Position numbers and translations under genes: made by a program. The notes under the pieces were generated by a model. It was not told the origin of the DNA, did no database searches, and saw only the letters and a program-made list of their open reading frames with translations. From a bacterium (GTDB lineage: Bacteria > Patescibacteriota > Minisyncoccia > UBA6257 > UBA9933): a stretch of 59,114 bases of DNA. Positions within the stretch are counted from its first letter, which is position 1. The number at the start of each line of letters is the position of its first letter. Shown here piece after piece: positions 1 through 59,114 of the stretch. The stretch covers positions 1 through 59,114 of the forward strand of contig JAUYBE010000004.1 of NCBI GenBank assembly GCA_030693235.1. Direction: 5' to 3'.

Positions 1-8
1 ATAACACC

Positions 9-1079
9 TTGGTTGTTTTTGACAGATTTTCTTTGGAAAACGCCAATTCAGTCGTATTCGCCAAGGCCGGCGCCGGAAAATCCTACGCCACCAAACTTGA
101 AATTCTTCGCTCAATGATGATGGGAATAGATGTTTTGATTAGTGACCCGGAAAATGAATACCAAAAATTAGCCGAATCAGTCGGCGGCAGTTTCTTTAAA
201 ATTTCCCTTACTTCGGAAAATCAAATCAATCCTTTTGACATTCCGATTGTTCCCACAGGCGAGGACCCGGCCGATGTTTTCAAATCGCATATTTTGAATA
301 TTGCCGGTCTTGTAAAATTAATGCTCGGTTCAATTACACCTGAAGAAGACGCGTTTTTGGACAGGGCTATTATGGCTACTTACGAATCTCGGGATATTAC
401 GCCGGACAGGAAAGATTTTACCAGTATTGAGCCGCCCTTACTGGAAGATTTACAGGTTGTTCTGGGGAGTATGGAAGGCGGCAAGAATATGGCTAGTCGT
501 CTTGAAAAATTCACCAAAGGAAGCTACGCCGGTTTCGTCAACAGACCGACCAACATTGACATTAAAAACCGCTTGATTGTTTTTTCGGTGCGGGATTTGG
601 AAGAACAATTGCGGCCGATCGCGATGTATATTGTTTTGAATTTCATTTGGAATTTGATTCGGGCTGATTTCAAAAAACGGATTATGATAATTGACGAGGC
701 CTGGTGGTTGATGAAATATCCGGACAGCGCCGCTTTTCTTTTTTCTCTTGCCAAGCGGTGCAGAAAATATTACTTGGGATTGACGACTATTACCCAGAAC
801 GTTGAAGATTTTATGGAGTCGTCTTACGGCCGGCCGATTATCACCAACTCGGCGATTCAACTTTTATTGAAGCAGGCGCCGGCGAATATTGACGTTGTGG
901 CAAAAACTTTCAATCTTTCCGAAACGGAAAAACAACTGCTTTTGGAAGCCGAAGTCGGCGAAGGGATATTTTTCGCCGGTTTGAAGCACGTGGCGATTCA
1001 AATCATCGCTTCTTATTTTGAAAATCAGATTATTACGACAAATCCGGAGGAGTTATTAGAACAGCAGGAAAAAGTTTAA
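9..1079 (+). CDS. VirB4/TraC-like ATPase (DUF87-type), C-terminal part; 5-prime end outside window
   Basis: Walker A-like AKAGAGKS, Walker B IIDEAW, LAKRCRKY..GLTTITQ and 'GEGIFFAG' motifs typical of VirB4-family ATPases; reading frame is open from the window edge. Confidence 0.85.
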   Translation: MVVFDRFSLENANSVVFAKAGAGKSYATKLEILRSMMMGIDVLISDPENEYQKLAESVGGSFFKISLTSENQINPFDIPIVPTGEDPADVFKSHILNIAGLVKLMLGSITPEEDAFLDRAIMATYESRDITPDRKDFTSIEPPLLEDLQVVLGSMEGGKNMASRLEKFTKGSYAGFVNRPTNIDIKNRLIVFSVRDLEEQLRPIAMYIVLNFIWNLIRADFKKRIMIIDEAWWLMKYPDSAAFLFSLAKRCRKYYLGLTTITQNVEDFMESSYGRPIITNSAIQLLLKQAPANIDVVAKTFNLSETEKQLLLEAEVGEGIFFAGLKHVAIQIIASYFENQIITTNPEELLEQQEKV

Positions 1080-1095
1080 AAGTTTAAAAGCTTAA

Positions 1096-1470
1096 ATGGA
1101 CGAAGAGCAAAAGAAAATTTCATTGCCCGAAATAATTATAATGGCGATGATTGTCGGTGGAGCCGATTTGTTTGACGTATTTGTTAATTTGGCGGCGGCA
1201 GTGCCGGTTATTGGCCAGATTCTGCTTTTCGGCAACTGGTTTGTTGATATTTTTGTTTTGGCAATTGTCCAATTTTGGCTTATAATGAAAGGAGGAATCG
1301 GATTCAGAAAACAGGCGACGGTATTAGTCGGGAATTTGGTAGAAATGATTCCGCTTTTGGATATTTTGCCGATTAGGACAGCTACTTTATTGGTGGTGAT
1401 TTATATGATTAATCACCCGGGGATTGTAAAGAAGGTCACGAAACCGACACTAAACACTACGCGAAACTGA
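1096..1470 (+). CDS. hypothetical membrane protein of VirB4 cluster
   Basis: Hydrophobic segments, 'E.IPLLDILP' motif, co-oriented with VirB4. Confidence 0.7.
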   Translation: MDEEQKKISLPEIIIMAMIVGGADLFDVFVNLAAAVPVIGQILLFGNWFVDIFVLAIVQFWLIMKGGIGFRKQATVLVGNLVEMIPLLDILPIRTATLLVVIYMINHPGIVKKVTKPTLNTTRN

Positions 1471-1929
1471 CACGAAACCGTTTATGGTGGAATTATTATA
1501 CAAACAAGAATCGTATATTATTCAAGGAATAGCATTTGATATTTATAAAAATTTTAGAAATAGGCACAAAGAAATGGTTTATCATAATTCCTTTTATTGG
1601 GAATTAAAAGAAAAGGGTTTAAAAGTTGAAAAAGAAAAGAGAATAGATGTTTATTATAATAATAAAAAGGTTGGAGTTTATGTGCCTGATTTAATAGTGG
1701 AAGATAAAATTTTAATTGAATTGAAAGTTAAACCGAAATTAACCAATGATGATATTAAGCAATTCTGGCATTATTTAAAAAGTTCAAATTATAAATTAGG
1801 GTATCTTATAAATTTCGGCATTTCAAATGGAGTTCAGATTATTAGAAGAGTTAATTAAAATGAATACCAAACAGATACAAAATTACTTTTGGTTTCGTGT
1901 CGGTTTAGTGTGCGGTTTCGTGTCAGTTT
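1441..1929. mobile_element. GxxExxY gene flanked by inverted repeat arrays
   Basis: AAACTGACACGAAACCG (1464-1480) is the exact reverse complement of CGGTTTCGTGTCAGTTT (1913-1929); further degenerate copies on both sides. Confidence 0.55.
1484..1858 (+). CDS. GxxExxY protein (PD-(D/E)XK-like)
   Basis: 'HKEMVYHNSF..EL...GL.VEKEK...YVPDLIVEDKILIELK...YLK....LGYLINFG' family signature; the GxxExxY Gly is Arg here (RHKEMVY). Confidence 0.85.
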   Translation: MVELLYKQESYIIQGIAFDIYKNFRNRHKEMVYHNSFYWELKEKGLKVEKEKRIDVYYNNKKVGVYVPDLIVEDKILIELKVKPKLTNDDIKQFWHYLKSSNYKLGYLINFGISNGVQIIRRVN

Positions 1930-2576
1930 TGTGGTTGCTGCCATTAGTATCAGCGGCAGCAACGCCTCAGTTTTTAGTTTCTTGGCAGTCTAAAAATTAC
2001 AGCCCTTCATGGTATCAGGGAAAAATTTTTCCGACCAACGAGAGTATGGTTGAAGTCAGTTTTGAATTGATGGACAACGCTAAAATAGCCGACTTGTCCA
2101 AAGAAAAAATCCGCTGGTATGTCAATAATAATTTGGAAAAAAACGAGGATAGCGGTTTGGGGATAAAATCTTTGAGGTTTTCAATGTCGGATTATCCGGG
2201 TCGGACAACAGAAGTCAGGATAGAGATTTTTCATTATAAAGGCGGTGATGTAATCGGCAAAATTATCAATATTCCTTCGGTCTGGCCCGAAGTGGTGGTT
2301 GACGCGCCTTACGCGGACAATAAAATCGGCGTTGGTTCGTCGGTTTTTAAGGCGTTCCCGTTTTTTTTCAACGTTAAAAATTTTTACGACCTTTCAGCTG
2401 AATTGTCGGCGATGGGACAGCGGGTGGAAGGCTCCGGCGTCAACGCTTGGACGCTTAATTTAAACATTGATTCAAAAGCGCCGAAAGGCACGGAAATAAA
2501 TCTTTCGGTTTCCGTGAAAAGTCTTTTAAAGGAATTGGAGTTTGCGAGCAAAAGCGTTCAATTACGGGTTAAGTAG
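1860..2576 (+). CDS. hypothetical secreted protein
   Basis: ATG at 1860, signal-peptide-like N-terminus, beta-rich body. Confidence 0.65.
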   Translation: MNTKQIQNYFWFRVGLVCGFVSVLWLLPLVSAAATPQFLVSWQSKNYSPSWYQGKIFPTNESMVEVSFELMDNAKIADLSKEKIRWYVNNNLEKNEDSGLGIKSLRFSMSDYPGRTTEVRIEIFHYKGGDVIGKIINIPSVWPEVVVDAPYADNKIGVGSSVFKAFPFFFNVKNFYDLSAELSAMGQRVEGSGVNAWTLNLNIDSKAPKGTEINLSVSVKSLLKELEFASKSVQLRVK

Positions 2577-2620
2577 ATATATGCCAACATACGAATGGAT
2601 ACTAATTATACGAATAAACG

Positions 2621-2683
2621 TCATTGCGAACGAAGTGAAGCAATCTTAAGAGATTGCCACGGGCTAAAGCCCTCGCAATAACA
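2621..2683. repeat. palindromic repeat family B (GTCATTGCGA...AAGCAATC / GAGATTGC...CTCGCAA)
   Basis: Near-identical to copies at 46157-46218; related copies at 19103-19175, 45778-45815, 46112-46145, 53108-53137. Confidence 0.85.
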
Positions 2684-2695
2684 AGTAAACACATA

Positions 2696-3574
2696 ATGAA
2701 TCTAAACAAGTTTCAAAAAATTTCAACAAGTTTCTTTTTGCTAGTTTTTCTATTTTCTGCTTTTTATTTTGTGTTTTCTGATAATAAAGTTTTTGCAGCG
2801 GAGACCGATAGTCCAACAATAAATCTTGATTGTAAAACAAATCCGAATGCTTACCCTTGGTGCCAGGAAGCGAAGCAAGGAATCGCTCCTTTGGTTAATA
2901 ATTTTTATAAAATCGCTTTGGGTTTTGCCGGCGCCAGCGCCTTGGGAGTTTTGATTTACGGCGCGATTTTATGGACGCTTTCCGGCGCCGTGACTTCCAA
3001 ACAAGACGCCAAGGAATGGATCTCCGGCGCGCTTTGGGGTCTGGCGCTTTTATTGGGCGCTTATTTGATTCTTTGGACGATTAACCCGCAGTTGATAGAA
3101 TTAAAAGACCCAATGAAAGACGCGCCGGAGGTGAGTGTTCCCGTGCCGTCGCCAATCGCCCTGCCGTTGGTGCCACCAATCGGTTTTGGCGGCAACACGC
3201 AGACTCGTCAAGACTTAACGATAATTAGCGAAGGTAAAATTACGGTTAATAATATACACCCAATAGTAACGAATCTTGGCGGTCTCCGCAATACAACTAC
3301 TAGGGGCATTGTCTCGCTTTGGAGGGCTTGCGGAGAGTGTAATATAGTTATAAGTGGCGGAACAGAACCAGGACACGCAGAAGGTATTTATAGTCATACT
3401 AATGGTTATAAACTTGATCTGCATCCGAATGCAACCTTAAATAGTGCTATCAATAAGCAAATTGGTCGTTCCGGTTCGATTCCGCCGCCAGCAGATACTA
3501 ATTATAAAGGCGCAGACGGAAATATTTATCGATATGAAACTGATCACTGGGATGTCTGCTTCCAGTGCCGTTAG
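2696..3574 (+). CDS. TrbC/VirB2-like pilin domain fused to C-terminal M15-like Zn-peptidase domain
   Basis: Pilin-like TM hairpin 'LIYGAILWTLSGA...AKEWISGALWGLALLLGAYLILWTINP'; C-terminal 'SHTNGYKLD...ETDHWD' resembles LAS/M15 Zn ligands. Confidence 0.65.
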   Translation: MNLNKFQKISTSFFLLVFLFSAFYFVFSDNKVFAAETDSPTINLDCKTNPNAYPWCQEAKQGIAPLVNNFYKIALGFAGASALGVLIYGAILWTLSGAVTSKQDAKEWISGALWGLALLLGAYLILWTINPQLIELKDPMKDAPEVSVPVPSPIALPLVPPIGFGGNTQTRQDLTIISEGKITVNNIHPIVTNLGGLRNTTTRGIVSLWRACGECNIVISGGTEPGHAEGIYSHTNGYKLDLHPNATLNSAINKQIGRSGSIPPPADTNYKGADGNIYRYETDHWDVCFQCR

Positions 3575-3596
3575 AAATATAAAAACTATTAAATAA

Positions 3597-4775
3597 ATGA
3601 AAAAAACAATCATCATAATCAGCGTTGTTTTGGGAATTCTCGCCATGGCGGTCGGCGTTTATTTTGCCTGGAAAAAATCAAGGGAACTTTTGACGCCGCC
3701 AATTATTGACCAACGACCGACGATTGACGACCAACGACTGCCGGCTTTGGCGGAAAAGAAAATAAAAATTTTAAGCGACCAGCCGATTTTTGATTATTGG
3801 GTTTATCAGCCGCAATTTGTTGCCACTGCCACCGCCACTTCTACGGGAACTATCACGCGTGATAGTATTGTTTTTTATTTTAATCAAGACGGCTTGCTCT
3901 TTAAAGTTAAAGAAGACGCTGAAGACGAAGCCATTATGCCGGAGCCGATTGATAATCTTCAATCAATAAAATCTTCTTTTGACGGGAAACTTGCGCTGAT
4001 AAAATTCGGAGACGCTAATTTTTCGGGATTTGTGATTTTCAACGCTGAAACCAAAGTTCAGGAATTTTTGCCGGAAAACATTACAGCCGCGGCTTTTTCG
4101 CCGGATGCCAAAAAAATAGTTTATCTTCAGAAACAAGTCGGCTTCAAAACCGCCAGCGATTTGATTATCAAAGAATTAACCGGCGCCAAACCAAAAACTA
4201 CGAAAATTCTGTCTTTTAACCAGATGGATTTTGATTTGGATTGGATTTTGCCGGAAACCGTTATTTTAACGCCGAAACCTTCGGCTTTTTCAGCGGCTTC
4301 GGCTTGGAGCGTTGACATTAAAAATAAAACTTTCAAGCCGCTGTGGCCGATTGATTTGAGCGGGTTGATGATTAATTGGTCAATTGACGGAAGAACTGAC
4401 GGAAAATTGGGGTTGCAATTTAACAGCGGCGGGAGAGAAACAAAAAATTCTTTGATTTTAATTAATGAAAAAGGAGAAAAGCAGGCGAATTTTGATTTCC
4501 TGACTTTGCCGAATAAGTGTTTTTTTGCCGAACCGAAAATTTATTGCGCCGTTCCTTTGGAAATACCGAAAAATACGATTTTGCCCGACGACTATCTTAA
4601 AAAAGCGGTTTATTTCAAGGATTTTTTGTATCAAATCAATATCAGCCAGAACTCGCTTTCGGAAATTTTCAGCGCAGCCGAGCCGATAATCGACGCGGTA
4701 AATTTGAGGATTTTAGACAATAAACTATTATTTATAAACAGATACGACAACAGATTGTATAGTTTGGAATTATAA
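3597..4775 (+). CDS. membrane-anchored protein, probable beta-propeller
   Basis: N-terminal TM helix; 'AFSPDAKKIVY' TolB-like repeats. Confidence 0.65.
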   Translation: MKKTIIIISVVLGILAMAVGVYFAWKKSRELLTPPIIDQRPTIDDQRLPALAEKKIKILSDQPIFDYWVYQPQFVATATATSTGTITRDSIVFYFNQDGLLFKVKEDAEDEAIMPEPIDNLQSIKSSFDGKLALIKFGDANFSGFVIFNAETKVQEFLPENITAAAFSPDAKKIVYLQKQVGFKTASDLIIKELTGAKPKTTKILSFNQMDFDLDWILPETVILTPKPSAFSAASAWSVDIKNKTFKPLWPIDLSGLMINWSIDGRTDGKLGLQFNSGGRETKNSLILINEKGEKQANFDFLTLPNKCFFAEPKIYCAVPLEIPKNTILPDDYLKKAVYFKDFLYQINISQNSLSEIFSAAEPIIDAVNLRILDNKLLFINRYDNRLYSLEL

Positions 4776-6103
4776 TGAAGCGTTATTGGCAAAAATTTTT
4801 ATTGTACGCGCAATTGCCGGAGATGCGGCTTTTTTGGTTTTTTTTACCGTTTTTAATCATTCTTTTAACCGTCAATATTTTTTATTTGCCGAAGCTTTTG
4901 ATTTTTGCCACGGTGGCGATTTTTTTCGTTTTAGGAGCGATTATTTTGGTTAATAATCTTCGTTTGGCGCGTTCAAATTTAGAAATTAAAATTGAACGCA
5001 ATGAATTGAAAAGCATCATTACAAATCTTCGCGATGGCGTCATCGCTTACGACCCGAATTTCAAGATTGTGATTTTTAACCGGGCGGCCGAGGAAATTTT
5101 CAATCTTCAAGCGCAGGAAACCATAGGCCAGTTTTTTAGTCCGGAACGCGCCCGGGAGCCCCGTTTTAAATTATTGAGTCAGGCGATTTTTCCGTCTTTG
5201 GCGCCGTTGGTTATCAGGAGATCGGAGTTCGGAGTTTACCCTCAGATTATCGATCTTTCTTTTGACGAACCGCAAATTGAATTGCGGGTGTCAACGGATA
5301 AAATTATTGATTCCAACGGCCAGCTTTTGGGTTTCGTTAAATTGGTTCATGACAGAACGCGGGAAGTAGAATTAATGCGTTCAAAAAGTGAATTCATCGC
5401 CGTTGCTTCTCATCAATTGCGGACACCGTTAACGGGCGTTCATTGGGCGCTTGAATCTCTGTCAAAACAAACTTTGTCCGAGGAACAGAAAGGATTATTA
5501 AACATCGCTCTTCAAGAAACGACCAATCTTTCAAAGATTGTCAATGATCTGCTGGATGTTTCTAAAATTGAAGAGGGTAAATTCGGTTATCAATTTGAAA
5601 ACATTAATATTATTGATTTTATTAAAGAAACAATTGTCAGCGTTCAGGATTTGGCAAAGCAATTCGGGGTTAAACTTTATTTTCAAAAACCCGAGGAGCC
5701 GTCGATTGTTGTTCCCGTTGATTCTCAAAAATTAGGGATAGTTTTGTTTAATTTGCTTGATAATGCCATCAGATACAACGTGGCAAATGGCCAGGTAATA
5801 GCAACGGTTGAGCGGGTGAAAAACGAACCTTATGTTCAAATCAGCGTTAAAGATACCGGAGTTGGCATTCCGGCCGATCAAATAAACAAATTGTTCACTA
5901 AATTTTTCCGGGCGGATAACGCGGTGAAATTCGCTCCCGGCGGCTCGGGCTTGGGACTTTATATCGCCAAAAATATTATCAAGCGCCACAGCGGTGAAAT
6001 TCGGGTTGAATCGGAAATAAATCGCGGTTCAACATTTTATTTTACTTTGCCGACCGACTCTAAGCTGATACCATTAAAGGAGATAGTGTATGGAGAAGAG
6101 TAA
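4775..6103 (+). CDS. PAS-domain sensor histidine kinase
   Basis: 2 TM, PAS (DGVIAYD...FNRAAE), H-box ASHQLRTPL, N-box NLLDNAIRY, G boxes DTGVGI/GSGLGL. Confidence 0.95.
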   Translation: MKRYWQKFLLYAQLPEMRLFWFFLPFLIILLTVNIFYLPKLLIFATVAIFFVLGAIILVNNLRLARSNLEIKIERNELKSIITNLRDGVIAYDPNFKIVIFNRAAEEIFNLQAQETIGQFFSPERAREPRFKLLSQAIFPSLAPLVIRRSEFGVYPQIIDLSFDEPQIELRVSTDKIIDSNGQLLGFVKLVHDRTREVELMRSKSEFIAVASHQLRTPLTGVHWALESLSKQTLSEEQKGLLNIALQETTNLSKIVNDLLDVSKIEEGKFGYQFENINIIDFIKETIVSVQDLAKQFGVKLYFQKPEEPSIVVPVDSQKLGIVLFNLLDNAIRYNVANGQVIATVERVKNEPYVQISVKDTGVGIPADQINKLFTKFFRADNAVKFAPGGSGLGLYIAKNIIKRHSGEIRVESEINRGSTFYFTLPTDSKLIPLKEIVYGEE

Positions 6104-6194
6104 ATCACCGAATAACGAATAAATTACGAATTTACGAATAAACGAATTCGTATATTCGCGCAGATTCGTTATTCGTTGATAGAGCGAAGTGATT

Positions 6195-7142
6195 ATGCCT
6201 GAGCTTCCCGAGGTTCAAACAATCGTAGATGATTTAAACAAGAAAATTATTGGGCGTCGGATAATCGATGTTTGGTTTGACGCGCCTAAGATAATTACCA
6301 TTATCTTCGCGGATAAACGCGGACTGATACGCGGAACAACGCGGAATTTTAAGAAAATTTTTAATGATAAAATTAAGGGTCTAAAAATTGCTGATGTTAA
6401 ACGAAGAGGAAAAAATATTTTAATTTATCTTGCTAAAACCCAAAACCTAACACCTAAAACCTATTTATTGCTTATTCATCAAAAATTAACAGGGCATTTA
6501 TTGTGCGGCAAATGGCAAATGGCAAATCGCAAAGCGATTTCTTTAATAAAAGGCCCGTTGGAAGAAAAAGTCAATAATTATATTCGTCTGATTTTTTATT
6601 TGGATAATGGCTGGCAATTGGGACTTTCTGATTTAAGAAAATTTGCCAAAGTTTTATTCGGTTCGAAAGAGGAAATTGAAAAATTGCCGGATTTGGTAAA
6701 AATCGGACCGGAGCCGTTAGATAAAAGTTTTAAAGTCGGAAAGTTTATAGAAACCCTTCGGCAGGCTCAGGGCAAGCGAAAAATAAAACAGGTTTTAATG
6801 GACCAAGAAGTAATTGCCGGCATCGGCAATATTTATTCCGATGAAATTTTGTGGCAGGCGAAAATCCACCCGTTTAAAAAAGCCAATGAGCTAACCACTA
6901 ACGAGCTAAAAAGCTTATACGCGGCGATGCGGCAGATATTAAAAAAAGCGGTGAAATTGCGCGGAACTTCAACGAGTGATTATCGAGATACTGAAGGCAG
7001 GTCCGGCGTTTATGCTAAAGTAAGATATGTTTACCAACGGGAAGGTGAAAAATGTTATCGTTGCCAGGCATTGATTAAAAGAGTTAAAATAGGAGGAAGA
7101 AGCAGCCGTTTTTGTCCCGCCTGCCAACGGCTAAAGCCGTAG
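6195..7142 (+). CDS. mutM: formamidopyrimidine-DNA glycosylase
   Basis: MPELPEV N-terminus, RRGK, GIGNIYSDE, C-terminal CxxC...CxxC zinc finger. Confidence 0.97.
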   Translation: MPELPEVQTIVDDLNKKIIGRRIIDVWFDAPKIITIIFADKRGLIRGTTRNFKKIFNDKIKGLKIADVKRRGKNILIYLAKTQNLTPKTYLLLIHQKLTGHLLCGKWQMANRKAISLIKGPLEEKVNNYIRLIFYLDNGWQLGLSDLRKFAKVLFGSKEEIEKLPDLVKIGPEPLDKSFKVGKFIETLRQAQGKRKIKQVLMDQEVIAGIGNIYSDEILWQAKIHPFKKANELTTNELKSLYAAMRQILKKAVKLRGTSTSDYRDTEGRSGVYAKVRYVYQREGEKCYRCQALIKRVKIGGRSSRFCPACQRLKP

Positions 7143-7162
7143 GCTTTGGCGGGCAGGCCAAA

Positions 7163-8797
7163 ATGCCAAAAAATATAAAAAAATACATTTTCGTTGTTGG
7201 CGGCGTGATGTCCGGAGTAGGCAAAGGAGTTGCCGCGGCTTCAATCGGCAAGATTTTGCAATCTCGCGGTTTTGAAGTTACGGCAATTAAAATAGACCCT
7301 TACGTCAATGTCGATGCCGGCACGATGAATCCGACGGAGCATGGCGAAGTTTTTGTTCTGGACGACGGTATGGAGTGCGACCAGGATATGGGAAATTACG
7401 AGCGGTTTTTGGACCGCGACTTGACCCGCGATAATTATATGACCACGGGCAGTATTTATCAGGCGGTTATCAATCGCGAAAGAAATTTGGGTTATGGCGG
7501 CAAATGCGTTGAAGTTGTGCCGCATATCCCATTAGAAGTTTTATCAAGAATAGAGAAAGCGGCTGAAAAAAATAAAGCCGATATCACTATTATTGAAATT
7601 GGCGGAACCGTGGGCGAATATCAAAACATTTTATTCTTGGAAGCGATTAGAATGCTGAAAATCAAAAAACCGGACGACGTTCTTTTGGTTTTGGTAAGTT
7701 ATTTGCCGCTTCAAAATAATCAAAGCGAGCTTAAAACCAAGCCGACTCAATACGCGGTAAGGACTTTGAATTCTGCCGGACTTCAGCCGGATATTATTCT
7801 AGCCCGAGCAACCGCTTTCTTGGATAAAAAACGCAAAGAAAAAATTGCTTTTAATTGCAATCTTCCCGAAGAAAACGTAATCTCAGCTCCCGACGTGGAA
7901 AGCATTTACGAGATACCGCTCAATTTTGAAAAGGATAATTTAAGCGCCGTATTGTTGGAAAAATTAAAACTAAAATTCAAAAAACAGGATTTGCGAAATT
8001 GGCGGCGGTTTGTGAGCGGTATTCGGCGAGCAAAAAAACCGATTAAAATCGGCATCGTCGGCAAATATTTCGGCACCGGCGAATTTGTTTTGGCGGATTC
8101 TTATGTTTCGGTTATCGAGGCCGTCAAGCACGCGGCTTATCATTCCAATCGCAAGCCGGTTATTCAGTGGCTTAACGCCGAAACTTACGAGGTTAAACCC
8201 CATAAGATTAAAGAATTGGGGGAGTTTGATGGAATCATCGTTCCGGGCGGTTTTGGCGGTCGGGGAGTAGAAGGGAAAATCGCCGTCATCAATTATTGCC
8301 GTCGGAATAAAATTCCTTTTCTGGGACTATGCTATGGAATGCAGTTGGCGGTTGTGGAATTCAGCCGCAACGTCGCCGGACTTAAAAAAGCTCATACCAC
8401 GGAAGTTAATCCGGAAACTCCTTATCCGGTTATTGATATTTTACCCGAACAAAAGCAAAAACTGGCTAAAAAAGATTACGGCGGCAGTATGCGTTTGGGC
8501 GTTTATCCGGCATCGCTTAAAAAAGGGACAATAGCGTATGCCGCTTACAAAGAGTATTTAATCTCCGAAAAACACCGTCATCGTTATGAAGTTAATCCCG
8601 ATTACGTCAAGCGCTTGGAAAAAAAGGGGATAATTTTTTCGGGTTTTTCGCCGGATCGGCAGTTGATGGAAATTATGGAATTGCCGGTTAAAAATCATCC
8701 CTTTTTTGTTGCCAGCCAGTTTCATCCGGAATTTAAATCGCGGCCGCTGAAACCGCATCCGTTATTCAGGGAATTTATTAAGACAGCGCTAAACTAA
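7163..8797 (+). CDS. pyrG: CTP synthase
   Basis: GGVMSGVGKG, KIDPYVNVDAGTM, GLCYG, HRHRYE, QFHPEF. Confidence 0.98.
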   Translation: MPKNIKKYIFVVGGVMSGVGKGVAAASIGKILQSRGFEVTAIKIDPYVNVDAGTMNPTEHGEVFVLDDGMECDQDMGNYERFLDRDLTRDNYMTTGSIYQAVINRERNLGYGGKCVEVVPHIPLEVLSRIEKAAEKNKADITIIEIGGTVGEYQNILFLEAIRMLKIKKPDDVLLVLVSYLPLQNNQSELKTKPTQYAVRTLNSAGLQPDIILARATAFLDKKRKEKIAFNCNLPEENVISAPDVESIYEIPLNFEKDNLSAVLLEKLKLKFKKQDLRNWRRFVSGIRRAKKPIKIGIVGKYFGTGEFVLADSYVSVIEAVKHAAYHSNRKPVIQWLNAETYEVKPHKIKELGEFDGIIVPGGFGGRGVEGKIAVINYCRRNKIPFLGLCYGMQLAVVEFSRNVAGLKKAHTTEVNPETPYPVIDILPEQKQKLAKKDYGGSMRLGVYPASLKKGTIAYAAYKEYLISEKHRHRYEVNPDYVKRLEKKGIIFSGFSPDRQLMEIMELPVKNHPFFVASQFHPEFKSRPLKPHPLFREFIKTALN

Positions 8798-8855
8798 CAC
8801 TAAACTTTTTTGTATAGTTTCGTGTATAGTTTCGTGTCAGTTTTGTGCAAGAAAA

Positions 8856-9698
8856 ATGTTAATTTTTCTATACGGTTCTGATTCTTATCGTCGGCAGAAA
8901 AAATTAAATTATTACACAGAAGAATACAGAAAGAAATATTCCAATCTTTCTTGTGATTTTTTTGATTTGGAAAATCCCGAAGAATTTTTAAGATTAAAAG
9001 AATTTTCCGGCCAGCAATTGCTTTTTGACAATAAAAAAATGGCGGTTTTGAACAATGTTTTTGAGATTGAAACGAAAGAATTGAAAGTTTTTTTAAAAAA
9101 ATATATAGATTTGGAGGATTTCACGATTTTAATTTCTGAAGACAATTTGCCGTCGAAAGAATTGGAATTTATGATAAAAAAAGCGTTTAAAGTTGAAGAA
9201 TTCAAAGAGCTTAAAAACGAGAATTGGCGATTTTTTGTTCAAAAAGAAGCCAAAGAAAGAAAAGCGGTCTTAACGCCCGGAGCTGTAAATTTTTTAGCCG
9301 AAGTTTATAAAAACGACAACTGGGGTTTGGTCAATGAATTGGATAAAATAAGTTTATGGCATTCGAATAGCGCGCCTTCGCCTATCGACATTGAAGATTT
9401 GAAGAAAATCGGCGATTATAATTACGAGTCGCCGGACATTTTCGCTTTTATCAACGCCGTTTCTCTGCCTACGGCAGATCTCTCGCAGGGAGAAAGAAAT
9501 TGGCCCTTGGCGCGCAGAATTATCGCTTTGGAAAAATTATTTATCAGTCAGGAAGAGCCGGTTAAAATTTTTAACATCTTCGCGAGCTTGAATCGATTGC
9601 CTCGTCAAATAATCGAAAAACTTGCCGATTGCGATATAATGGTAAAATCGGGGAAAATGGACTATGAAGAAGTTTTAGTTGATTTGGCGTTGAGTTAA
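8856..9698 (+). CDS. holA: DNA polymerase III delta subunit
   Basis: 'MLIFLYGSDSY', 'NELDKI' HolA-like motifs. Confidence 0.8.
   Translation: MLIFLYGSDSYRRQKKLNYYTEEYRKKYSNLSCDFFDLENPEEFLRLKEFSGQQLLFDNKKMAVLNNVFEIETKELKVFLKKYIDLEDFTILISEDNLPSKELEFMIKKAFKVEEFKELKNENWRFFVQKEAKERKAVLTPGAVNFLAEVYKNDNWGLVNELDKISLWHSNSAPSPIDIEDLKKIGDYNYESPDIFAFINAVSLPTADLSQGERNWPLARRIIALEKLFISQEEPVKIFNIFASLNRLPRQIIEKLADCDIMVKSGKMDYEEVLVDLALS
9464..9493. repeat. 30-bp repeat family C, in frame in holA
   Basis: Reverse complement differs by 1 nt from 12727-12756; third copy at 11622-11651 in infB. Confidence 0.85.
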
Positions 9699-9712
9699 GA
9701 GTAAATTTTTTT

Positions 9713-9799
9713 GGAAGGTTGGCAGAGTGGTCTAATGCGCCGCACTTGAAATGCGGTTGAGGAGAAATCCTCTCGGAGGTTCGAATCCTCCACCTTCCG
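9713..9799 (+). tRNA. tRNA-Ser(TGA)
   Basis: Cloverleaf GGAAGGT/ACCTTCC acceptor, loop CT-TGA-AA, long variable arm, GGTTCGAATCC. Confidence 0.95.
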
Positions 9800-9800
9800 C

Positions 9801-9840
9801 AATACAAAACAGCCCCGCCGCGACGGGGCTGTTTTGTATT
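9801..9840. terminator. bidirectional intrinsic terminator
   Basis: Perfect 17-bp inverted repeat AATACAAAACAGCCCCG/CGGGGCTGTTTTGTATT directly after tRNA. Confidence 0.8.
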
Positions 9841-10035
9841 GCGGTGTATTCTAAAAATAGCTCGAACGGAATTCTGTCCTCGTCCCGTTTCGCGGGACTC
9901 GGAATGGGCGGGCGAGCAGAATGAAAGGCGAAGCCGAGAGCATTAACAATTTCAAATTTTTCTTTGGCGGCAGATTCTCTCCCGTATGATCTTAAGGAAT
10001 TTCAAACAAGATGCACGCAATATAAGAAAAACTAA

Positions 10036-10455
10036 CTAGGACATTTTCTTGTATTGCGTCCAAAATAATCCAATCATGACGGCATAAACAATGGTTGTTA
10101 CGAGCGCACTTCCGAGAGCTAAAGATGGAGCAACGGCAATAGCAATAACTAAATTAGCTGTAAATAGACCGCTAATAGCAATCAGCCCCACCTTTTTCAT
10201 TTTCCAGATATAAACCAATGCTCCAAGATAAAAGATATCTATCGCCATTGCGAAGAAGGGATACCACGAAGGCAATTCTCGAAATGCTTCAATTTCGGGA
10301 ATATCACGCATAAATAATAATATAAATACCCCCATGAGTGACAATGCTAAACCAATAAAGCCTAAAATGCACAGTATTGTTACCAGCATAGGCCTTTTTT
10401 TCTCTGTTGTCTGTGGTGCTAACTTTTGATTTGTTGTTTGTTGGTTAATTTCCAT
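10036..10455 (-). CDS. hypothetical membrane protein (4 TM)
   Basis: 139-aa ORF with four hydrophobic helices between two convergent tRNA-Ser genes. Confidence 0.7.
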   Translation of the reverse strand: MEINQQTTNQKLAPQTTEKKRPMLVTILCILGFIGLALSLMGVFILLFMRDIPEIEAFRELPSWYPFFAMAIDIFYLGALVYIWKMKKVGLIAISGLFTANLVIAIAVAPSLALGSALVTTIVYAVMIGLFWTQYKKMS

Positions 10456-10616
10456 AATTTATAGTTTGTAAAAAAATAATAAACAGACCTTTTTAAGAAA
10501 ATAAATATTTTATGAAAAAATTTCTTTTGCCCTTCCAAAATATGGTTCGAGCCGATTTGTTTTCAGGTTCTTTGGCAGTTTGGAGTGCTCTCAGCTTCGC
10601 CTTTCATTTTCTTAAC

Positions 10617-10708
10617 TGGCGGAGGCGAGAGGATTCGAACCCCTGAAGGGTTTTAAAGCCCTTAACACGTTAGCACCGTGCCGCTTTCGGCCACTCAGCC
10701 ACGCCTCC
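10617..10708 (-). tRNA. tRNA-Ser(GCT), CCA encoded
   Basis: Reverse complement GGAGGCG...CGCCTCC-G-CCA, anticodon stem GCACG/CGTGT, loop GT-GCT-AA, long variable arm. Confidence 0.93.
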
Positions 10709-10793
10709 ATAAAGATAAGAATAATGAATTATGAATCAAAAATCAAGATAAAATCTTGTTTTATTTAATTTTCTATGTTAATTTTACAAGACA

Positions 10794-12239
10794 ATGGCAG
10801 AAAATCAAACTCAAAACCTAAAACCTAAAACCCAAAACCTACTACCGCGGTCGCCCATTGTTGTTGTAATGGGTCATGTTGACCACGGCAAAACGACTTT
10901 GCTTTCTTATATTCGAAAGACAAAAATGCCTAAAGAAGCCGGAGGAATTACGCAATCAATTGGCGCTTATGTTATAACGCATAATTCAAAGCCCATAACT
11001 TTCATTGATACGCCGGGACATGAAGCTTTTTCAAAAATGCGGCAGCGCGGCGCGAAGATTGCCGACTTGGGAATTTTGGTGGTGGCGGCCGATGAAGGTA
11101 TTAAACCACAAACCAAAGAGGCGATTGAAATCTTGCAGAAAAGCGAAACGCCTTTTGTGGTGGCTGTTAATAAAATCGACAAACCGGCTGCTGATATTGA
11201 GCGGATAAAACAAGAGTTGATGCAGGCCGGAGTTTTATTGGAAGGTTTTGGCGGCAATATTTCGTGGCAGGCGGTTTCAGCTAAAACCGGAGAGGGGATA
11301 AACGAGCTTTTGGATTTGATTTTATTGGCGGCGGAGATGGAAGGATTAACTTATGATTTGGAAAGCCGGGGCAGCGGCGTTATTATTGAATCAAAAGTTG
11401 ACAGCAGCCGCGGAATTACGGCGGTGACTATCATTAAAAACGGCGTTTTGAAAATTGGCGATGAGATCGCGACTCAAAGCGCGATCGGGAAAATAAGAAT
11501 TTTGGAAAATTTTTTGGGTGAGCGGGTTGCTCAATTGGAACCTTCAAATCCGGCTTTGATTTTGGGTTTTGAAACTTTGCCGCAAATCGGCGAGGAATTT
11601 ATGAGCGGTAAAATCGAATTGTCTATCTACGACAGATCTCCCGCAGGGAGAGCGGAAATTGAGATTAAAATTGAAGGAGAAAAAAGAATCAATCTCATTC
11701 TCAAAGCCGATGTTTCTGGTTTGCTAGAAGATCTTTCCGGAATCATTAAAACTTTTCCCAATGTTAAAATTATCAACGAATCGGTCGGCGATATCACCGA
11801 CGGCGATGTTAAGTTGGCGTTAAGCACTAATTCTATTATTATCGGTTTTAAATCGCGCCTTATTAAAGCCGCCGAAAATTTAGCCAAAGCTCAAAGCGTT
11901 AAAATTATCTCTTCCGATATTATTTATGATTTGTTTAAAAATCTTGAAGTTGAGCTGAAAAAATTGGAAGCGCCGATTATTAACGGCAGACTGGAAATTT
12001 TGGGCGTGTTCGGCAAAAAAGACGGCCGGCAAATTATCGGCGGCCGGGTGATGGAGGGGAGTTTTAAAAATAATTCAACGGTTGATATTCAAAGAAACGA
12101 AAAAGTTATCGGCAACGGCAAAATAATCAATCTTCAAAAAAACAAAAAGGATGCCGGTCAGGTTCAGAAAGACGAAGAATGCGGAATGCTTTTTGAATCA
12201 GAAACGACGATAAATATCGGCGACCAGCTAATATACTAG
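10794..12239 (+). CDS. infB: translation initiation factor IF-2 (short form)
   Basis: GHVDHGKTT, DTPGHEAF, NKID; lacks long N-terminal region. Confidence 0.97.
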   Translation: MAENQTQNLKPKTQNLLPRSPIVVVMGHVDHGKTTLLSYIRKTKMPKEAGGITQSIGAYVITHNSKPITFIDTPGHEAFSKMRQRGAKIADLGILVVAADEGIKPQTKEAIEILQKSETPFVVAVNKIDKPAADIERIKQELMQAGVLLEGFGGNISWQAVSAKTGEGINELLDLILLAAEMEGLTYDLESRGSGVIIESKVDSSRGITAVTIIKNGVLKIGDEIATQSAIGKIRILENFLGERVAQLEPSNPALILGFETLPQIGEEFMSGKIELSIYDRSPAGRAEIEIKIEGEKRINLILKADVSGLLEDLSGIIKTFPNVKIINESVGDITDGDVKLALSTNSIIIGFKSRLIKAAENLAKAQSVKIISSDIIYDLFKNLEVELKKLEAPIINGRLEILGVFGKKDGRQIIGGRVMEGSFKNNSTVDIQRNEKVIGNGKIINLQKNKKDAGQVQKDEECGMLFESETTINIGDQLIY

Positions 12240-12309
12240 CCACTAGCCACTAGAGTTTAGGGTTTAGAATTTACTATTGGCTAAACCCTATTGGCTAAAC
12301 CCTATCACA

Positions 12310-12657
12310 ATGAAACATCGTCCGGAGCGCGTTGTTAATTTAATAAAAGAAGAATTAAGCAAAATTATTGCGCGGGAACTTGAATTCCCCGATAGTTTGA
12401 TGACGATTACCGATGTTGAAATTGACAAGAAATTCAGCCGGGCAATTGTTAATTTTAGCGTTCTACCGTCGGATAAATTTGACCAGGCGCTTAAAATTCT
12501 TGAAAGAAACCGCCGTCATCTGCAGTATCTTTTAATGAAAAAAATAAACATCAAGCCGATGCCGGAGATTGTTTTTAAAGCGGACAGGGGATTGGAAAAA
12601 GCGGCGGAGATTGAAAAAATTTTAATTGAGAATAAAATAAATACAGACGTTGATTAA
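12310..12657 (+). CDS. rbfA: ribosome-binding factor A
   Basis: 'RPERV..LIKEELS.II', 'TITDVEI', 'P.I.F..D' motifs; follows infB. Confidence 0.92.
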   Translation: MKHRPERVVNLIKEELSKIIARELEFPDSLMTITDVEIDKKFSRAIVNFSVLPSDKFDQALKILERNRRHLQYLLMKKINIKPMPEIVFKADRGLEKAAEIEKILIENKINTDVD

Positions 12658-12692
12658 TACTGATTTCGGCTGAATTTATGCGGATAATTTAG

Positions 12693-12764
12693 GGCGTAGT
12701 GGCGAAGTAGCTAACGCGGCGGTCTGTCTCCCTGCGGGAGATCTGCCGTAGGCAGACAAAAACC
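12693..12764 (+). pseudogene. tRNA-Cys 5-prime fragment interrupted in the anticodon by a 30-bp repeat
   Basis: GGCGTAG-TG-GCGAAGTAGCTAACGC-G-GCGGTCTG [12727-12756 repeat C] CAAAAACC; no matching 3-prime half seen. Confidence 0.6.
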
Positions 12765-12766
12765 TT

Positions 12767-13024
12767 ATGAGTTATTATACATACGTATTATTGAGTCTGA
12801 AAAATAATGATATTTATATAGGTAGCGCGGAGGATTTATATGATAGAATTGATTTACATAATCAAGGCAAGGTAAAATCAACAAAAGGATATAAGCCGTG
12901 GAAATTACTTGAGCATTATGAATTTAAGTCACGAAGCGAGGCATTTAGACATGAAAAATTTTTAAAGACAGGTCAACAAAAAGAGATAATAAAAGATAAA
13001 TATGGCCAGGTAGCCAAGCAGTAA
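12767..13024 (+). CDS. GIY-YIG nuclease (small, free-standing)
   Basis: 'YTYVL.S...IYIGS...R...HN.GK.KST..YKPW.L...E....SEA...EK.LK'; stop codon lies inside tRNA-Cys. Confidence 0.93.
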   Translation: MSYYTYVLLSLKNNDIYIGSAEDLYDRIDLHNQGKVKSTKGYKPWKLLEHYEFKSRSEAFRHEKFLKTGQQKEIIKDKYGQVAKQ

Positions 13025-13075
13025 GGCATTGGTCTGCAAAACCAATATACATGGGTGCAATTCCCATCCTGGCCT
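13004..13075 (+). tRNA. tRNA-Cys(GCA)
   Basis: GGCCAGG/CCTGGCC acceptor, U discriminator, loop CT-GCA-AA; non-canonical T-loop TGCAATT. Confidence 0.9.
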
Positions 13076-13158
13076 CAAAATTTTGCAAAGCTATCGGGAC
13101 AAAACCGTTTAAAAATTATTATCTGTATTTTGATATTTGAATTTTAAATCATTATTAT

Positions 13159-13187
13159 GCCCGGGTGGCGGAACGGTTTACGCAGAG
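13159..13187 (+). pseudogene. tRNA-Leu 5-prime fragment
   Basis: GCCCGGGTGGCGGAACGGTTTACGC; ATGCCCGGGTGGCG is repeated at the start of the intact tRNA-Leu (13699-13712). Confidence 0.65.
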
Positions 13188-13230
13188 AATTGATATTGAT
13201 TATACATCTTCCATATAATATAATTTAATA

Positions 13231-13698
13231 ATGAGAAAGCGATCGTGGACGGTTGATCAATTAAAAAATGCTGTTCGAAATTCATTCAGCTATAGACAAG
13301 TTTTAATTAAATTAAAATTGCGTGAAGCTGGGGGAAATTATGAACAAATTAAAAAATATATAAAAGAATATGGGTTAGATATTAAGCATTTTAAAGGTCG
13401 AACTTGGAATAAGGGATTAAGGGGTATTGGCAAACCACGGATACCTTTAGAAAAAATTCTAGTAAAAAATAGTTTTTTCCAGAGTTTTAAATTAAAAAAG
13501 CGATTATTTGCAGTTGGTTTGAAGCCTCAATATTGCGAACAGTGCGGGTGGGCAAAACGAACGGATGATGGATATTTACCACTAGAACTAGATCATATTA
13601 ATAGTAATAGACACGATAATCGATTAGAAAATTTAAGAATTTTATGTCCTAATTGTCATAGTTTAACAACGAATCATCGAGGAAGAAGAAGAAAATAA
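13231..13698 (+). CDS. HNH endonuclease
   Basis: CxxC...LELDHINSNRHDNRLENLRILCPNCH. Confidence 0.93.
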   Translation: MRKRSWTVDQLKNAVRNSFSYRQVLIKLKLREAGGNYEQIKKYIKEYGLDIKHFKGRTWNKGLRGIGKPRIPLEKILVKNSFFQSFKLKKRLFAVGLKPQYCEQCGWAKRTDDGYLPLELDHINSNRHDNRLENLRILCPNCHSLTTNHRGRRRK

Positions 13699-13700
13699 AT

Positions 13701-13783
13701 GCCCGGGTGGCGTAATCGGTAGCCGCGCAACACTTAAAATGTTGTGGTTAATAACCGTGCCGGTTCGAGTCCGGCCCCGGGCA
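13701..13783 (+). tRNA. tRNA-Leu(TAA)
   Basis: GCCCGGG/CCCGGGC acceptor, loop CT-TAA-AA, variable arm, GGTTCGAGTCC. Confidence 0.94.
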
Positions 13784-13825
13784 CAAAATTTTGGCGAGAC
13801 TGGCCGACCCGCCGGCCGGCAGGTG

Positions 13826-13941
13826 TCGCAGATAACACAATTATTAAAATTGAAGCTGGTAAAAATCAAAACCCAATGTTCGATACGCTCAAAAAAATCG
13901 TGAAAGCGTTGGGTGTTTCAATTAAGGATTTAATTAAATAA
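13826..13941 (+). pseudogene. XRE-family HTH regulator, C-terminal remnant
   Basis: 'TIIKIEAGKNQNP.FDTLKKIVKALGVSIKDLIK' with no plausible start or first helices. Confidence 0.55.
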
Positions 13942-13942
13942 T

Positions 13943-14314
13943 ATGACAAATAAAACACTAGCAATATTTGGAATAGGAACTTACATTTTATCTGTCCTGT
14001 CGTCTGCTGAAAATTTGGAAGGAAATTCTATCGCACCAATTGCTTTGATAGCAATATCTGGGATTGCAACAACGGTGTTTATTGTTTTGGCAACAATTCG
14101 TCTGTGGAAAGAGGTAAAAAATGTATCAATAATACTTATATCTTCAGCAGTTCTTCTTTTTATATTTACGGCAATTCAAATGTTAACTTCGCCTTCATAT
14201 GGAAGTCCAATTATCATCCTTTTGAATATAGTAAAGGTAATTTATTTTATTGCATTTATTTGGTCTATAATAAAACTTTTCAAAATAAGAAAAGTTAATG
14301 ATTCAGCAAAATAA
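13943..14314 (+). CDS. hypothetical membrane protein
   Basis: 123-aa, 4 TM. Confidence 0.65.
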   Translation: MTNKTLAIFGIGTYILSVLSSAENLEGNSIAPIALIAISGIATTVFIVLATIRLWKEVKNVSIILISSAVLLFIFTAIQMLTSPSYGSPIIILLNIVKVIYFIAFIWSIIKLFKIRKVNDSAK

Positions 14315-14741
14315 AATTATGGGGTTCATGAGCTTAATTTATTTCATTATTTTTTTCGTCATCAGTTGGCTAATACTGATGAAAATTTTTAGTTTCAGCA
14401 CGTATCATAAACATTTTTATAAAACCTTGCCGATATTATTGATTTATTCAGCACTTCTGGGTTATTTGCTCGATATATTTGAGCTTCACGAGTTCTTTTT
14501 ATGGTTTTTGATAATCAATGTTGTTTTGTTCGTCAAAAATTACAAAAGATACAAAAAACAAGATTTAATGGAAGGAGTTGGCGAAGATTATAAAAATCTC
14601 ATATCGGAAGAAAAAATCAAAGAAACTTTAGAAAAATCAACAAAAAATACGCTCAAATATTTTATCATTAGCTCCGCTGTGTATTTCTTGTTTTTCTCTG
14701 CTACTTACTTGTTTTTCTTTAACGAACATTTGTGGAAATAA
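14298..14741 (+). CDS. hypothetical membrane protein
   Basis: 147-aa, TM-rich, overlaps upstream stop. Confidence 0.6.
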   Translation: MIQQNKIMGFMSLIYFIIFFVISWLILMKIFSFSTYHKHFYKTLPILLIYSALLGYLLDIFELHEFFLWFLIINVVLFVKNYKRYKKQDLMEGVGEDYKNLISEEKIKETLEKSTKNTLKYFIISSAVYFLFFSATYLFFFNEHLWK

Positions 14742-14753
14742 AAAAGAATAAAA

Positions 14754-15080
14754 ATGGAACTAAACAAAAAGAAAAACATCGCACTGCTCATCGCCGCCGC
14801 CTTTTTGTTCTTTGCTTTGTTTGACGGTTGGCCTTATGGATTTTTCACACTCTTGCGATTTGTTGTGTTCGCAAGCTCGGCATATGTTGCATGGATGGCG
14901 TATGAATCGCAAAAAGAGAAATGGGTTTGGATTTTTGGATTTCTCGCGGTTCTTTTCAATCCATTTATCGTTATTCATCTCAATCGTGATATGTGGAGCG
15001 TAATTGACTTGATTGTGGGAGTATTTATGATCGTCTCTATTTTTGTGTTAAAATTAGAACACAAACAGAGTCCGAGTTGA
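14754..15080 (+). CDS. small membrane protein (DUF6804-like)
   Basis: 'WPYGFFTLLRFVV...LFNPF..IHL.R..W..ID' pattern. Confidence 0.7.
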   Translation: MELNKKKNIALLIAAAFLFFALFDGWPYGFFTLLRFVVFASSAYVAWMAYESQKEKWVWIFGFLAVLFNPFIVIHLNRDMWSVIDLIVGVFMIVSIFVLKLEHKQSPS

Positions 15081-15214
15081 AATTTTGAGGCGCCGCGCCA
15101 GTTTTACTGGCACGAAATTCGGCGGTGGCGGAAAAGCTTCTCTCCAAGGGCGGGCAGGCGAGTGTGGCTAAATGATTCCACAAAAAATCAGAATTTAAAA
15201 ACCTTAATCAATTT

Positions 15215-15766
15215 ATGGAAAAGAGCGAATCATTAAAGCTTTTGGAAAACGAAATGATAAGCGATGAGTCGCTACCGCTTCGCGAATCGAATCTTGTTTT
15301 TGGCGAGGGTAATCCGGAAGCGGAAGTTGTGTTTATTGGGGAAGCGCCGGGGTTTCATGAAGATCGCCTAAAGCGTCCGTTCGTGGGGCGGGGCGGACAG
15401 CTTTTAGAAAAACTCATTAATGAAATCGGCTGGCGGCGCGATCAGGTCTACATCACGAATATTGTGAAGCGCCGCCCGCCGGAAAATCGAGATCCGCTTC
15501 CGGAAGAAATTGAGGCCTATAGGCCATATTTAACGCGCCAAATAGAAATTATTAATCCTAAAATTATTGTCGCTCTCGGTCGGTTTGCGATGAATTATTT
15601 TCTGCCGGAAGCGAAAATTACGCGCGATCAAGGAAAAGTTTTCGATGTTGGCGGCCGGCTCGTCGTGCCGATGTTCCATCCGGCGGCCGCGCTTCGCGGG
15701 AATAACGCGATGGCTCAATTTACGGAGACGATGAAAAAACTGCCCTCTCTTCTTATTCCAACCTGA
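15215..15766 (+). CDS. uracil-DNA glycosylase family 4
   Basis: GEAPG, PFVG, TNIVKRRPPENR, HPAA. Confidence 0.95.
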   Translation: MEKSESLKLLENEMISDESLPLRESNLVFGEGNPEAEVVFIGEAPGFHEDRLKRPFVGRGGQLLEKLINEIGWRRDQVYITNIVKRRPPENRDPLPEEIEAYRPYLTRQIEIINPKIIVALGRFAMNYFLPEAKITRDQGKVFDVGGRLVVPMFHPAAALRGNNAMAQFTETMKKLPSLLIPT

Positions 15767-16217
15767 CTTTTATTTTTTTACTTTTTGTTTTATTGACTTT
15801 CGGCAGAGTAATTTTCAAAACGCCGTTTTTAATGCTTGCCTGCGTTCTGTCCGGGTCGATTTCCTGGGGAAGAATAATGCTTCTTGTAAACCTTCCCCAA
15901 TAGCATTCCTGATGGATGTAATTCTCCGTTTTTATTCTTTCTTCTTTTTCGCGCTTGCCTTTAATGGTTATTGAATCCGATGTCAGAGAAATATCAATAT
16001 CTTCGGGGTTAACGCCGGCGATGGTTGATTCAATAGTAAAGGCGCTCGGTGTCTGATAGACGTCAATAGCCAACTCTCCTTCGGCTTCTTCAAAAATTTC
16101 ATTAAGCGATTTTTCAGGAGACGATTCTTCCAATTTTGTCAGTTCCGGTTGAAATTCTTCTTCGCGGTGATTAATTCCCGCCAGTTTTTCAAAAAAATTT
16201 TTGGTGTTTTTATCCAT
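15753..16217 (-). CDS. Hsp20/alpha-crystallin small heat-shock protein
   Basis: 'IDVYQT...IAGV..EDIDI', 'ECYWGRFTRSIILP', 'NGVLKITLPK'. Confidence 0.93.
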   Translation of the reverse strand: MDKNTKNFFEKLAGINHREEEFQPELTKLEESSPEKSLNEIFEEAEGELAIDVYQTPSAFTIESTIAGVNPEDIDISLTSDSITIKGKREKEERIKTENYIHQECYWGRFTRSIILPQEIDPDRTQASIKNGVLKITLPKVNKTKSKKIKVRLE

Positions 16218-16283
16218 GCTAATCGCGAAACTGACACAGAACATAACGCGGAACCACGCGAAATTTTGCGTCGGTTTTGCGTA

Positions 16284-16958
16284 TTAATTTTGCGTCTGTT
16301 TAGCGGTTTTAATGCGCTCGAAATCCCAAAAAACAAACAAAGCGATTATTATTAAAAATATTGTCGGATAGATTAATATTTGCTCTTTGGATATCAGTAT
16401 AAGATAATTGAAAATCATATGCAAGAGGGAAGCGATTATTAAACCCTTGACGATGACTAATGACAATGACCAGTGACCTACACTTTTTACGATTAATCCT
16501 TTCGCCCAATAATAACCGACTATTCCGGAAGTTAAGGCGTGAAGAAGAGTGGCGCCGACAAAACGAAGCGTCATGGCGCCGATAGCTTCTTGAATATTAG
16601 ACGCGTTTAACGCTACCGCGATATTTTCCACCATGGCGAATCCCAAAGCGGCCGTAATCATATAAATCATGGCGTCAATCGGTTCATCAAAAAACCGGCT
16701 TTTTCTAACCACCAAATAAACGGTTAAAAATTTAAAAAATTCCTCAATAACCGCGAAAACAAAAAAAGAAGAGGAAAAAGAAATAAAAATCTTTTGAAGC
16801 AGAAATTGAATAACGGCGGCGAAAATCGTCATCAACGCGCCGGCCATAAAAACCTTGGCAATCATTTTTTTCGGTTCGGGATGAACGTCTTCTTTGAGAA
16901 AAAAAACCAGCCAAGCGAAAGAAGGAATAAGGCCGAGGAGAATAAGAGAAATTACCAT
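16284..16958 (-). CDS. PrsW-family intramembrane protease
   Basis: EEFFKF, GFAMVEN, LLH motifs. Confidence 0.9.
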   Translation of the reverse strand: MVISLILLGLIPSFAWLVFFLKEDVHPEPKKMIAKVFMAGALMTIFAAVIQFLLQKIFISFSSSFFVFAVIEEFFKFLTVYLVVRKSRFFDEPIDAMIYMITAALGFAMVENIAVALNASNIQEAIGAMTLRFVGATLLHALTSGIVGYYWAKGLIVKSVGHWSLSLVIVKGLIIASLLHMIFNYLILISKEQILIYPTIFLIIIALFVFWDFERIKTAKQTQN

Positions 16959-19087
16959 TTTTCAATCATCAATAATTTTTTATTTTTGATCGGCAAGTTT
17001 TGGTAAATCTCTTCGGTGATAAACGGCATAAAGGGATGAAGGAGTTTTAAAGAAACAAAAAGGATTTCAAAATTGACTTTAAAAGCAGTGGCGCGTTCAA
17101 TGATATTTTCGGAGCGGAGACGGGGTTTTGAATTTTCAAGAATTTTGTCGGCGAAAGTATGCCAGATATAGTGGTAGATATTATGGGCCGCGATATGGAA
17201 TTTAAAATTCTCAATATCTTTGGTAATTTTTTTATGAATCGTTTTCAGATTTTTCAGATTTTTTCTGTCTTCTTTGGTGAATTTCGGTTTTATTTTTTCA
17301 AATTTCGAATCGTAATTCATTAAAACAAAACGGCTGATATTCCAAATTTTGGTCGCGAAATTGCGATAACCCCTGATTTTATCTTCCGAGATAACCGGAT
17401 CATTGCCGGCTGCCGCGCTCGTGATTAAAGACATTCTTACGGCGTCGGCGCCGTAGATTCCCGCCACTCCCAATGGATCAATCACATTGCCTTTTGATTT
17501 GGACATTTTTTGGCGGTCTTTGTCACGAACCAGGCCGTGGAGATAAACATAGCGGAATGGGATTTTACCGGTACGGTAAATGCCGAGCATTATCATTCTT
17601 GCCACCCAGAAAAACAAAATATCCCAGCCGGTTTCCATTACATCGGTTGGATAAAAAGTTTTGTAATCTTTTGAGTTTGGATATCCCAATGCGAGATACG
17701 GCCATTGACCGGACGAAAACCAGGTGTCAAAAACATCGGGGTCTTGTTTAATTTTATTCCCGGAGCATTTCGCGCATTTCTTGGGTTTTTCTTTTTGAAC
17801 AATAATTTCGCCGCATTCGCAAAACCAGGCGGGAATTCGGATGCCCCAGATAATTTGCCTTGATATGTTCCAGTCGCGGATATTTTTCATCCAGTGGAAG
17901 AAAACTTTTTCAAATCTCTTGGGAACGAATTTTATTTTTCCGGATTTAACGGCTTGGATGGCGGGTTTTGCCAAGGGCTCGATTTTTACAAACCATTGCG
18001 GAAGCAATCTGGGCTCAAGAATGTTCTGGCATTTATAACAAACCGCAACCGCGTGATTGTATGATTCATCGATTTTTTCAATCAAACCTTTTTCTTTTAA
18101 TTTTTCAACAATTAATTTTCTGGCTTCGCTGATTTTTAATCCTTCAAATTCTTTTGCCTTAACGCTCATTTTCCCGAATTGATTAATGACTTCTCTGGGT
18201 CCTTCAATCTCATTTTTATGTCTTTGCCAAATCTCAAAATCGTTCGGGTCGTGGGCAGGAGTCACTTTAACAGCTCCGGTTCCGAATTTTGGGTCGACAA
18301 AATCATCGGCAATCACTTTTAATTTCAGTTTCCCGATAACCACATCAACTTCAATTTCTTTTCCAATCAGATTTTTATATCTTTTGTCTTTTGGATTAAC
18401 GGCAACGGCGGTATCGCCAAAAATTGTTTCGGGCCTGACAGTGGCAACGGTCAGCGGTCCGTATTTTATATAATAAAGAGAATCTTTTTTTTCAACGGAA
18501 TCGGTTTCAATATCCGAAAGGCTCGTTTGGTGTTTGATGCACCAATTGACCAATCGTTCGCCCCGATAAACAAGCCCCTTTTTGTGTAAATCAATAAAAG
18601 TGTCTTGCGTTTTTGAAATTATATCCGGGTCAAGAGTGAATTTTTCTCTCGACCAATCGCAGGAAGCGCCGAGTTTCCGCAGTTGATTTTCCATCACTTT
18701 TTTATTTGACAGCGTGAATTCCATCATTTCGCGATAAAGTTCATCGCGGCTGATTTGAAAACGGTTGCGTCCTTCTTTTTCCAATTTTTTGTCAAAAACC
18801 ACTTGAGTTTCAAAGCCGGCATGGTCGGCTCCTGGCAACCAGAGAGTTTTTTTGCCCCGCATTCGTTGGTAACGAATCATTAAATCTTCCAAAGCGATAA
18901 AAAGAGCGTGGCCAAAATGGAGACTGCCGTTGGCGTTTGGCGGAGGCATTATAATGGAAAAGGTTTTAGGTTTTAGGTTTTTGGTTTTAGAAATGGGCAG
19001 GTTGTCGGGGTTAAAAAAACCGCTTTTTTCCCAAAGCTCGTAAATTCCATCTTCAACTTCTTTCGGATTATAGGGTTTGTTAAACAT
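16952..19087 (-). CDS. valS: valine--tRNA ligase (no C-terminal coiled coil)
   Basis: PPPNANGSLHFGH, DWNISRQ, KMSKS. Confidence 0.97.
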   Translation of the reverse strand: MFNKPYNPKEVEDGIYELWEKSGFFNPDNLPISKTKNLKPKTFSIIMPPPNANGSLHFGHALFIALEDLMIRYQRMRGKKTLWLPGADHAGFETQVVFDKKLEKEGRNRFQISRDELYREMMEFTLSNKKVMENQLRKLGASCDWSREKFTLDPDIISKTQDTFIDLHKKGLVYRGERLVNWCIKHQTSLSDIETDSVEKKDSLYYIKYGPLTVATVRPETIFGDTAVAVNPKDKRYKNLIGKEIEVDVVIGKLKLKVIADDFVDPKFGTGAVKVTPAHDPNDFEIWQRHKNEIEGPREVINQFGKMSVKAKEFEGLKISEARKLIVEKLKEKGLIEKIDESYNHAVAVCYKCQNILEPRLLPQWFVKIEPLAKPAIQAVKSGKIKFVPKRFEKVFFHWMKNIRDWNISRQIIWGIRIPAWFCECGEIIVQKEKPKKCAKCSGNKIKQDPDVFDTWFSSGQWPYLALGYPNSKDYKTFYPTDVMETGWDILFFWVARMIMLGIYRTGKIPFRYVYLHGLVRDKDRQKMSKSKGNVIDPLGVAGIYGADAVRMSLITSAAAGNDPVISEDKIRGYRNFATKIWNISRFVLMNYDSKFEKIKPKFTKEDRKNLKNLKTIHKKITKDIENFKFHIAAHNIYHYIWHTFADKILENSKPRLRSENIIERATAFKVNFEILFVSLKLLHPFMPFITEEIYQNLPIKNKKLLMIEKW

Positions 19088-19102
19088 AATACTAATAAGT
19101 AG

Positions 19103-19175
19103 TCATTGCGAGCCGAAGGCAAAGCAATCCCTTTATATTATGAGATTGCTTCGGCGCTTCGCGCCTCGCAACGAC
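19103..19175. repeat. palindromic repeat family B
   Basis: GTCATTGCGAGCCGAAGGCAAAGCAATC...GAGATTGCTTCG...CTCGCAACGAC. Confidence 0.85.
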
Positions 19176-19180
19176 ATTTT

Positions 19181-19921
19181 TTAGCGAATTGCTTCAGCAT
19201 AAACTTTTGTTTTACTGGAATCAATGTCTGTGGTGTTTTTCGGGAAATTAATTTTAAAAAATTTTTCTTCAAAAGCCGGCACATTTTCCAGTTCGGTTTT
19301 TGAGGCGCTTATTAAAATACCGTATTGGTTGTATAGAAATCCGAAAATTCTTATTTTTGACAAACGAAAAGCGTTATTGTTGGTTATAAATCCGCTCACA
19401 GCGGTTGATTCGGTTTTAATTTCTCTTAATTGAGTAATCGGTTTTTTGAATTCTTCGTTTAGTTTCCAGTTGATATTGGAAAAAGAAATTTTAATTTCTT
19501 TAATTTTTTTGGAATCGATTTCAACAGGTTCAACCAGATATTTTATTTCTCCGGCGTAGATGAAAGAATTTTTCATTAAACTTTTGATTTTAACTCCGCC
19601 GTTGTCGTAGACATCAACGGTATAAGAAAAATAATCGGCGGCGTAGTTAAGATTTGAATTTTTTATTTCAGCGGCAATGACAGTTTGGCTGTCGGTCGGA
19701 AAATATTTCAACCAGGAAACTTCAGGGAGGATTAAAGTTTTGATTTCGCAAGCCTGGCAGGGTCCGCCGCAATCAATGCCGGTTTCGCTTTGGTTTTGGC
19801 GGTTGTCAAAACAAGTTGCTGCTGGTTTGAACCAGATTAAATAAATGATAAAAACCATCAAGAAAAGCGCGCTTAAATAACAGGCGGCGTAAAAAATTTG
19901 CTTGGCTAATCGTGAATCCAT
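19181..19921 (-). CDS. membrane-anchored hypothetical protein with Cys-rich 'CFDNRQN..E.GIDCGGPC' motif
   Basis: N-terminal TM, Cys motif, Ig-like beta-rich remainder. Confidence 0.7.
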   Translation of the reverse strand: MDSRLAKQIFYAACYLSALFLMVFIIYLIWFKPAATCFDNRQNQSETGIDCGGPCQACEIKTLILPEVSWLKYFPTDSQTVIAAEIKNSNLNYAADYFSYTVDVYDNGGVKIKSLMKNSFIYAGEIKYLVEPVEIDSKKIKEIKISFSNINWKLNEEFKKPITQLREIKTESTAVSGFITNNNAFRLSKIRIFGFLYNQYGILISASKTELENVPAFEEKFFKINFPKNTTDIDSSKTKVYAEAIR

Positions 19922-20019
19922 TGTTATGATTATAATATAAGAAATCCTCCTCTTCAATCCTTCCCTATAATGGATTTAAATTACCAAACGAGAGCGAAAA
20001 AGACAGAAATGATAACCGC

Positions 20020-20283
20020 TTGATTATTACTATTAAAAAAATTAGAGCGGTTCCTGTGGTCTTAAAACTTTTTTTGGGCGATTGGACAGGAATGTCTACA
20101 CTAGAAGCTGAAATTGATTTTCAACAACAAGGAAATTCAGTTTTTAAATTTCTAATAGAAGGCAGATCAGATGGTCTTGGTACAGGTTCGATTTTTACAA
20201 TGCACAATGCCACAATAAAGGCTGTTTTCAAAATAGCCGCCAAAGAGATTGTAAATGAGTTGCACAAGAGACTACGAAAGTAG
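20020..20283 (+). CDS. hypothetical protein
   Basis: 87-aa ORF with TTG start; no family recognised. Confidence 0.35.
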   Translation: MIITIKKIRAVPVVLKLFLGDWTGMSTLEAEIDFQQQGNSVFKFLIEGRSDGLGTGSIFTMHNATIKAVFKIAAKEIVNELHKRLRK

Positions 20284-20297
20284 TCTCTTTATTTTTG

Positions 20298-20560
20298 TCT
20301 CTATCGAAGTTTCTCTATCGAAGTCTCTATCGAAGTTGAACTTCAATAATCCTCGATAATTTCTATAATTTTAGTCAACAGTCAGATGATCGTCTGACTG
20401 TTGACTAACTATTCTAATCTATCAATATCAGCCGTCGATAGATATCGGCGAGTTAACCGTTTTTACTATCCTATCCTGACGATCGTCCGCGTAGGATAGT
20501 AATGCGTTACGGGGCTTGCCCCGCGACCCCGCAAATAAATTATGCGAGGTTATGCGGGGC
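20298..20560. repeat. cluster of tandem and palindromic repeats upstream of gyrB
   Basis: TCTCTATCGAAGT x3; perfect 16-bp-arm palindrome 20371-20408; 36-bp hairpin 20465-20500; further GC hairpins. Confidence 0.8.
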
Positions 20561-20621
20561 TTGTTTTTTAAACAAATTTTTGGTAGCATAAAAATACCCG
20601 CGAAGGGGTATTTTTCTTACT

Positions 20622-22565
20622 ATGATTAAAAAACCCGTTAAATTGGAAGAAAAAAATAATAATTCCTACGATGCCAAGGATATTTATATTTTAGAAGGTT
20701 TGGATCCGGTAAGAAAAAGACCGGGGATGTATATTGGTTCAACCGGCGTTGACGGCTTGCATCATTTGGTGTGGGAAGTTTGCGACAACTGTTTGGATGA
20801 AGCAATGGGCGGCTACGCCAAAAACATCAGAGTCGAGCTTTTGAAAGACAATAAAGTGGCGATTACCGACGACGGCAGGGGTATTCCGGTTGACATTCAT
20901 CCGCAGACGAAAAAATCCGCGCTTGAAACCGTTATGTGCACTTTACATGCCGGCGGAAAATTCGGCGGTGAGTCTTATAAAGTTTCCGGCGGCTTACACG
21001 GCGTTGGCGTTTCCGTTGTTAACGCTCTGTCGAAATGGTTGCGGGTTGAAGTCTACCGCGATGGAAATCTTTATTCCCAGGAATACGAAAAAGGCAAACC
21101 GAAATACAACGTTAAAAAAGAAGGAAAATGTTCGGCAGGGCAAACTGGCACTAAAGTGATTTTTAGTCCTGACCCGGAAATTTTCGCAAAGATTGAATTT
21201 GACCGCAAGAAAATTTTGGACCATCTTCGCCAGCAGGCTTTTCTTACCAAAGGAATTAAAATTGAAATTATTGACGAGCCGTCTTATTACGCTTTTTATT
21301 TTGAAGGCGGTTTATTATCGTTCGTTGGTTATTTGAATCGTTCCAATCAGCCGATTCAAAAAGAAATTTTTTACATTCAAAAAAATTATGATAATATCGA
21401 AGTGGAAACGGCTTTTATTTACAATCAAGAAATTGAAACTCAGGAATTAAGTTTTGCCAATAATATTTATACGCCGGACGGCGGTATGCATCTGACCGGT
21501 TTTCGTTCGGCTCTAACAAGGACTTTAAACGATTACGCGCGAACGAGCGGTTATCTTAAAGAATCCGAAGAAAATTTTACCGGCGACGATATTCGCGAGG
21601 GTTTGGTGGCGATTGTTTCGGTTAAACTCGCCGAGCCTCAATTTGAAGGCCAAACAAAAGCTCGCTTGGGCAATCCGCCGGCAAGAACAGCCGTGGAAGC
21701 AGTAATCGCGGAAGTCTTAAAAGAATTTTTGGAAAAAAATTCCACGGATGCTCGGGCGATTATTGAGAAATGTCTTTTAACCGCCAAGGCCAGAAAAGCC
21801 GCCAAAGCCGCCAAGGAAACGGTGTTGCGGAAGGGCGTTTTGGAAGGAATGACTTTGCCGGGGAAACTGGCCGATTGTTCAAATCGCGAGCCGGAAGATT
21901 CTGAATTGTTTATTTGCGAGGGCGACAGCGCCGGCGGTTCGATGAAAAGCGCCCGCGATAGAAAATCCCAGGCGATTCTGCCTTTGCGCGGCAAGATTTT
22001 AAACGTTGAAAAATCCCGAATTGACAAAATGCTTTTGAACAAAGAAATTCGTTCTTTGGTTATGGCAATCGGTACCGCCATCGGTGATGAATTTAATATT
22101 GATAAAATAAGATATCATAAAATTATTATCGCCACCGATGCCGATGTTGACGGCGCCCATATTCGGACACTATTGTTGACGCTTTTTTACCGTTATTTCG
22201 TTCAAATAATAGAAAACGGCTATCTTTACATCGCCCAGCCGCCGCTTTTTCGAATCCAACTTGGCAAAGAGATTAAATACGCTTATAATGAAACCGAGAA
22301 AGATAAGATTGTTAAGGAATTGACAACCGGCGGTAAAAAAGAGGCGAGTATTAATCTCCAGCGTTATAAGGGTTTAGGCGAAATGAATCCGGACCAGCTT
22401 TGGGAGACGACTATGGACATGGAAAGGCGTACTCTGAAATTGGTTACCGTTGAAGACGCTCAGGAAGCCGAAAGATTGTTTGATGTTTTGATGGGCGAGC
22501 GGGTCGAACCGCGAAAACATTTTATTCAAAGCCGGGCGACAATGGTGAAGAACCTGGATGTATAA
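20622..22565 (+). CDS. gyrB: DNA gyrase subunit B
   Basis: RKRPGMYIG, LHAGGKF, EGDSAGG, TDADVDG, RYKGLGEMN. Confidence 0.97.
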   Translation: MIKKPVKLEEKNNNSYDAKDIYILEGLDPVRKRPGMYIGSTGVDGLHHLVWEVCDNCLDEAMGGYAKNIRVELLKDNKVAITDDGRGIPVDIHPQTKKSALETVMCTLHAGGKFGGESYKVSGGLHGVGVSVVNALSKWLRVEVYRDGNLYSQEYEKGKPKYNVKKEGKCSAGQTGTKVIFSPDPEIFAKIEFDRKKILDHLRQQAFLTKGIKIEIIDEPSYYAFYFEGGLLSFVGYLNRSNQPIQKEIFYIQKNYDNIEVETAFIYNQEIETQELSFANNIYTPDGGMHLTGFRSALTRTLNDYARTSGYLKESEENFTGDDIREGLVAIVSVKLAEPQFEGQTKARLGNPPARTAVEAVIAEVLKEFLEKNSTDARAIIEKCLLTAKARKAAKAAKETVLRKGVLEGMTLPGKLADCSNREPEDSELFICEGDSAGGSMKSARDRKSQAILPLRGKILNVEKSRIDKMLLNKEIRSLVMAIGTAIGDEFNIDKIRYHKIIIATDADVDGAHIRTLLLTLFYRYFVQIIENGYLYIAQPPLFRIQLGKEIKYAYNETEKDKIVKELTTGGKKEASINLQRYKGLGEMNPDQLWETTMDMERRTLKLVTVEDAQEAERLFDVLMGERVEPRKHFIQSRATMVKNLDV

Positions 22566-22669
22566 AGTTGTAATGATAGAATGTTGTAATGTTTGATGTT
22601 AAACTCAATGACGTAATTATAAACCATTACAACAACTACAGCAACTACAGCAATTATAACAATAAGATA

Positions 22670-22855
22670 ATGCTTTCTAAATTAAAATCTTATATCCAAG
22701 ATTCCTATCGAGAATTTCATCGGGTTAATTGGCCAACGCGAAAAGAAACTACGCGGCTGGTTTTAATTGTAATCGGTTTATCGATAGGAGTGGCGATTTT
22801 TTTAGGCGTTTTAGATATGACGTTTGTTTATTTGTTGGAAAAGTTTCTTATTTAA
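22670..22855 (+). CDS. secE: preprotein translocase SecE
   Basis: 'E..RVNWPTRKET', single TM, precedes nusG. Confidence 0.92.
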   Translation: MLSKLKSYIQDSYREFHRVNWPTRKETTRLVLIVIGLSIGVAIFLGVLDMTFVYLLEKFLI

Positions 22856-22933
22856 GGTTCATAATGTTTGTAAAGTTTGAAGAATTTAACTTTATAACTT
22901 TCAACTTTATAAACTTTTAACTTAAATTTATTT

Positions 22934-23491
22934 ATGGAACAATCAAGAGAGCTGAAAAAGAAGGGTGAACGGCACTGGTATGCGATTCATACTTATTCCG
23001 GCTACGAAGACGCCGTGGCGCGTTATTTAAACCAAAGGATTGACTCTTTGGCGATGAATGATAAGATTTTCAATGTTCTCGTTCCCAAGGAAAAGAAAAT
23101 TAAAATCAAGAATGGCAAGCGGAAAGCGGTTGAAGAAAAAATTTATCACGGATATGTTTTGGTTGATATGATTATGGACGAGGATTCTTGGTATGTTGTC
23201 AGGAATACGCCGCGGGTTACCGGTTTTGTCGGTCCCGATCCGACCGAACCAACCCCGCTTTCCAAAGAAGAAATCGAATCTTTGATGAGCCGGATGAAAG
23301 GCGAAGAAACGAAATTCAAGATTGAATTTCAGATGGGCGAAACGGTGAAAATTATTGACGGCCCGTTCAAAGATTATGAAGGAAAAATTGCCGAAGTGGA
23401 CGAAGACCGCGGTAAATTAAAAATAATGGTGCCGATATTTGGAAGAGAGACGTCAGTAGAATTGGATTCGTTGCAAGTACAAAAGATTTAA
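22934..23491 (+). CDS. nusG: transcription factor NusG
   Basis: WYAIHTYSGYE, VRNTPRVTGF, KOW GPFKD, IFGRET.VEL. Confidence 0.97.
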   Translation: MEQSRELKKKGERHWYAIHTYSGYEDAVARYLNQRIDSLAMNDKIFNVLVPKEKKIKIKNGKRKAVEEKIYHGYVLVDMIMDEDSWYVVRNTPRVTGFVGPDPTEPTPLSKEEIESLMSRMKGEETKFKIEFQMGETVKIIDGPFKDYEGKIAEVDEDRGKLKIMVPIFGRETSVELDSLQVQKI

Positions 23492-23555
23492 TTTTAAAAA
23501 ATTAAATCTTAATTAAGAATTTAGAATTCTGAATTAGCGAAGCTTAAAGCGAACT

Positions 23556-23978
23556 ATGAAGCTAATCAAAACAATTATAAAATTACAGATTCCCGCCGGG
23601 GCCGCCAACCCGGCGCCGCCGGTCGGTCCGGCTTTGGGACAGCACGGCATAAATATCGCGCAGTTTTGCCAGCAATTTAACGAAGCCACCAAGGAAATGA
23701 CCGGCAATATCATTCCGGCAGAAATAACGATTTATCAAGACCGGACTTTTGAATTTAAATTAAAAACTTCGCCGGTTTCGGATTTATTGCGGAAAGCCGC
23801 CGGCATTGAAAAAGGTTCGGGCGATCCGTTAAAAAATAAAGCGGGAAAAGTTACTAAAGCCCAGATTCACGAAATCGCGGAAAAGAAAATGGTTGATTTA
23901 AACGCCAATGACATTGAAGCGGCAGAGAAAATAATTGAAGGAAGCGCGAGGAGTATGGGGATTGAAATAATAGAATAG
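23556..23978 (+). CDS. rplK: 50S ribosomal protein L11
   Basis: [21 protein letters not shown]. Confidence 0.98.
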
Positions 23979-23995
23979 AAACTTAAAAATTTTAT

Positions 23996-24025
23996 AAAAA
24001 GAGGTGGCATAAGCCGCCTCTTTTT
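23996..24025 (+). terminator. intrinsic terminator after rplK
   Basis: AAAAAGAGGTGGC-ATAA-GCCGCCTCTTTTT. Confidence 0.75.
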
Positions 24026-24039
24026 ATTATAATTATAGT

Positions 24040-25593
24040 ATGTATCAACTCACCATCGGCCTCGAAATTCACGTTGAACTTAAGACTAAAACTAAGATGT
24101 TTTGCGGTTGTCTTAATGACTCTGATGAAAAACATCCAAATATCAATATCTGCCCGATTTGTGTTGGCCATCCGGGAACACTCCCGACTATTAATAAAAA
24201 AGCCGTGGAAGCGGTTTTGAAACTGGGTTTGGCGTTGAATTCGGAAATTCCTAAAATTTCCAAATTTGATAGAAAAAATTATTTTTATCCGGATTTGCCG
24301 AAAGGCTATCAAATTTCGCAGTACGATAAACCCTTAACAATCGGCGGTGAATTAAATGGCGTCAAAATTACAAGAATTCATTTAGAAGAAGATACGGCGC
24401 GGCTTGTTCATTCGCCGGCCGGCAAATCTTCATTGGTTGATTTTAATCGCGCCGGAGTTCCATTAATGGAATTGGTTACCGAGCCGGACATTAAAAGCGG
24501 CAAAGAAGCTGTGGCTTTTGCCAAAGAATTGCAATTGATTTTAAGATATCTGGATATTTCCAGAGCAGATATGGAAAAAGGGCAGATGAGAATTGAAGCG
24601 AACATTTCGCTTCGCGAAATGCGCGAAACTGACGCAAAACAAGACGCGAAACTACGCGAAACCGATTTGGGGACAAAAGTTGAAATAAAAAATCTCAATT
24701 CGTTTCGGGCAGTGGAAGAGGCGGTAGATTACGAAATCAAAAGACAAGCCGAAGTTTTAGAAAGCGGTAAAAAAGTCATTCACGAAACTCGCGGTTGGGA
24801 TGAATTTGAAAAGAAAACAAAACATCAGCGTCTGAAAGAAAAATCTCATGACTATCGTTATTTTCCGGAGCCGGACTTGCCCATTTTGTCGCTGAGACCG
24901 AGCGAAAGCGAGGTTGAAGCGGTACAAAATGGAGCACCCCGCCCTTTTTATCAAAAGGGCGGGGTAGCCGCATTTGATTTGGAAAAATTAAAAGCTGAAA
25001 TTCCCGAATTGCCTGCTCAAAAACGTCGGCGAATATTAGCCGAATTTATTTTGAAACCGGAACAAGCGGAAATTCTCGTTGAAGACAGAAGCGCGGCCCA
25101 ATATTTTGAAGAGGCGGCTTCGGAATTAATCGCGGAACTACGCGGAACTGACGCGGAAAAACGCGGACAAGAAGCAATCAATACGCTTTATAATTATTTA
25201 ACGAGTGATATTAAAGGCCTGATGAATGAACAGAAAATAGCTATCAAAGAATTAAATATCTCGCCGGAAAATTTTGCCGATTTAATGGTTTTGATAATTA
25301 AAAATGAAATTTCCAGTCGTTCGGCAAAAGATATTTTAAAGGAAATGTTTTTGACCGGGCTTGATCCGAAGCAGATTATTCAGGAGAAAGGATTGAAACA
25401 AATTTCCGACGAGGAAGTTATTAAAAAAGCCATTCAGGAAGTCGTTGATGAAAATCCTAAAGCGATTGAAGACTATAAAAAAGGCAAAGAAACCGCTTTG
25501 CAGTTTTTAATCGGCCAGGCAATGGCAAAACTTAAAGGCCAAGCCAATCCCGACATATTGCGACAGCTTTTTTCGGATTATCTATCCAAATAA
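24040..25593 (+). CDS. gatB: Asp/Glu-tRNA amidotransferase subunit B
   Basis: IGLEIHVEL, KNYFYPDLPKGYQISQ, RIHLEED, DYRYFPEPDL. Confidence 0.97.
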   Translation: MYQLTIGLEIHVELKTKTKMFCGCLNDSDEKHPNINICPICVGHPGTLPTINKKAVEAVLKLGLALNSEIPKISKFDRKNYFYPDLPKGYQISQYDKPLTIGGELNGVKITRIHLEEDTARLVHSPAGKSSLVDFNRAGVPLMELVTEPDIKSGKEAVAFAKELQLILRYLDISRADMEKGQMRIEANISLREMRETDAKQDAKLRETDLGTKVEIKNLNSFRAVEEAVDYEIKRQAEVLESGKKVIHETRGWDEFEKKTKHQRLKEKSHDYRYFPEPDLPILSLRPSESEVEAVQNGAPRPFYQKGGVAAFDLEKLKAEIPELPAQKRRRILAEFILKPEQAEILVEDRSAAQYFEEAASELIAELRGTDAEKRGQEAINTLYNYLTSDIKGLMNEQKIAIKELNISPENFADLMVLIIKNEISSRSAKDILKEMFLTGLDPKQIIQEKGLKQISDEEVIKKAIQEVVDENPKAIEDYKKGKETALQFLIGQAMAKLKGQANPDILRQLFSDYLSK

Positions 25594-26503
25594 TATTTTT
25601 ATCTCTCTTGAACCAAGTCATTTGGCGTTTGGTGTAGCGGTAAGATTCTTTTAATATCAGTTTAATCATTTCTTTTTTATTTATCAGACCGCGGAGATAG
25701 CGCGCGATATAGCGATATTCCAGTCCCAAGTCGTCCAATCTTTTCCAGCTCAGGCCTTTTTTAAAACGGAGATTTTTTACTTCCTCAATCATTCCGATTT
25801 TCAGGCGTTTTAATAATCTTTTTTTAATCATTTTTTTTAATTCTTCCGGCGATTTTGTGATACCGATTTTCAAAATATCGAAATTACTATTCTTTCCTGA
25901 CGATCGTCCGCATAGGATAGTAAGCGAGGGGATTGGTTTGCGGGTTGTTAAAATAATTTCCAAAGCGCGGATAAGCCGGCGGCGGTTATGTTTATCAATA
26001 TTTTTCGCTCGTCGCGGGTCAAGCTTTTTGAGTTGCTTAAAAAGATCTTCGGCGGATTTTTTCTCCAATTGTTTTCTTAATTTTGGCTGGGGCGGCACTT
26101 TTGGAAATTGATAATCATAAATTAGCGCGTCAATATACAACCCCGTTCCGCCGCAGATAATCGGAATTTTTCCATTTTTGATAATTTTTTTGAGCGCTTT
26201 TTTGGCGAGTTTCTGATATTGGGCGACTGTAAAAGTTTTTTTCGGCGAAGCCACATCCAAAAGATGATGAATAATCCCTTTGTAAATATATAGAGGTTCA
26301 ACCTCCATAAGGGGGTTGAATCTCCTAAATATTGAATCCCGCGGCACCTTTCCAGAGCCAATATCCAGTTCGCGATAAACCTGCCTTGAATCAGCGGAAA
26401 TTATTTCGCCGTTATATTTTTTGGCCAGTTGAACGGCTAATTCCGATTTACCGGAAGCAGTCGGCCCAAGGATGACAACAAGTTTTTGTTTGGCGTTTAT
26501 CAC
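25532..26503 (-). CDS. miaA: tRNA dimethylallyltransferase
   Basis: GPTASGKS, SADSRQVY, GGTGLY, RYTKRQ.TWF. Confidence 0.96.
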   Translation of the reverse strand: MINAKQKLVVILGPTASGKSELAVQLAKKYNGEIISADSRQVYRELDIGSGKVPRDSIFRRFNPLMEVEPLYIYKGIIHHLLDVASPKKTFTVAQYQKLAKKALKKIIKNGKIPIICGGTGLYIDALIYDYQFPKVPPQPKLRKQLEKKSAEDLFKQLKKLDPRRAKNIDKHNRRRLIRALEIILTTRKPIPSLTILCGRSSGKNSNFDILKIGITKSPEELKKMIKKRLLKRLKIGMIEEVKNLRFKKGLSWKRLDDLGLEYRYIARYLRGLINKKEMIKLILKESYRYTKRQMTWFKRDKNIIWIDNPKKAVAICRDWLGL

Positions 26504-26507
26504 CGTA

Positions 26508-27323
26508 TTATTCCAGTGGGCTTTTAATATTTTTAATCGCCGGATTGGTAACTTTTGTGTATAACTGCGTTGTTCTGATATTTTGATGTCCTAATAGTTC
26601 CTGCACATAGCGCACATCAACGCCATTTTCAAGCAGGTGAGTGGCAAAACTGTGTCTTAAAGAATGAAAAGTCGCATCTTTTTGTATATTCGTTTTTCTT
26701 AAAGCGTTTTCAAAAACTTTCTGCGCCGTTCGTTCGGTCAATTTTCCACCGCGCTCGCTTGAGAATAAATAATCATTTCCTGGCCTATTGGCAATTAAAT
26801 TTATAATATCGTTTTTTATCTTTTTTGGGAAAATCGTAATTCTGTCTTTATTTCCTTTTGCGCCTTTTAAATGAATTGTCAGTTCTTCTAAGTCAATATC
26901 TTTTATTTTTAGATTTATCGCTTCACTTACTCGCAGTCCGGAGGCGTAAGCGAGAGAAATTAAGAGCCGGTGTTTCGCGTTCGCGATCCCGCCTATTATA
27001 ATTTGAATTTCGCTTCTTGAAAGAACGACAGGCAATTTGCCGGCGGTTTTCGCGAATTTAAGATTAATTTGACTGTTTGATTTGATAATATCAGAATAAA
27101 AAAATTTTATTGAGTGAAGATAAACATTTATCGTGTTTGAGGAAAGACCGCTCTCTTTCTTTTTCAATAAAAACCCTCTGATAAAATCAATATCAACTTT
27201 TTCAAAATTGTCTTTCTTCGCTCTTAAATAATAATCCAAGCACCCAAGATAACTCTTAATGGTTTTGGGACTATAATTTCTCATTTTTAATTCGTTTTCA
27301 ACTTGTTTTAAGTATTTTTCCAT
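26508..27323 (-). CDS. IntI-like tyrosine recombinase lacking the integron-specific insertion
   Basis: SAM-like N-domain (LKMRNYS.KT..SY), YASGLR, GAKG.KDR, HSLRHSFATHLL..G.D.R.VQELLGH..I.TT.LY; only 271 aa. Confidence 0.92.
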   Translation of the reverse strand: MEKYLKQVENELKMRNYSPKTIKSYLGCLDYYLRAKKDNFEKVDIDFIRGFLLKKKESGLSSNTINVYLHSIKFFYSDIIKSNSQINLKFAKTAGKLPVVLSRSEIQIIIGGIANAKHRLLISLAYASGLRVSEAINLKIKDIDLEELTIHLKGAKGNKDRITIFPKKIKNDIINLIANRPGNDYLFSSERGGKLTERTAQKVFENALRKTNIQKDATFHSLRHSFATHLLENGVDVRYVQELLGHQNIRTTQLYTKVTNPAIKNIKSPLE

Positions 27324-27356
27324 GATAGTATTTGATCGGTCGATAACATTAATTAA

Positions 27357-27385
27357 ATTTTACGACGACTTCAGATAAAATGCAA
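27357..27385 (-). promoter_or_regulatory. putative sigma-70 promoter of the integrase
   Basis: Minus strand TTGCAT-N17-TAAAAT ending 33 nt upstream of the ATG. Confidence 0.5.
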
Positions 27386-27433
27386 GTTTACGTATATTGT
27401 GCGAAAACACGTCGTCTTTAAACGAGTTATGTG
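27365..27433 (+). other. putative attI-like primary site
   Basis: Degenerate right-half att sequence CTTCAGATAAAATGC...TTGTGCGAAA, then GTTATGTG (27426), which is complementary to CACATAAC at the end of cassette 1. Confidence 0.5.
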
Positions 27434-27519
27434 AAATAATAAAAAATTCTTTTCGCCCTGCGGGTCGATTAAATCGGGGCAAATTTATTTTTTATTTTTA
27501 CATAGCTCACAACAAAACT

Positions 27520-28017
27520 ATGAAAGAAAAATACATTCCATCTTTGGAGGAAGTAAAAAAATCCGAGGAAATGATGTCGCAAGAGGAAAAGAAAATGAGC
27601 GAAGAAAGAGAAGCAACATTCGAAAAAGGTTATAAGGAAGGTGTCAAGAAGGCATACTCAGAGATTGCTTCAAGCATTACTTCCAAACTTGATAATATTA
27701 CAAATCGTGAGAAGCTTGATGAGTTGTATAAATTGCCGTCATTGGCAGGGAGTCAAGAAAGTGAAAAATTGGAGATTGAAGAAAAAGCTCGGGTATTAAA
27801 AGAAGAAATTAAGAAAATGAAAATCGAGGGAGGTATGTATGACGGAGACATAATTGAGATAACGCTTTCAACTGGCGGAGTTGTTAGGGGGATGTTTTTT
27901 GAGGTTGATATCAATTCTGGAGTTATCCGTCTAAATGAAAGAGAGGGTTCAGGTGATATGATACCCATCAGGTTAGTTGAAAAAGTTAGATCACTAGAGG
28001 ATAAAAATAAAAAATAA
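27520..28017 (+). CDS. cassette 1: hypothetical protein, possible C-terminal Sm/LSm-like domain
   Basis: Coiled N-terminus; 'GDIIEITLSTGGVVRGMFFEVD..G.IRL' resembles Sm1 motif. Confidence 0.6.
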   Translation: MKEKYIPSLEEVKKSEEMMSQEEKKMSEEREATFEKGYKEGVKKAYSEIASSITSKLDNITNREKLDELYKLPSLAGSQESEKLEIEEKARVLKEEIKKMKIEGGMYDGDIIEITLSTGGVVRGMFFEVDINSGVIRLNEREGSGDMIPIRLVEKVRSLEDKNKK

Positions 28018-28071
28018 ATTTGCCCCGATTTATTTTCGCTTAATCAGCGAAAAAGAATTTTTTATTACATC

Positions 28072-28268
28072 ACATAACAACGCATATCTGGCTACATCCC
28101 GCCCTTCATTTTATATAAATCAAGGAATGGCGGGACTCCGCCCAAATTTTCATCCCTTAGTTCGATGAAGATTTAGGCGGAGATAATTAAACAAAGCATT
28201 GTCTGAAATCAAAAAGTTTATCCTGCTAAGTCGTGATGAAAACTTCAGATGATGCGTAAACGTTGTGC
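28072..28268 (+). repeat. attC-like site 1 (197 bp)
   Basis: ACATAAC-AACGCATATCTG...CCCAAAT...AAAACTTCAGATGATGCGTAAAC-GTTGTGC. Confidence 0.85.
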
Positions 28269-28311
28269 GAAATCCGCATTTGCCCTAGTGCTAAAAATAA
28301 CATTCAACAAT

Positions 28312-28890
28312 ATGACAACGAAAAACTGTATAATAATTCATGGATGCCCCTCTGACGCAGAAAAAGCAATGGATACTAAAACAAGAACCTACGATAAGCA
28401 TTGGATTCCGTGGACTAAAAGAAATCTTATTGCAAAAAACATAGAAACGGAAACTCCTCTCATGCCCTCGCCTTGGCAACCTGATTATGAAAAATTTAAA
28501 GCTGAGTTCGAAAAATATGCTGTCGGCGAAAACACAATCTTGGTTGGACATAGTTGCGGTTGTGCATTTTTGGTTCGCTGGCTTGGTGAGACAAAGACCA
28601 AAATTTTTAAACTTTTTTTAGTCGCACCGTGGAAAATTCCGCAGGAAAAAAGAAATGGCGCTGATGTGGATTTTTACACTTATCTCATTGATCCGACAAT
28701 AAAAGATAGGGTCGCTAAAATCGTAATGTTTACCGCCGATGACGAAGAGGGTGACGGCAAAAAAAGTTTAAAAATTTTTCATGATGTGCTTGGCGGCGAA
28801 ATTATTGAGTTGCCAGGACGAGGGCATTATTGTTTGGGTGATATGAAAACCGAGGAGTTTCCTGAATTATTAGAAAAGATTTTGCAATAA
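28312..28890 (+). CDS. cassette 2: RBBP9/YdeN-family alpha/beta hydrolase
   Basis: IIIHG, W.PW, LVGHSCG nucleophile elbow, LVAP, DD, GH. Confidence 0.9.
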   Translation: MTTKNCIIIHGCPSDAEKAMDTKTRTYDKHWIPWTKRNLIAKNIETETPLMPSPWQPDYEKFKAEFEKYAVGENTILVGHSCGCAFLVRWLGETKTKIFKLFLVAPWKIPQEKRNGADVDFYTYLIDPTIKDRVAKIVMFTADDEEGDGKKSLKIFHDVLGGEIIELPGRGHYCLGDMKTEEFPELLEKILQ

Positions 28891-28935
28891 GATTTCGGGG
28901 CATCCTTAAATCACGGACGGGCAAATGCGGACATC

Positions 28936-29063
28936 GCATAACACGGCATATCTGGCTCGGAAATTTCACACTTTATAATAAATTAAGGAAAGTGAAATTT
29001 CCTCTCCCAAATTTTTGTTCCGTTTCACTACACAAAAACTTCAGATATCGCGAAACGTTAGGC
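28936..29063 (+). repeat. attC-like site 2 (128 bp)
   Basis: GCATAAC-ACGGCATATCTG...CCCAAAT...AAAACTTCAGATATCGCGAAAC-GTTAGGC. Confidence 0.85.
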
Positions 29064-29201
29064 GACATATTTTTGAAAAATTTGTTAATTGAAATGTTTT
29101 TGGTGGGCTTTAAGAAATAAGGAATTTGATTTTTTTACTATATTTAGTATAATAAGGGGTAATAGAATGATTTATAAATTTTAATTTTTAAAATAACCAT
29201 T

Positions 29202-37220: not shown

Positions 37221-40200
37221 TCATAACTCTGTCGCTTGTTGGCAAATAAATTTCGGTTCGTTGTTTCGCCAGGATAATTTGCCGCTTGCCAGAATCACTT
37301 TGTTTTCCTGCCAGATAGCCGGATTTTTGGCAAGAGTGTCGCTGAAGACCACCATTTCCAAAGAATCATTTTTGTCTTCAATTTCAACGAATAAGATCGA
37401 CTGGCCTGTTTTTGTGACGATCCTTTTGATTTTGGAAATGACGCCGAGAACTCGACTGCCGTTACCATTGCCGTTGAATCCTTTGTTTTCCAACACCTTT
37501 TTTATCGTTTTTACGTTGTCGCCGTTAATCTTTCCCATGTATTGGTCCAAGGGATGGCCGGAAATATAAAGCCCCAACAATTCTTTTTCCCAGGCAAGTT
37601 TTTCTTTATTGGATATCGGATTATTTTTGGCGTTAATTTTTAAAAAAGCGGGAATGGAATAATCCGCGCCGAAAAGACTGGTTTGGGAATTTTGATTGTT
37701 TCCGTTGCGGTTCTTCTTGATATTCTGACTGAAAGCGAGAATTTTTTCAATATTGGCCAAAAGCTGTCCCCGATTAACATTCAAAGAATCAAAAGCGCCG
37801 GCTTTGAGCAAGCTTTCCAAAGATTTTTTATTGAGATCTTTATGAAAAACTCTTGTCAAAAAATCGGTGAAATCGGCAAAGGGTCCGGCGACTTGTCTTT
37901 CCTGGATAATCGCGTCAATAATATTAGCGCCGACATTTTTAATGGCTAAAAGTCCGAAGCGGATATTGCTGTCGTCTTCGGGAATAAAATTGACGAAACT
38001 TTTATTGATGTCCGGAGGCAAAACCTTGATACGCGCTTTTTGGGATTCATGAATCAGGAAAGCGATTCTTTCAGTGTCGCCCGAGTCGGCATTCAAAAGA
38101 CTGGTCATAAATTCGATCGGGTAGCGGGTTTTAAGATAGGCGGTTTGATAGCCGATTAAAGCGTAGCAGGCGGCGTGACTTCGATTAAACCCATAACGCG
38201 CAAAAGGCGGAAAGAGTTCCCAAATTTCTTTGGCGGTTTTTTGGTCAATGCCGTTTTCTGCCATTCCTTTAATTAATCTTTCTTTTTGGGAGTCGAGCAA
38301 GATCTTGATTTTTTTACCAATCGCTTTTCTTAAAATATCGGCTTCAGCGAGCGTAAAACCGGCCAAATCTCTGGCAATCCGCATCATTTGTTCCTGATAA
38401 ATTCCGATGCCGTAAGTATTTTTTAAAATAGGTTCAAGCATGGGATGAAGATATTTCACTTTTTCCCGGCCGTGTTTGCGGTTAACGAACGAAGGAATAA
38501 GCTCTATCGGTCCTGGCCGATAAAGAGACACCATGGCGATAATATCTTCGAATTCTGTCGGTTTTAATTCTTTAAGATTACGCCGCATACCATTTGATTC
38601 CAATTGAAACACGCCAACACAATCTCCTTCTTGAAGAAGCTTAAAAGTTTTTTTATCGTCAAGAGGGATTTTGGAAATTTCAATTTCTTCATCGCGAAGC
38701 TCTTTGATTAAGCGGATAGTTTCTTCGATAATGGTCAGATTTTTAAGGCCCAATAAATCGATTTTTAACAATCCCAAGTCTTCAATGCTGTGCATTTCAA
38801 ATTGGGTGATAATAATGTTTGGATCTTGAGGGGAGCGTTGAAGCGGGACGTAATCGGTTAACGGCTCTTTGCTGATAACAAGACCGCAGGCGTGAACCGA
38901 AGCGTGCCGGGCAACACCTTCCAGATGTTCGGCCGCGTCAATAATTTTCTTGGCATCAGGATTGTTTTTATAAAGTTCGTTTAATTCCGGAACTTTTTTC
39001 AGCGCTTCTTCCAGTTTTTCATTAAAAGGAATTAGTTTGGCCAATTGGTCGCAAAGGCCGTAGGGCTGTCCCAATGCCCGGCCGGCGTCGCGAATGGCGG
39101 CTCTGGCGGCCATGGTTCCGAAAGTGATAATTTGAGCCACTCGGTCTTCACCGTATTTTTGTCTAATATAAGCAAAGACTTCATCGCGTCTGGCATCGGT
39201 GAAATCCAAATCAATATCCGGCATGGAAATTCTGTCTGGGTTCAAAAATCTTTCAAAAAGCAAATCGTATTTTAAGGGGTCAATGTCGGTAATACCCAAA
39301 ACATAAGATACTAAACTGCCGGCGGCCGAACCTCTGCCCGGACCGACCACGATTCCTCTTTCTTTCGCCCAATTGACGAAATCTTGGACAATCAAAAAAT
39401 AATCGGCAAAGCCGGTTTTTTTAATAACTTCCAATTCATAATCCAATCGTTCCATCACTTTGGCGTCGGCTGTTGAAAAACGATCGGTTATTTTTTCTAT
39501 TGCCAATTCTTTAAGATATTCAATGGCGGAATTTTTGTTTTCCGGCAATGGGAATTCCGGCAAGAGAATCTGATGAAGCGGCAAATTAACGTTGCAGCGT
39601 TCGGCGATTTTGACCGTGTTTTCAATCGCTTCGGCTGAATCTTTGAAAAATTCAATCATTTCTTCCTGCGAGCGCATTGAAAAGTCATCTATTTTTATGC
39701 TTAATCGGTTGTCGTCTTCAATCGTGTTGCCGGTTTGAATCGCCAATAAAATATCCTGATATTCGGCGTCTTCGGATTTAAGATAATGAATATCTTGAGT
39801 GGCGACCAAAGGAGCGCCGGTTTTTTGAGAAAGTTTTTTCAGTCCTTCGTTGACTTTGGCAACTTCGGGCATGTTCGGGTGGTGTCCGATTTCCAAAAAG
39901 AAATTTTCTTTGCCGAAAATGTCTTGATATTCTTGGATGGTTTTTTCAGCCTCTTCAAGATTATTGTTTAAAATCAGTTGCGGGATTTCGCCGGCCGGGC
40001 AAGCTGAAAGAGCGATTAACCCTTCGTGGTGTTGGCGCAATAATTCTTTATCCATTCTCGGCTTATAATAAAATCCTTCCAGATTGGCTTTGGTGACTAA
40101 TTGGAGAAGATTTTTCCAGCCAAGATTGTTTTCGCAGAGGAGAATCAGGTGAAAATAATTTTTCCCGTCGTTTTTAGAATATTGTTTTTCAAGGCGCGAG

Positions 40201-40415
40201 CCTTTGGCGATATAAGCCTCAACGCCCAAAATCGGTTTGATTTCGGCTTTCAGCGCTTTTTTGTAGAATTCAACGCTGCCATAGAGATTGCCGTGGTCGG
40301 TCAAAGCCAGGGATTTCATTCCCAGTTCTTTGGCGCGACTGATAAGGTCGTCGATTTTGGCAAGGCCGTCAAGGAGAGAATAATGGGAATGAGTATGGAG
40401 GTGAATAAAGCGCAT
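37221..40415 (-). CDS. dnaE: DNA polymerase III alpha subunit
   Basis: PHP HLHTHSHYSLLDG, GRGSAAGS, PDIDLDF, GFNRSH. Confidence 0.98.
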   Translation of the reverse strand: MRFIHLHTHSHYSLLDGLAKIDDLISRAKELGMKSLALTDHGNLYGSVEFYKKALKAEIKPILGVEAYIAKGSRLEKQYSKNDGKNYFHLILLCENNLGWKNLLQLVTKANLEGFYYKPRMDKELLRQHHEGLIALSACPAGEIPQLILNNNLEEAEKTIQEYQDIFGKENFFLEIGHHPNMPEVAKVNEGLKKLSQKTGAPLVATQDIHYLKSEDAEYQDILLAIQTGNTIEDDNRLSIKIDDFSMRSQEEMIEFFKDSAEAIENTVKIAERCNVNLPLHQILLPEFPLPENKNSAIEYLKELAIEKITDRFSTADAKVMERLDYELEVIKKTGFADYFLIVQDFVNWAKERGIVVGPGRGSAAGSLVSYVLGITDIDPLKYDLLFERFLNPDRISMPDIDLDFTDARRDEVFAYIRQKYGEDRVAQIITFGTMAARAAIRDAGRALGQPYGLCDQLAKLIPFNEKLEEALKKVPELNELYKNNPDAKKIIDAAEHLEGVARHASVHACGLVISKEPLTDYVPLQRSPQDPNIIITQFEMHSIEDLGLLKIDLLGLKNLTIIEETIRLIKELRDEEIEISKIPLDDKKTFKLLQEGDCVGVFQLESNGMRRNLKELKPTEFEDIIAMVSLYRPGPIELIPSFVNRKHGREKVKYLHPMLEPILKNTYGIGIYQEQMMRIARDLAGFTLAEADILRKAIGKKIKILLDSQKERLIKGMAENGIDQKTAKEIWELFPPFARYGFNRSHAACYALIGYQTAYLKTRYPIEFMTSLLNADSGDTERIAFLIHESQKARIKVLPPDINKSFVNFIPEDDSNIRFGLLAIKNVGANIIDAIIQERQVAGPFADFTDFLTRVFHKDLNKKSLESLLKAGAFDSLNVNRGQLLANIEKILAFSQNIKKNRNGNNQNSQTSLFGADYSIPAFLKINAKNNPISNKEKLAWEKELLGLYISGHPLDQYMGKINGDNVKTIKKVLENKGFNGNGNGSRVLGVISKIKRIVTKTGQSILFVEIEDKNDSLEMVVFSDTLAKNPAIWQENKVILASGKLSWRNNEPKFICQQATEL

Positions 40416-40473
40416 TATTTAATTATATTTATTAAATTTTAAAAATCAAAATTTAAGTGTTAAAATCAATTTT

Positions 40474-41148
40474 ATGCTTAAGCCAAAAACTAAATATATT
40501 ATTGGTATTGATGAAGTCGGTCGGGGACCATTAGCCGGACCGGTTGTCGTCGCGGCAGTAGCCGTTCCAATAAAATTAAAAATACAGAATACAGAATTAA
40601 GAACCACTAAATTAGCTCCGCTCAGGGATTCCAAAAAATTATCTTCGAAACAGCGCGAGGCTTGGTTTGATTACATAAAAGAAAGTCAAAAGTCAAAAGC
40701 CAAAAGTCAAAGGTTGTATTACGCCATTGCTTCGGTGTCGCCGAAAGTGATTGATAGAATAAATATTTCCAAAGCCGCTAATTTGGCCGCCACCCGAGCG
40801 TTTCAAAAGTTAGTCAACAGTTATGCGATCGCGTCAGTGTTGACTAAAAATAATAATGTAAATGTGAAAATTTTTCTTGACGGCGGATTGTATCTTAAAA
40901 AACTACAAACTACAAACTACAAACTAAAAACTAAAACTATTATAAGAGGCGATGAAAAAATTCCGGCGATAGCGTTGGCTTCCATTGTCGCCAAAGTCAC
41001 CCGCGACCGGACAATGAAAAAATTGCACAAAAAATATCCCCAATACGGTTTTGACAAACATAAAGGATACGGCACGAAAAAGCATTTTAAAGCGATTAAA
41101 AAATACAGACCCTCGCCGATTCACAGGAAAAGTTTTAAAATTAAATAA
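40474..41148 (+). CDS. rnhB: ribonuclease HII
   Basis: IGIDEVGRGPLAGP, DSKKLS, ASIVAKVTRD, HKGYGT. Confidence 0.96.
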   Translation: MLKPKTKYIIGIDEVGRGPLAGPVVVAAVAVPIKLKIQNTELRTTKLAPLRDSKKLSSKQREAWFDYIKESQKSKAKSQRLYYAIASVSPKVIDRINISKAANLAATRAFQKLVNSYAIASVLTKNNNVNVKIFLDGGLYLKKLQTTNYKLKTKTIIRGDEKIPAIALASIVAKVTRDRTMKKLHKKYPQYGFDKHKGYGTKKHFKAIKKYRPSPIHRKSFKIK

Positions 41149-41198
41149 TCTAATAGTAGATTGGCTTTTTGGGATTTTTATTGTAATATTTTAGAGAA

Positions 41199-41837
41199 AT
41201 GTTGCGGCGTTATTTTATTATTTTAATAGTTATTCTTTTGGCGGGAACGATTTATTTTACCGCTTTTTTCATAAAAAAAGAGCGTTCTTTTGGCGAGAAT
41301 TTGCGTTTTAGACAAGAAAATGAAGAACTAAAAGCTCAAATCCAGTTGTCAAAAATCAATAGTCAAAAATCAATAGTCAATAATAATTTCCTTACTGCGA
41401 AAGTATTCTCCACATACCCCTTCAATATTAAAAATCAGATTACCGTCAATGCCGGCGAAAAGCAGGGGATTAAAAAATTGTCGGCGGCGATTTTAAAAGA
41501 AAATATTTTAATCGGCCAAGTGAATGAAGTTTTTGAAAATTACAGCGTCGTTAAAACAATTTTTGATTCGAATTTCCAATTGCCGGTGAGAATAGGCAAA
41601 GATGAAATCAACGCCCTTTTTCAGGGTGGCGCCGAGCCGAAAGTGATTTTAATTGACAAAGAAAAACCGCTTCAAATAGGCGATGTTGTTTATTCGGCGA
41701 GTTCGGAATTTCCTTACGGTCTAAAAATCGGCGAGATTTCGGAAATCAAAGAAACCAGCGCCGGCGTTTTTAAAGAAGCGATTTTAAAAATGCCGTTTAA
41801 CGTGAATGAGCTAAGGGAAGTTAATATTAAATTATGA
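41199..41837 (+). CDS. mreC: rod shape-determining protein MreC
   Basis: TM, short coiled coil, 'I.VNAG..QGI', 'LIGQV', 'GD.V.S..S..PYGL.IG.I'. Confidence 0.85.
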   Translation: MLRRYFIILIVILLAGTIYFTAFFIKKERSFGENLRFRQENEELKAQIQLSKINSQKSIVNNNFLTAKVFSTYPFNIKNQITVNAGEKQGIKKLSAAILKENILIGQVNEVFENYSVVKTIFDSNFQLPVRIGKDEINALFQGGAEPKVILIDKEKPLQIGDVVYSASSEFPYGLKIGEISEIKETSAGVFKEAILKMPFNVNELREVNIKL

Positions 41838-42274
41838 AATTATTCTCTCTCATTTTATTGGTCGGTTTATTGACTTTTTTTCAGGTTTTGGGTTTTTCTG
41901 TTTTCGGCGTTAAGCCGAATCTGGCTTTGGCGGTTGTAGTCGCCGCTTCTTTTTTTATTGCGAGTTTTTGGGAGGGATTTTTATTGGTGGTTTTGGCGGT
42001 TTTGATTTTAAAATTTTCACCGGGTTTTGCGCCAGAAATTTTGGTTTTCGCTCTAATCGGCGTCGGCGCGCTCATCGTCAAAAATTATCTTCCCTGGCGG
42101 AATTTCTTGAATAATTTGTTTTTGGTCGTTGCCGGCACTTTTATTTTTTATCTGATTTTATCTCCCAATTTGATTTTGTCGGCGATTTTCGCCAAAGAAT
42201 TATTTTTGAATCTTGTCGCGGGAATTTCAATATTTGCGCTACTTTCATTCTCGTGGCAAAATAAGTTAATATGA
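41834..42274 (+). CDS. MreD-like membrane protein
   Basis: 5 TM, 'GVKPNLAL', overlaps mreC stop. Confidence 0.6.
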   Translation: MKLFSLILLVGLLTFFQVLGFSVFGVKPNLALAVVVAASFFIASFWEGFLLVVLAVLILKFSPGFAPEILVFALIGVGALIVKNYLPWRNFLNNLFLVVAGTFIFYLILSPNLILSAIFAKELFLNLVAGISIFALLSFSWQNKLI

Positions 42275-44316
42275 AGTTTTCTTACGCTTTAATAAAAAAA
42301 TTGGTTCCGGGGGTAAAAAGCAAAAAAGAACTGATTGAAAAATTAAATCTCCATTCTTTTGAAGTTGAAGACGCCGAAGGCGATGTTTTTGATGTTTCAG
42401 TTCCGCCGAACCGGTTTTCGGACGCAGGGTCGCATATGGGAATCGCGCGCGAGCTTTCCGCCATTTATAGAAAATTTTTTAAAGAACCCAAAATTACTTT
42501 ATTAAAATCTTATATAAAAAAGAGAGTCCCCGTAGTTCTAAAAACGCCTTTATGTTTTAGAATGTCGGCTTGTTATTTTGGGGAATTGCATATTGGTCCA
42601 TCGCCAAAATGGATGCAAAAAATTTTAATTGATTGCGGATTAAGATCAATTAATAATTTAGTTGATATTACAAATTATGTAACCATTGAAACTGGCCAGC
42701 CGTTGCATGCTTTTGATTTTGATAAGATGGAAGGCGGACAATTAATTATTAGAAATGCGAAAGATGGCGAAAAGGTGGAATTGCTTGATGGCGTTGAAGT
42801 ATTTTTAAAATCAGACATAGCTGTTCTTGCGGATTTAAAAGGAGCGCTTGATATAGCTGGTATTAAAGGCGGAAAAAAAGCGGAAATAAGCAAAAAAACA
42901 AAAAATATTTTACTTACATCGGGCAATTTTGATGGCGTAAGTATTTATAAAGCTTCTCGGAAAACGAAAATAAGCACTGATGCATCGCTTAGATTTTCTC
43001 ATGATATTAGCCCTGAGCTTGCAAGTATTGGTATTAATAGAGCGGGAGAGTTAATTAAAAAATTGTGCGGGGGAAAACCGGGTATTTTAGTTGATATATA
43101 TCCAGAAAAACAACGGAAAAAAATTATTAAGTTTGATCTGGAAAAATTCAATAAATTCATCGGACTGGATTTAGACAGCCAGACCATTAAAAATTATTTA
43201 AATTTATTAGGATTTCAATTTCCGCGTCAGTCCGCGTCAAGTTCGCGTAGTTCCGCGTTTCTGGTGGAGGTTCCTCCTCTTCGCCAAGACATTGAAACTT
43301 TTGAAGATTTGGCTGAGGAAATAGCAAGGCTTTATGGCTATGATAAAATCAAATCAACGCCGGCGCTTATTCGTCTGATTCCTTCCGGTTTTGAAGACCA
43401 GATTATTTTGAAAGATAAAATCAGAAAAATTTTATCCGGCATGGGATTAAGCGAAGTGTATAATTATTCCTTCATATCGCAGACAGATGCGGACAATATG
43501 CAGACAAACGTAGACAGTCCGCGTTGGTCCGCGTTGAGTCCGCGTAAGTCCGCGTTGGTGGAGTTGGAAAATCCTATCAGCGCTCAATTCAAATATCTCC
43601 GCCCTTCTTTAGCAAGTCATCTTTTGGAAAATATTAAAAGTAATTCGCGATTTTTTGACGAGATAAAGATTTTTGAAATCGGAAAAGTTTTTGATAAAAC
43701 GGAAGAAAAATTAATATTGGGCATAGCCATGGCTTCTAAAAATAATCCGCCGGCTGGCGGAGACGAAATGTTTTTTGAAGCGAAGGGCGTTATTGAGCGG
43801 TTATTCAAAAAAATCGGGTTGGTTGATTTTTTAATGAAAGAATCGAGAAGTGGGAATTTGGAAATTAAATCTGGCGATAAAATAATCGGTTTCATAAATC
43901 ATTTAGAATATAAGGGTATTTTAGCGGAGATAGATTTAGATTCCTTACTAGAATTAGTGGTTGAAGAGCGCGAATATCGTCCTTTGCCTAAATATCCTTC
44001 AATAATGCGCGATATTTCGATTTTGGTTGAACAGACGGCGCGAGTCGGCGAAATAATGCAAGCAATCCAAGAAATTGATTTGGAATATATCGAAGACGTT
44101 GATTTGATGGACGAATACGACTTAATCGCGGACCAACGCGGAAAAGGTCTGCGTAAGTCAGCGTTAAGTCGGCGCGAGTCAGCTGTAAGGAGAAGCCTTA
44201 CATTCCGGATTGTTTTTCAAGCCGAAGATCGGACTTTAACGGACGATGAAGCCAATAAAGAAATGGAAAAAATTTCCAAAATGCTTAAAATAAAATTTAA
44301 AGCGATTATTAGATAA
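42271..44316 (+). CDS. pheT: phenylalanine--tRNA ligase beta subunit (short form)
   Basis: PPNR.D, INNLVDITNYV.IETGQPLHAFD, D.AEEIARLYGY, LRPSL, FDX-ACB C-terminus. Confidence 0.95.
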   Translation: MKFSYALIKKLVPGVKSKKELIEKLNLHSFEVEDAEGDVFDVSVPPNRFSDAGSHMGIARELSAIYRKFFKEPKITLLKSYIKKRVPVVLKTPLCFRMSACYFGELHIGPSPKWMQKILIDCGLRSINNLVDITNYVTIETGQPLHAFDFDKMEGGQLIIRNAKDGEKVELLDGVEVFLKSDIAVLADLKGALDIAGIKGGKKAEISKKTKNILLTSGNFDGVSIYKASRKTKISTDASLRFSHDISPELASIGINRAGELIKKLCGGKPGILVDIYPEKQRKKIIKFDLEKFNKFIGLDLDSQTIKNYLNLLGFQFPRQSASSSRSSAFLVEVPPLRQDIETFEDLAEEIARLYGYDKIKSTPALIRLIPSGFEDQIILKDKIRKILSGMGLSEVYNYSFISQTDADNMQTNVDSPRWSALSPRKSALVELENPISAQFKYLRPSLASHLLENIKSNSRFFDEIKIFEIGKVFDKTEEKLILGIAMASKNNPPAGGDEMFFEAKGVIERLFKKIGLVDFLMKESRSGNLEIKSGDKIIGFINHLEYKGILAEIDLDSLLELVVEEREYRPLPKYPSIMRDISILVEQTARVGEIMQAIQEIDLEYIEDVDLMDEYDLIADQRGKGLRKSALSRRESAVRRSLTFRIVFQAEDRTLTDDEANKEMEKISKMLKIKFKAIIR

Positions 44317-44343
44317 ATGACAATAATTTAACTTAATGATATA

Positions 44344-45738
44344 ATGATATTTATTAATATAAAAAAAGGGTTCGCCCTCATCGAACTCCTCATCGTCATC
44401 GGCATTATCGCGGTTTTGGCCACAGCCGTAGTCGTTGTCATGAATCCGATGGAATATTTCAAAAAATCCCGAGACTCAACCAGAATGTCCGAACTCCAAA
44501 CAATCAACAAGGCTTTAGGTCAATATCTGGCAGACGGAAAAACCTATTTAGGCGAAACCAACAAGGTTTATGTTTCTATTCCTGATAATGCTTCCCAAAT
44601 CTGCGCCAGTTTGGGTTTACCTGCTTTACCCACAGGCTGGGAATATCGCTGTTCCAATTCCGCCAATTATCGGAAAGTTGATTCCACCGGCTGGATACCC
44701 GTCCCTTTCACCTCTATCTCCTTTGGCTCAAACTTAGCAATCCTTCCCATTGACCCTGTCAATACTACTTCTACTGGAGAATACTATACTTATATCACTG
44801 ACGGCTCTTGGGAACTCAATGCGATTTTAACTTCAGACAGATATAAGGCTAAGGCTCAAAATGATGGCGGCGACTCTGACAATGCTTTTGAAACTGGCTC
44901 AGCCGCCGGCTTGGCTCTGACGCCTTTAACTTTCCCTCATAACTGGATAAAGGTTGATAATTTTTGGGTGATGAAATATGAAGCCAAATATTCAAAAACA
45001 GGCAGTGGCGCCAGCGATGCTTCAACAGTCAATTGCGTGGCTGATTCAGGCGACGGCCTTGACTGGAGAGATTCCGGCTGCAATGATTCCACCAAAGTAG
45101 TTTCTTCTCCTTATGGTTCTCCTGTGGTCCATATTACCCATAATCAGGCGAAAACCGCTTGCCAGACAATCGGCGCTCGTCTTATTATTAATCAAGAATG
45201 GATGACCATTGCCCGAAATGCCGAACAAGTTGGCTCAAACTGGTCAGGCGGTTCAGTTGGTTCGGGTTGTCTTTTTAGGGGCAATGTTGGTTCAAATGCC
45301 TGCGGCTACAACGGCGCTGACCCGGAAAAAGGAATTTACCGCAACGCTAAAGCTAAACTTGTTCTTTCTAATGGCGAAGAAATTTGGGACATTGCCGGCA
45401 ATGTCTGGGAACACGTGATGAAAGACGCTAATGACACTTTGGTAAGATACACCCCAAGCGATGGCGGAGCTGTTGGTTGGCGCTGGATTGAACATACGGC
45501 CATAACAGGTTACGGAGACCTTTCTTATAATGAAATCAGGCCTTCGAATTCTTCCTGGAACGCCACCCATGGAATGGGAAGAGTTTATACTTATAACGGC
45601 GATTACGGTAGCGCTTCTCGTGTTCTCCTCCGCGGCGGCAATTGGGTTTATGGCGCGGACGCCGGGGCTTTCACGCTGACATTGAGTTGGGACACGACGT
45701 TTCAGAACAACTTTGTGGGTTTCCGTTGCGCCCGGTAG
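44344..45738 (+). CDS. DGR target: type IV prepilin N-terminus plus C-type lectin (FGE-sulfatase-like) domain
   Basis: KKG|FALIELLIVIGII prepilin motif; 'FWVMKYEA', 'DIAGNVWE', C-terminal 'RGGNW...GAF.L.L.W.....N.VGFRCAR'. Confidence 0.92.
   Translation: MIFINIKKGFALIELLIVIGIIAVLATAVVVVMNPMEYFKKSRDSTRMSELQTINKALGQYLADGKTYLGETNKVYVSIPDNASQICASLGLPALPTGWEYRCSNSANYRKVDSTGWIPVPFTSISFGSNLAILPIDPVNTTSTGEYYTYITDGSWELNAILTSDRYKAKAQNDGGDSDNAFETGSAAGLALTPLTFPHNWIKVDNFWVMKYEAKYSKTGSGASDASTVNCVADSGDGLDWRDSGCNDSTKVVSSPYGSPVVHITHNQAKTACQTIGARLIINQEWMTIARNAEQVGSNWSGGSVGSGCLFRGNVGSNACGYNGADPEKGIYRNAKAKLVLSNGEEIWDIAGNVWEHVMKDANDTLVRYTPSDGGAVGWRWIEHTAITGYGDLSYNEIRPSNSSWNATHGMGRVYTYNGDYGSASRVLLRGGNWVYGADAGAFTLTLSWDTTFQNNFVGFRCAR
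45620..45737 (+). repeat. DGR variable repeat (VR)
   Basis: 118 bp, gap-free alignment to 46698-46815 with 10 mismatches, 9 opposite TR adenines. Confidence 0.96.
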
Positions 45739-45822
45739 TCGTGTAGAAATCTTAAATCTTTAATCTTTTCCCCCGTCGTCATTGCGAGGCGATGAAATCG
45801 CCGAAGCAATCTCTCAACGGTT

Positions 45823-46113
45823 ATGAACCGAAAACAATACTGCATTTACATTATGACTAATAAAATAAACACCGTTTTTTACACCGGGGTTACCGGCAAT
45901 CTACCGAGACGAGTATACGAGCATAAAAACAAACTGGTTGAAGGATTCACCAAAAAGTATAACATTGTAAAATTGGTTTATTACGAAGTTTTTGACAGTC
46001 CTGAAGCCGCCATTCAAAGAGAAAAACAAATTAAGGGCGGTTCCCGGAAAAAGAAAATAGACTTAATTAAAAGTATTAATCCAGAATTTAAGGATTTAAG
46101 CGATTCTCTTTGA
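45823..46113 (+). CDS. GIY-YIG nuclease flanked by family B repeats
   Basis: 'YCIYIMTNK....YTGVT..L.RRVYEHK....GFTKKYN..KLVYYE.......AI.REKQIKGGSR.KK..LI...NP...DL'. Confidence 0.95.
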   Translation: MNRKQYCIYIMTNKINTVFYTGVTGNLPRRVYEHKNKLVEGFTKKYNIVKLVYYEVFDSPEAAIQREKQIKGGSRKKKIDLIKSINPEFKDLSDSL

Positions 46114-46287
46114 GATTGCTTCGGGCTAAAGCCCTCGCAACGACGATAATAGTTGTCATTGCGAACGAAGTGAAGCAATCTCATGGAATTGCCACGGGCT
46201 AAAGCCCTCGTAATGACGAAAAAGAGTGTCATTGTAAGGCACGAAGTCCCGGAGCAATCTCATCCTAGTAATGACAAAATAGCCAAA

Positions 46288-46632
46288 ATGCTTCAAGATT
46301 TAATAATTTATCAAAAGACCTACGATTTTATGCTCCGGCTCCATCCGGTCGTGAACAAATTTCCCAAAAGCCAGCGGTTCGTTTTGGGCCAGCGGATAGA
46401 AAATAAAACTCTTGACCTGCTACACTCGATGATCGTCGCAAACGCCGAGCGGGATAAATCAACGATGTTGCGAATGGCCAGCGTGGAATTGGATGAACTG
46501 CGAATATTGATTCGGCTTGCCAAAGATTTGCGTTTTGTGAACATAAAGCAGTATGAAATTATGGCCGAGCGAATGAATGAAATCGGAAAATTATTGTACG
46601 GGTGGATGAATAAATTTCCCCGCGCGGCGTAA
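46288..46632 (+). CDS. avd: DGR accessory variability determinant (Avd)
   Basis: 114-aa basic four-helix bundle 'L.IYQK.YD.......V.KFPK..RF.LG..I', between target and TR. Confidence 0.9.
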   Translation: MLQDLIIYQKTYDFMLRLHPVVNKFPKSQRFVLGQRIENKTLDLLHSMIVANAERDKSTMLRMASVELDELRILIRLAKDLRFVNIKQYEIMAERMNEIGKLLYGWMNKFPRAA

Positions 46633-46697
46633 TTTGTTTATAATAAAAAAGTTCCTAATGGAACGGGGATAAGGGCTACACAACGGTGTCTTCATGT

Positions 46698-46815
46698 GTG
46701 TTCTCCTCCGCGGCGGCAATTGGGATAATGGCGCGAACGCCGGGGCTTTCACGCTGAACTTGAATTGGGACACGACGAATCAGAACAACAATGTGGGTTT
46801 CCGTTGCGCCCGGTA
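46698..46815 (+). repeat. DGR template repeat (TR)
   Basis: Nine AAY codons in the VR frame; lies between avd and RT. Confidence 0.96.
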
Positions 46816-47085
46816 CTCATCACAATATATAACTTGAAACTTTAAGATTCAAGAAATTGGCCCGAACAAAGTATCCACGGATACGAGTCTGTATGCCAAA
46901 ACGACTACTGCCCTTATTCCCTCTTTTCGGATTTTCCGAAGGGAAAATATAAATCCCTACCACTTGTTTGTTATTTCGCTTTTTTAGAAACATTTAAAAG
47001 GGCGCGTCCCAAATAAGAATGCTTGCGGAATAGTTAATTTATGGGACATAATTATTCCGTGGGCAAGGGATTTCTTGTTTTTAAA
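46816..47085 (+). ncRNA. TR-RT spacer, probable structured 3-prime part of the DGR RNA
   Basis: 270-nt largely non-coding spacer with hairpins (GTATCC-AC-GGATAC; TTCGGA-TTT-TCCGAA); position matches the DGR sp region. Confidence 0.45.
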
Positions 47086-48072
47086 ATGTCCGATTTATTT
47101 TTAAAAGTTTTTGATTTTGCCAATCTTCACCGGGCATATAAGGGCGCCCGAAAATGCAAACGCTATCGCGGTTCGATTTTGAAGTTCGGTTACGACCTGG
47201 AAGAAAATTTATTAGCTTTGCGGACGGAATTGGCGAGTAGAACTTATCGGCATGGCGGTTACCGCGAGTTCATAGTCGCTGATTCTAAAAAGCGGACTAT
47301 TAAAGCGGCTCCGTTTCGCGACCGGGTAGTTCACCACGCTTTATGTAATATTATTGAGCCGATTTTGGAGAGGGGATTTATTTATGATTCATACGCTTGC
47401 CGTGTTGGCAAAGGGACGCATGCCGCGATCGTTCGGCTTGAAGGTTTCATAAAAACTTTGCCGGTAAAAATTTATTGCCTCAAATGCGATATTTCCAAAT
47501 ATTTTGACAATATAAACCACGAAATACTTTTGGAGCTGTTGCGCCGCAAAATAAAAGATGAAAATGTTTTGTGGTTGCTTAATGAAATAATAACAAGCAA
47601 TACAAAAGGCATACCCATAGGAAATCTTACGAGCCAAGTATTTGCTAATGTTTATTTGAACGAACTGGACCATTTTGTGAAACGGATATTGCGCGAGAAA
47701 TGCTATATCCGTTATATGGACGATTTTCTTATTTTGGGGTTGGATAAAAAACATTTACAGGAGGATAAGGAGAGAATAAGAATTTTTTTGCGCGATAGGT
47801 TGAAACTTGAACTGCATCCCAAGAAAGCGGAAATTTTTCCGATTGACCGAGGCATTGATTTTCTGGGATATGTTGTTCGCGGCAACCGTCGTCTTTTGAG
47901 AAAATCGACGGTTAAGCGGTTTCTGAAAAAGAGAAAACGATACGCGGCGCTTTTTCGCAAGGGTAAAGTATCTGAAGCGTTTATCTGCAACACATATGCT
48001 TCTTGGCATGGATACGCGAGCTTTGCCAATTCATATAAATTAATGGAGAAACTTGGATTGAATAAGCTATGA
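47086..48072 (+). CDS. DGR reverse transcriptase
   Basis: 'APFRDRVVHHA', 'LKCDISKYF', GIPIGNLTSQVFANVYL, RYMDDF, GIDFLGY. Confidence 0.96.
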   Translation: MSDLFLKVFDFANLHRAYKGARKCKRYRGSILKFGYDLEENLLALRTELASRTYRHGGYREFIVADSKKRTIKAAPFRDRVVHHALCNIIEPILERGFIYDSYACRVGKGTHAAIVRLEGFIKTLPVKIYCLKCDISKYFDNINHEILLELLRRKIKDENVLWLLNEIITSNTKGIPIGNLTSQVFANVYLNELDHFVKRILREKCYIRYMDDFLILGLDKKHLQEDKERIRIFLRDRLKLELHPKKAEIFPIDRGIDFLGYVVRGNRRLLRKSTVKRFLKKRKRYAALFRKGKVSEAFICNTYASWHGYASFANSYKLMEKLGLNKL

Positions 48073-48081
48073 GGAGCGAAG

Positions 48082-48963
48082 CTACGTTTTAGCTATCACC
48101 ATGGCGATTATTTTTCCAGCGCAGTTTTTTTTCAAAATTCTTACCGCTTCATTAATAGTGGCGCCGGAAGTAAAAACATCGTCAACTAAAATAATATTTT
48201 TCCCTTTGATAAAATTTGGGTTTTTGATTTCAAAACAACCGGAAATATTTTTTATTCTTTTTTCAAAATCTTTGAGTTTTGCCTGGGGTTTGTTGTTTTT
48301 GATTCTTTTAAGCCCGTCGATAAGCGGCAAGTTAAAATGGCGGGCTGTTATTTCGGCTAATAATTTCGCTTGATTGAAACCGCGTTCGCGCTCGCGGCCG
48401 GGATGGAGGGGAATGGGAACAATAAGATAGCCAGAAAGCCATCTTTCTATGAGAACCGGCGTTGCGGCTACTCCAGCGGTAGCCGCCCGCCTGCGCTCTC
48501 GCTCTGCCGACTCCTTACTTCGCTCGGAGACCAAGCTCGGCAGAGCTCCGAGAGCTTCTCTACGAAAGATGGCTTTCTGGCCTTGCTGGTTAATGGTAAA
48601 TGACAAATTCGATAAATATTTTATGAGAATTTTTCCTAAAATCGGAGCCAAGTTTTCAAAGCTTTTGTATTTGAAATAGTGAATTAAATTCTGTAAAACC
48701 GGGTCGTCGTAATTTCCGGCCGCCGCCAATAAATAATAAGAATGACTGCAGATTTTTTTGTTTTCCGCCAATCGGGCCCGACAAATCGGACAAAATAAAG
48801 TGTTATTAAGTTTGATAAGATTAAGGCATTGTTCACAGATAAATTTTCCGCGTAAGTCCGCGTCGTTTTCCGCGTTGGTCAGCGTCTTGTGGCAATTTAC
48901 GCAGATGGGCGGGAAGAGGATATCCAGAACAATATTTTTAAGTTTGATTAAAAACAGGGACAT
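48082..48963 (-). CDS. comF: ComF-family phosphoribosyltransferase-like competence protein
   Basis: N-terminal CxxC zinc ribbons, 'PIPLH..R.RERGFNQA', 'LVDDVFTSGAT'. Confidence 0.92.
   Translation of the reverse strand: MSLFLIKLKNIVLDILFPPICVNCHKTLTNAENDADLRGKFICEQCLNLIKLNNTLFCPICRARLAENKKICSHSYYLLAAAGNYDDPVLQNLIHYFKYKSFENLAPILGKILIKYLSNLSFTINQQGQKAIFRREALGALPSLVSERSKESAERERRRAATAGVAATPVLIERWLSGYLIVPIPLHPGRERERGFNQAKLLAEITARHFNLPLIDGLKRIKNNKPQAKLKDFEKRIKNISGCFEIKNPNFIKGKNIILVDDVFTSGATINEAVRILKKNCAGKIIAMVIAKT
48431..48580. mobile_element. 150-bp MITE-like insertion, in frame within comF
   Basis: Perfect 17-bp terminal inverted repeats CCAGAAAGCCATCTTTC / GAAAGATGGCTTTCTGG; 50 codons, frame preserved. 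Confidence 0.7.
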
Positions 48964-48980
48964 AGTATAATTATATTATA

Positions 48981-50057
48981 ATGTTTGATTCCATAAAATC
49001 GTTAATCGGCATTCAATCTTATCTCGGCGTAGATATCGGAACCACTTCAATTAAAATGGTGGAAATTTCCAAAGGCAAACGGCGGCCGAAAATTGAAAAT
49101 TACGGCGTCTTGGAAAGTTACGGCCATTTGGAACGCATCAACGACGCCATTCAAACCGCCGGTTTGAAAATAATGGAAAAAGAAGCCGCCGAGCTTTTGA
49201 AACTGCTTTTAAAACAACTGAAAATCAAATCAAGGGAAGCGATTGCTTCAATTCCCGCTTTTTCGGTTTTTATCACTTCGTTGGAAATACCGGAGATGTC
49301 CGAGGTTGATATGGCGAAAACGATGTCATTCCAGATCAGCCAGCATATTCCTTTACCGGTTCAGGAAGTTGCCATTGAATGGTTGAAAATCGGGGAAAGA
49401 GATGACGAAAGCGGATTCACCAAGCAGCAAATTTTGGTAATTTCCATACCCAATGAACTGATTTCAAGATACAAAACCATTTTTAAATTAGCGGGTCTTA
49501 AATTAAAAGCTTTGGAAGTGGAAAGTTTGAGTCTGGCAAGGGCGCTTGGCGATAATAATCCGGCGCCGTCTTTGCTTGTTGACATTGGCGGCCGTTCCAC
49601 CAATATTTCAGTTGTTGAAAAAGGTTTTCTGAAGTATAATAATCATACTGATTTCGCCGGCGGTTCTTTGACTCAGGCGATTTCAAGCGGTTTGAACATT
49701 AATATCAGAAGGGCGGAAGAATTGAAGAAACAGAGAGGTCTTTTGGGAGCCGGAGGAGAGTTTGAGTTATCCACATTAATTTTTCCCTTTTTAGATGCTA
49801 TAATAAATGAAGCGAACAGGGGAAGAACCGTTTTTGAAAAAAATCAGGGAGTAAAAATTGAACGAGTTTTGCTGGCCGGCGGCGGCGCCAATCTTTTAGG
49901 CATTGAAAAATATTTTGAGGAGCAGATAAATTTACCGGTAACCATCGGCAATCCATTTTTAAAAATGGAGTATCCGGCAAGAATAGAACCGATGGCAAAA
50001 GAATTGGGTCCGAGTTTTTCCGTTGCTATTGGATTGGGGATAAAGGAGTTTGTATAA
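48981..50057 (+). CDS. pilM: type IV pilus assembly protein PilM
   Basis: LGVDIGTTSIK, VDIGG..T actin-like motifs, GGGA. Confidence 0.93.
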   Translation: MFDSIKSLIGIQSYLGVDIGTTSIKMVEISKGKRRPKIENYGVLESYGHLERINDAIQTAGLKIMEKEAAELLKLLLKQLKIKSREAIASIPAFSVFITSLEIPEMSEVDMAKTMSFQISQHIPLPVQEVAIEWLKIGERDDESGFTKQQILVISIPNELISRYKTIFKLAGLKLKALEVESLSLARALGDNNPAPSLLVDIGGRSTNISVVEKGFLKYNNHTDFAGGSLTQAISSGLNINIRRAEELKKQRGLLGAGGEFELSTLIFPFLDAIINEANRGRTVFEKNQGVKIERVLLAGGGANLLGIEKYFEEQINLPVTIGNPFLKMEYPARIEPMAKELGPSFSVAIGLGIKEFV

Positions 50058-50064
50058 ATTTGGT

Positions 50065-50610
50065 ATGCAATACACTAAATCGATTTTAGAGGAACAATTA
50101 AAAGCCGGCGAAAGATTGCCGGTCGGCTGGCCTTGGCGGCTTTTGCTTTTTACCGCGGTCGTTTTCGGCATCGTGGTTTTTCTTTATTTTGGAATGGTTT
50201 TCGGTTATAAACCCTTTTTAGATTCAAGAGCGAAAGGATTGGATAAAGAAATTGCCAGCTTGACGGATTCCATCGGCGAAGAACAGCAAAAGGATTTTAT
50301 CAATTTTTATTCTCAATTGGTCAATATTCAGGATTTATTGGCGAATCACGCGGCCGCTTCGAAACTTTTCGATTTTCTGGAAAAAAATACCCATCAGCAA
50401 GTCAATTATCTTTCTTTGAATTTATCTTTGACGGAAAAAAATTTAAAACTTGACGGCAGCGCGCCTGATTATAAAGTTTTGGTTCAGCAATTGGAGTTGT
50501 TCCGCCGGGCGCCGGAAATCAATCAGATTTTTTTGGAAGATTCAAAACTGGGAGAAGGTAGTATTCGTTTTTCCATTCGGTTGATGTTTAAACCGGAGTT
50601 AGTGATATAA
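50065..50610 (+). CDS. PilN-like protein
   Basis: TM, coiled coil, ferredoxin-like 'L.LDGSA..Y..L..Q'; follows pilM. Confidence 0.7.
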   Translation: MQYTKSILEEQLKAGERLPVGWPWRLLLFTAVVFGIVVFLYFGMVFGYKPFLDSRAKGLDKEIASLTDSIGEEQQKDFINFYSQLVNIQDLLANHAAASKLFDFLEKNTHQQVNYLSLNLSLTEKNLKLDGSAPDYKVLVQQLELFRRAPEINQIFLEDSKLGEGSIRFSIRLMFKPELVI

Positions 50611-50650
50611 TTATTCGTATATTCGTATTTATTCGTTATTCGGTGATTTT

Positions 50651-51220
50651 ATGAAAGCTTCAAATAAAAGAATTTTAAGCATCTTAACGGCGATTCTGAT
50701 GATTATCGCTTCGCTTTTTGTTTACAGCTCTTTGATTCGTCCGGTTTATTCGGAAATTAAAAATTTGCGAGCCGAAGTCGCCGGCCGGCTCGATTTGATT
50801 AACAGAAACAAAGCTTCAATAGAGCAGGTCCAAAAACTTTTAAGCGAATACCAAAGTATTTCTCAAGCCAAAGAAATGACTTCTTTGGTTTTATCGTCGG
50901 AACAAAATATTTCTCAAGCGGTTAATCAGGTTGTCGGCTTGGTTGGTTTAAACAGTTTATCCACGGAACTTTTGGCTGTTCAGCAATTAGCCATAAAACC
51001 TTCGGCTCAGCCGAATTTGGTGAAGGGAGTGGGAGTTTTGAGATTTAATCTTCGGTTGGTGGGTAATTACGAAAATTTTAAAAAATTTCTTCAAAATTTG
51101 GAAACTAATATAAATTTAATGGATTTGGCGAGTTTGAAAATCGAATCAGCTGGGAAAATTAAGGGCGGCGATAGTTTATCCTACACAATGATTATTGACA
51201 GTTATTATCAGGCGAATTAG
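50651..51220 (+). CDS. PilO-like protein
   Basis: TM, coiled coil, 'L.G.YENFK.FL..LE...RL.D' type motif. Confidence 0.78.
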   Translation: MKASNKRILSILTAILMIIASLFVYSSLIRPVYSEIKNLRAEVAGRLDLINRNKASIEQVQKLLSEYQSISQAKEMTSLVLSSEQNISQAVNQVVGLVGLNSLSTELLAVQQLAIKPSAQPNLVKGVGVLRFNLRLVGNYENFKKFLQNLETNINLMDLASLKIESAGKIKGGDSLSYTMIIDSYYQAN

Positions 51221-51226
51221 TGAAGC

Positions 51227-51310
51227 TTTTAGGTTTTAGCTTTTAGGTTTTAGATAAATAATAAAATTTCTAACACCTAACACCTAACACCTAACACCTA
51301 ACACCTAAAA
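51227..51310. repeat. heptamer hairpin (GGTTTTA)n...(TAACACC)n
   Basis: Same structure at 51600-51650, 53408-53481, 55785-55846, 57792-57903, 58377-58472, 58973-59007. Confidence 0.9.
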
Positions 51311-51313
51311 TTC

Positions 51314-51601
51314 ATGGCTATTGTAATTCAAGAAGAAAGAAAAAAAATTAATTGGTTCGTGTTGAGCGCGATTCTTTTAATAGCGGCGACGATTGTCGGA
51401 GTAATTTATTATTTGTTTTTTGTCAAACCTTCTTTAATTGAAAAAGTGGCGCCGTTGAAGCTCCAATCAATTAAAGAAATTTCTTCAATAAAATTGGATC
51501 CGGGAGCGGTTATTGATAACCCGCGTTTTCAAATTCTCAAGCAATACGCGCATCCGATAGAAATCGGACCAGTCGGAAAAAGTAATCCGTTTATAAGATA
51601 A
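51314..51601 (+). CDS. small membrane protein of T4P cluster
   Basis: TM helix, C-terminal 'G..NPF'. Confidence 0.7.
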   Translation: MAIVIQEERKKINWFVLSAILLIAATIVGVIYYLFFVKPSLIEKVAPLKLQSIKEISSIKLDPGAVIDNPRFQILKQYAHPIEIGPVGKSNPFIR

Positions 51602-51653
51602 GGTTTTAGGTTTTAGTTTTTAGCGAATTACCTAACACCTAACACCTAAAAAA

Positions 51654-53396
51654 TTGGATAATAAAACTTTTCTTCAGGAATTAATAAAACAAGGATTTTT
51701 AACGGAGGATATAGCCAAGAAACTTCTTCAAGAATCTTCTTTGACTCGGAAAAACGCCGAAGAGTTGATTTATGAGCGCCGGCTTATTGACGAAGAAATA
51801 TTGGCGAACGCGAAAAGCCGGATTTTAAGCGTTCCTTATAAAAAAATAAAAATTGAAGAAATCGATGACGAACTTTTAAAGCTCATTCCGGAAGAAACTG
51901 TCAGGAATTATAAGGTTATTCCTATCAGCCGTTCAGCCGACACCGTAATCGTCGGAATGCTTTATCCCGATGACGCCAAAGCTTTGGACGCTTTGAAATT
52001 CATCGCCAAGCAGCTGCGGATAAATCTCGGCGTTTATTTAATCACTCGGTCTGAATGGGAAACGATGTTGAGGCGTTATTCTCCTTATCGAGGCGAAGTT
52101 GACGCCGCGGTCAGGTCGCTTAATTTTTCATCCAGCCGTAATCAGACCGCGACTCAAAAAATTATTCAATTAGAGGAAGGAGCGTCTGTTTCCGAAGAAG
52201 CGCCGATTATCAAAATAGTCGCTTCAACTCTTAAAGAAGCGGTTTGGCAAAAAGCTTCGGATATTCACATCGAACCCCAAAGAAATCGGTTGCGAATCAG
52301 GTTTCGAATCGACGGCGAGCTTCAAGAGGTTTCTTCTTTGCCGATTGAGCTTCATCAGCCGATTGTTTCCCGCGTTAAGGTTCTTTCAAATTTAAAAATT
52401 GACGAGACTAGAATTCCCCAGGACGGCCGTTTTCGGACAGTGCTTTTTGGCCGGGACATTGATTATCGGGTCGCTACTTTTCCAACGCCGGTGGGCGAAA
52501 AAGCCGCCATTCGGGTTTTGGATCCGATTACCGGCTTAAAGGGATTGGAAGAATTGGGATTAATAGGAAGAAATTATCAGATTGTCAAAGAGGGAATTAA
52601 AAAGCCTTATGGAATGGTTTTAATCACCGGACCGACCGGCTCGGGAAAAACCACCACTCTTTACGCCATAATGCAGATTCTCAACAAAGAAGGAGTTAAT
52701 ATTGTCAGCTTGGAAGATCCGGTTGAATATTTTATTGACGGTTTAAACCAGTCTCAAGTACGGCCGGAAATCGGCTATGATTTCGCTTCGGGCTTGCGGC
52801 AGATTCTTCGCCAAGACCCGGATATAATTATGGTCGGCGAGATTCGAGATACTGAAACCGCCGGCTTGGCGATTCACGCAGCTTTAACCGGCCATATCGT
52901 GCTTTCAACCCTTCATACCAACAATGCTCTCGGCGTAATTCCGCGTTTGATTGATATGAAAATCGACCCGTTTTTAATACCCGCTTCTTTAAATTTAATG
53001 GTGGCTCAGCGTTTGGCGCCCAAGCTTTGCCAGGAATGCAAAAAACCGGAAAAAGCTCCGGAAAAAATTCAGGAAATAATCAAAAAGGAATTGGAAAAAT
53101 TGCCGGCTGTCATTGCGAACGAAGTGAAGCAATCTCATAAAGAAATGAATATCTACCATTCTCCCGGCTGCAAAGCCTGTCAAAATAAAGGCATTAGCGG
53201 CCGCGTTGCCTTGTTTGAAATCTTGCAAATGACTCCCGAGCTTGAGGATATTGTTAATTCTTCGCCGACCGAACACCGAATTCTTGAAGAAGCGCGGCGC
53301 CAGGGGATGATTAGTTTGCGCCAGGATGGCATTTTAAAGGCGCTGGAAGGATTAATTTCAATTGAAGAAGTGTTGAAGGAAACGACGGAAGTGTGA
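51654..53396 (+). CDS. pilB: type IV pilus assembly ATPase PilB/GspE
   Basis: ASDIHIEP, PQDGRF, GPTGSGKTT, LRQDPD..MVGEIRD, tetracysteine motif; TTG start. Confidence 0.95.
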   Translation: MDNKTFLQELIKQGFLTEDIAKKLLQESSLTRKNAEELIYERRLIDEEILANAKSRILSVPYKKIKIEEIDDELLKLIPEETVRNYKVIPISRSADTVIVGMLYPDDAKALDALKFIAKQLRINLGVYLITRSEWETMLRRYSPYRGEVDAAVRSLNFSSSRNQTATQKIIQLEEGASVSEEAPIIKIVASTLKEAVWQKASDIHIEPQRNRLRIRFRIDGELQEVSSLPIELHQPIVSRVKVLSNLKIDETRIPQDGRFRTVLFGRDIDYRVATFPTPVGEKAAIRVLDPITGLKGLEELGLIGRNYQIVKEGIKKPYGMVLITGPTGSGKTTTLYAIMQILNKEGVNIVSLEDPVEYFIDGLNQSQVRPEIGYDFASGLRQILRQDPDIIMVGEIRDTETAGLAIHAALTGHIVLSTLHTNNALGVIPRLIDMKIDPFLIPASLNLMVAQRLAPKLCQECKKPEKAPEKIQEIIKKELEKLPAVIANEVKQSHKEMNIYHSPGCKACQNKGISGRVALFEILQMTPELEDIVNSSPTEHRILEEARRQGMISLRQDGILKALEGLISIEEVLKETTEV

Positions 53397-53486
53397 TATA
53401 CTTAAACAGGTTTTAGGTTTTAGTTTTTAGGTTTTAGATGAATTTTTTTCTAACACCTAACACCTAACACCTAACACCTAAAAAAC

Positions 53487-54557
53487 TTGGACTACAAACA
53501 GAAACTCAACGATCTATTATTAACCACGGCTCGGCAAAACGCGAGCGATTTGCATTTGGCGGTCGGTAGGCATCCGACCCTAAGAATAGACAGCGTTTTA
53601 ATTCCCTTAAGCAAGGAACCGCTTTTAACTCCGGAAACGGCGGATAATTTAATATTCAATCTTCTGACGCCGGAACAAAAAGACAGTTTTTTGCGGGAAA
53701 AAGAAATTGATTTTTCTTACAGCTTTGAAGATAAGGCTCGTTTTCGGGTAAATGTTTTTTATCAGCGGGGGTTTGCGGCGGCGGCTTTGCGGTTGATTCC
53801 GGCTCAAATTAAAACAATTGAAGAATTGGGTTTGCCGCCGGTTCTTTATGATTTTGCCAGGATTTCCCAAGGTTTTGTTTTATTGGTCGGTCCGGCCGGC
53901 CATGGAAAATCAACCACTTTGGCGGCGATTCTCGATGAGATTAACCATAAAAAAACAGATCATATTATCACAGTTGAAGATCCGATAGAATATATCTTTA
54001 CTCAAGACAAGTGCATTATTTCCCAGCGTGAAGTGAAAAGCGACACGTTGGATTTTCATAGGGCTTTGCGTTCGCTTTTGCGTCAGGATCCGGACGTTAT
54101 AATGGTTGGCGAAATGCGCGACGCCGAATCGATTGCCACGGCAATGACCGCGGCTGAAACCGGACATTTGGTTTTTTCCACTCTTCATACCAATTCGGCA
54201 TCGCAAACCATTGACAGGATTATTGACAGCTTTCCGGCTGAACAGCAAAATCAGATTGCTTCGCAATTAGCGGCTGTTTTAGTCGGAGTTATTTCCGAGC
54301 GTTTGATTCCTAAAATTGACGGCGGCCGGATACCGGCTTGCGAAATAATGATCACTAATCCGGCTATCCGCAATTTAATCCGGGAACGGAAAGCTTATCA
54401 AATTGATTTGGTAATCGAAACGTCCATTCAAGAAGGAATGATGACGTTGAATCGTTCTTTGGCGAATTTGGTAAAGAAGAAAGAAATTTCATTGGAAAAG
54501 GCGGAACTGTATTCATTGAATCCGAGCGAGTTGAGGATACTATTGGAACGTAGTTAA
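53487..54557 (+). CDS. pilT: type IV pilus retraction ATPase PilT
   Basis: ASDLHL, GPAGHGKSTT, EDPIE, LRQDPDVI.VGEMRD, TLHT; TTG start. Confidence 0.95.
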   Translation: MDYKQKLNDLLLTTARQNASDLHLAVGRHPTLRIDSVLIPLSKEPLLTPETADNLIFNLLTPEQKDSFLREKEIDFSYSFEDKARFRVNVFYQRGFAAAALRLIPAQIKTIEELGLPPVLYDFARISQGFVLLVGPAGHGKSTTLAAILDEINHKKTDHIITVEDPIEYIFTQDKCIISQREVKSDTLDFHRALRSLLRQDPDVIMVGEMRDAESIATAMTAAETGHLVFSTLHTNSASQTIDRIIDSFPAEQQNQIASQLAAVLVGVISERLIPKIDGGRIPACEIMITNPAIRNLIRERKAYQIDLVIETSIQEGMMTLNRSLANLVKKKEISLEKAELYSLNPSELRILLERS

Positions 54558-54558
54558 A

Positions 54559-55767
54559 ATGAAATACAAATACAACGCTAGAACTCAAGAAGGGGAATTG
54601 CAAACCGGTTTTGTTGACGCCGCCAATCGCGAAGCGGTAACCAATATTTTAACCGGCCACGGCCTTTTTATTTTAAGCCTAGAAGAAGCGGAAAAACTTC
54701 GCCGGTTTGACAGAATTTTGGGATTTTTTAACAGAGTCAAGATTAATGACTTAATGATTTTTACCCGTCAATTCGCGACTTTGATGGAATCAAAAGTGCC
54801 GTTGAGCGACAGCCTGAGAACTCTTCACAAGCAAACGAGAAATATTATTTTAAAAGAAGCGATTTTTGGAGTTTCTTCCGATATTGACGCCGGTTTGTCT
54901 TTGTCCCAGGCAATGGAGCGCCAAGGAAAAATTTTTTCGGAATTTTACATTAATATGATTCGTTCGTCCGAAATTACCGGCCGTTTGGAAGAAGCGATGA
55001 CTTTTTTGGCTGACTACATAGACAAAGAATCAATGTGGCGTTCGCGCATCAGGAATGCCTTAATTTACCCGATAATCGTGATTGTTTTGTTTTTGGGCGT
55101 GGCTATTGTGATGCTGACCACGGTTTTTCCCCAAATCGCGCCGATTTTTGAGGAAACCGGCACAGAGTTGCCTTTTCTTACCAAGGTTTTTTTAACTAGC
55201 GGCGGCTTTATACTGGAATGGTGGTGGGCGATTATTTTAATATTGATTCTTTTGGCTTTTTTGCTGGTTGATTATTTTCAAAGCGATGAAGGGAAAATCG
55301 TCGCCAATGAATTGGCGATAAAAATTCCGATTTTCGGAAATTTATTCAAGAAAATTTATGTGGCGCGTTTTGTCGAGTCGGTGTCGATTTTAATAAAAGG
55401 CGGTATTCCGATTACTCAAGCGATCGAAGTTTCCGGCCACGCGATAGGCAATATCGTTTATCGGGATATTCTGCATGAAGTGGCGGAAGGCGTCAGGGGC
55501 GGGGAATTGCTGTCAACTCTTTTGTCCCAAAAAGAATATTATTTTCCGGCTTTGGTCGGGCAAATGATTGCTATCGGCGAATCCACCGGCCGGCTTGACG
55601 AGACCTTATTGAGAATTTCAAGTTTTTACACCCGGGAAGTCGATGACGTGTTAAGCAATTTAACGGAATTGGTTCAACCGATTTTAATCGTGGTTATCGG
55701 CGTTTTCGTCGGATTGTTATTTGCTTCGGTTTTGATTCCGATATATAATTTAGCGCAGGCATTTTAA
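54559..55767 (+). CDS. pilC: type IV pilus platform protein PilC/GspF
   Basis: Two GspF domains, 'FTRQFATL', 'ALIYP', 'GE.TG.LD'. Confidence 0.94.
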   Translation: MKYKYNARTQEGELQTGFVDAANREAVTNILTGHGLFILSLEEAEKLRRFDRILGFFNRVKINDLMIFTRQFATLMESKVPLSDSLRTLHKQTRNIILKEAIFGVSSDIDAGLSLSQAMERQGKIFSEFYINMIRSSEITGRLEEAMTFLADYIDKESMWRSRIRNALIYPIIVIVLFLGVAIVMLTTVFPQIAPIFEETGTELPFLTKVFLTSGGFILEWWWAIILILILLAFLLVDYFQSDEGKIVANELAIKIPIFGNLFKKIYVARFVESVSILIKGGIPITQAIEVSGHAIGNIVYRDILHEVAEGVRGGELLSTLLSQKEYYFPALVGQMIAIGESTGRLDETLLRISSFYTREVDDVLSNLTELVQPILIVVIGVFVGLLFASVLIPIYNLAQAF

Positions 55768-55849
55768 AAGGTCGAATATTAAAATAGGTTTTAGATTTTA
55801 GAACCTAACACTTAACACCTAACACCTAACACCTAACACCTAAAAACTA

Positions 55850-56290
55850 ATGAATAAAAAAGGTTTTACCTTAATTGAAATTTTAATAGTGGTCGCCATT
55901 ATCGGGCTTTTATCTTCGGTGGTTTTGGTTGGTTTGGGTTCTTTCAGGGCTCGGGGTCGAGACGCGCGCCGCTTAGCTGATTTGCGTCAAACCCAAAACG
56001 CTTTGGAGCTCTATTACACAAAATATGTAAAATACCCGGCTCTTGGCGGCGGTGATAGTTGGTCGAGTTTGACAAAGAGCTTAGTTGACGCCGGTATTGG
56101 AGTTTCAACAATATCAGATGATCCGCTTTCTCCCGATAAAATTTATCTTTACGGCGTTGCTGGCGACGGTCAGAATTACGTTTTGGCGGCTACTTTGGAA
56201 GACGCCGGAAACCCGGCCCTTAAAAACGATCCTGACGGCAGTATTTATGGCATTGATTGCGCTGATCCAAGATTCTGCGCCCAGTTTTAA
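55850..56290 (+). CDS. type IV pilin (probable major pilin / GspG-like)
   Basis: KKG|FTLIEILIVVAIIG; 'RD.RR..DL..Q.ALELYY'. Confidence 0.92.
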   Translation: MNKKGFTLIEILIVVAIIGLLSSVVLVGLGSFRARGRDARRLADLRQTQNALELYYTKYVKYPALGGGDSWSSLTKSLVDAGIGVSTISDDPLSPDKIYLYGVAGDGQNYVLAATLEDAGNPALKNDPDGSIYGIDCADPRFCAQF

Positions 56291-56373
56291 AAAAGTTAAT
56301 TGCAAGATTGAAAGATTGCAAGATTGAAAAATTAAAAAAATAATCTTTAAATCTTTCAATAGGTAATTTTTCA

Positions 56374-59114: not shown

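Follow-up and report, generated by a model that had tools for sequence, protein, structure and literature searches.

Two candidate homing-type nuclease cassettes at single-copy tRNA-Cys and tRNA-Leu(UAA) genes of an ultra-small bacterium

To persist in essential genes, homing endonucleases are generally considered to depend on an intron, on an intein or on a site that is not essential. SegB of phages T4/T6 is a free-standing GIY-YIG homing endonuclease in a tRNA gene cluster, which recognises the tRNA T-psi-C motif and homes together with the flanking tRNA genes (PMC2330249). The HNH endonucleases F-TflI/II/IV of phage T5 also belong to a tRNA gene region (PMC2330249). The single-domain GIY-YIG proteins of the Ssn family are site-specific nucleases for single-stranded DNA and cut hairpin repeats flanking their own genes (SsnA, NTS; PMC11893778), and the paper describing them makes no mention of tRNA (PMC11893778). 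The window analysed here, the whole 59,114-nucleotide stretch of contig JAUYBE010000004.1 (assembly GCA_030693235.1), comes from a 611-kb genome (G000) that is 100% complete and carries 46 tRNAs. The host is an ultra-small groundwater bacterium. In this window, a GIY-YIG and an HNH nuclease gene stand in front of tRNA-Cys(GCA) and tRNA-Leu(UAA), respectively, each of which is single copy among the 46 genomic tRNAs (ARAGORN). We consider it probable that the two units are nuclease cassettes, independent of each other and horizontally mobile, that each has settled in an essential single-copy tRNA gene, and that each is tolerated because a complete copy of the tRNA lies directly behind the nuclease ORF. 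Our best reading, which we hold with moderate confidence, is that these are intron-less homing-type cassettes whose predicted nuclease action would break the tRNA gene and supply a replacement for it.

Anatomy of the two units

ARAGORN, Rfam and Pfam gave the two intact tRNAs and the GIY-YIG and HNH ORFs that the first-pass annotation had named (Table 1), and the coordinates agree with the claimed 21-nt overlap between the GIY-YIG ORF and tRNA-Cys (13004-13024) and the 2-nt gap between the HNH stop codon and tRNA-Leu. Since one contig of an independent Logan assembly of the source run spans 12200-13792 with 0 differences, the tandem arrangement is not a mis-join.

Table 1. Positions of the features of both units in the window
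Feature	Position	Strand	Details
Old tRNA-Cys relic, nt 1-34	12693-12726	+	Sequence GGCGTAGTGGCGAAGTAGCTAACGCGGCGGTCTG; D-arm/anticodon stem compared with relatives
Double-hairpin (DH) repeat, 30 nt	12727-12756	+	TCTCCC-TGC-GGGAGA, then TCTGCC-GTA-GGCAGA
Remainder of old anticodon loop and 3' stem strand	12757-12766	+	CAAAAACCTT; abuts GIY-YIG start codon
GIY-YIG nuclease ORF, 85 aa, single-domain	12767-13024	+	Pfam PF01541, E=4e-13
tRNA-Cys(GCA), intact	13004-13076	+	ARAGORN; Rfam 66.4 bits
Decayed relic 3' of tRNA-Cys	13093-13109	+	DH tail and CAAAACCGTT (old anticodon-stem 3' strand)
tRNA-Leu(UAA) relic, nt 1-29	13159-13187	+	Ends within anticodon-stem 5' strand
Promoter-like site	13190-13224	+	TTGATA-18-TATAAT and TTGATT-17-TATAAT (11/12 and 10/12 matches)
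HNH endonuclease ORF, 155 aa	13231-13698	+	Pfam PF01844, E=1e-5
tRNA-Leu(UAA), intact	13701-13784	+	ARAGORN; Rfam 56.5 bits

The upstream relic of Unit 1 holds the acceptor 5' strand, the D-arm, the anticodon-stem 5' strand, the C-U of the loop and the first anticodon base G. It gets no tRNA call by Rfam or ARAGORN; two relatives (G014 and L132) have intact tRNA-Cys alleles with nearly the same D-arm and anticodon stem. The DH repeat interrupts the old anticodon between G34 and C35 (G / CA), and at least 10 copies of it are dispersed in the 611-kb genome. Thus the Cys-like 5' half proposed at 12693-12764 is a real tRNA-Cys relic but not a simple half, as it includes a dispersed hairpin repeat in the anticodon. 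The same DH element occupies the same anticodon position in the tRNA-Cys relics of five relatives (G007, G064, G033, G082 and G088), with compensatory changes in the stems. An exact pattern search for it matched only 3 of the 101 relatives compared, and as the stems co-vary, such searches undercount it. The junction of CAAAAACCTT with the GIY-YIG start codon has an equivalent in G033, G007 and G064. Downstream of the intact tRNA-Cys, the decayed relic (DH part, 13093-13100) parallels fuller 3' tRNA-Cys relics behind the intact gene in the same five relatives. Around GIY-YIG and tRNA-Cys of G033, the two flanking relics are the halves of one allele, which G001 and G025 carry intact; 33/33 positions of the 5' half are identical. 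G007 and G064 have the same nesting, with the hairpin-bearing anticodon arms duplicated and the DH repeat on both flanks of the cassette.

If each stub were one half of a split or intron-containing tRNA, to be joined to a partner at the RNA level, this would fit the well-formed acceptor strand, D-arm and anticodon-stem strand of the Cys stub as well as the hairpin in the anticodon loop, a place in which introns are found. We regard this reading as hardly tenable, because an Rfam scan of 12000-14500 at E<=10 finds only the two tRNAs and no intron or other family, no T-arm with a complementary acceptor strand (CTACGCC) that could serve the Cys stub as a partner exists anywhere in the complete genome, the immediate neighbourhood has intact tRNA-Cys and tRNA-Leu(UAA) genes, both single copy, and copies of the hairpin repeat are also found inside protein-coding genes. 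With no intron in 12000-14500 and no split-tRNA partner in the genome, the nucleases are free-standing, as first annotated.

The GIY-YIG domain covers residues 3-71 of the 85-aa protein (Pfam), which has no DNA-binding domain. Its nearest solved structure in a PDB sequence search is UPF0213 protein BH0048 (E=1e-5). The gene of this UPF0213/Ssn-like, single-domain protein ends in 7 codons (6 sense and the stop) that are nt 1-21 of the tRNA-Cys. Five homologues, each encoded 5' of tRNA-Cys, keep the core motifs; identity to the protein of the window is 60-71% for four and ~50% for the copy in G088. A tRNA lies on the same strand within ~60 nt downstream of ~18 of 30 GIY-YIG copies. The stub-nuclease-tRNA layout is absent at the other GIY-YIG copies of the genome (C17:125719-126006, C17:207569-207898 and the pseudogene C4:80984-81142).

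In Unit 2, the relic agrees at 29/29 positions with the start of the intact tRNA-Leu(UAA) allele that the relative G033 carries (GCCCGGGTGGCGGAACGGTTTACGCAGAGGACTTAAAATCC...), so the annotated Leu fragment is confirmed. It matches equally well (29/29) the intact allele of other organisms in runs X2, X4 and X8, where the contigs continue ...GACTTAAAATCCTTGAC, and it is unlike the allele of the nearest HNH-free relatives. The exact repeat shared by the relic and the intact tRNA-Leu had been given as 14 bp and is 12 nt (GCCCGGGTGGCG). Comparable tRNA relics are present upstream of HNH at many loci across phyla. The promoter-like site is that of HNH and presumably also serves the tRNA-Leu behind it, and TATAAT-like boxes ~12 nt ahead of the ATG occur in about half of 50 homologous HNH loci. 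A hairpin formed by the D-arm relic and an inverted copy upstream of HNH beats shuffled sequences in 2 of the 50 loci, which are AT-rich; the locus in the window has no such hairpin. The best upstream stem lies at the same position (roughly -60 and -15) in ~16 of the 50 loci, which is recurring and not universal, and the equivalent hairpin in G037 resembles an ordinary terminator.

The HNH protein has an N-terminal helical, HTH-like domain and a C-terminal CxxC...CxxC beta-beta-alpha-Me nuclease domain, and matches PHROG 10822 over its full length (E=3e-44). H122, N124, N134, H143 and the four Cys residues are invariant in 28 homologues. A fold search of the PDB with the AlphaFold model (pLDDT 86) returned only weak matches to HNH domains (E>=0.013), with no informative match for the N-terminal domain. 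A truncated HTH_3 gene (Pfam) lies directly 3' of tRNA-Leu.

Empty sites, horizontal transfer and fidelity to one tRNA

In most relatives, including G001 of the same genus (72-nt spacer), rbfA and tRNA-Cys are followed by a spacer of 0-100 nt and tRNA-Leu(UAA). The anticodon-arm pattern used for tRNA-Leu(UAA) was too narrow (57 of 101 genomes, some matches being false), and the loci were instead taken by place. Empty sites also exist in near relatives with ~93% identical rbfA (runs X2, X4, X6 and X8). One of them, relative R (runs X4, X6 and X8; 24-29x depth), has rbfA, 19 nt, tRNA-Cys, a homologous spacer (~80-85% identical) and an intact tRNA-Leu, and has neither of the nucleases. A second relative (runs X2 and X4) has rbfA of 93% identity with tRNA-Cys directly after it. 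Among the organisms with ~93% identical rbfA, tRNA-Cys occurs in three alleles and tRNA-Leu in at least two.

The HNH clade is found in 10 of the 101 relatives and is missing from G001, whose IF-2 is 72% identical. HNH copies elsewhere share 62-83% identity with the protein of the window, in genomes with only 38-54% identity in the C-terminus of IF-2 and 37-65% in RbfA. The HNH tree conflicts with taxonomy: members of one family scatter, and copies from Roizmanbacteria, Elusimicrobia and Aminicenantes are nested among Parcubacteria-type copies. Copies occur in three phyla, one of them on a 4.3-Mb Aminicenantes chromosome. Judged from these sequence comparisons, both nuclease units are mobile, being sporadic and horizontally transferred. 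An alignment of G049, which has HNH, with G030 of the same genus, which lacks it, was made for the cassette borders; only tRNA-Leu aligns, and it is identical in the two.

A tRNA-Leu(UAA) was called at 46 of 49 HNH loci, from Patescibacteria, Aminicenantes and Elusimicrobia. At 44 of the 46, HNH lies 0-25 nt upstream of this tRNA on the same strand, whatever precedes HNH; in one sister pair (the L121/L131 clade) HNH instead follows an intact tRNA-Leu and brings no tRNA with it. The neighbours on the 3' side of other HNH clades are tRNA-Thr, tRNA-Ser(UGA) and tRNA-His. In the relative G037 the HNH slot is occupied by a LAGLIDADG ORF, whose relatives adjoin the 5' side of tRNA-Leu(GAG), tRNA-Leu(UAG) and tRNA-Asp. 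Phage homologues lie inside tRNA clusters, one of them directly 5' of tRNA-Leu(UAG). These positions support the view that each nuclease clade is tied to one tRNA isoacceptor. It is also supported that three unrelated nuclease families (GIY-YIG, HNH and LAGLIDADG) converge on the same layout, which extends to a third family the convergence of two folds proposed at first.

tRNA genes are classical integration sites, and integrases use the 3' end of the tRNA. One might therefore see tRNA genes as general hot spots of recombination and integration, the nucleases as passengers of decayed integrative elements or phage remnants, and the stubs as something like partial attL/attR copies; the truncated HTH_3 gene and the phage relationship of the HNH family would agree with this. 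Nevertheless, such an origin is very improbable, since the cassettes measure only ~0.35-0.55 kb, no integrase was found among the five ORFs scanned (GIY-YIG, HNH, rbfA and two downstream; within 11500-15000 only infB is long enough), it is the 5' end of the tRNA that is duplicated, a second copy of the tRNA-Leu 3' end was not found in the window, and the same one-gene cassette recurs across phyla.

tRNA alleles, proposed mechanism and alternatives

The first-pass annotation had proposed that the nucleases replace the tRNA gene with a resistant allele that they carry. For Leu, replacement is supported by relative R, which shares the tRNA-Cys allele of the window (no difference listed across 13004-13076) and yet differs in the D-loop and anticodon stem of tRNA-Leu. 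The tRNA-Leu(UAA) allele of the window is nearly identical to the alleles of G009, G007 and G037, and identical at 85/85 positions to that of another organism of runs X6 and X8. The comparison of the source genome with G001 shows no replacement and was dropped as evidence for it: tRNA-Cys (72%) and tRNA-Leu(UAA) (73%) lie within the 64-100% range of the tRNAs and are not outliers. As for resistance, 50 HNH-linked and 24 HNH-free tRNA-Leu alleles show no consistent difference and the linked alleles are diverse, thus a dedicated resistant allele is not evident. The stem CAACA occurs in 22 of 50 linked and 4 of 24 free alleles, a contrast confounded by phylogeny.

HNH probably belongs to a clade of free-standing homing-type endonucleases that is devoted to the tRNA-Leu(UAA) gene, its predicted cleavage target. 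The unit runs from a tRNA relic (first 26-29 nt) through a sigma-70-type promoter and the HNH ORF to a full tRNA-Leu(UAA) that begins after 0-25 nt, so that the coding region of HNH would form part of the 5' leader of the precursor of this tRNA. Its mRNA is probably leaderless given the placement of the promoter, because the -10 box ends 6 nt ahead of the ATG. HNH would cut an unoccupied tRNA-Leu(UAA) gene near the junction of D-arm and anticodon stem. The occupied copy would then template the repair of the break, with the upstream relic and the tRNA itself as homology arms, and as a result the HNH ORF would be copied in and the tRNA partly or wholly overwritten. The immunity of the linked allele, the repair pathway and any role of the relic or the hairpins are steps that we infer.

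For Unit 1, the GIY-YIG ORF and a complete tRNA-Cys are nested inside an older tRNA-Cys with a DH repeat in its anticodon, and DH copies or remnants bracket the cassette, in addition to those scattered through the genome. By analogy with the Ssn family and its flanking hairpin repeats, GIY-YIG would work with the DH hairpin, and we do not think that it reads a long duplex site in the manner of a classical homing enzyme. The homing-endonuclease reading of the first-pass annotation agrees with the sporadic, horizontal and site-faithful occurrence of the units, but classical homing is less secure for Unit 1 because GIY-YIG is a single-domain protein without a DNA-binding domain. The presumed cleavage of a tRNA gene and immunity of the linked allele are least secure for this protein, whose partner may be the DH repeat.

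The tRNA-Cys locus also bears on what exactly moves. In relatives R and G050 the new tRNA-Cys allele and the downstream relic are kept, and exactly the segment of 5' relic, hairpin and GIY-YIG gene is absent, the contrast of G050 with G033 being the same as that of R with the window. To account for this pattern, one has to assume a further loss event or else another mobile unit. The latter could consist of a tRNA-like stub, hairpin and ORF without a tRNA, inserting 5' of a resident tRNA that is never replaced; the stub would then belong to the element, as its mimic, guide or homology arm, instead of being left over from the resident gene. In its favour, the tRNA-Cys alleles beside close GIY-YIG homologues are all different, and the Cys stub of the window is unlike its intact tRNA-Cys. 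We nevertheless judge it unlikely: the stub upstream and the 3' relic downstream in G033 together make up one allele (G001/G025 type), which fits insertion of GIY-YIG plus tRNA into a resident gene, and the 3' relic of G064 comes from the allele found next to GIY-YIG in G007, an indication of serial invasions with a tRNA brought each time.

Alternatively, the nuclease genes could be functional genes retained by the host, which restrict incoming DNA or control transformation (cf. SsnA), and not active selfish elements. They would use tRNA leaders for strong constitutive transcription, and the stubs would be scars of old local duplications. The sporadic occurrence of HNH, missing as it is from the same genus, its conflict with taxonomy and its conservation far above that of IF-2 argue against this, as do the single isoacceptor per clade across phyla, for which a need for expression alone is insufficient, and the same layout in three unrelated nuclease families. 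We therefore find the host-gene explanation rather unlikely, even though the ORFs are intact with conserved catalytic residues, GIY-YIG genes abound (76 of 101 relatives have them, with up to 9 in one genome), the tRNA-Leu comparison above gave no signature of a resistant allele, and the DH copies are dispersed as Ssn-related motifs are. Ssn proteins in Neisseria, moreover, combine a host-level role with flanking hairpin repeats (PMC11893778).

Going beyond the preferred reading of two homing-type cassettes, we tentatively offer a wider conjecture, which taken as a whole is possible rather than probable: Patescibacteria, and occasionally other phyla, might host a guild of isoacceptor-specific cassettes of nuclease plus spare tRNA. 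Every clade, whether HNH, LAGLIDADG or minimal GIY-YIG, would have one essential single-copy tRNA gene as its target and would enter it with no intron involved. The cassettes would be transcribed as the tRNA 5' leader, overwrite the resident tRNA and be a main driver of the unusually fast turnover of tRNA alleles between close relatives. The tRNA stub that is kept would be functional, either providing a homology arm or acting as operator or terminator at the nuclease promoter, and DH would be the substrate that gives a bare GIY-YIG domain its site specificity.

Comparison with known systems

The two units suggest a way for selfish DNA to settle in essential single-copy tRNA genes with no intron involved. 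Three unrelated families appear to break a single-copy tRNA gene and to follow their own ORF with a complete copy of it. Should this be confirmed, such loci would be a source of compact nucleases with long, conserved and predictable tRNA-gene targets, including an 85-aa GIY-YIG domain that may read DNA hairpins, and would offer a mechanism for horizontal tRNA-gene replacement in genome-reduced bacteria. They would also account for oddities in the annotation of CPR genomes, such as ORFs running into tRNAs and orphan tRNA halves. No published description was found of the cellular, tRNA-rebuilding form, the published analogues being the phage systems SegB and T5 F-Tfl.

A further parallel lies in the mitochondrial atp6 hybrid gene of Allomyces, for which Paquin et al., in work of 1994 and 2000, reportedly described a free-standing endonuclease ORF that brings a replacement gene end and displaces the resident one. 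The displaced piece is said to be left as a pseudogene, and small double-hairpin elements are said to occur in the same genomes. Those are protein-coding organelle genes in which only the 3' end is duplicated; the likeness is that an endonuclease ORF sits in an essential gene and a substitute for the disrupted part is supplied, which makes it a lead rather than a test. SegB resembles the units described here in being a free-standing nuclease gene among tRNA genes that related genomes lack. It is, however, a protein of ~220 aa with a DNA-binding domain, whereas the GIY-YIG protein of the window is a bare 85-aa domain; and SegB lies between phage tRNA genes with no tRNA stub, while here a cellular genome has a single-copy essential tRNA with a stub and a rebuilt full copy. 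Homologues of the HNH protein in PHROG 10822 (Gordonia phage GodonK, Pakpunavirus and Escherichia phage EcSzw-2) also lie inside tRNA clusters and abut or overlap the next tRNA, though they are only 38-47% identical to the protein of the window, and F-Tfl is likened to it by description. Unlike the phage copies, the cellular HNH clade is fixed on tRNA-Leu(UAA) and has an upstream tRNA relic. In comparison with the Ssn family, the hairpin here is in a tRNA anticodon, the gene is fused to a tRNA and the nearest structure is UPF0213. The analogy is one of layout and size: in both cases a small single-domain GIY-YIG gene is bracketed by hairpin repeats of 20-50 nt that are also scattered in the genome, and this repeat-gene-repeat layout resembles that of an insertion sequence.

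Layout of the two nuclease-tRNA units

The window belongs to a CPR/Patescibacteria genome recovered from a groundwater metagenome, an assignment based on this origin and on the names of HNH relatives. The genome comprises 611 kb in 18 contigs with 46 tRNA genes (completeness estimated at 100%). Ahead of the nuclease and tRNA region come, in this order, an opposite-strand tRNA-Ser(GCU), infB and rbfA. All elements of the two units described in the first-pass annotation, each a tRNA stub followed by an endonuclease and an intact tRNA, were found again, including the 21-nt overlap between the end of the GIY-YIG ORF and the start of tRNA-Cys. A single contig, assembled independently by Logan from the source run, spans positions 12200-13792 with 0 differences. 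Contig C8, near its end (~2179), and the window's contig C11, at its start (~83), have a 42-nt context in common, and the two probably overlap. Elsewhere, C4:158862-158932 is tRNA-like, scoring 28 bits with the tRNA-like part of the tmRNA model; its T-arm and acceptor stem are sound, its D and anticodon region is aberrant, and it has no ARAGORN call.

Features of the two units and copies of the double-hairpin repeat (DH); coordinates are window positions unless a contig is given
Feature	Position	Remarks
Old tRNA-Cys, nt 1 to first anticodon base	12693-12726	
DH, 30 nt, TCTCCC-TGC-GGGAGA then TCTGCC-GTA-GGCAGA	12727-12756	splits the anticodon into G and CA
Remaining anticodon loop and 3' stem strand, CAAAAACCTT	12757-12766	abuts GIY start codon
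GIY-YIG ORF, 85 aa	12767-13024	Pfam E=4e-13
tRNA-Cys(GCA)	13004-13076	sole genomic copy; ARAGORN and Rfam
Decayed second DH tail and CAAAACCGTT	13093-13109	far side of intact tRNA-Cys
HNH-domain ORF, 155 aa	13231-13698	stop 2 nt 5' of tRNA-Leu
tRNA-Leu(UAA)	13701-13784	sole genomic copy; ARAGORN and Rfam
DH in infB	11621-11651	in frame; length-variable linker, reads SIYDRSPAGR
DH in rluD-like gene	C4:83247-83276	in frame
Further DH copies	9463-9493; C17:44850, 62984, 91336, 105103, 193353; C1:728	

The HNH unit and tRNA-Leu(UAA)

Close homologues of the HNH gene are present in 10 of 101 related genomes, always directly 5' of tRNA-Leu(UAA), and none was found in G001, the genome of the same genus. 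A scan of one genome per species gave 49 loci, distributed over many Patescibacteria classes (with genomes named Jorgensenbacteria and Parcubacteria among them), two Aminicenantes, one on a 4.3-Mb chromosome, and two Elusimicrobia. tRNA-Leu(UAA) was called at 46 of these loci and lies 0-25 nt 3' of the HNH gene in 44 of the 46, regardless of the upstream context. The HNH proteins are 62-83% identical to that of the window, while the neighbouring IF-2 C-terminus and RbfA give 38-54% and 37-65%, respectively; in the HNH tree the members of one family are scattered and other phyla are nested inside. In the sister loci L121 (1357-1956) and L131 (625-1230), which form one well-supported sub-clade, the HNH gene lies ~60 nt 3' of an intact tRNA-Leu(UAA) with no tRNA behind it, so that a working tRNA gene takes the position of the stub.

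The window's Leu stub (13159-13187) shares 29 of 29 positions with the beginning of the tRNA-Leu(UAA) gene that is intact in the relative G033, and contigs from sequencing runs X2, X4 and X8 carry the stub sequence on into the anticodon arm. Moreover, relics of the 5' part of tRNA-Leu recur upstream of HNH across phyla, and about one third of the loci have such a relic with an inverted copy in the promoter spacer. In the window, a promoter-like TTGATA-18-TATAAT follows the stub and ends 6 nt before the HNH ATG. The whole protein matches phage family PHROG 10822, its HNH and zinc-ligand residues are invariant across 28 homologues, and its AlphaFold model (pLDDT 86) has an N-terminal helical domain and a beta-beta-alpha-Me domain.

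Empty sites, which the first-pass annotation had proposed to compare with occupied ones, exist in relatives. In most relatives tRNA-Cys and tRNA-Leu(UAA) are separated by 0-100 nt with no nuclease. Alignment of Logan contigs to the window revealed a relative, R, which has a depth of 24-29x in runs X4, X6 and X8, with the order rbfA, 19 nt, tRNA-Cys, spacer and an intact tRNA-Leu of the G001 type, and neither nuclease. A second relative (X2, X4) has an rbfA 93% identical, followed directly by a different tRNA-Cys allele. The tRNA-Cys of R is the window's allele, with no difference listed, and its spacer is homologous to the window's (13 substitutions and 3 gaps in 82 nt), while about one quarter of the first 46 positions of tRNA-Leu differ. 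This fits a replacement of the tRNA-Leu gene together with the arrival of HNH. The comparison of tRNA-Leu alleles revealed no signature of the resistant allele that had been postulated. A replacement argument from the tRNAs of the window's genome and G001 was dropped: their overall identities span 64-100%, and those of Cys and Leu(UAA) do not stand out.

In every property that computation can test, the HNH unit conforms to a free-standing homing endonuclease gene with tRNA-Leu(UAA) as its dedicated locus. Repair from an occupied donor would pass on just this order of stub, nuclease and full tRNA, with the stub as left and the tRNA as right homology arm; for both units, we infer the cleavage of the tRNA gene, the immunity of the allele and the repair pathway.

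In X6 and X8, the tRNA-Leu(UAA) on a 661-nt contig is identical to the window's at 85 of 85 positions (against 13699-13783). The contig comes from another organism of the same aquifer studies, and its sequence 5' of the tRNA is unlike the 3' end of the window's HNH gene; by this identity, the allele circulates between backgrounds. Directly 3' of tRNA-Leu, the ORF 13744-13941 matches no more than the C-terminal two thirds of the HTH_3 (XRE-type) profile (positions 19-55 of 55); this truncated regulator gene hints at a past rearrangement there. Relatives in X2, X4 and X6 have the first 23 nt after tRNA-Leu in common with the window and lack the next 15 nt (CCGCCGGCCGGCAGG).

The GIY-YIG unit and the double-hairpin repeat

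The Cys stub does contain the 5' part of a tRNA-Cys, as first annotated, but it is not a simple 5' half: it is a composite with a DH inside the anticodon. Intact tRNA-Cys alleles of genome G014 and locus L132 have nearly the same D-arm and anticodon stem. A split tRNA or an intron would have been an alternative origin of the stub; a genome-wide search found no 3' half able to pair with it, and an Rfam scan of the region found no intron.

Close homologues of the GIY-YIG protein (60-71% identity) occur in the relatives G033, G007, G082 and G064, and a 50% homologue in G088. All five lie directly 5' of tRNA-Cys, reading into or up to it, with older tRNA-Cys pieces around and a DH at the same anticodon position, whose stems show compensatory changes from one genome to the next (G033, for example, has TCTCGC/GCGAGA and TCTGGC/GCCAGA). 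The upstream stub of G033 is identical at 33 of 33 positions to the tRNA-Cys of G001 and G025, and a matching piece of variable loop, T-arm and acceptor lies 3' of its new tRNA-Cys. Because stub and downstream piece are parts of this known allele, G033 is, as read from its sequence, the clearest case of a tRNA-Cys allele split by DH, GIY and a new tRNA-Cys. In G007 and G064, direct repeats of the DH-bearing anticodon arm bracket the cassette; furthermore, the tRNA-Cys allele linked to GIY in G007 is present in G064 as a relic, suggesting serial invasions.

The GIY-YIG unit is likewise a mobile insertion into a tRNA gene, bringing or leaving a full copy. In R and G050 the new tRNA is present, as is the relic downstream of it, and exactly the stub, hairpin and GIY gene are missing. 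Either this segment may have been lost, or these three alone may form the mobile unit.

At least 10 DH copies exist in the window's genome, typically as TTG-DH-AAA, with a family consensus of ~30 nt (TCTCCC-NNN-GGGAGA then TCTSCC-NNN-GGSAGA, usual flanks TTG...AAA), and at least two lie in frame inside protein-coding genes. Ssn proteins are single-domain GIY-YIG enzymes that cut, as single-stranded DNA, the dispersed hairpin repeats flanking their own genes (PMC11893778). The window's dispersed DH and single-domain GIY-YIG protein match this picture by description, and the scattered DH family resembles both Rickettsia palindromic elements and Ssn-related motifs. Since the nuclease lacks a DNA-binding domain and the hairpin repeat is its constant partner, it is more likely to act on hairpin or single-stranded DNA as Ssn proteins do. 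Its nearest solved structure is UPF0213 BH0048.

GIY-YIG family copies were found in 76 of 101 relatives, up to nine per genome; of 30 copies sampled, ~18 are followed by a same-strand tRNA within ~60 nt. The window's genome has three further copies: an intact one flanked by an exonuclease-like gene and an RNase H gene (C17:125719-126006), a YhbQ-like copy 3' of tRNA-Gln(CUG) behind a terminator (C17:207569-207898), and a pseudogene 1.2 kb from tRNA-Leu(GAG) (C4:80984-81142); the first and third have a conserved upstream stretch in common (translated NSTS-I/M-MFF). RNase P cutting at the 5' end of tRNA-Cys (13004-13024) would sever the GIY-YIG mRNA before its stop and leave a non-stop message; a tmRNA is encoded at C14:10101-10462 (103.7 bits).

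Other nuclease families and known systems

More distant HNH clades lie 5' of tRNA-Thr, tRNA-Ser(UGA) and tRNA-His. In the relative G037 (locus L061, G037:C114 1874-2563), the HNH slot between tRNA-Cys and tRNA-Leu(UAA) holds a 229-aa LAGLIDADG_3 ORF, which overlaps tRNA-Leu(UAA) by 15 nt. Ahead of this ORF lie a terminator-like hairpin, AAAAGACGCG-CACATA-CGCGTCTTTT, and TGGTATAAT. The tRNA-Leu alleles of this locus and of the window are nearly identical, and relatives of the ORF lie 5' of tRNA-Leu(GAG), tRNA-Leu(UAG) and tRNA-Asp. A partial HNH homologue (51% over residues 60-152) closely follows five clustered tRNA genes in the cyanobacterium Nostoc flagelliforme (L156, contig42, 1501-1779).

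Our literature search found no account of cassettes that combine a nuclease with a tRNA in cellular tRNA genes, and tRNA is absent from the Ssn paper (PMC11893778). Phage homologues of the HNH protein are located within tRNA clusters, as are the phage enzymes SegB and T5 F-Tfl (PMC2330249), and the closest published systems are SegB and F-Tfl on the one hand and the Ssn family on the other.

Follow-up and report, generated by a model that had tools for sequence, protein, structure and literature searches.

The DGR in contig JAUYBE010000004.1 raises the question of which protein it diversifies, whether it is still at work and how its product would reach the cell surface. We analysed the whole 59,114-nt stretch of the forward strand of this contig (referred to below as the window). 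The best overall explanation, to which we give a probability of about 80%, is a canonical CPR DGR that diversifies a modular pilin-like target; this target would be cleaved by PilD and act as an adhesin on the surface or at the pilus tip, and the GIY-YIG gene within the cassette would be selfish. Coordinates of all features are collected in Table 1.

Table 1 Features of the DGR locus and its neighbourhood (positions in the window)
Feature	Position	Strand	Basis
DGR target gene, 464 aa	44344-45738	+	Pfam N_methyl, FGE-sulfatase, TIGR02532, AF2/Foldseek
Class III prepilin leader MIFINIKKG, predicted PilD cleavage after G9	44344-44370	+	Alignment to solved pilins
Predicted alpha-1 pilin helix, aa 10-63	44371-44532	+	AF2 helices 12-32 and 35-63; PDB profile matches
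Conserved carrier domain, ~aa 64-199	44533-44940	+	AF2, family conservation
Variable region (VR), last 39 target codons	45620-45737	+	10 mismatches to TR, 9 at TR adenines
VR-flank motif GTAG-A-AATCT-N2-AATCT-N2-AATCT, IMH-like or avd-promoter-like	45743-45766	+	Conserved in relatives
Palindrome ATTGC..GGCGAT-GAA-ATCGCC..GCAAT, dispersed-repeat copy left of GIY-YIG gene	45781-45810	+	Folding
GIY-YIG nuclease gene, 96 aa, between VR flank and avd	45823-46113	+	Pfam GIY-YIG E 3.5e-17
Dispersed palindromic repeats, right of GIY-YIG gene	46115-46261	+	Repeat search (D2, I2, I6)
avd, accessory four-helix-bundle protein, 114 aa from ATG at 46288	46288-46632	+	Pfam bAvd, NCBIfam DivGenRetAVD
Template repeat (TR) containing 25 adenines and 9 AAY codons	46698-46815	+	Base-by-base comparison with VR
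Conserved stem-loop in DGR RNA spacer 3' of TR	46858-46898	+	RNAalifold covariation
DGR reverse transcriptase (RT), 343 aa	47041-48072	+	Pfam RVT_1
ComF-like phosphoribosyltransferase gene, DGR neighbour outside the DGR	48082-48963	-	Pfam Pribosyltran and DZR_2; TIGR00201 comF below cut-off
Type IV pilus operon	48981-58973	+	Pfam PilM_2, T2SSE (twice), T2SSF, N_methyl, Peptidase_A24
Operon pilin	55850-56290	+	N_methyl, pilin-like N-terminus
pilD, prepilin peptidase	56374-57291	+	A24_N_bact and Peptidase_A24

Organization of the DGR cassette

All parts of the cassette are intact and lie on the plus strand in the order target, GIY-YIG, avd, TR and RT, which is the order claimed in the preliminary description of this DNA. 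Avd scores 108.3 bits against NCBIfam DivGenRetAVD, above the equivalog cut-off of 80, and matches Pfam bAvd with E 5e-27. The start of its gene lies at 46183 or, more likely, at 46288. The best PDB match of the RT is 8ub7 (209 bits, E 7e-61), an entry labelled just "Reverse transcriptase" that we take to be the Bordetella bRT. The RT carries the sequence IGNLTSQ, which fits the DGR signature [I/V/L]GxxxSQ, and the catalytic site RYMDD (YxDD). It also keeps the equivalents of R74 and I181, the two residues that promote adenine mutagenesis in bRT, according to the numbering and comparison in PMC7826257. Judged by its intact RT and Avd, its TR/VR pair and its conserved cis elements, the element is a complete, canonical DGR.

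Differences between TR and VR

A repeat search returned a 121-nt direct repeat (45620-45740 and 46698-46818) with a spacing of 1078 nt, and base-by-base comparison trimmed the TR/VR homology to 118 nt. The homology ends sharply, with 13 differences in the 20 positions that precede 45620. We reproduced base by base the 10 mismatches noted earlier over this length, 9 of them at TR adenines. Given 25 adenines in 118 nt, the hypergeometric probability of at least 9 of 10 mismatches falling on A is 2e-6. The sole non-adenine mismatch (C46759 in TR, A45681 in VR) adjoins an A-to-C change, and the two repeats are identical at 92 of the 93 non-A positions. Seven codons are altered from TR to VR (D435V, N436Y, N439D, N446T, N448S, N453F and N457F), exactly those listed before. 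Every one of the 25 TR adenines is at codon position 1 or 2. The variable codons number 15, 9 of them AAY; none can become a stop, and the theoretical repertoire is ~1.6e14.

By analogy with Bordetella phage BPP-1, avd-TR-RT would be transcribed, and a complex of RT and Avd would copy the TR RNA to cDNA, misincorporating nucleotides opposite adenines. As in BPP-1, the cDNA would then take the place of the VR, which forms the 3' end of the target gene. Such a replacement could recode up to 15 codons, including the 9 AAY codons, and yield ~1e14 stop-free variants of what is predicted to be the ligand-binding surface of a CLec/FGE-fold head.

Candidate cis elements around VR and TR

Two conserved elements accompany the repeats. 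Within 120 nt past the target stop codon, ATCT-N3-4-ATCT occurs in 27 of 70 relatives, compared to 0.76% of background windows, and the AATCT-repeat flank motif follows the VR in 18 of 24 TR/VR pairs and the TR in 0 of 24. TR and VR have a GC-rich 3' end in common. The second element is the stem-loop 3' of the TR, for which RNAalifold analysis of 12 loci gives 13 base pairs, 7 with compensatory changes. Its cells are paired in 92% of cases, compared to 26-44% in slid controls, and its covariation score is 0.535 versus at most 0.13. The conserved blocks ACTACTG and TTATTCC come after this stem-loop. We regard the flank motif and the stem-loop as candidate cis elements, which may mark the VR as recipient in an IMH-like manner and form a structured RNA spacer, respectively. 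A hairpin located 45 nt past the VR is part of a dispersed repeat, and its folding in a 90-nt context is not significant (z only -1.58).

Possible activity of the DGR

The preliminary description called the element apparently active. For this locus activity is unproven: the claim draws on the adenine-specific mismatches, the near-identity at non-A positions and the intact genes, which are consistent with it. Activity is shown for relatives: in three related clusters, natural variants that are otherwise near-identical have nearly all their differences in the VR (entropy 0.70 versus 0.011 bits). Among 36 pilin-type relatives with enough downstream DNA, 23 have an avd-TR-RT of their own, and in most of these 23 at least 75% of the TR/VR mismatches are at TR adenines.

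The DGR could also be complete in sequence but inactive in this lineage, so that the VR is the frozen product of an earlier homing event. A single VR haplotype (~40x, one spanning contig) is present in the assembled Logan contigs of one run, the only sample with this strain, but assembled contigs drop rare variants and this is weak evidence either way. Inactivity would also fit the non-adenine difference and the fact that a GIY-YIG element, along with palindromic repeats, has entered the stretch from the VR flank to avd. On the other hand, all open reading frames are intact with their catalytic motifs, as are the conserved RNA stem-loop and flank motif, and the near-identity at non-A positions implies that homing was recent relative to drift. 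The reported error rate of bRT also accommodates one non-A change (PMC7826257). Moreover, relatives that bear a GIY-YIG gene at the same place keep adenine-specific TR/VR mismatches (12 of 13 in L030, 10 of 13 in L043 and 19 of 22 in L047). We consider an inactive element unlikely, and prefer the reading of a canonical DGR.

Origin of the GIY-YIG gene

The GIY-YIG insertion places 550 nt between VR and avd. Genes of this type or their remnants are found at the same position in relatives L030, L043, L047 and L020; the gene is full in L030 and L043, and truncated in L047. To our knowledge, the way in which cDNA enters the VR has yet to be understood for any DGR. The nuclease might be a working accessory that, for example, nicks near the VR end to aid cDNA integration. 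Four of five GIY-YIG matches in 1.10 Mb of related loci sit ~60-200 nt past the target stop codon, and the matches after target stops span two different GIY-YIG subfamilies. However, strongly conserved DNA, such as the 3' end of the VR, typically attracts free-standing homing endonucleases to its vicinity. Most DGRs of the clade do without a GIY-YIG gene, and unrelated cargo of other kinds occupies the same VR-avd spacer in L024, L030 and L035. A second small GIY-YIG gene adjoins a tRNA elsewhere in the window (match at 12773-13000). On both sides of the gene in the DGR lie members of a repeat family that recurs across the window and is high-copy in the metagenome: the palindrome core GAAGCAATCTC has 14 copies in the window versus 1 expected, and contig depth over the right-hand repeats is 272, compared to ~40-46 elsewhere. 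An accessory role is thus very improbable. Most likely, the GIY-YIG gene and the palindromes around it are a selfish element inserted beside the conserved end of the VR.

Domain structure of the target

The N-terminus of the target, MIFINIKKG/FALIELLIVIGIIAVLATAVVVV, has a short basic leader, Gly at position -1, Phe at +1, Glu at +5 and ~20 hydrophobic residues. The class III signal KKG/FALIE proposed earlier is confirmed by matches to Pfam N_methyl (aa 7-29, 23.9 bits, cut-off 21.2) and TIGR02532 (25.1 bits, cut-off 16.3), and a regular-expression scan of the window for such signals picked up only the target gene and the 55850 pilin. When the PDB was searched with phmmer and with a profile, F10 of the target paired with the first mature residue of solved type IV pilins. 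E14 is the equivalent of Glu+5, a residue that never varies across the family. At position -1 most family members have Ser or Ala, an unusual choice for a PilD substrate; the target described here has the canonical Gly. A profile built from 49 family N-termini gave 21 matches in the PDB, all 21 to type IV pilins or pseudopilins, aligned over the alpha-1 part only.

The carrier domain comprises ~140 residues, with C87 and C103 invariant in the family, and aa 64-199 are predicted as an alpha/beta domain with pLDDT >90. A Foldseek search of the PDB with this domain gave no significant match, none with E below 2, and solved pilin heads were unmatched. The case for a pilin is therefore made by the signal peptide and alpha-1. 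The carrier module (aa 8-195) is present in 955 representative clusters at E<=1e-30. When the heads on the 10 top carrier matches were scanned, 6 were ConA-like lectins and 3 were of other types.

Pfam FGE-sulfatase spans aa 199-464, with the VR at its C-terminus. The AF2 model of the target (pLDDT 88.5, pTM 0.85) has as its top Foldseek matches TaqVP (5vf4, the best, E 5e-7), FGEs and Mtd. In agreement with the earlier proposal of a pilin-lectin fusion, this model places a CLec/FGE-fold head that holds the VR on a prepilin signal and alpha-1. We rejected the possibility that the head is a formylglycine-generating enzyme (FGE/SUMF1). The catalytic Cys pair before GFRCA is missing: aligned with Streptomyces FGE, the target has V-YGADA where the enzyme has C-HDSY-C, and there are no cysteines between R430 and C462. 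The head is thus predicted to have the fold, and not the enzymatic function, of an FGE. Taken together, alignments and model point to a modular, type IV pilin-like target composed of leader, alpha-1, carrier and CLec/FGE-fold head.

Display of the target and the neighbouring pilus operon

The pilus operon contains, in order, pilM (starting at 48981), pilN, pilO, a small open reading frame, pilB, pilT, pilC, pilin, pilD and three pilin-like open reading frames. It also gives weak matches to GspM, ComGE and ComGF, and pilin-like N-termini occur in its open reading frames. The gene set for a type IV pilus, with PilD included, is thus complete within 1-11 kb of the DGR. The physical link to comF-pilMNO-pilBTC-pilD held as far as adjacency is concerned, but the comF-like gene lies on the minus strand. 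Synteny of DGR and pilus genes did not hold up in relatives: machinery genes are within 10 kb in only 2 of 51 pilin-type relatives, which is close to the chance expectation for a genome under 1 Mb. With adjacency at about chance, a functional linkage between the DGR and the pilus operon is unproven.

From its sequence features, we infer that the target is processed by PilD and displayed on the pilus. It would enter the membrane, be cut after G9 by PilD, whose gene lies 10.6 kb downstream, and be exposed on the cell exterior. The probable place is the tip of the type IV pilus, as the shaft has no room for bulky heads. Alternatively, the target could be exported and anchored via its class III signal and not polymerised, presenting its variable lectin at the surface on the membrane or on a short pseudopilus. 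Parallels for such display are the archaeal sugar-binding proteins with class III signals and the T2SS pseudopilins. Just the signal and alpha-1 resemble known pilins, the carrier being without a pilin-head match, and the gene is usually unlinked to type IV pilus genes in relatives. The same carrier lies under varied heads in many CPR proteins and could be a general surface-display device. Against this, the type IV pilus machinery encoded in the window is complete, with minor pilins and ATPases for both extension and retraction, and the invariant Glu+5 is needed for filament assembly. In Streptococcus sanguinis, modular pilins with bulky heads have also been modelled as subunits at the pilus tip (PMC8179133). 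Display apart from a pilus is therefore possible but the less probable option, and we favour the pilus tip, where the target would serve the cell as a rewritable adhesin.

Comparison with known systems

The element resembles the BPP-1 DGR (mtd-avd-TR-brt) in the order of target, avd, TR and RT, the adenine-specific TR-to-VR differences, the Avd partner, the VR at the extreme C-terminus of a C-type-lectin fold and an RT with bRT signature residues. It differs from the phage-borne BPP-1 element in being cellular (CPR), in having a target with a prepilin signal instead of a tail fibre, in the GIY-YIG element between VR and avd, and in a VR flank formed by an AATCT-repeat motif, unlike the IMH and hairpin arrangement of BPP-1. 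TaqVP of Thermus aquaticus (5vf4), to which the whole model is structurally closest, likewise has a CLec fold with a C-terminal VR. Treponema TvpA and Legionella LdtA are lipoproteins exported to or displayed on the outer membrane (PMC8867640), unlike the present target with its prepilin signal.

CPR/Patescibacteria DGRs were reportedly treated by Paul et al. in 2017. They correspond to clade 2 in Roux et al. 2021 (PMC8144416) and share with the element described here the lineage, the groundwater biome, a cellular location and a CLec/FGE-type target. Compared to these, the present target and its >1,300 homologues of the same architecture, mostly from Paceibacteria-type CPR, start with a clear class III prepilin signal. 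The closest relatives of both RT and target are all from CPR MAGs. The locus is a canonical DGR of a groundwater CPR/Patescibacteria genome, likely Paceibacteria-type, with a pilin-type target of a scarcely described kind.

The S. sanguinis modular pilins PilB (vWA head) and PilC (ConA-like lectin head) also combine an N-terminal pilin module with a grafted binding module (PMC8179133, PMC9934059), and the architecture IPR012902-IPR005532 is represented by 8 proteins in Dataset S1 of PMC8179133. The carrier described here is found under ConA-like heads as well, which agrees with the "modular pilin" concept of that study. Differences are the FGE/CLec head rewritten by a DGR and a carrier without a match to solved pilin heads; compared to the S. 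sanguinis proteins, pilus incorporation of the target is predicted from sequence. In the Bacteroides type V pilus tip adhesins, a DGR diversifies a C-terminal CLec-type surface (bioRxiv 10.1101/2024.11.15.621889), again the binding surface of an adhesive pilus subunit. Those pili, however, use lipoprotein precursors and protease-mediated strand exchange, unlike the type IV class III-signal pilin and the ultra-small CPR host considered here.

We hypothesize that the target functions in host recognition by an episymbiont. A DGR that rewrites the lectin tip on a pilin stem would be a widespread and barely described way for ultra-small bacteria to vary their adhesion.

The template and variable repeats

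A repeat search of positions 43000-49500 revealed a sole strong direct repeat, 91% identical, at 45620-45740 and 46698-46818. Compared base by base, with the offset kept at 1078 nt, the two copies are homologous over 118 nt (45620-45737 and 46698-46815): upstream of 45620, 13 of 20 positions mismatch, and past 45737 the two copies diverge again. Within these limits there are 10 differences, nine of which have an A in the downstream copy, while the tenth (C46759 versus A45681) adjoins an A-to-C change. The downstream copy contains 25 A in its 118 nt, and the hypergeometric probability that at least 9 of 10 mismatches fall on A is 2e-6. These A-biased mismatches therefore identify the downstream copy as the template repeat (TR) and the upstream copy as the variable region (VR). 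The extent, the number and the adenine bias of the mismatches are the same as in the preliminary description, and its list of seven changed codons matches our codon comparison exactly. A chance repeat is ruled out by the P value together with the presence of all protein components.

VR comprises the last 39 codons of the ORF at 44344-45738. All 25 TR adenines fall on codon position 1 or 2. In frame, 24 positions are A-coded and 15 codons are variable, nine of them AAY; mutation to a stop is possible in none of the 15, and the theoretical repertoire of VR is ~1.6e14.

Proteins of the DGR

Pfam assigns the GIY-YIG, bAvd and RVT_1 domains to the three ORFs listed in the table. The bAvd domain begins only at residue 40 of its ORF, so the start codon of avd is probably the ATG at 46288. 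Avd scores 108 bits with the NCBI DGR-Avd equivalog model (cut-off 80). The best solved match of the RT is PDB 8ub7 (E 7e-61), which we take to be the Bordetella bRT, with group II intron and retron RTs far behind. The RT alignment contains the DGR signature IGNLTSQ, the RYMDD motif and equivalents of bRT residues Arg74 and Ile181, which promote adenine mutagenesis (PMC7826257). We could thus confirm the earlier claim of a complete DGR: the target, avd, TR/VR and RT genes are all intact and their motifs are present. As an element it is a textbook DGR and ordinary. A phage DGR diversifying a tail fibre is ruled out, as nearby phage genes are absent and the target has a prepilin signal.

Table. 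Coordinates of the DGR, its associated elements and the neighbouring pilus genes. Positions refer to the window unless a related locus (L number) is given; a slash in a motif marks the predicted prepilin cleavage site.
Feature	Position	Details
Pilin stem and 140-aa carrier domain	44344-44949	aa 1-202 of the target; recurs in proteins P0121-P0268
VR-flank motif	45743-45766	(C)GTAG-A-AATCT-N2-AATCT-N2-AATCT; six nt past the target stop codon
GIY-YIG gene	45823-46113	Pfam GIY-YIG
GIY-YIG genes or remnants in related loci	L030:3562-3843; L043:2083-2337; L047:11538-11791; L020:5933-6046	
avd ORF	46183-46632	Pfam bAvd
Post-TR stem-loop	46858-46898	~40 nt past TR; followed by ACTACTG and TTATTCC blocks, to 46924
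RT	47041-48072	Pfam RVT_1
Palindromic repeat core sites	19142, 27661, 45803, 46112, 46172, 53126 and others	
Pilus genes	from 48981	PilM, PilN-like, PilO/GspM-like, small membrane ORF, PilB, PilT, PilC
Genes next after PilC		146-aa major pilin (KKG/FTLIE; 55850), PilD (56374-57291), three minor pilin-like ORFs (57288, 57864, 58416)

The target protein

As a modular protein of type IV pilin-like build, the target carries a lectin head that the DGR can rewrite. Its Pfam domains are N_methyl (aa 7-29) and FGE-sulfatase (aa 199-464). With Gly-1, Phe+1 and Glu+5, its N-terminus (MIFINIKKG/FALIELLIVIGIIAVLATAVVVV) conforms to the canonical class III signal. The PDB was searched with phmmer, using the first 200 residues of the target, and with a profile of 49 family N-termini. 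The matches are from Geobacter, Thermus, Pseudomonas and Neisseria, with S. sanguinis PilE1 and GspG, and comprise nothing but type IV pilins and pseudopilins; in every match, mature residue 1 of the PDB pilin aligns to residue 10 of the target. The class III signal previously proposed for the target is borne out by these residues and matches.

The AlphaFold2 model of the target (pLDDT 88.5, pTM 0.85) consists of a 52-residue α1 helix, a confident α/β domain (aa 64-199) and a C-terminal head. A Foldseek search with the whole model places TaqVP, the variable protein of a Thermus aquaticus DGR, at the top (E 5e-7), followed by FGEs and BPP-1 Mtd. That the target might itself be an FGE enzyme is ruled out: V-YGADA occupies the site of the two catalytic cysteines of Streptomyces FGE, so that the cysteines are absent and the fold alone is retained. 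The N-terminal 202 aa modelled alone (pLDDT 88.7) gave no significant Foldseek match in the PDB, which leaves no structural basis for describing the middle domain as a pilin head.

In most family members the -1 residue of the prepilin signal is Ser (SFTLIEL) or Ala and not the canonical Gly (family alignments A2 and A4; related loci L002, L007-L009 and others). Minor pilin-like ORFs in the window likewise have Ala at -1 (NKA/FTTIE and LKA/FTIVE). The occurrence of Ser or Ala at this position suggests that PilD may have a relaxed specificity in these bacteria.

A carrier shared between different heads

Residues 1-202 of the target match 955 clusters at E ≤ 1e-30 in a full HMMER scan of 1.84 billion representatives, and most of the top matches are ~400-430 aa long. 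Of ten top matches scanned for domains, six have a ConA-like lectin head (Laminin_G_3), one a Kelch/TIG head and one an InlB B-repeat. Judged by these domain combinations, this looks like a CPR swappable-head pilin system. The arrangement is that of the "modular pilin" described for the S. sanguinis proteins PilB and PilC (PMC8179133). Models of the two S. sanguinis proteins admit bulky heads at the pilus tip only, and Dataset S1 of the same study contains, uncommented, the architecture IPR012902-IPR005532 for 8 proteins (PMC8179133).

In the metagenome run X1, contig depth is 130-295 over the 5′ part of the target gene (44344-44843) and ~40 over the rest, and a 1567-nt contig of depth 42.9 matches 44638-44793 at 84% identity. 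The sample probably contains paralogues or relatives that share the carrier module, and these may even belong to the same genome.

The family and its natural variation

A word-indexed search returned more than 1,300 homologues of the target, nearly all with N_methyl and FGE-sulfatase domains. Those with names belong to Parcubacteria/Paceibacterota, Wolfebacteria and similar CPR bins, and are annotated as [quoted passage not shown] or "type II secretion system protein". The target of the window belongs to this CPR family, which is large and catalogued yet uncharacterised. We took 80 related loci from species-representative genomes. The pilin motif is present in 51, of which 36 have at least 2.5 kb of downstream DNA, and in 23 of these 36 avd and RT come straight after the target. 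The 23 TR/VR pairs in loci of the order target-avd-TR-RT mostly have at least 75% of their mismatches at TR adenines (for example 17/17, 18/18 and 22/23).

Natural variants were compared in three clusters with members at least 90% identical, drawn from relatives 46-65% identical to the target of the window. The cleanest cluster comprises 14 sequences at 95-99% identity; it has 13 columns with at least three residue types, and every one of them falls within the final 42 columns, where the entropy is 0.70 bits versus 0.011 elsewhere. The confinement of variation to the C-terminal columns implies that the family is diversified in nature.

Pilin-CLec genes reach up to seven copies per MAG: one MAG holds those of loci L018, L036, L039, L041, L045, L069 and L075, and another those of L023, L053, L057 and L074. 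Many lie at contig ends and are without an adjacent RT. One DGR may act on these genes as remote targets, or the pattern may reflect assembly breaks at repeated VR/TR sequences.

Non-coding elements and the GIY-YIG insertion

The VR-flank motif is found 3′ of VR in 18 of 24 TR/VR pairs and 3′ of TR in none of the 24. In its relaxed form, ATCT-N3-4-ATCT within 120 nt past the target stop, it is present in 27 of 70 relatives versus 0.76% of random windows, and in the window the GIY-YIG insertion lies beyond it, as seen from VR. The motif would either act as an IMH-like element through which VR alone is recognised, or serve as the promoter of avd. A promoter scan gave a sigma-70-like match (11/12) at 44317-44345, but this overlaps the start codon of the target.

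The post-TR stem-loop has 13 pairs, seven of them with compensatory changes (RNAalifold, 12 loci). Paired cells amount to 92% versus 26-44% with slid partners, and the covariation score is 0.535 versus at most 0.13 in controls. Equivalents occur in the nearest relative (L001:12103-12166) and at ten other loci (alignment A5), with the ACTACTG and TTATTCC blocks invariant. The stem-loop is probably the spacer part of the DGR RNA in this CPR clade. Additional hairpins are inserted into this region in L024, L040 and L049. An Rfam search of the window returned tRNAs only.

The 96-aa GIY-YIG nuclease gene in the window is bracketed by copies of a palindromic repeat. The 11-nt core of the repeat, GAAGCAATCTC, has 14 matches with at most one mismatch in the window versus 1 expected, and the repeat is high-copy in the source metagenome (depth 272 versus ~40). 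A gapped pattern of the palindrome at 45781-45810, allowing up to 3 mismatches, gave no further copies. The hairpin at 45781-45810 was rejected as a DGR-specific element, as it belongs to the dispersed repeat and has a folding z-score of -1.58.

In 1.10 Mb of related loci there are five GIY-YIG matches in total, four of them within ~200 nt past the target stop. We estimate the chance of such placement at ~1e-6, based on 80 zones of 300 nt in 1.1 Mb. With the gene of the window included, the post-target genes and remnants come from five separate genomes and two subfamilies. The simplest reading would be an element resembling a homing endonuclease that lodges next to the best-conserved stretch of the target genes, possibly with the conserved VR end as its homing site; as a side possibility, the nuclease may be a DGR accessory that assists retrohoming or cDNA integration. 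The spacer between target and avd also holds other cargo: a second Avd-like four-helix-bundle protein (L024:3629-3985) and, judged by eye, a PemK/MazF-like gene (L035:8545-8934) and an XRE-type HTH-like gene (L030:3953-4234), the last adjoining the GIY-YIG gene of its locus.

Pilus genes and activity at this locus

The window contains a full pilus gene set, and the machinery and a prepilin peptidase are therefore present. Given its class III prepilin signal and a carrier common to modular pilins, the target should use the type IV pilus pathway for export and display. The preliminary description had further proposed a link between the DGR and the pilus operon. The genes do adjoin in the window, but this is not a trait of the family: of the related loci, L029 and L016 alone have T4P genes at a distance of up to 10 kb. 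About 4% of pilin-type relatives have such genes nearby, which is approximately chance for a 10-kb operon in a genome of less than 1 Mb. In the nearest relative (L001, 61% identity), both pheT upstream and pilM downstream are absent. The nearness of the DGR to the pilus operon is probably incidental.

The ComF-like protein encoded at 48082-48963 on the reverse strand is ~60 aa longer than its family model. A charged low-complexity stretch (~aa 125-180, ...SERSKESAERERRRAATAGVAATP...) separates its zinc ribbon from the phosphoribosyltransferase domain and may be an in-frame insertion.

Intact genes and RNA elements and sharp homology borders are consistent with an active DGR, as is the agreement of TR and VR at 92 of 93 non-A positions. 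The strain was found in one of three groundwater runs, examined as assembled Logan contigs, which drop rare variants. That run contained no alternative VR contigs: one ~40x contig spans VR and the other mapping contig corresponds to TR. The absence of VR variant contigs is not evidence of inactivity. A search for RNA runs returned none. Pilus display, processing by PilD and present-day activity are plausible.

Implications for CPR bacteria

CPR bacteria are enriched in DGRs. That DGRs occur in CPR is established; in most cases no transmembrane or other domains can be recognised in their targets, and Roux et al. left open whether these targets are membrane-bound (PMC8144416). Most CPR targets "remain entirely uncharacterized" (PMC8867640). 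A "GspG-type pilin" is among the scarce domains that hold a VR (PMC11661182), and in Bacteroides the tip adhesins of type V pili are DGR-diversified (bioRxiv 10.1101/2024.11.15.621889). Pilins are unmentioned in Wu et al. 2018, and our literature search, with Paul et al. 2017 outside its reach, returned no paper analysing DGR-diversified type IV pilins.

What gives the locus its value is the class of its target, together with an unusually complete context in which a DGR and pilus machinery share one contig. Together with the large family, it gives a sequence-level answer on the type of CPR target, a variable lectin fused to a prepilin signal, and the architecture of the target makes the vague idea of an "attachment protein" testable. 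The VR-flank motif, the covarying stem-loop and the recurrent GIY-YIG insertions provide further handles on the DGR mechanism in this clade. Tentatively, with a probability of roughly 40%, we propose that Paceibacteria-type CPR show a DGR-rewritable lectin at the T4P tip, on a carrier that also takes non-variable ConA-like lectin and Kelch/TIG heads. If true, this would mark the first demonstration of DGR hypervariation on a type IV filament, and would supply a concrete molecular candidate for the means by which ultra-small episymbionts locate, or change between, the cells or particles to which they attach.
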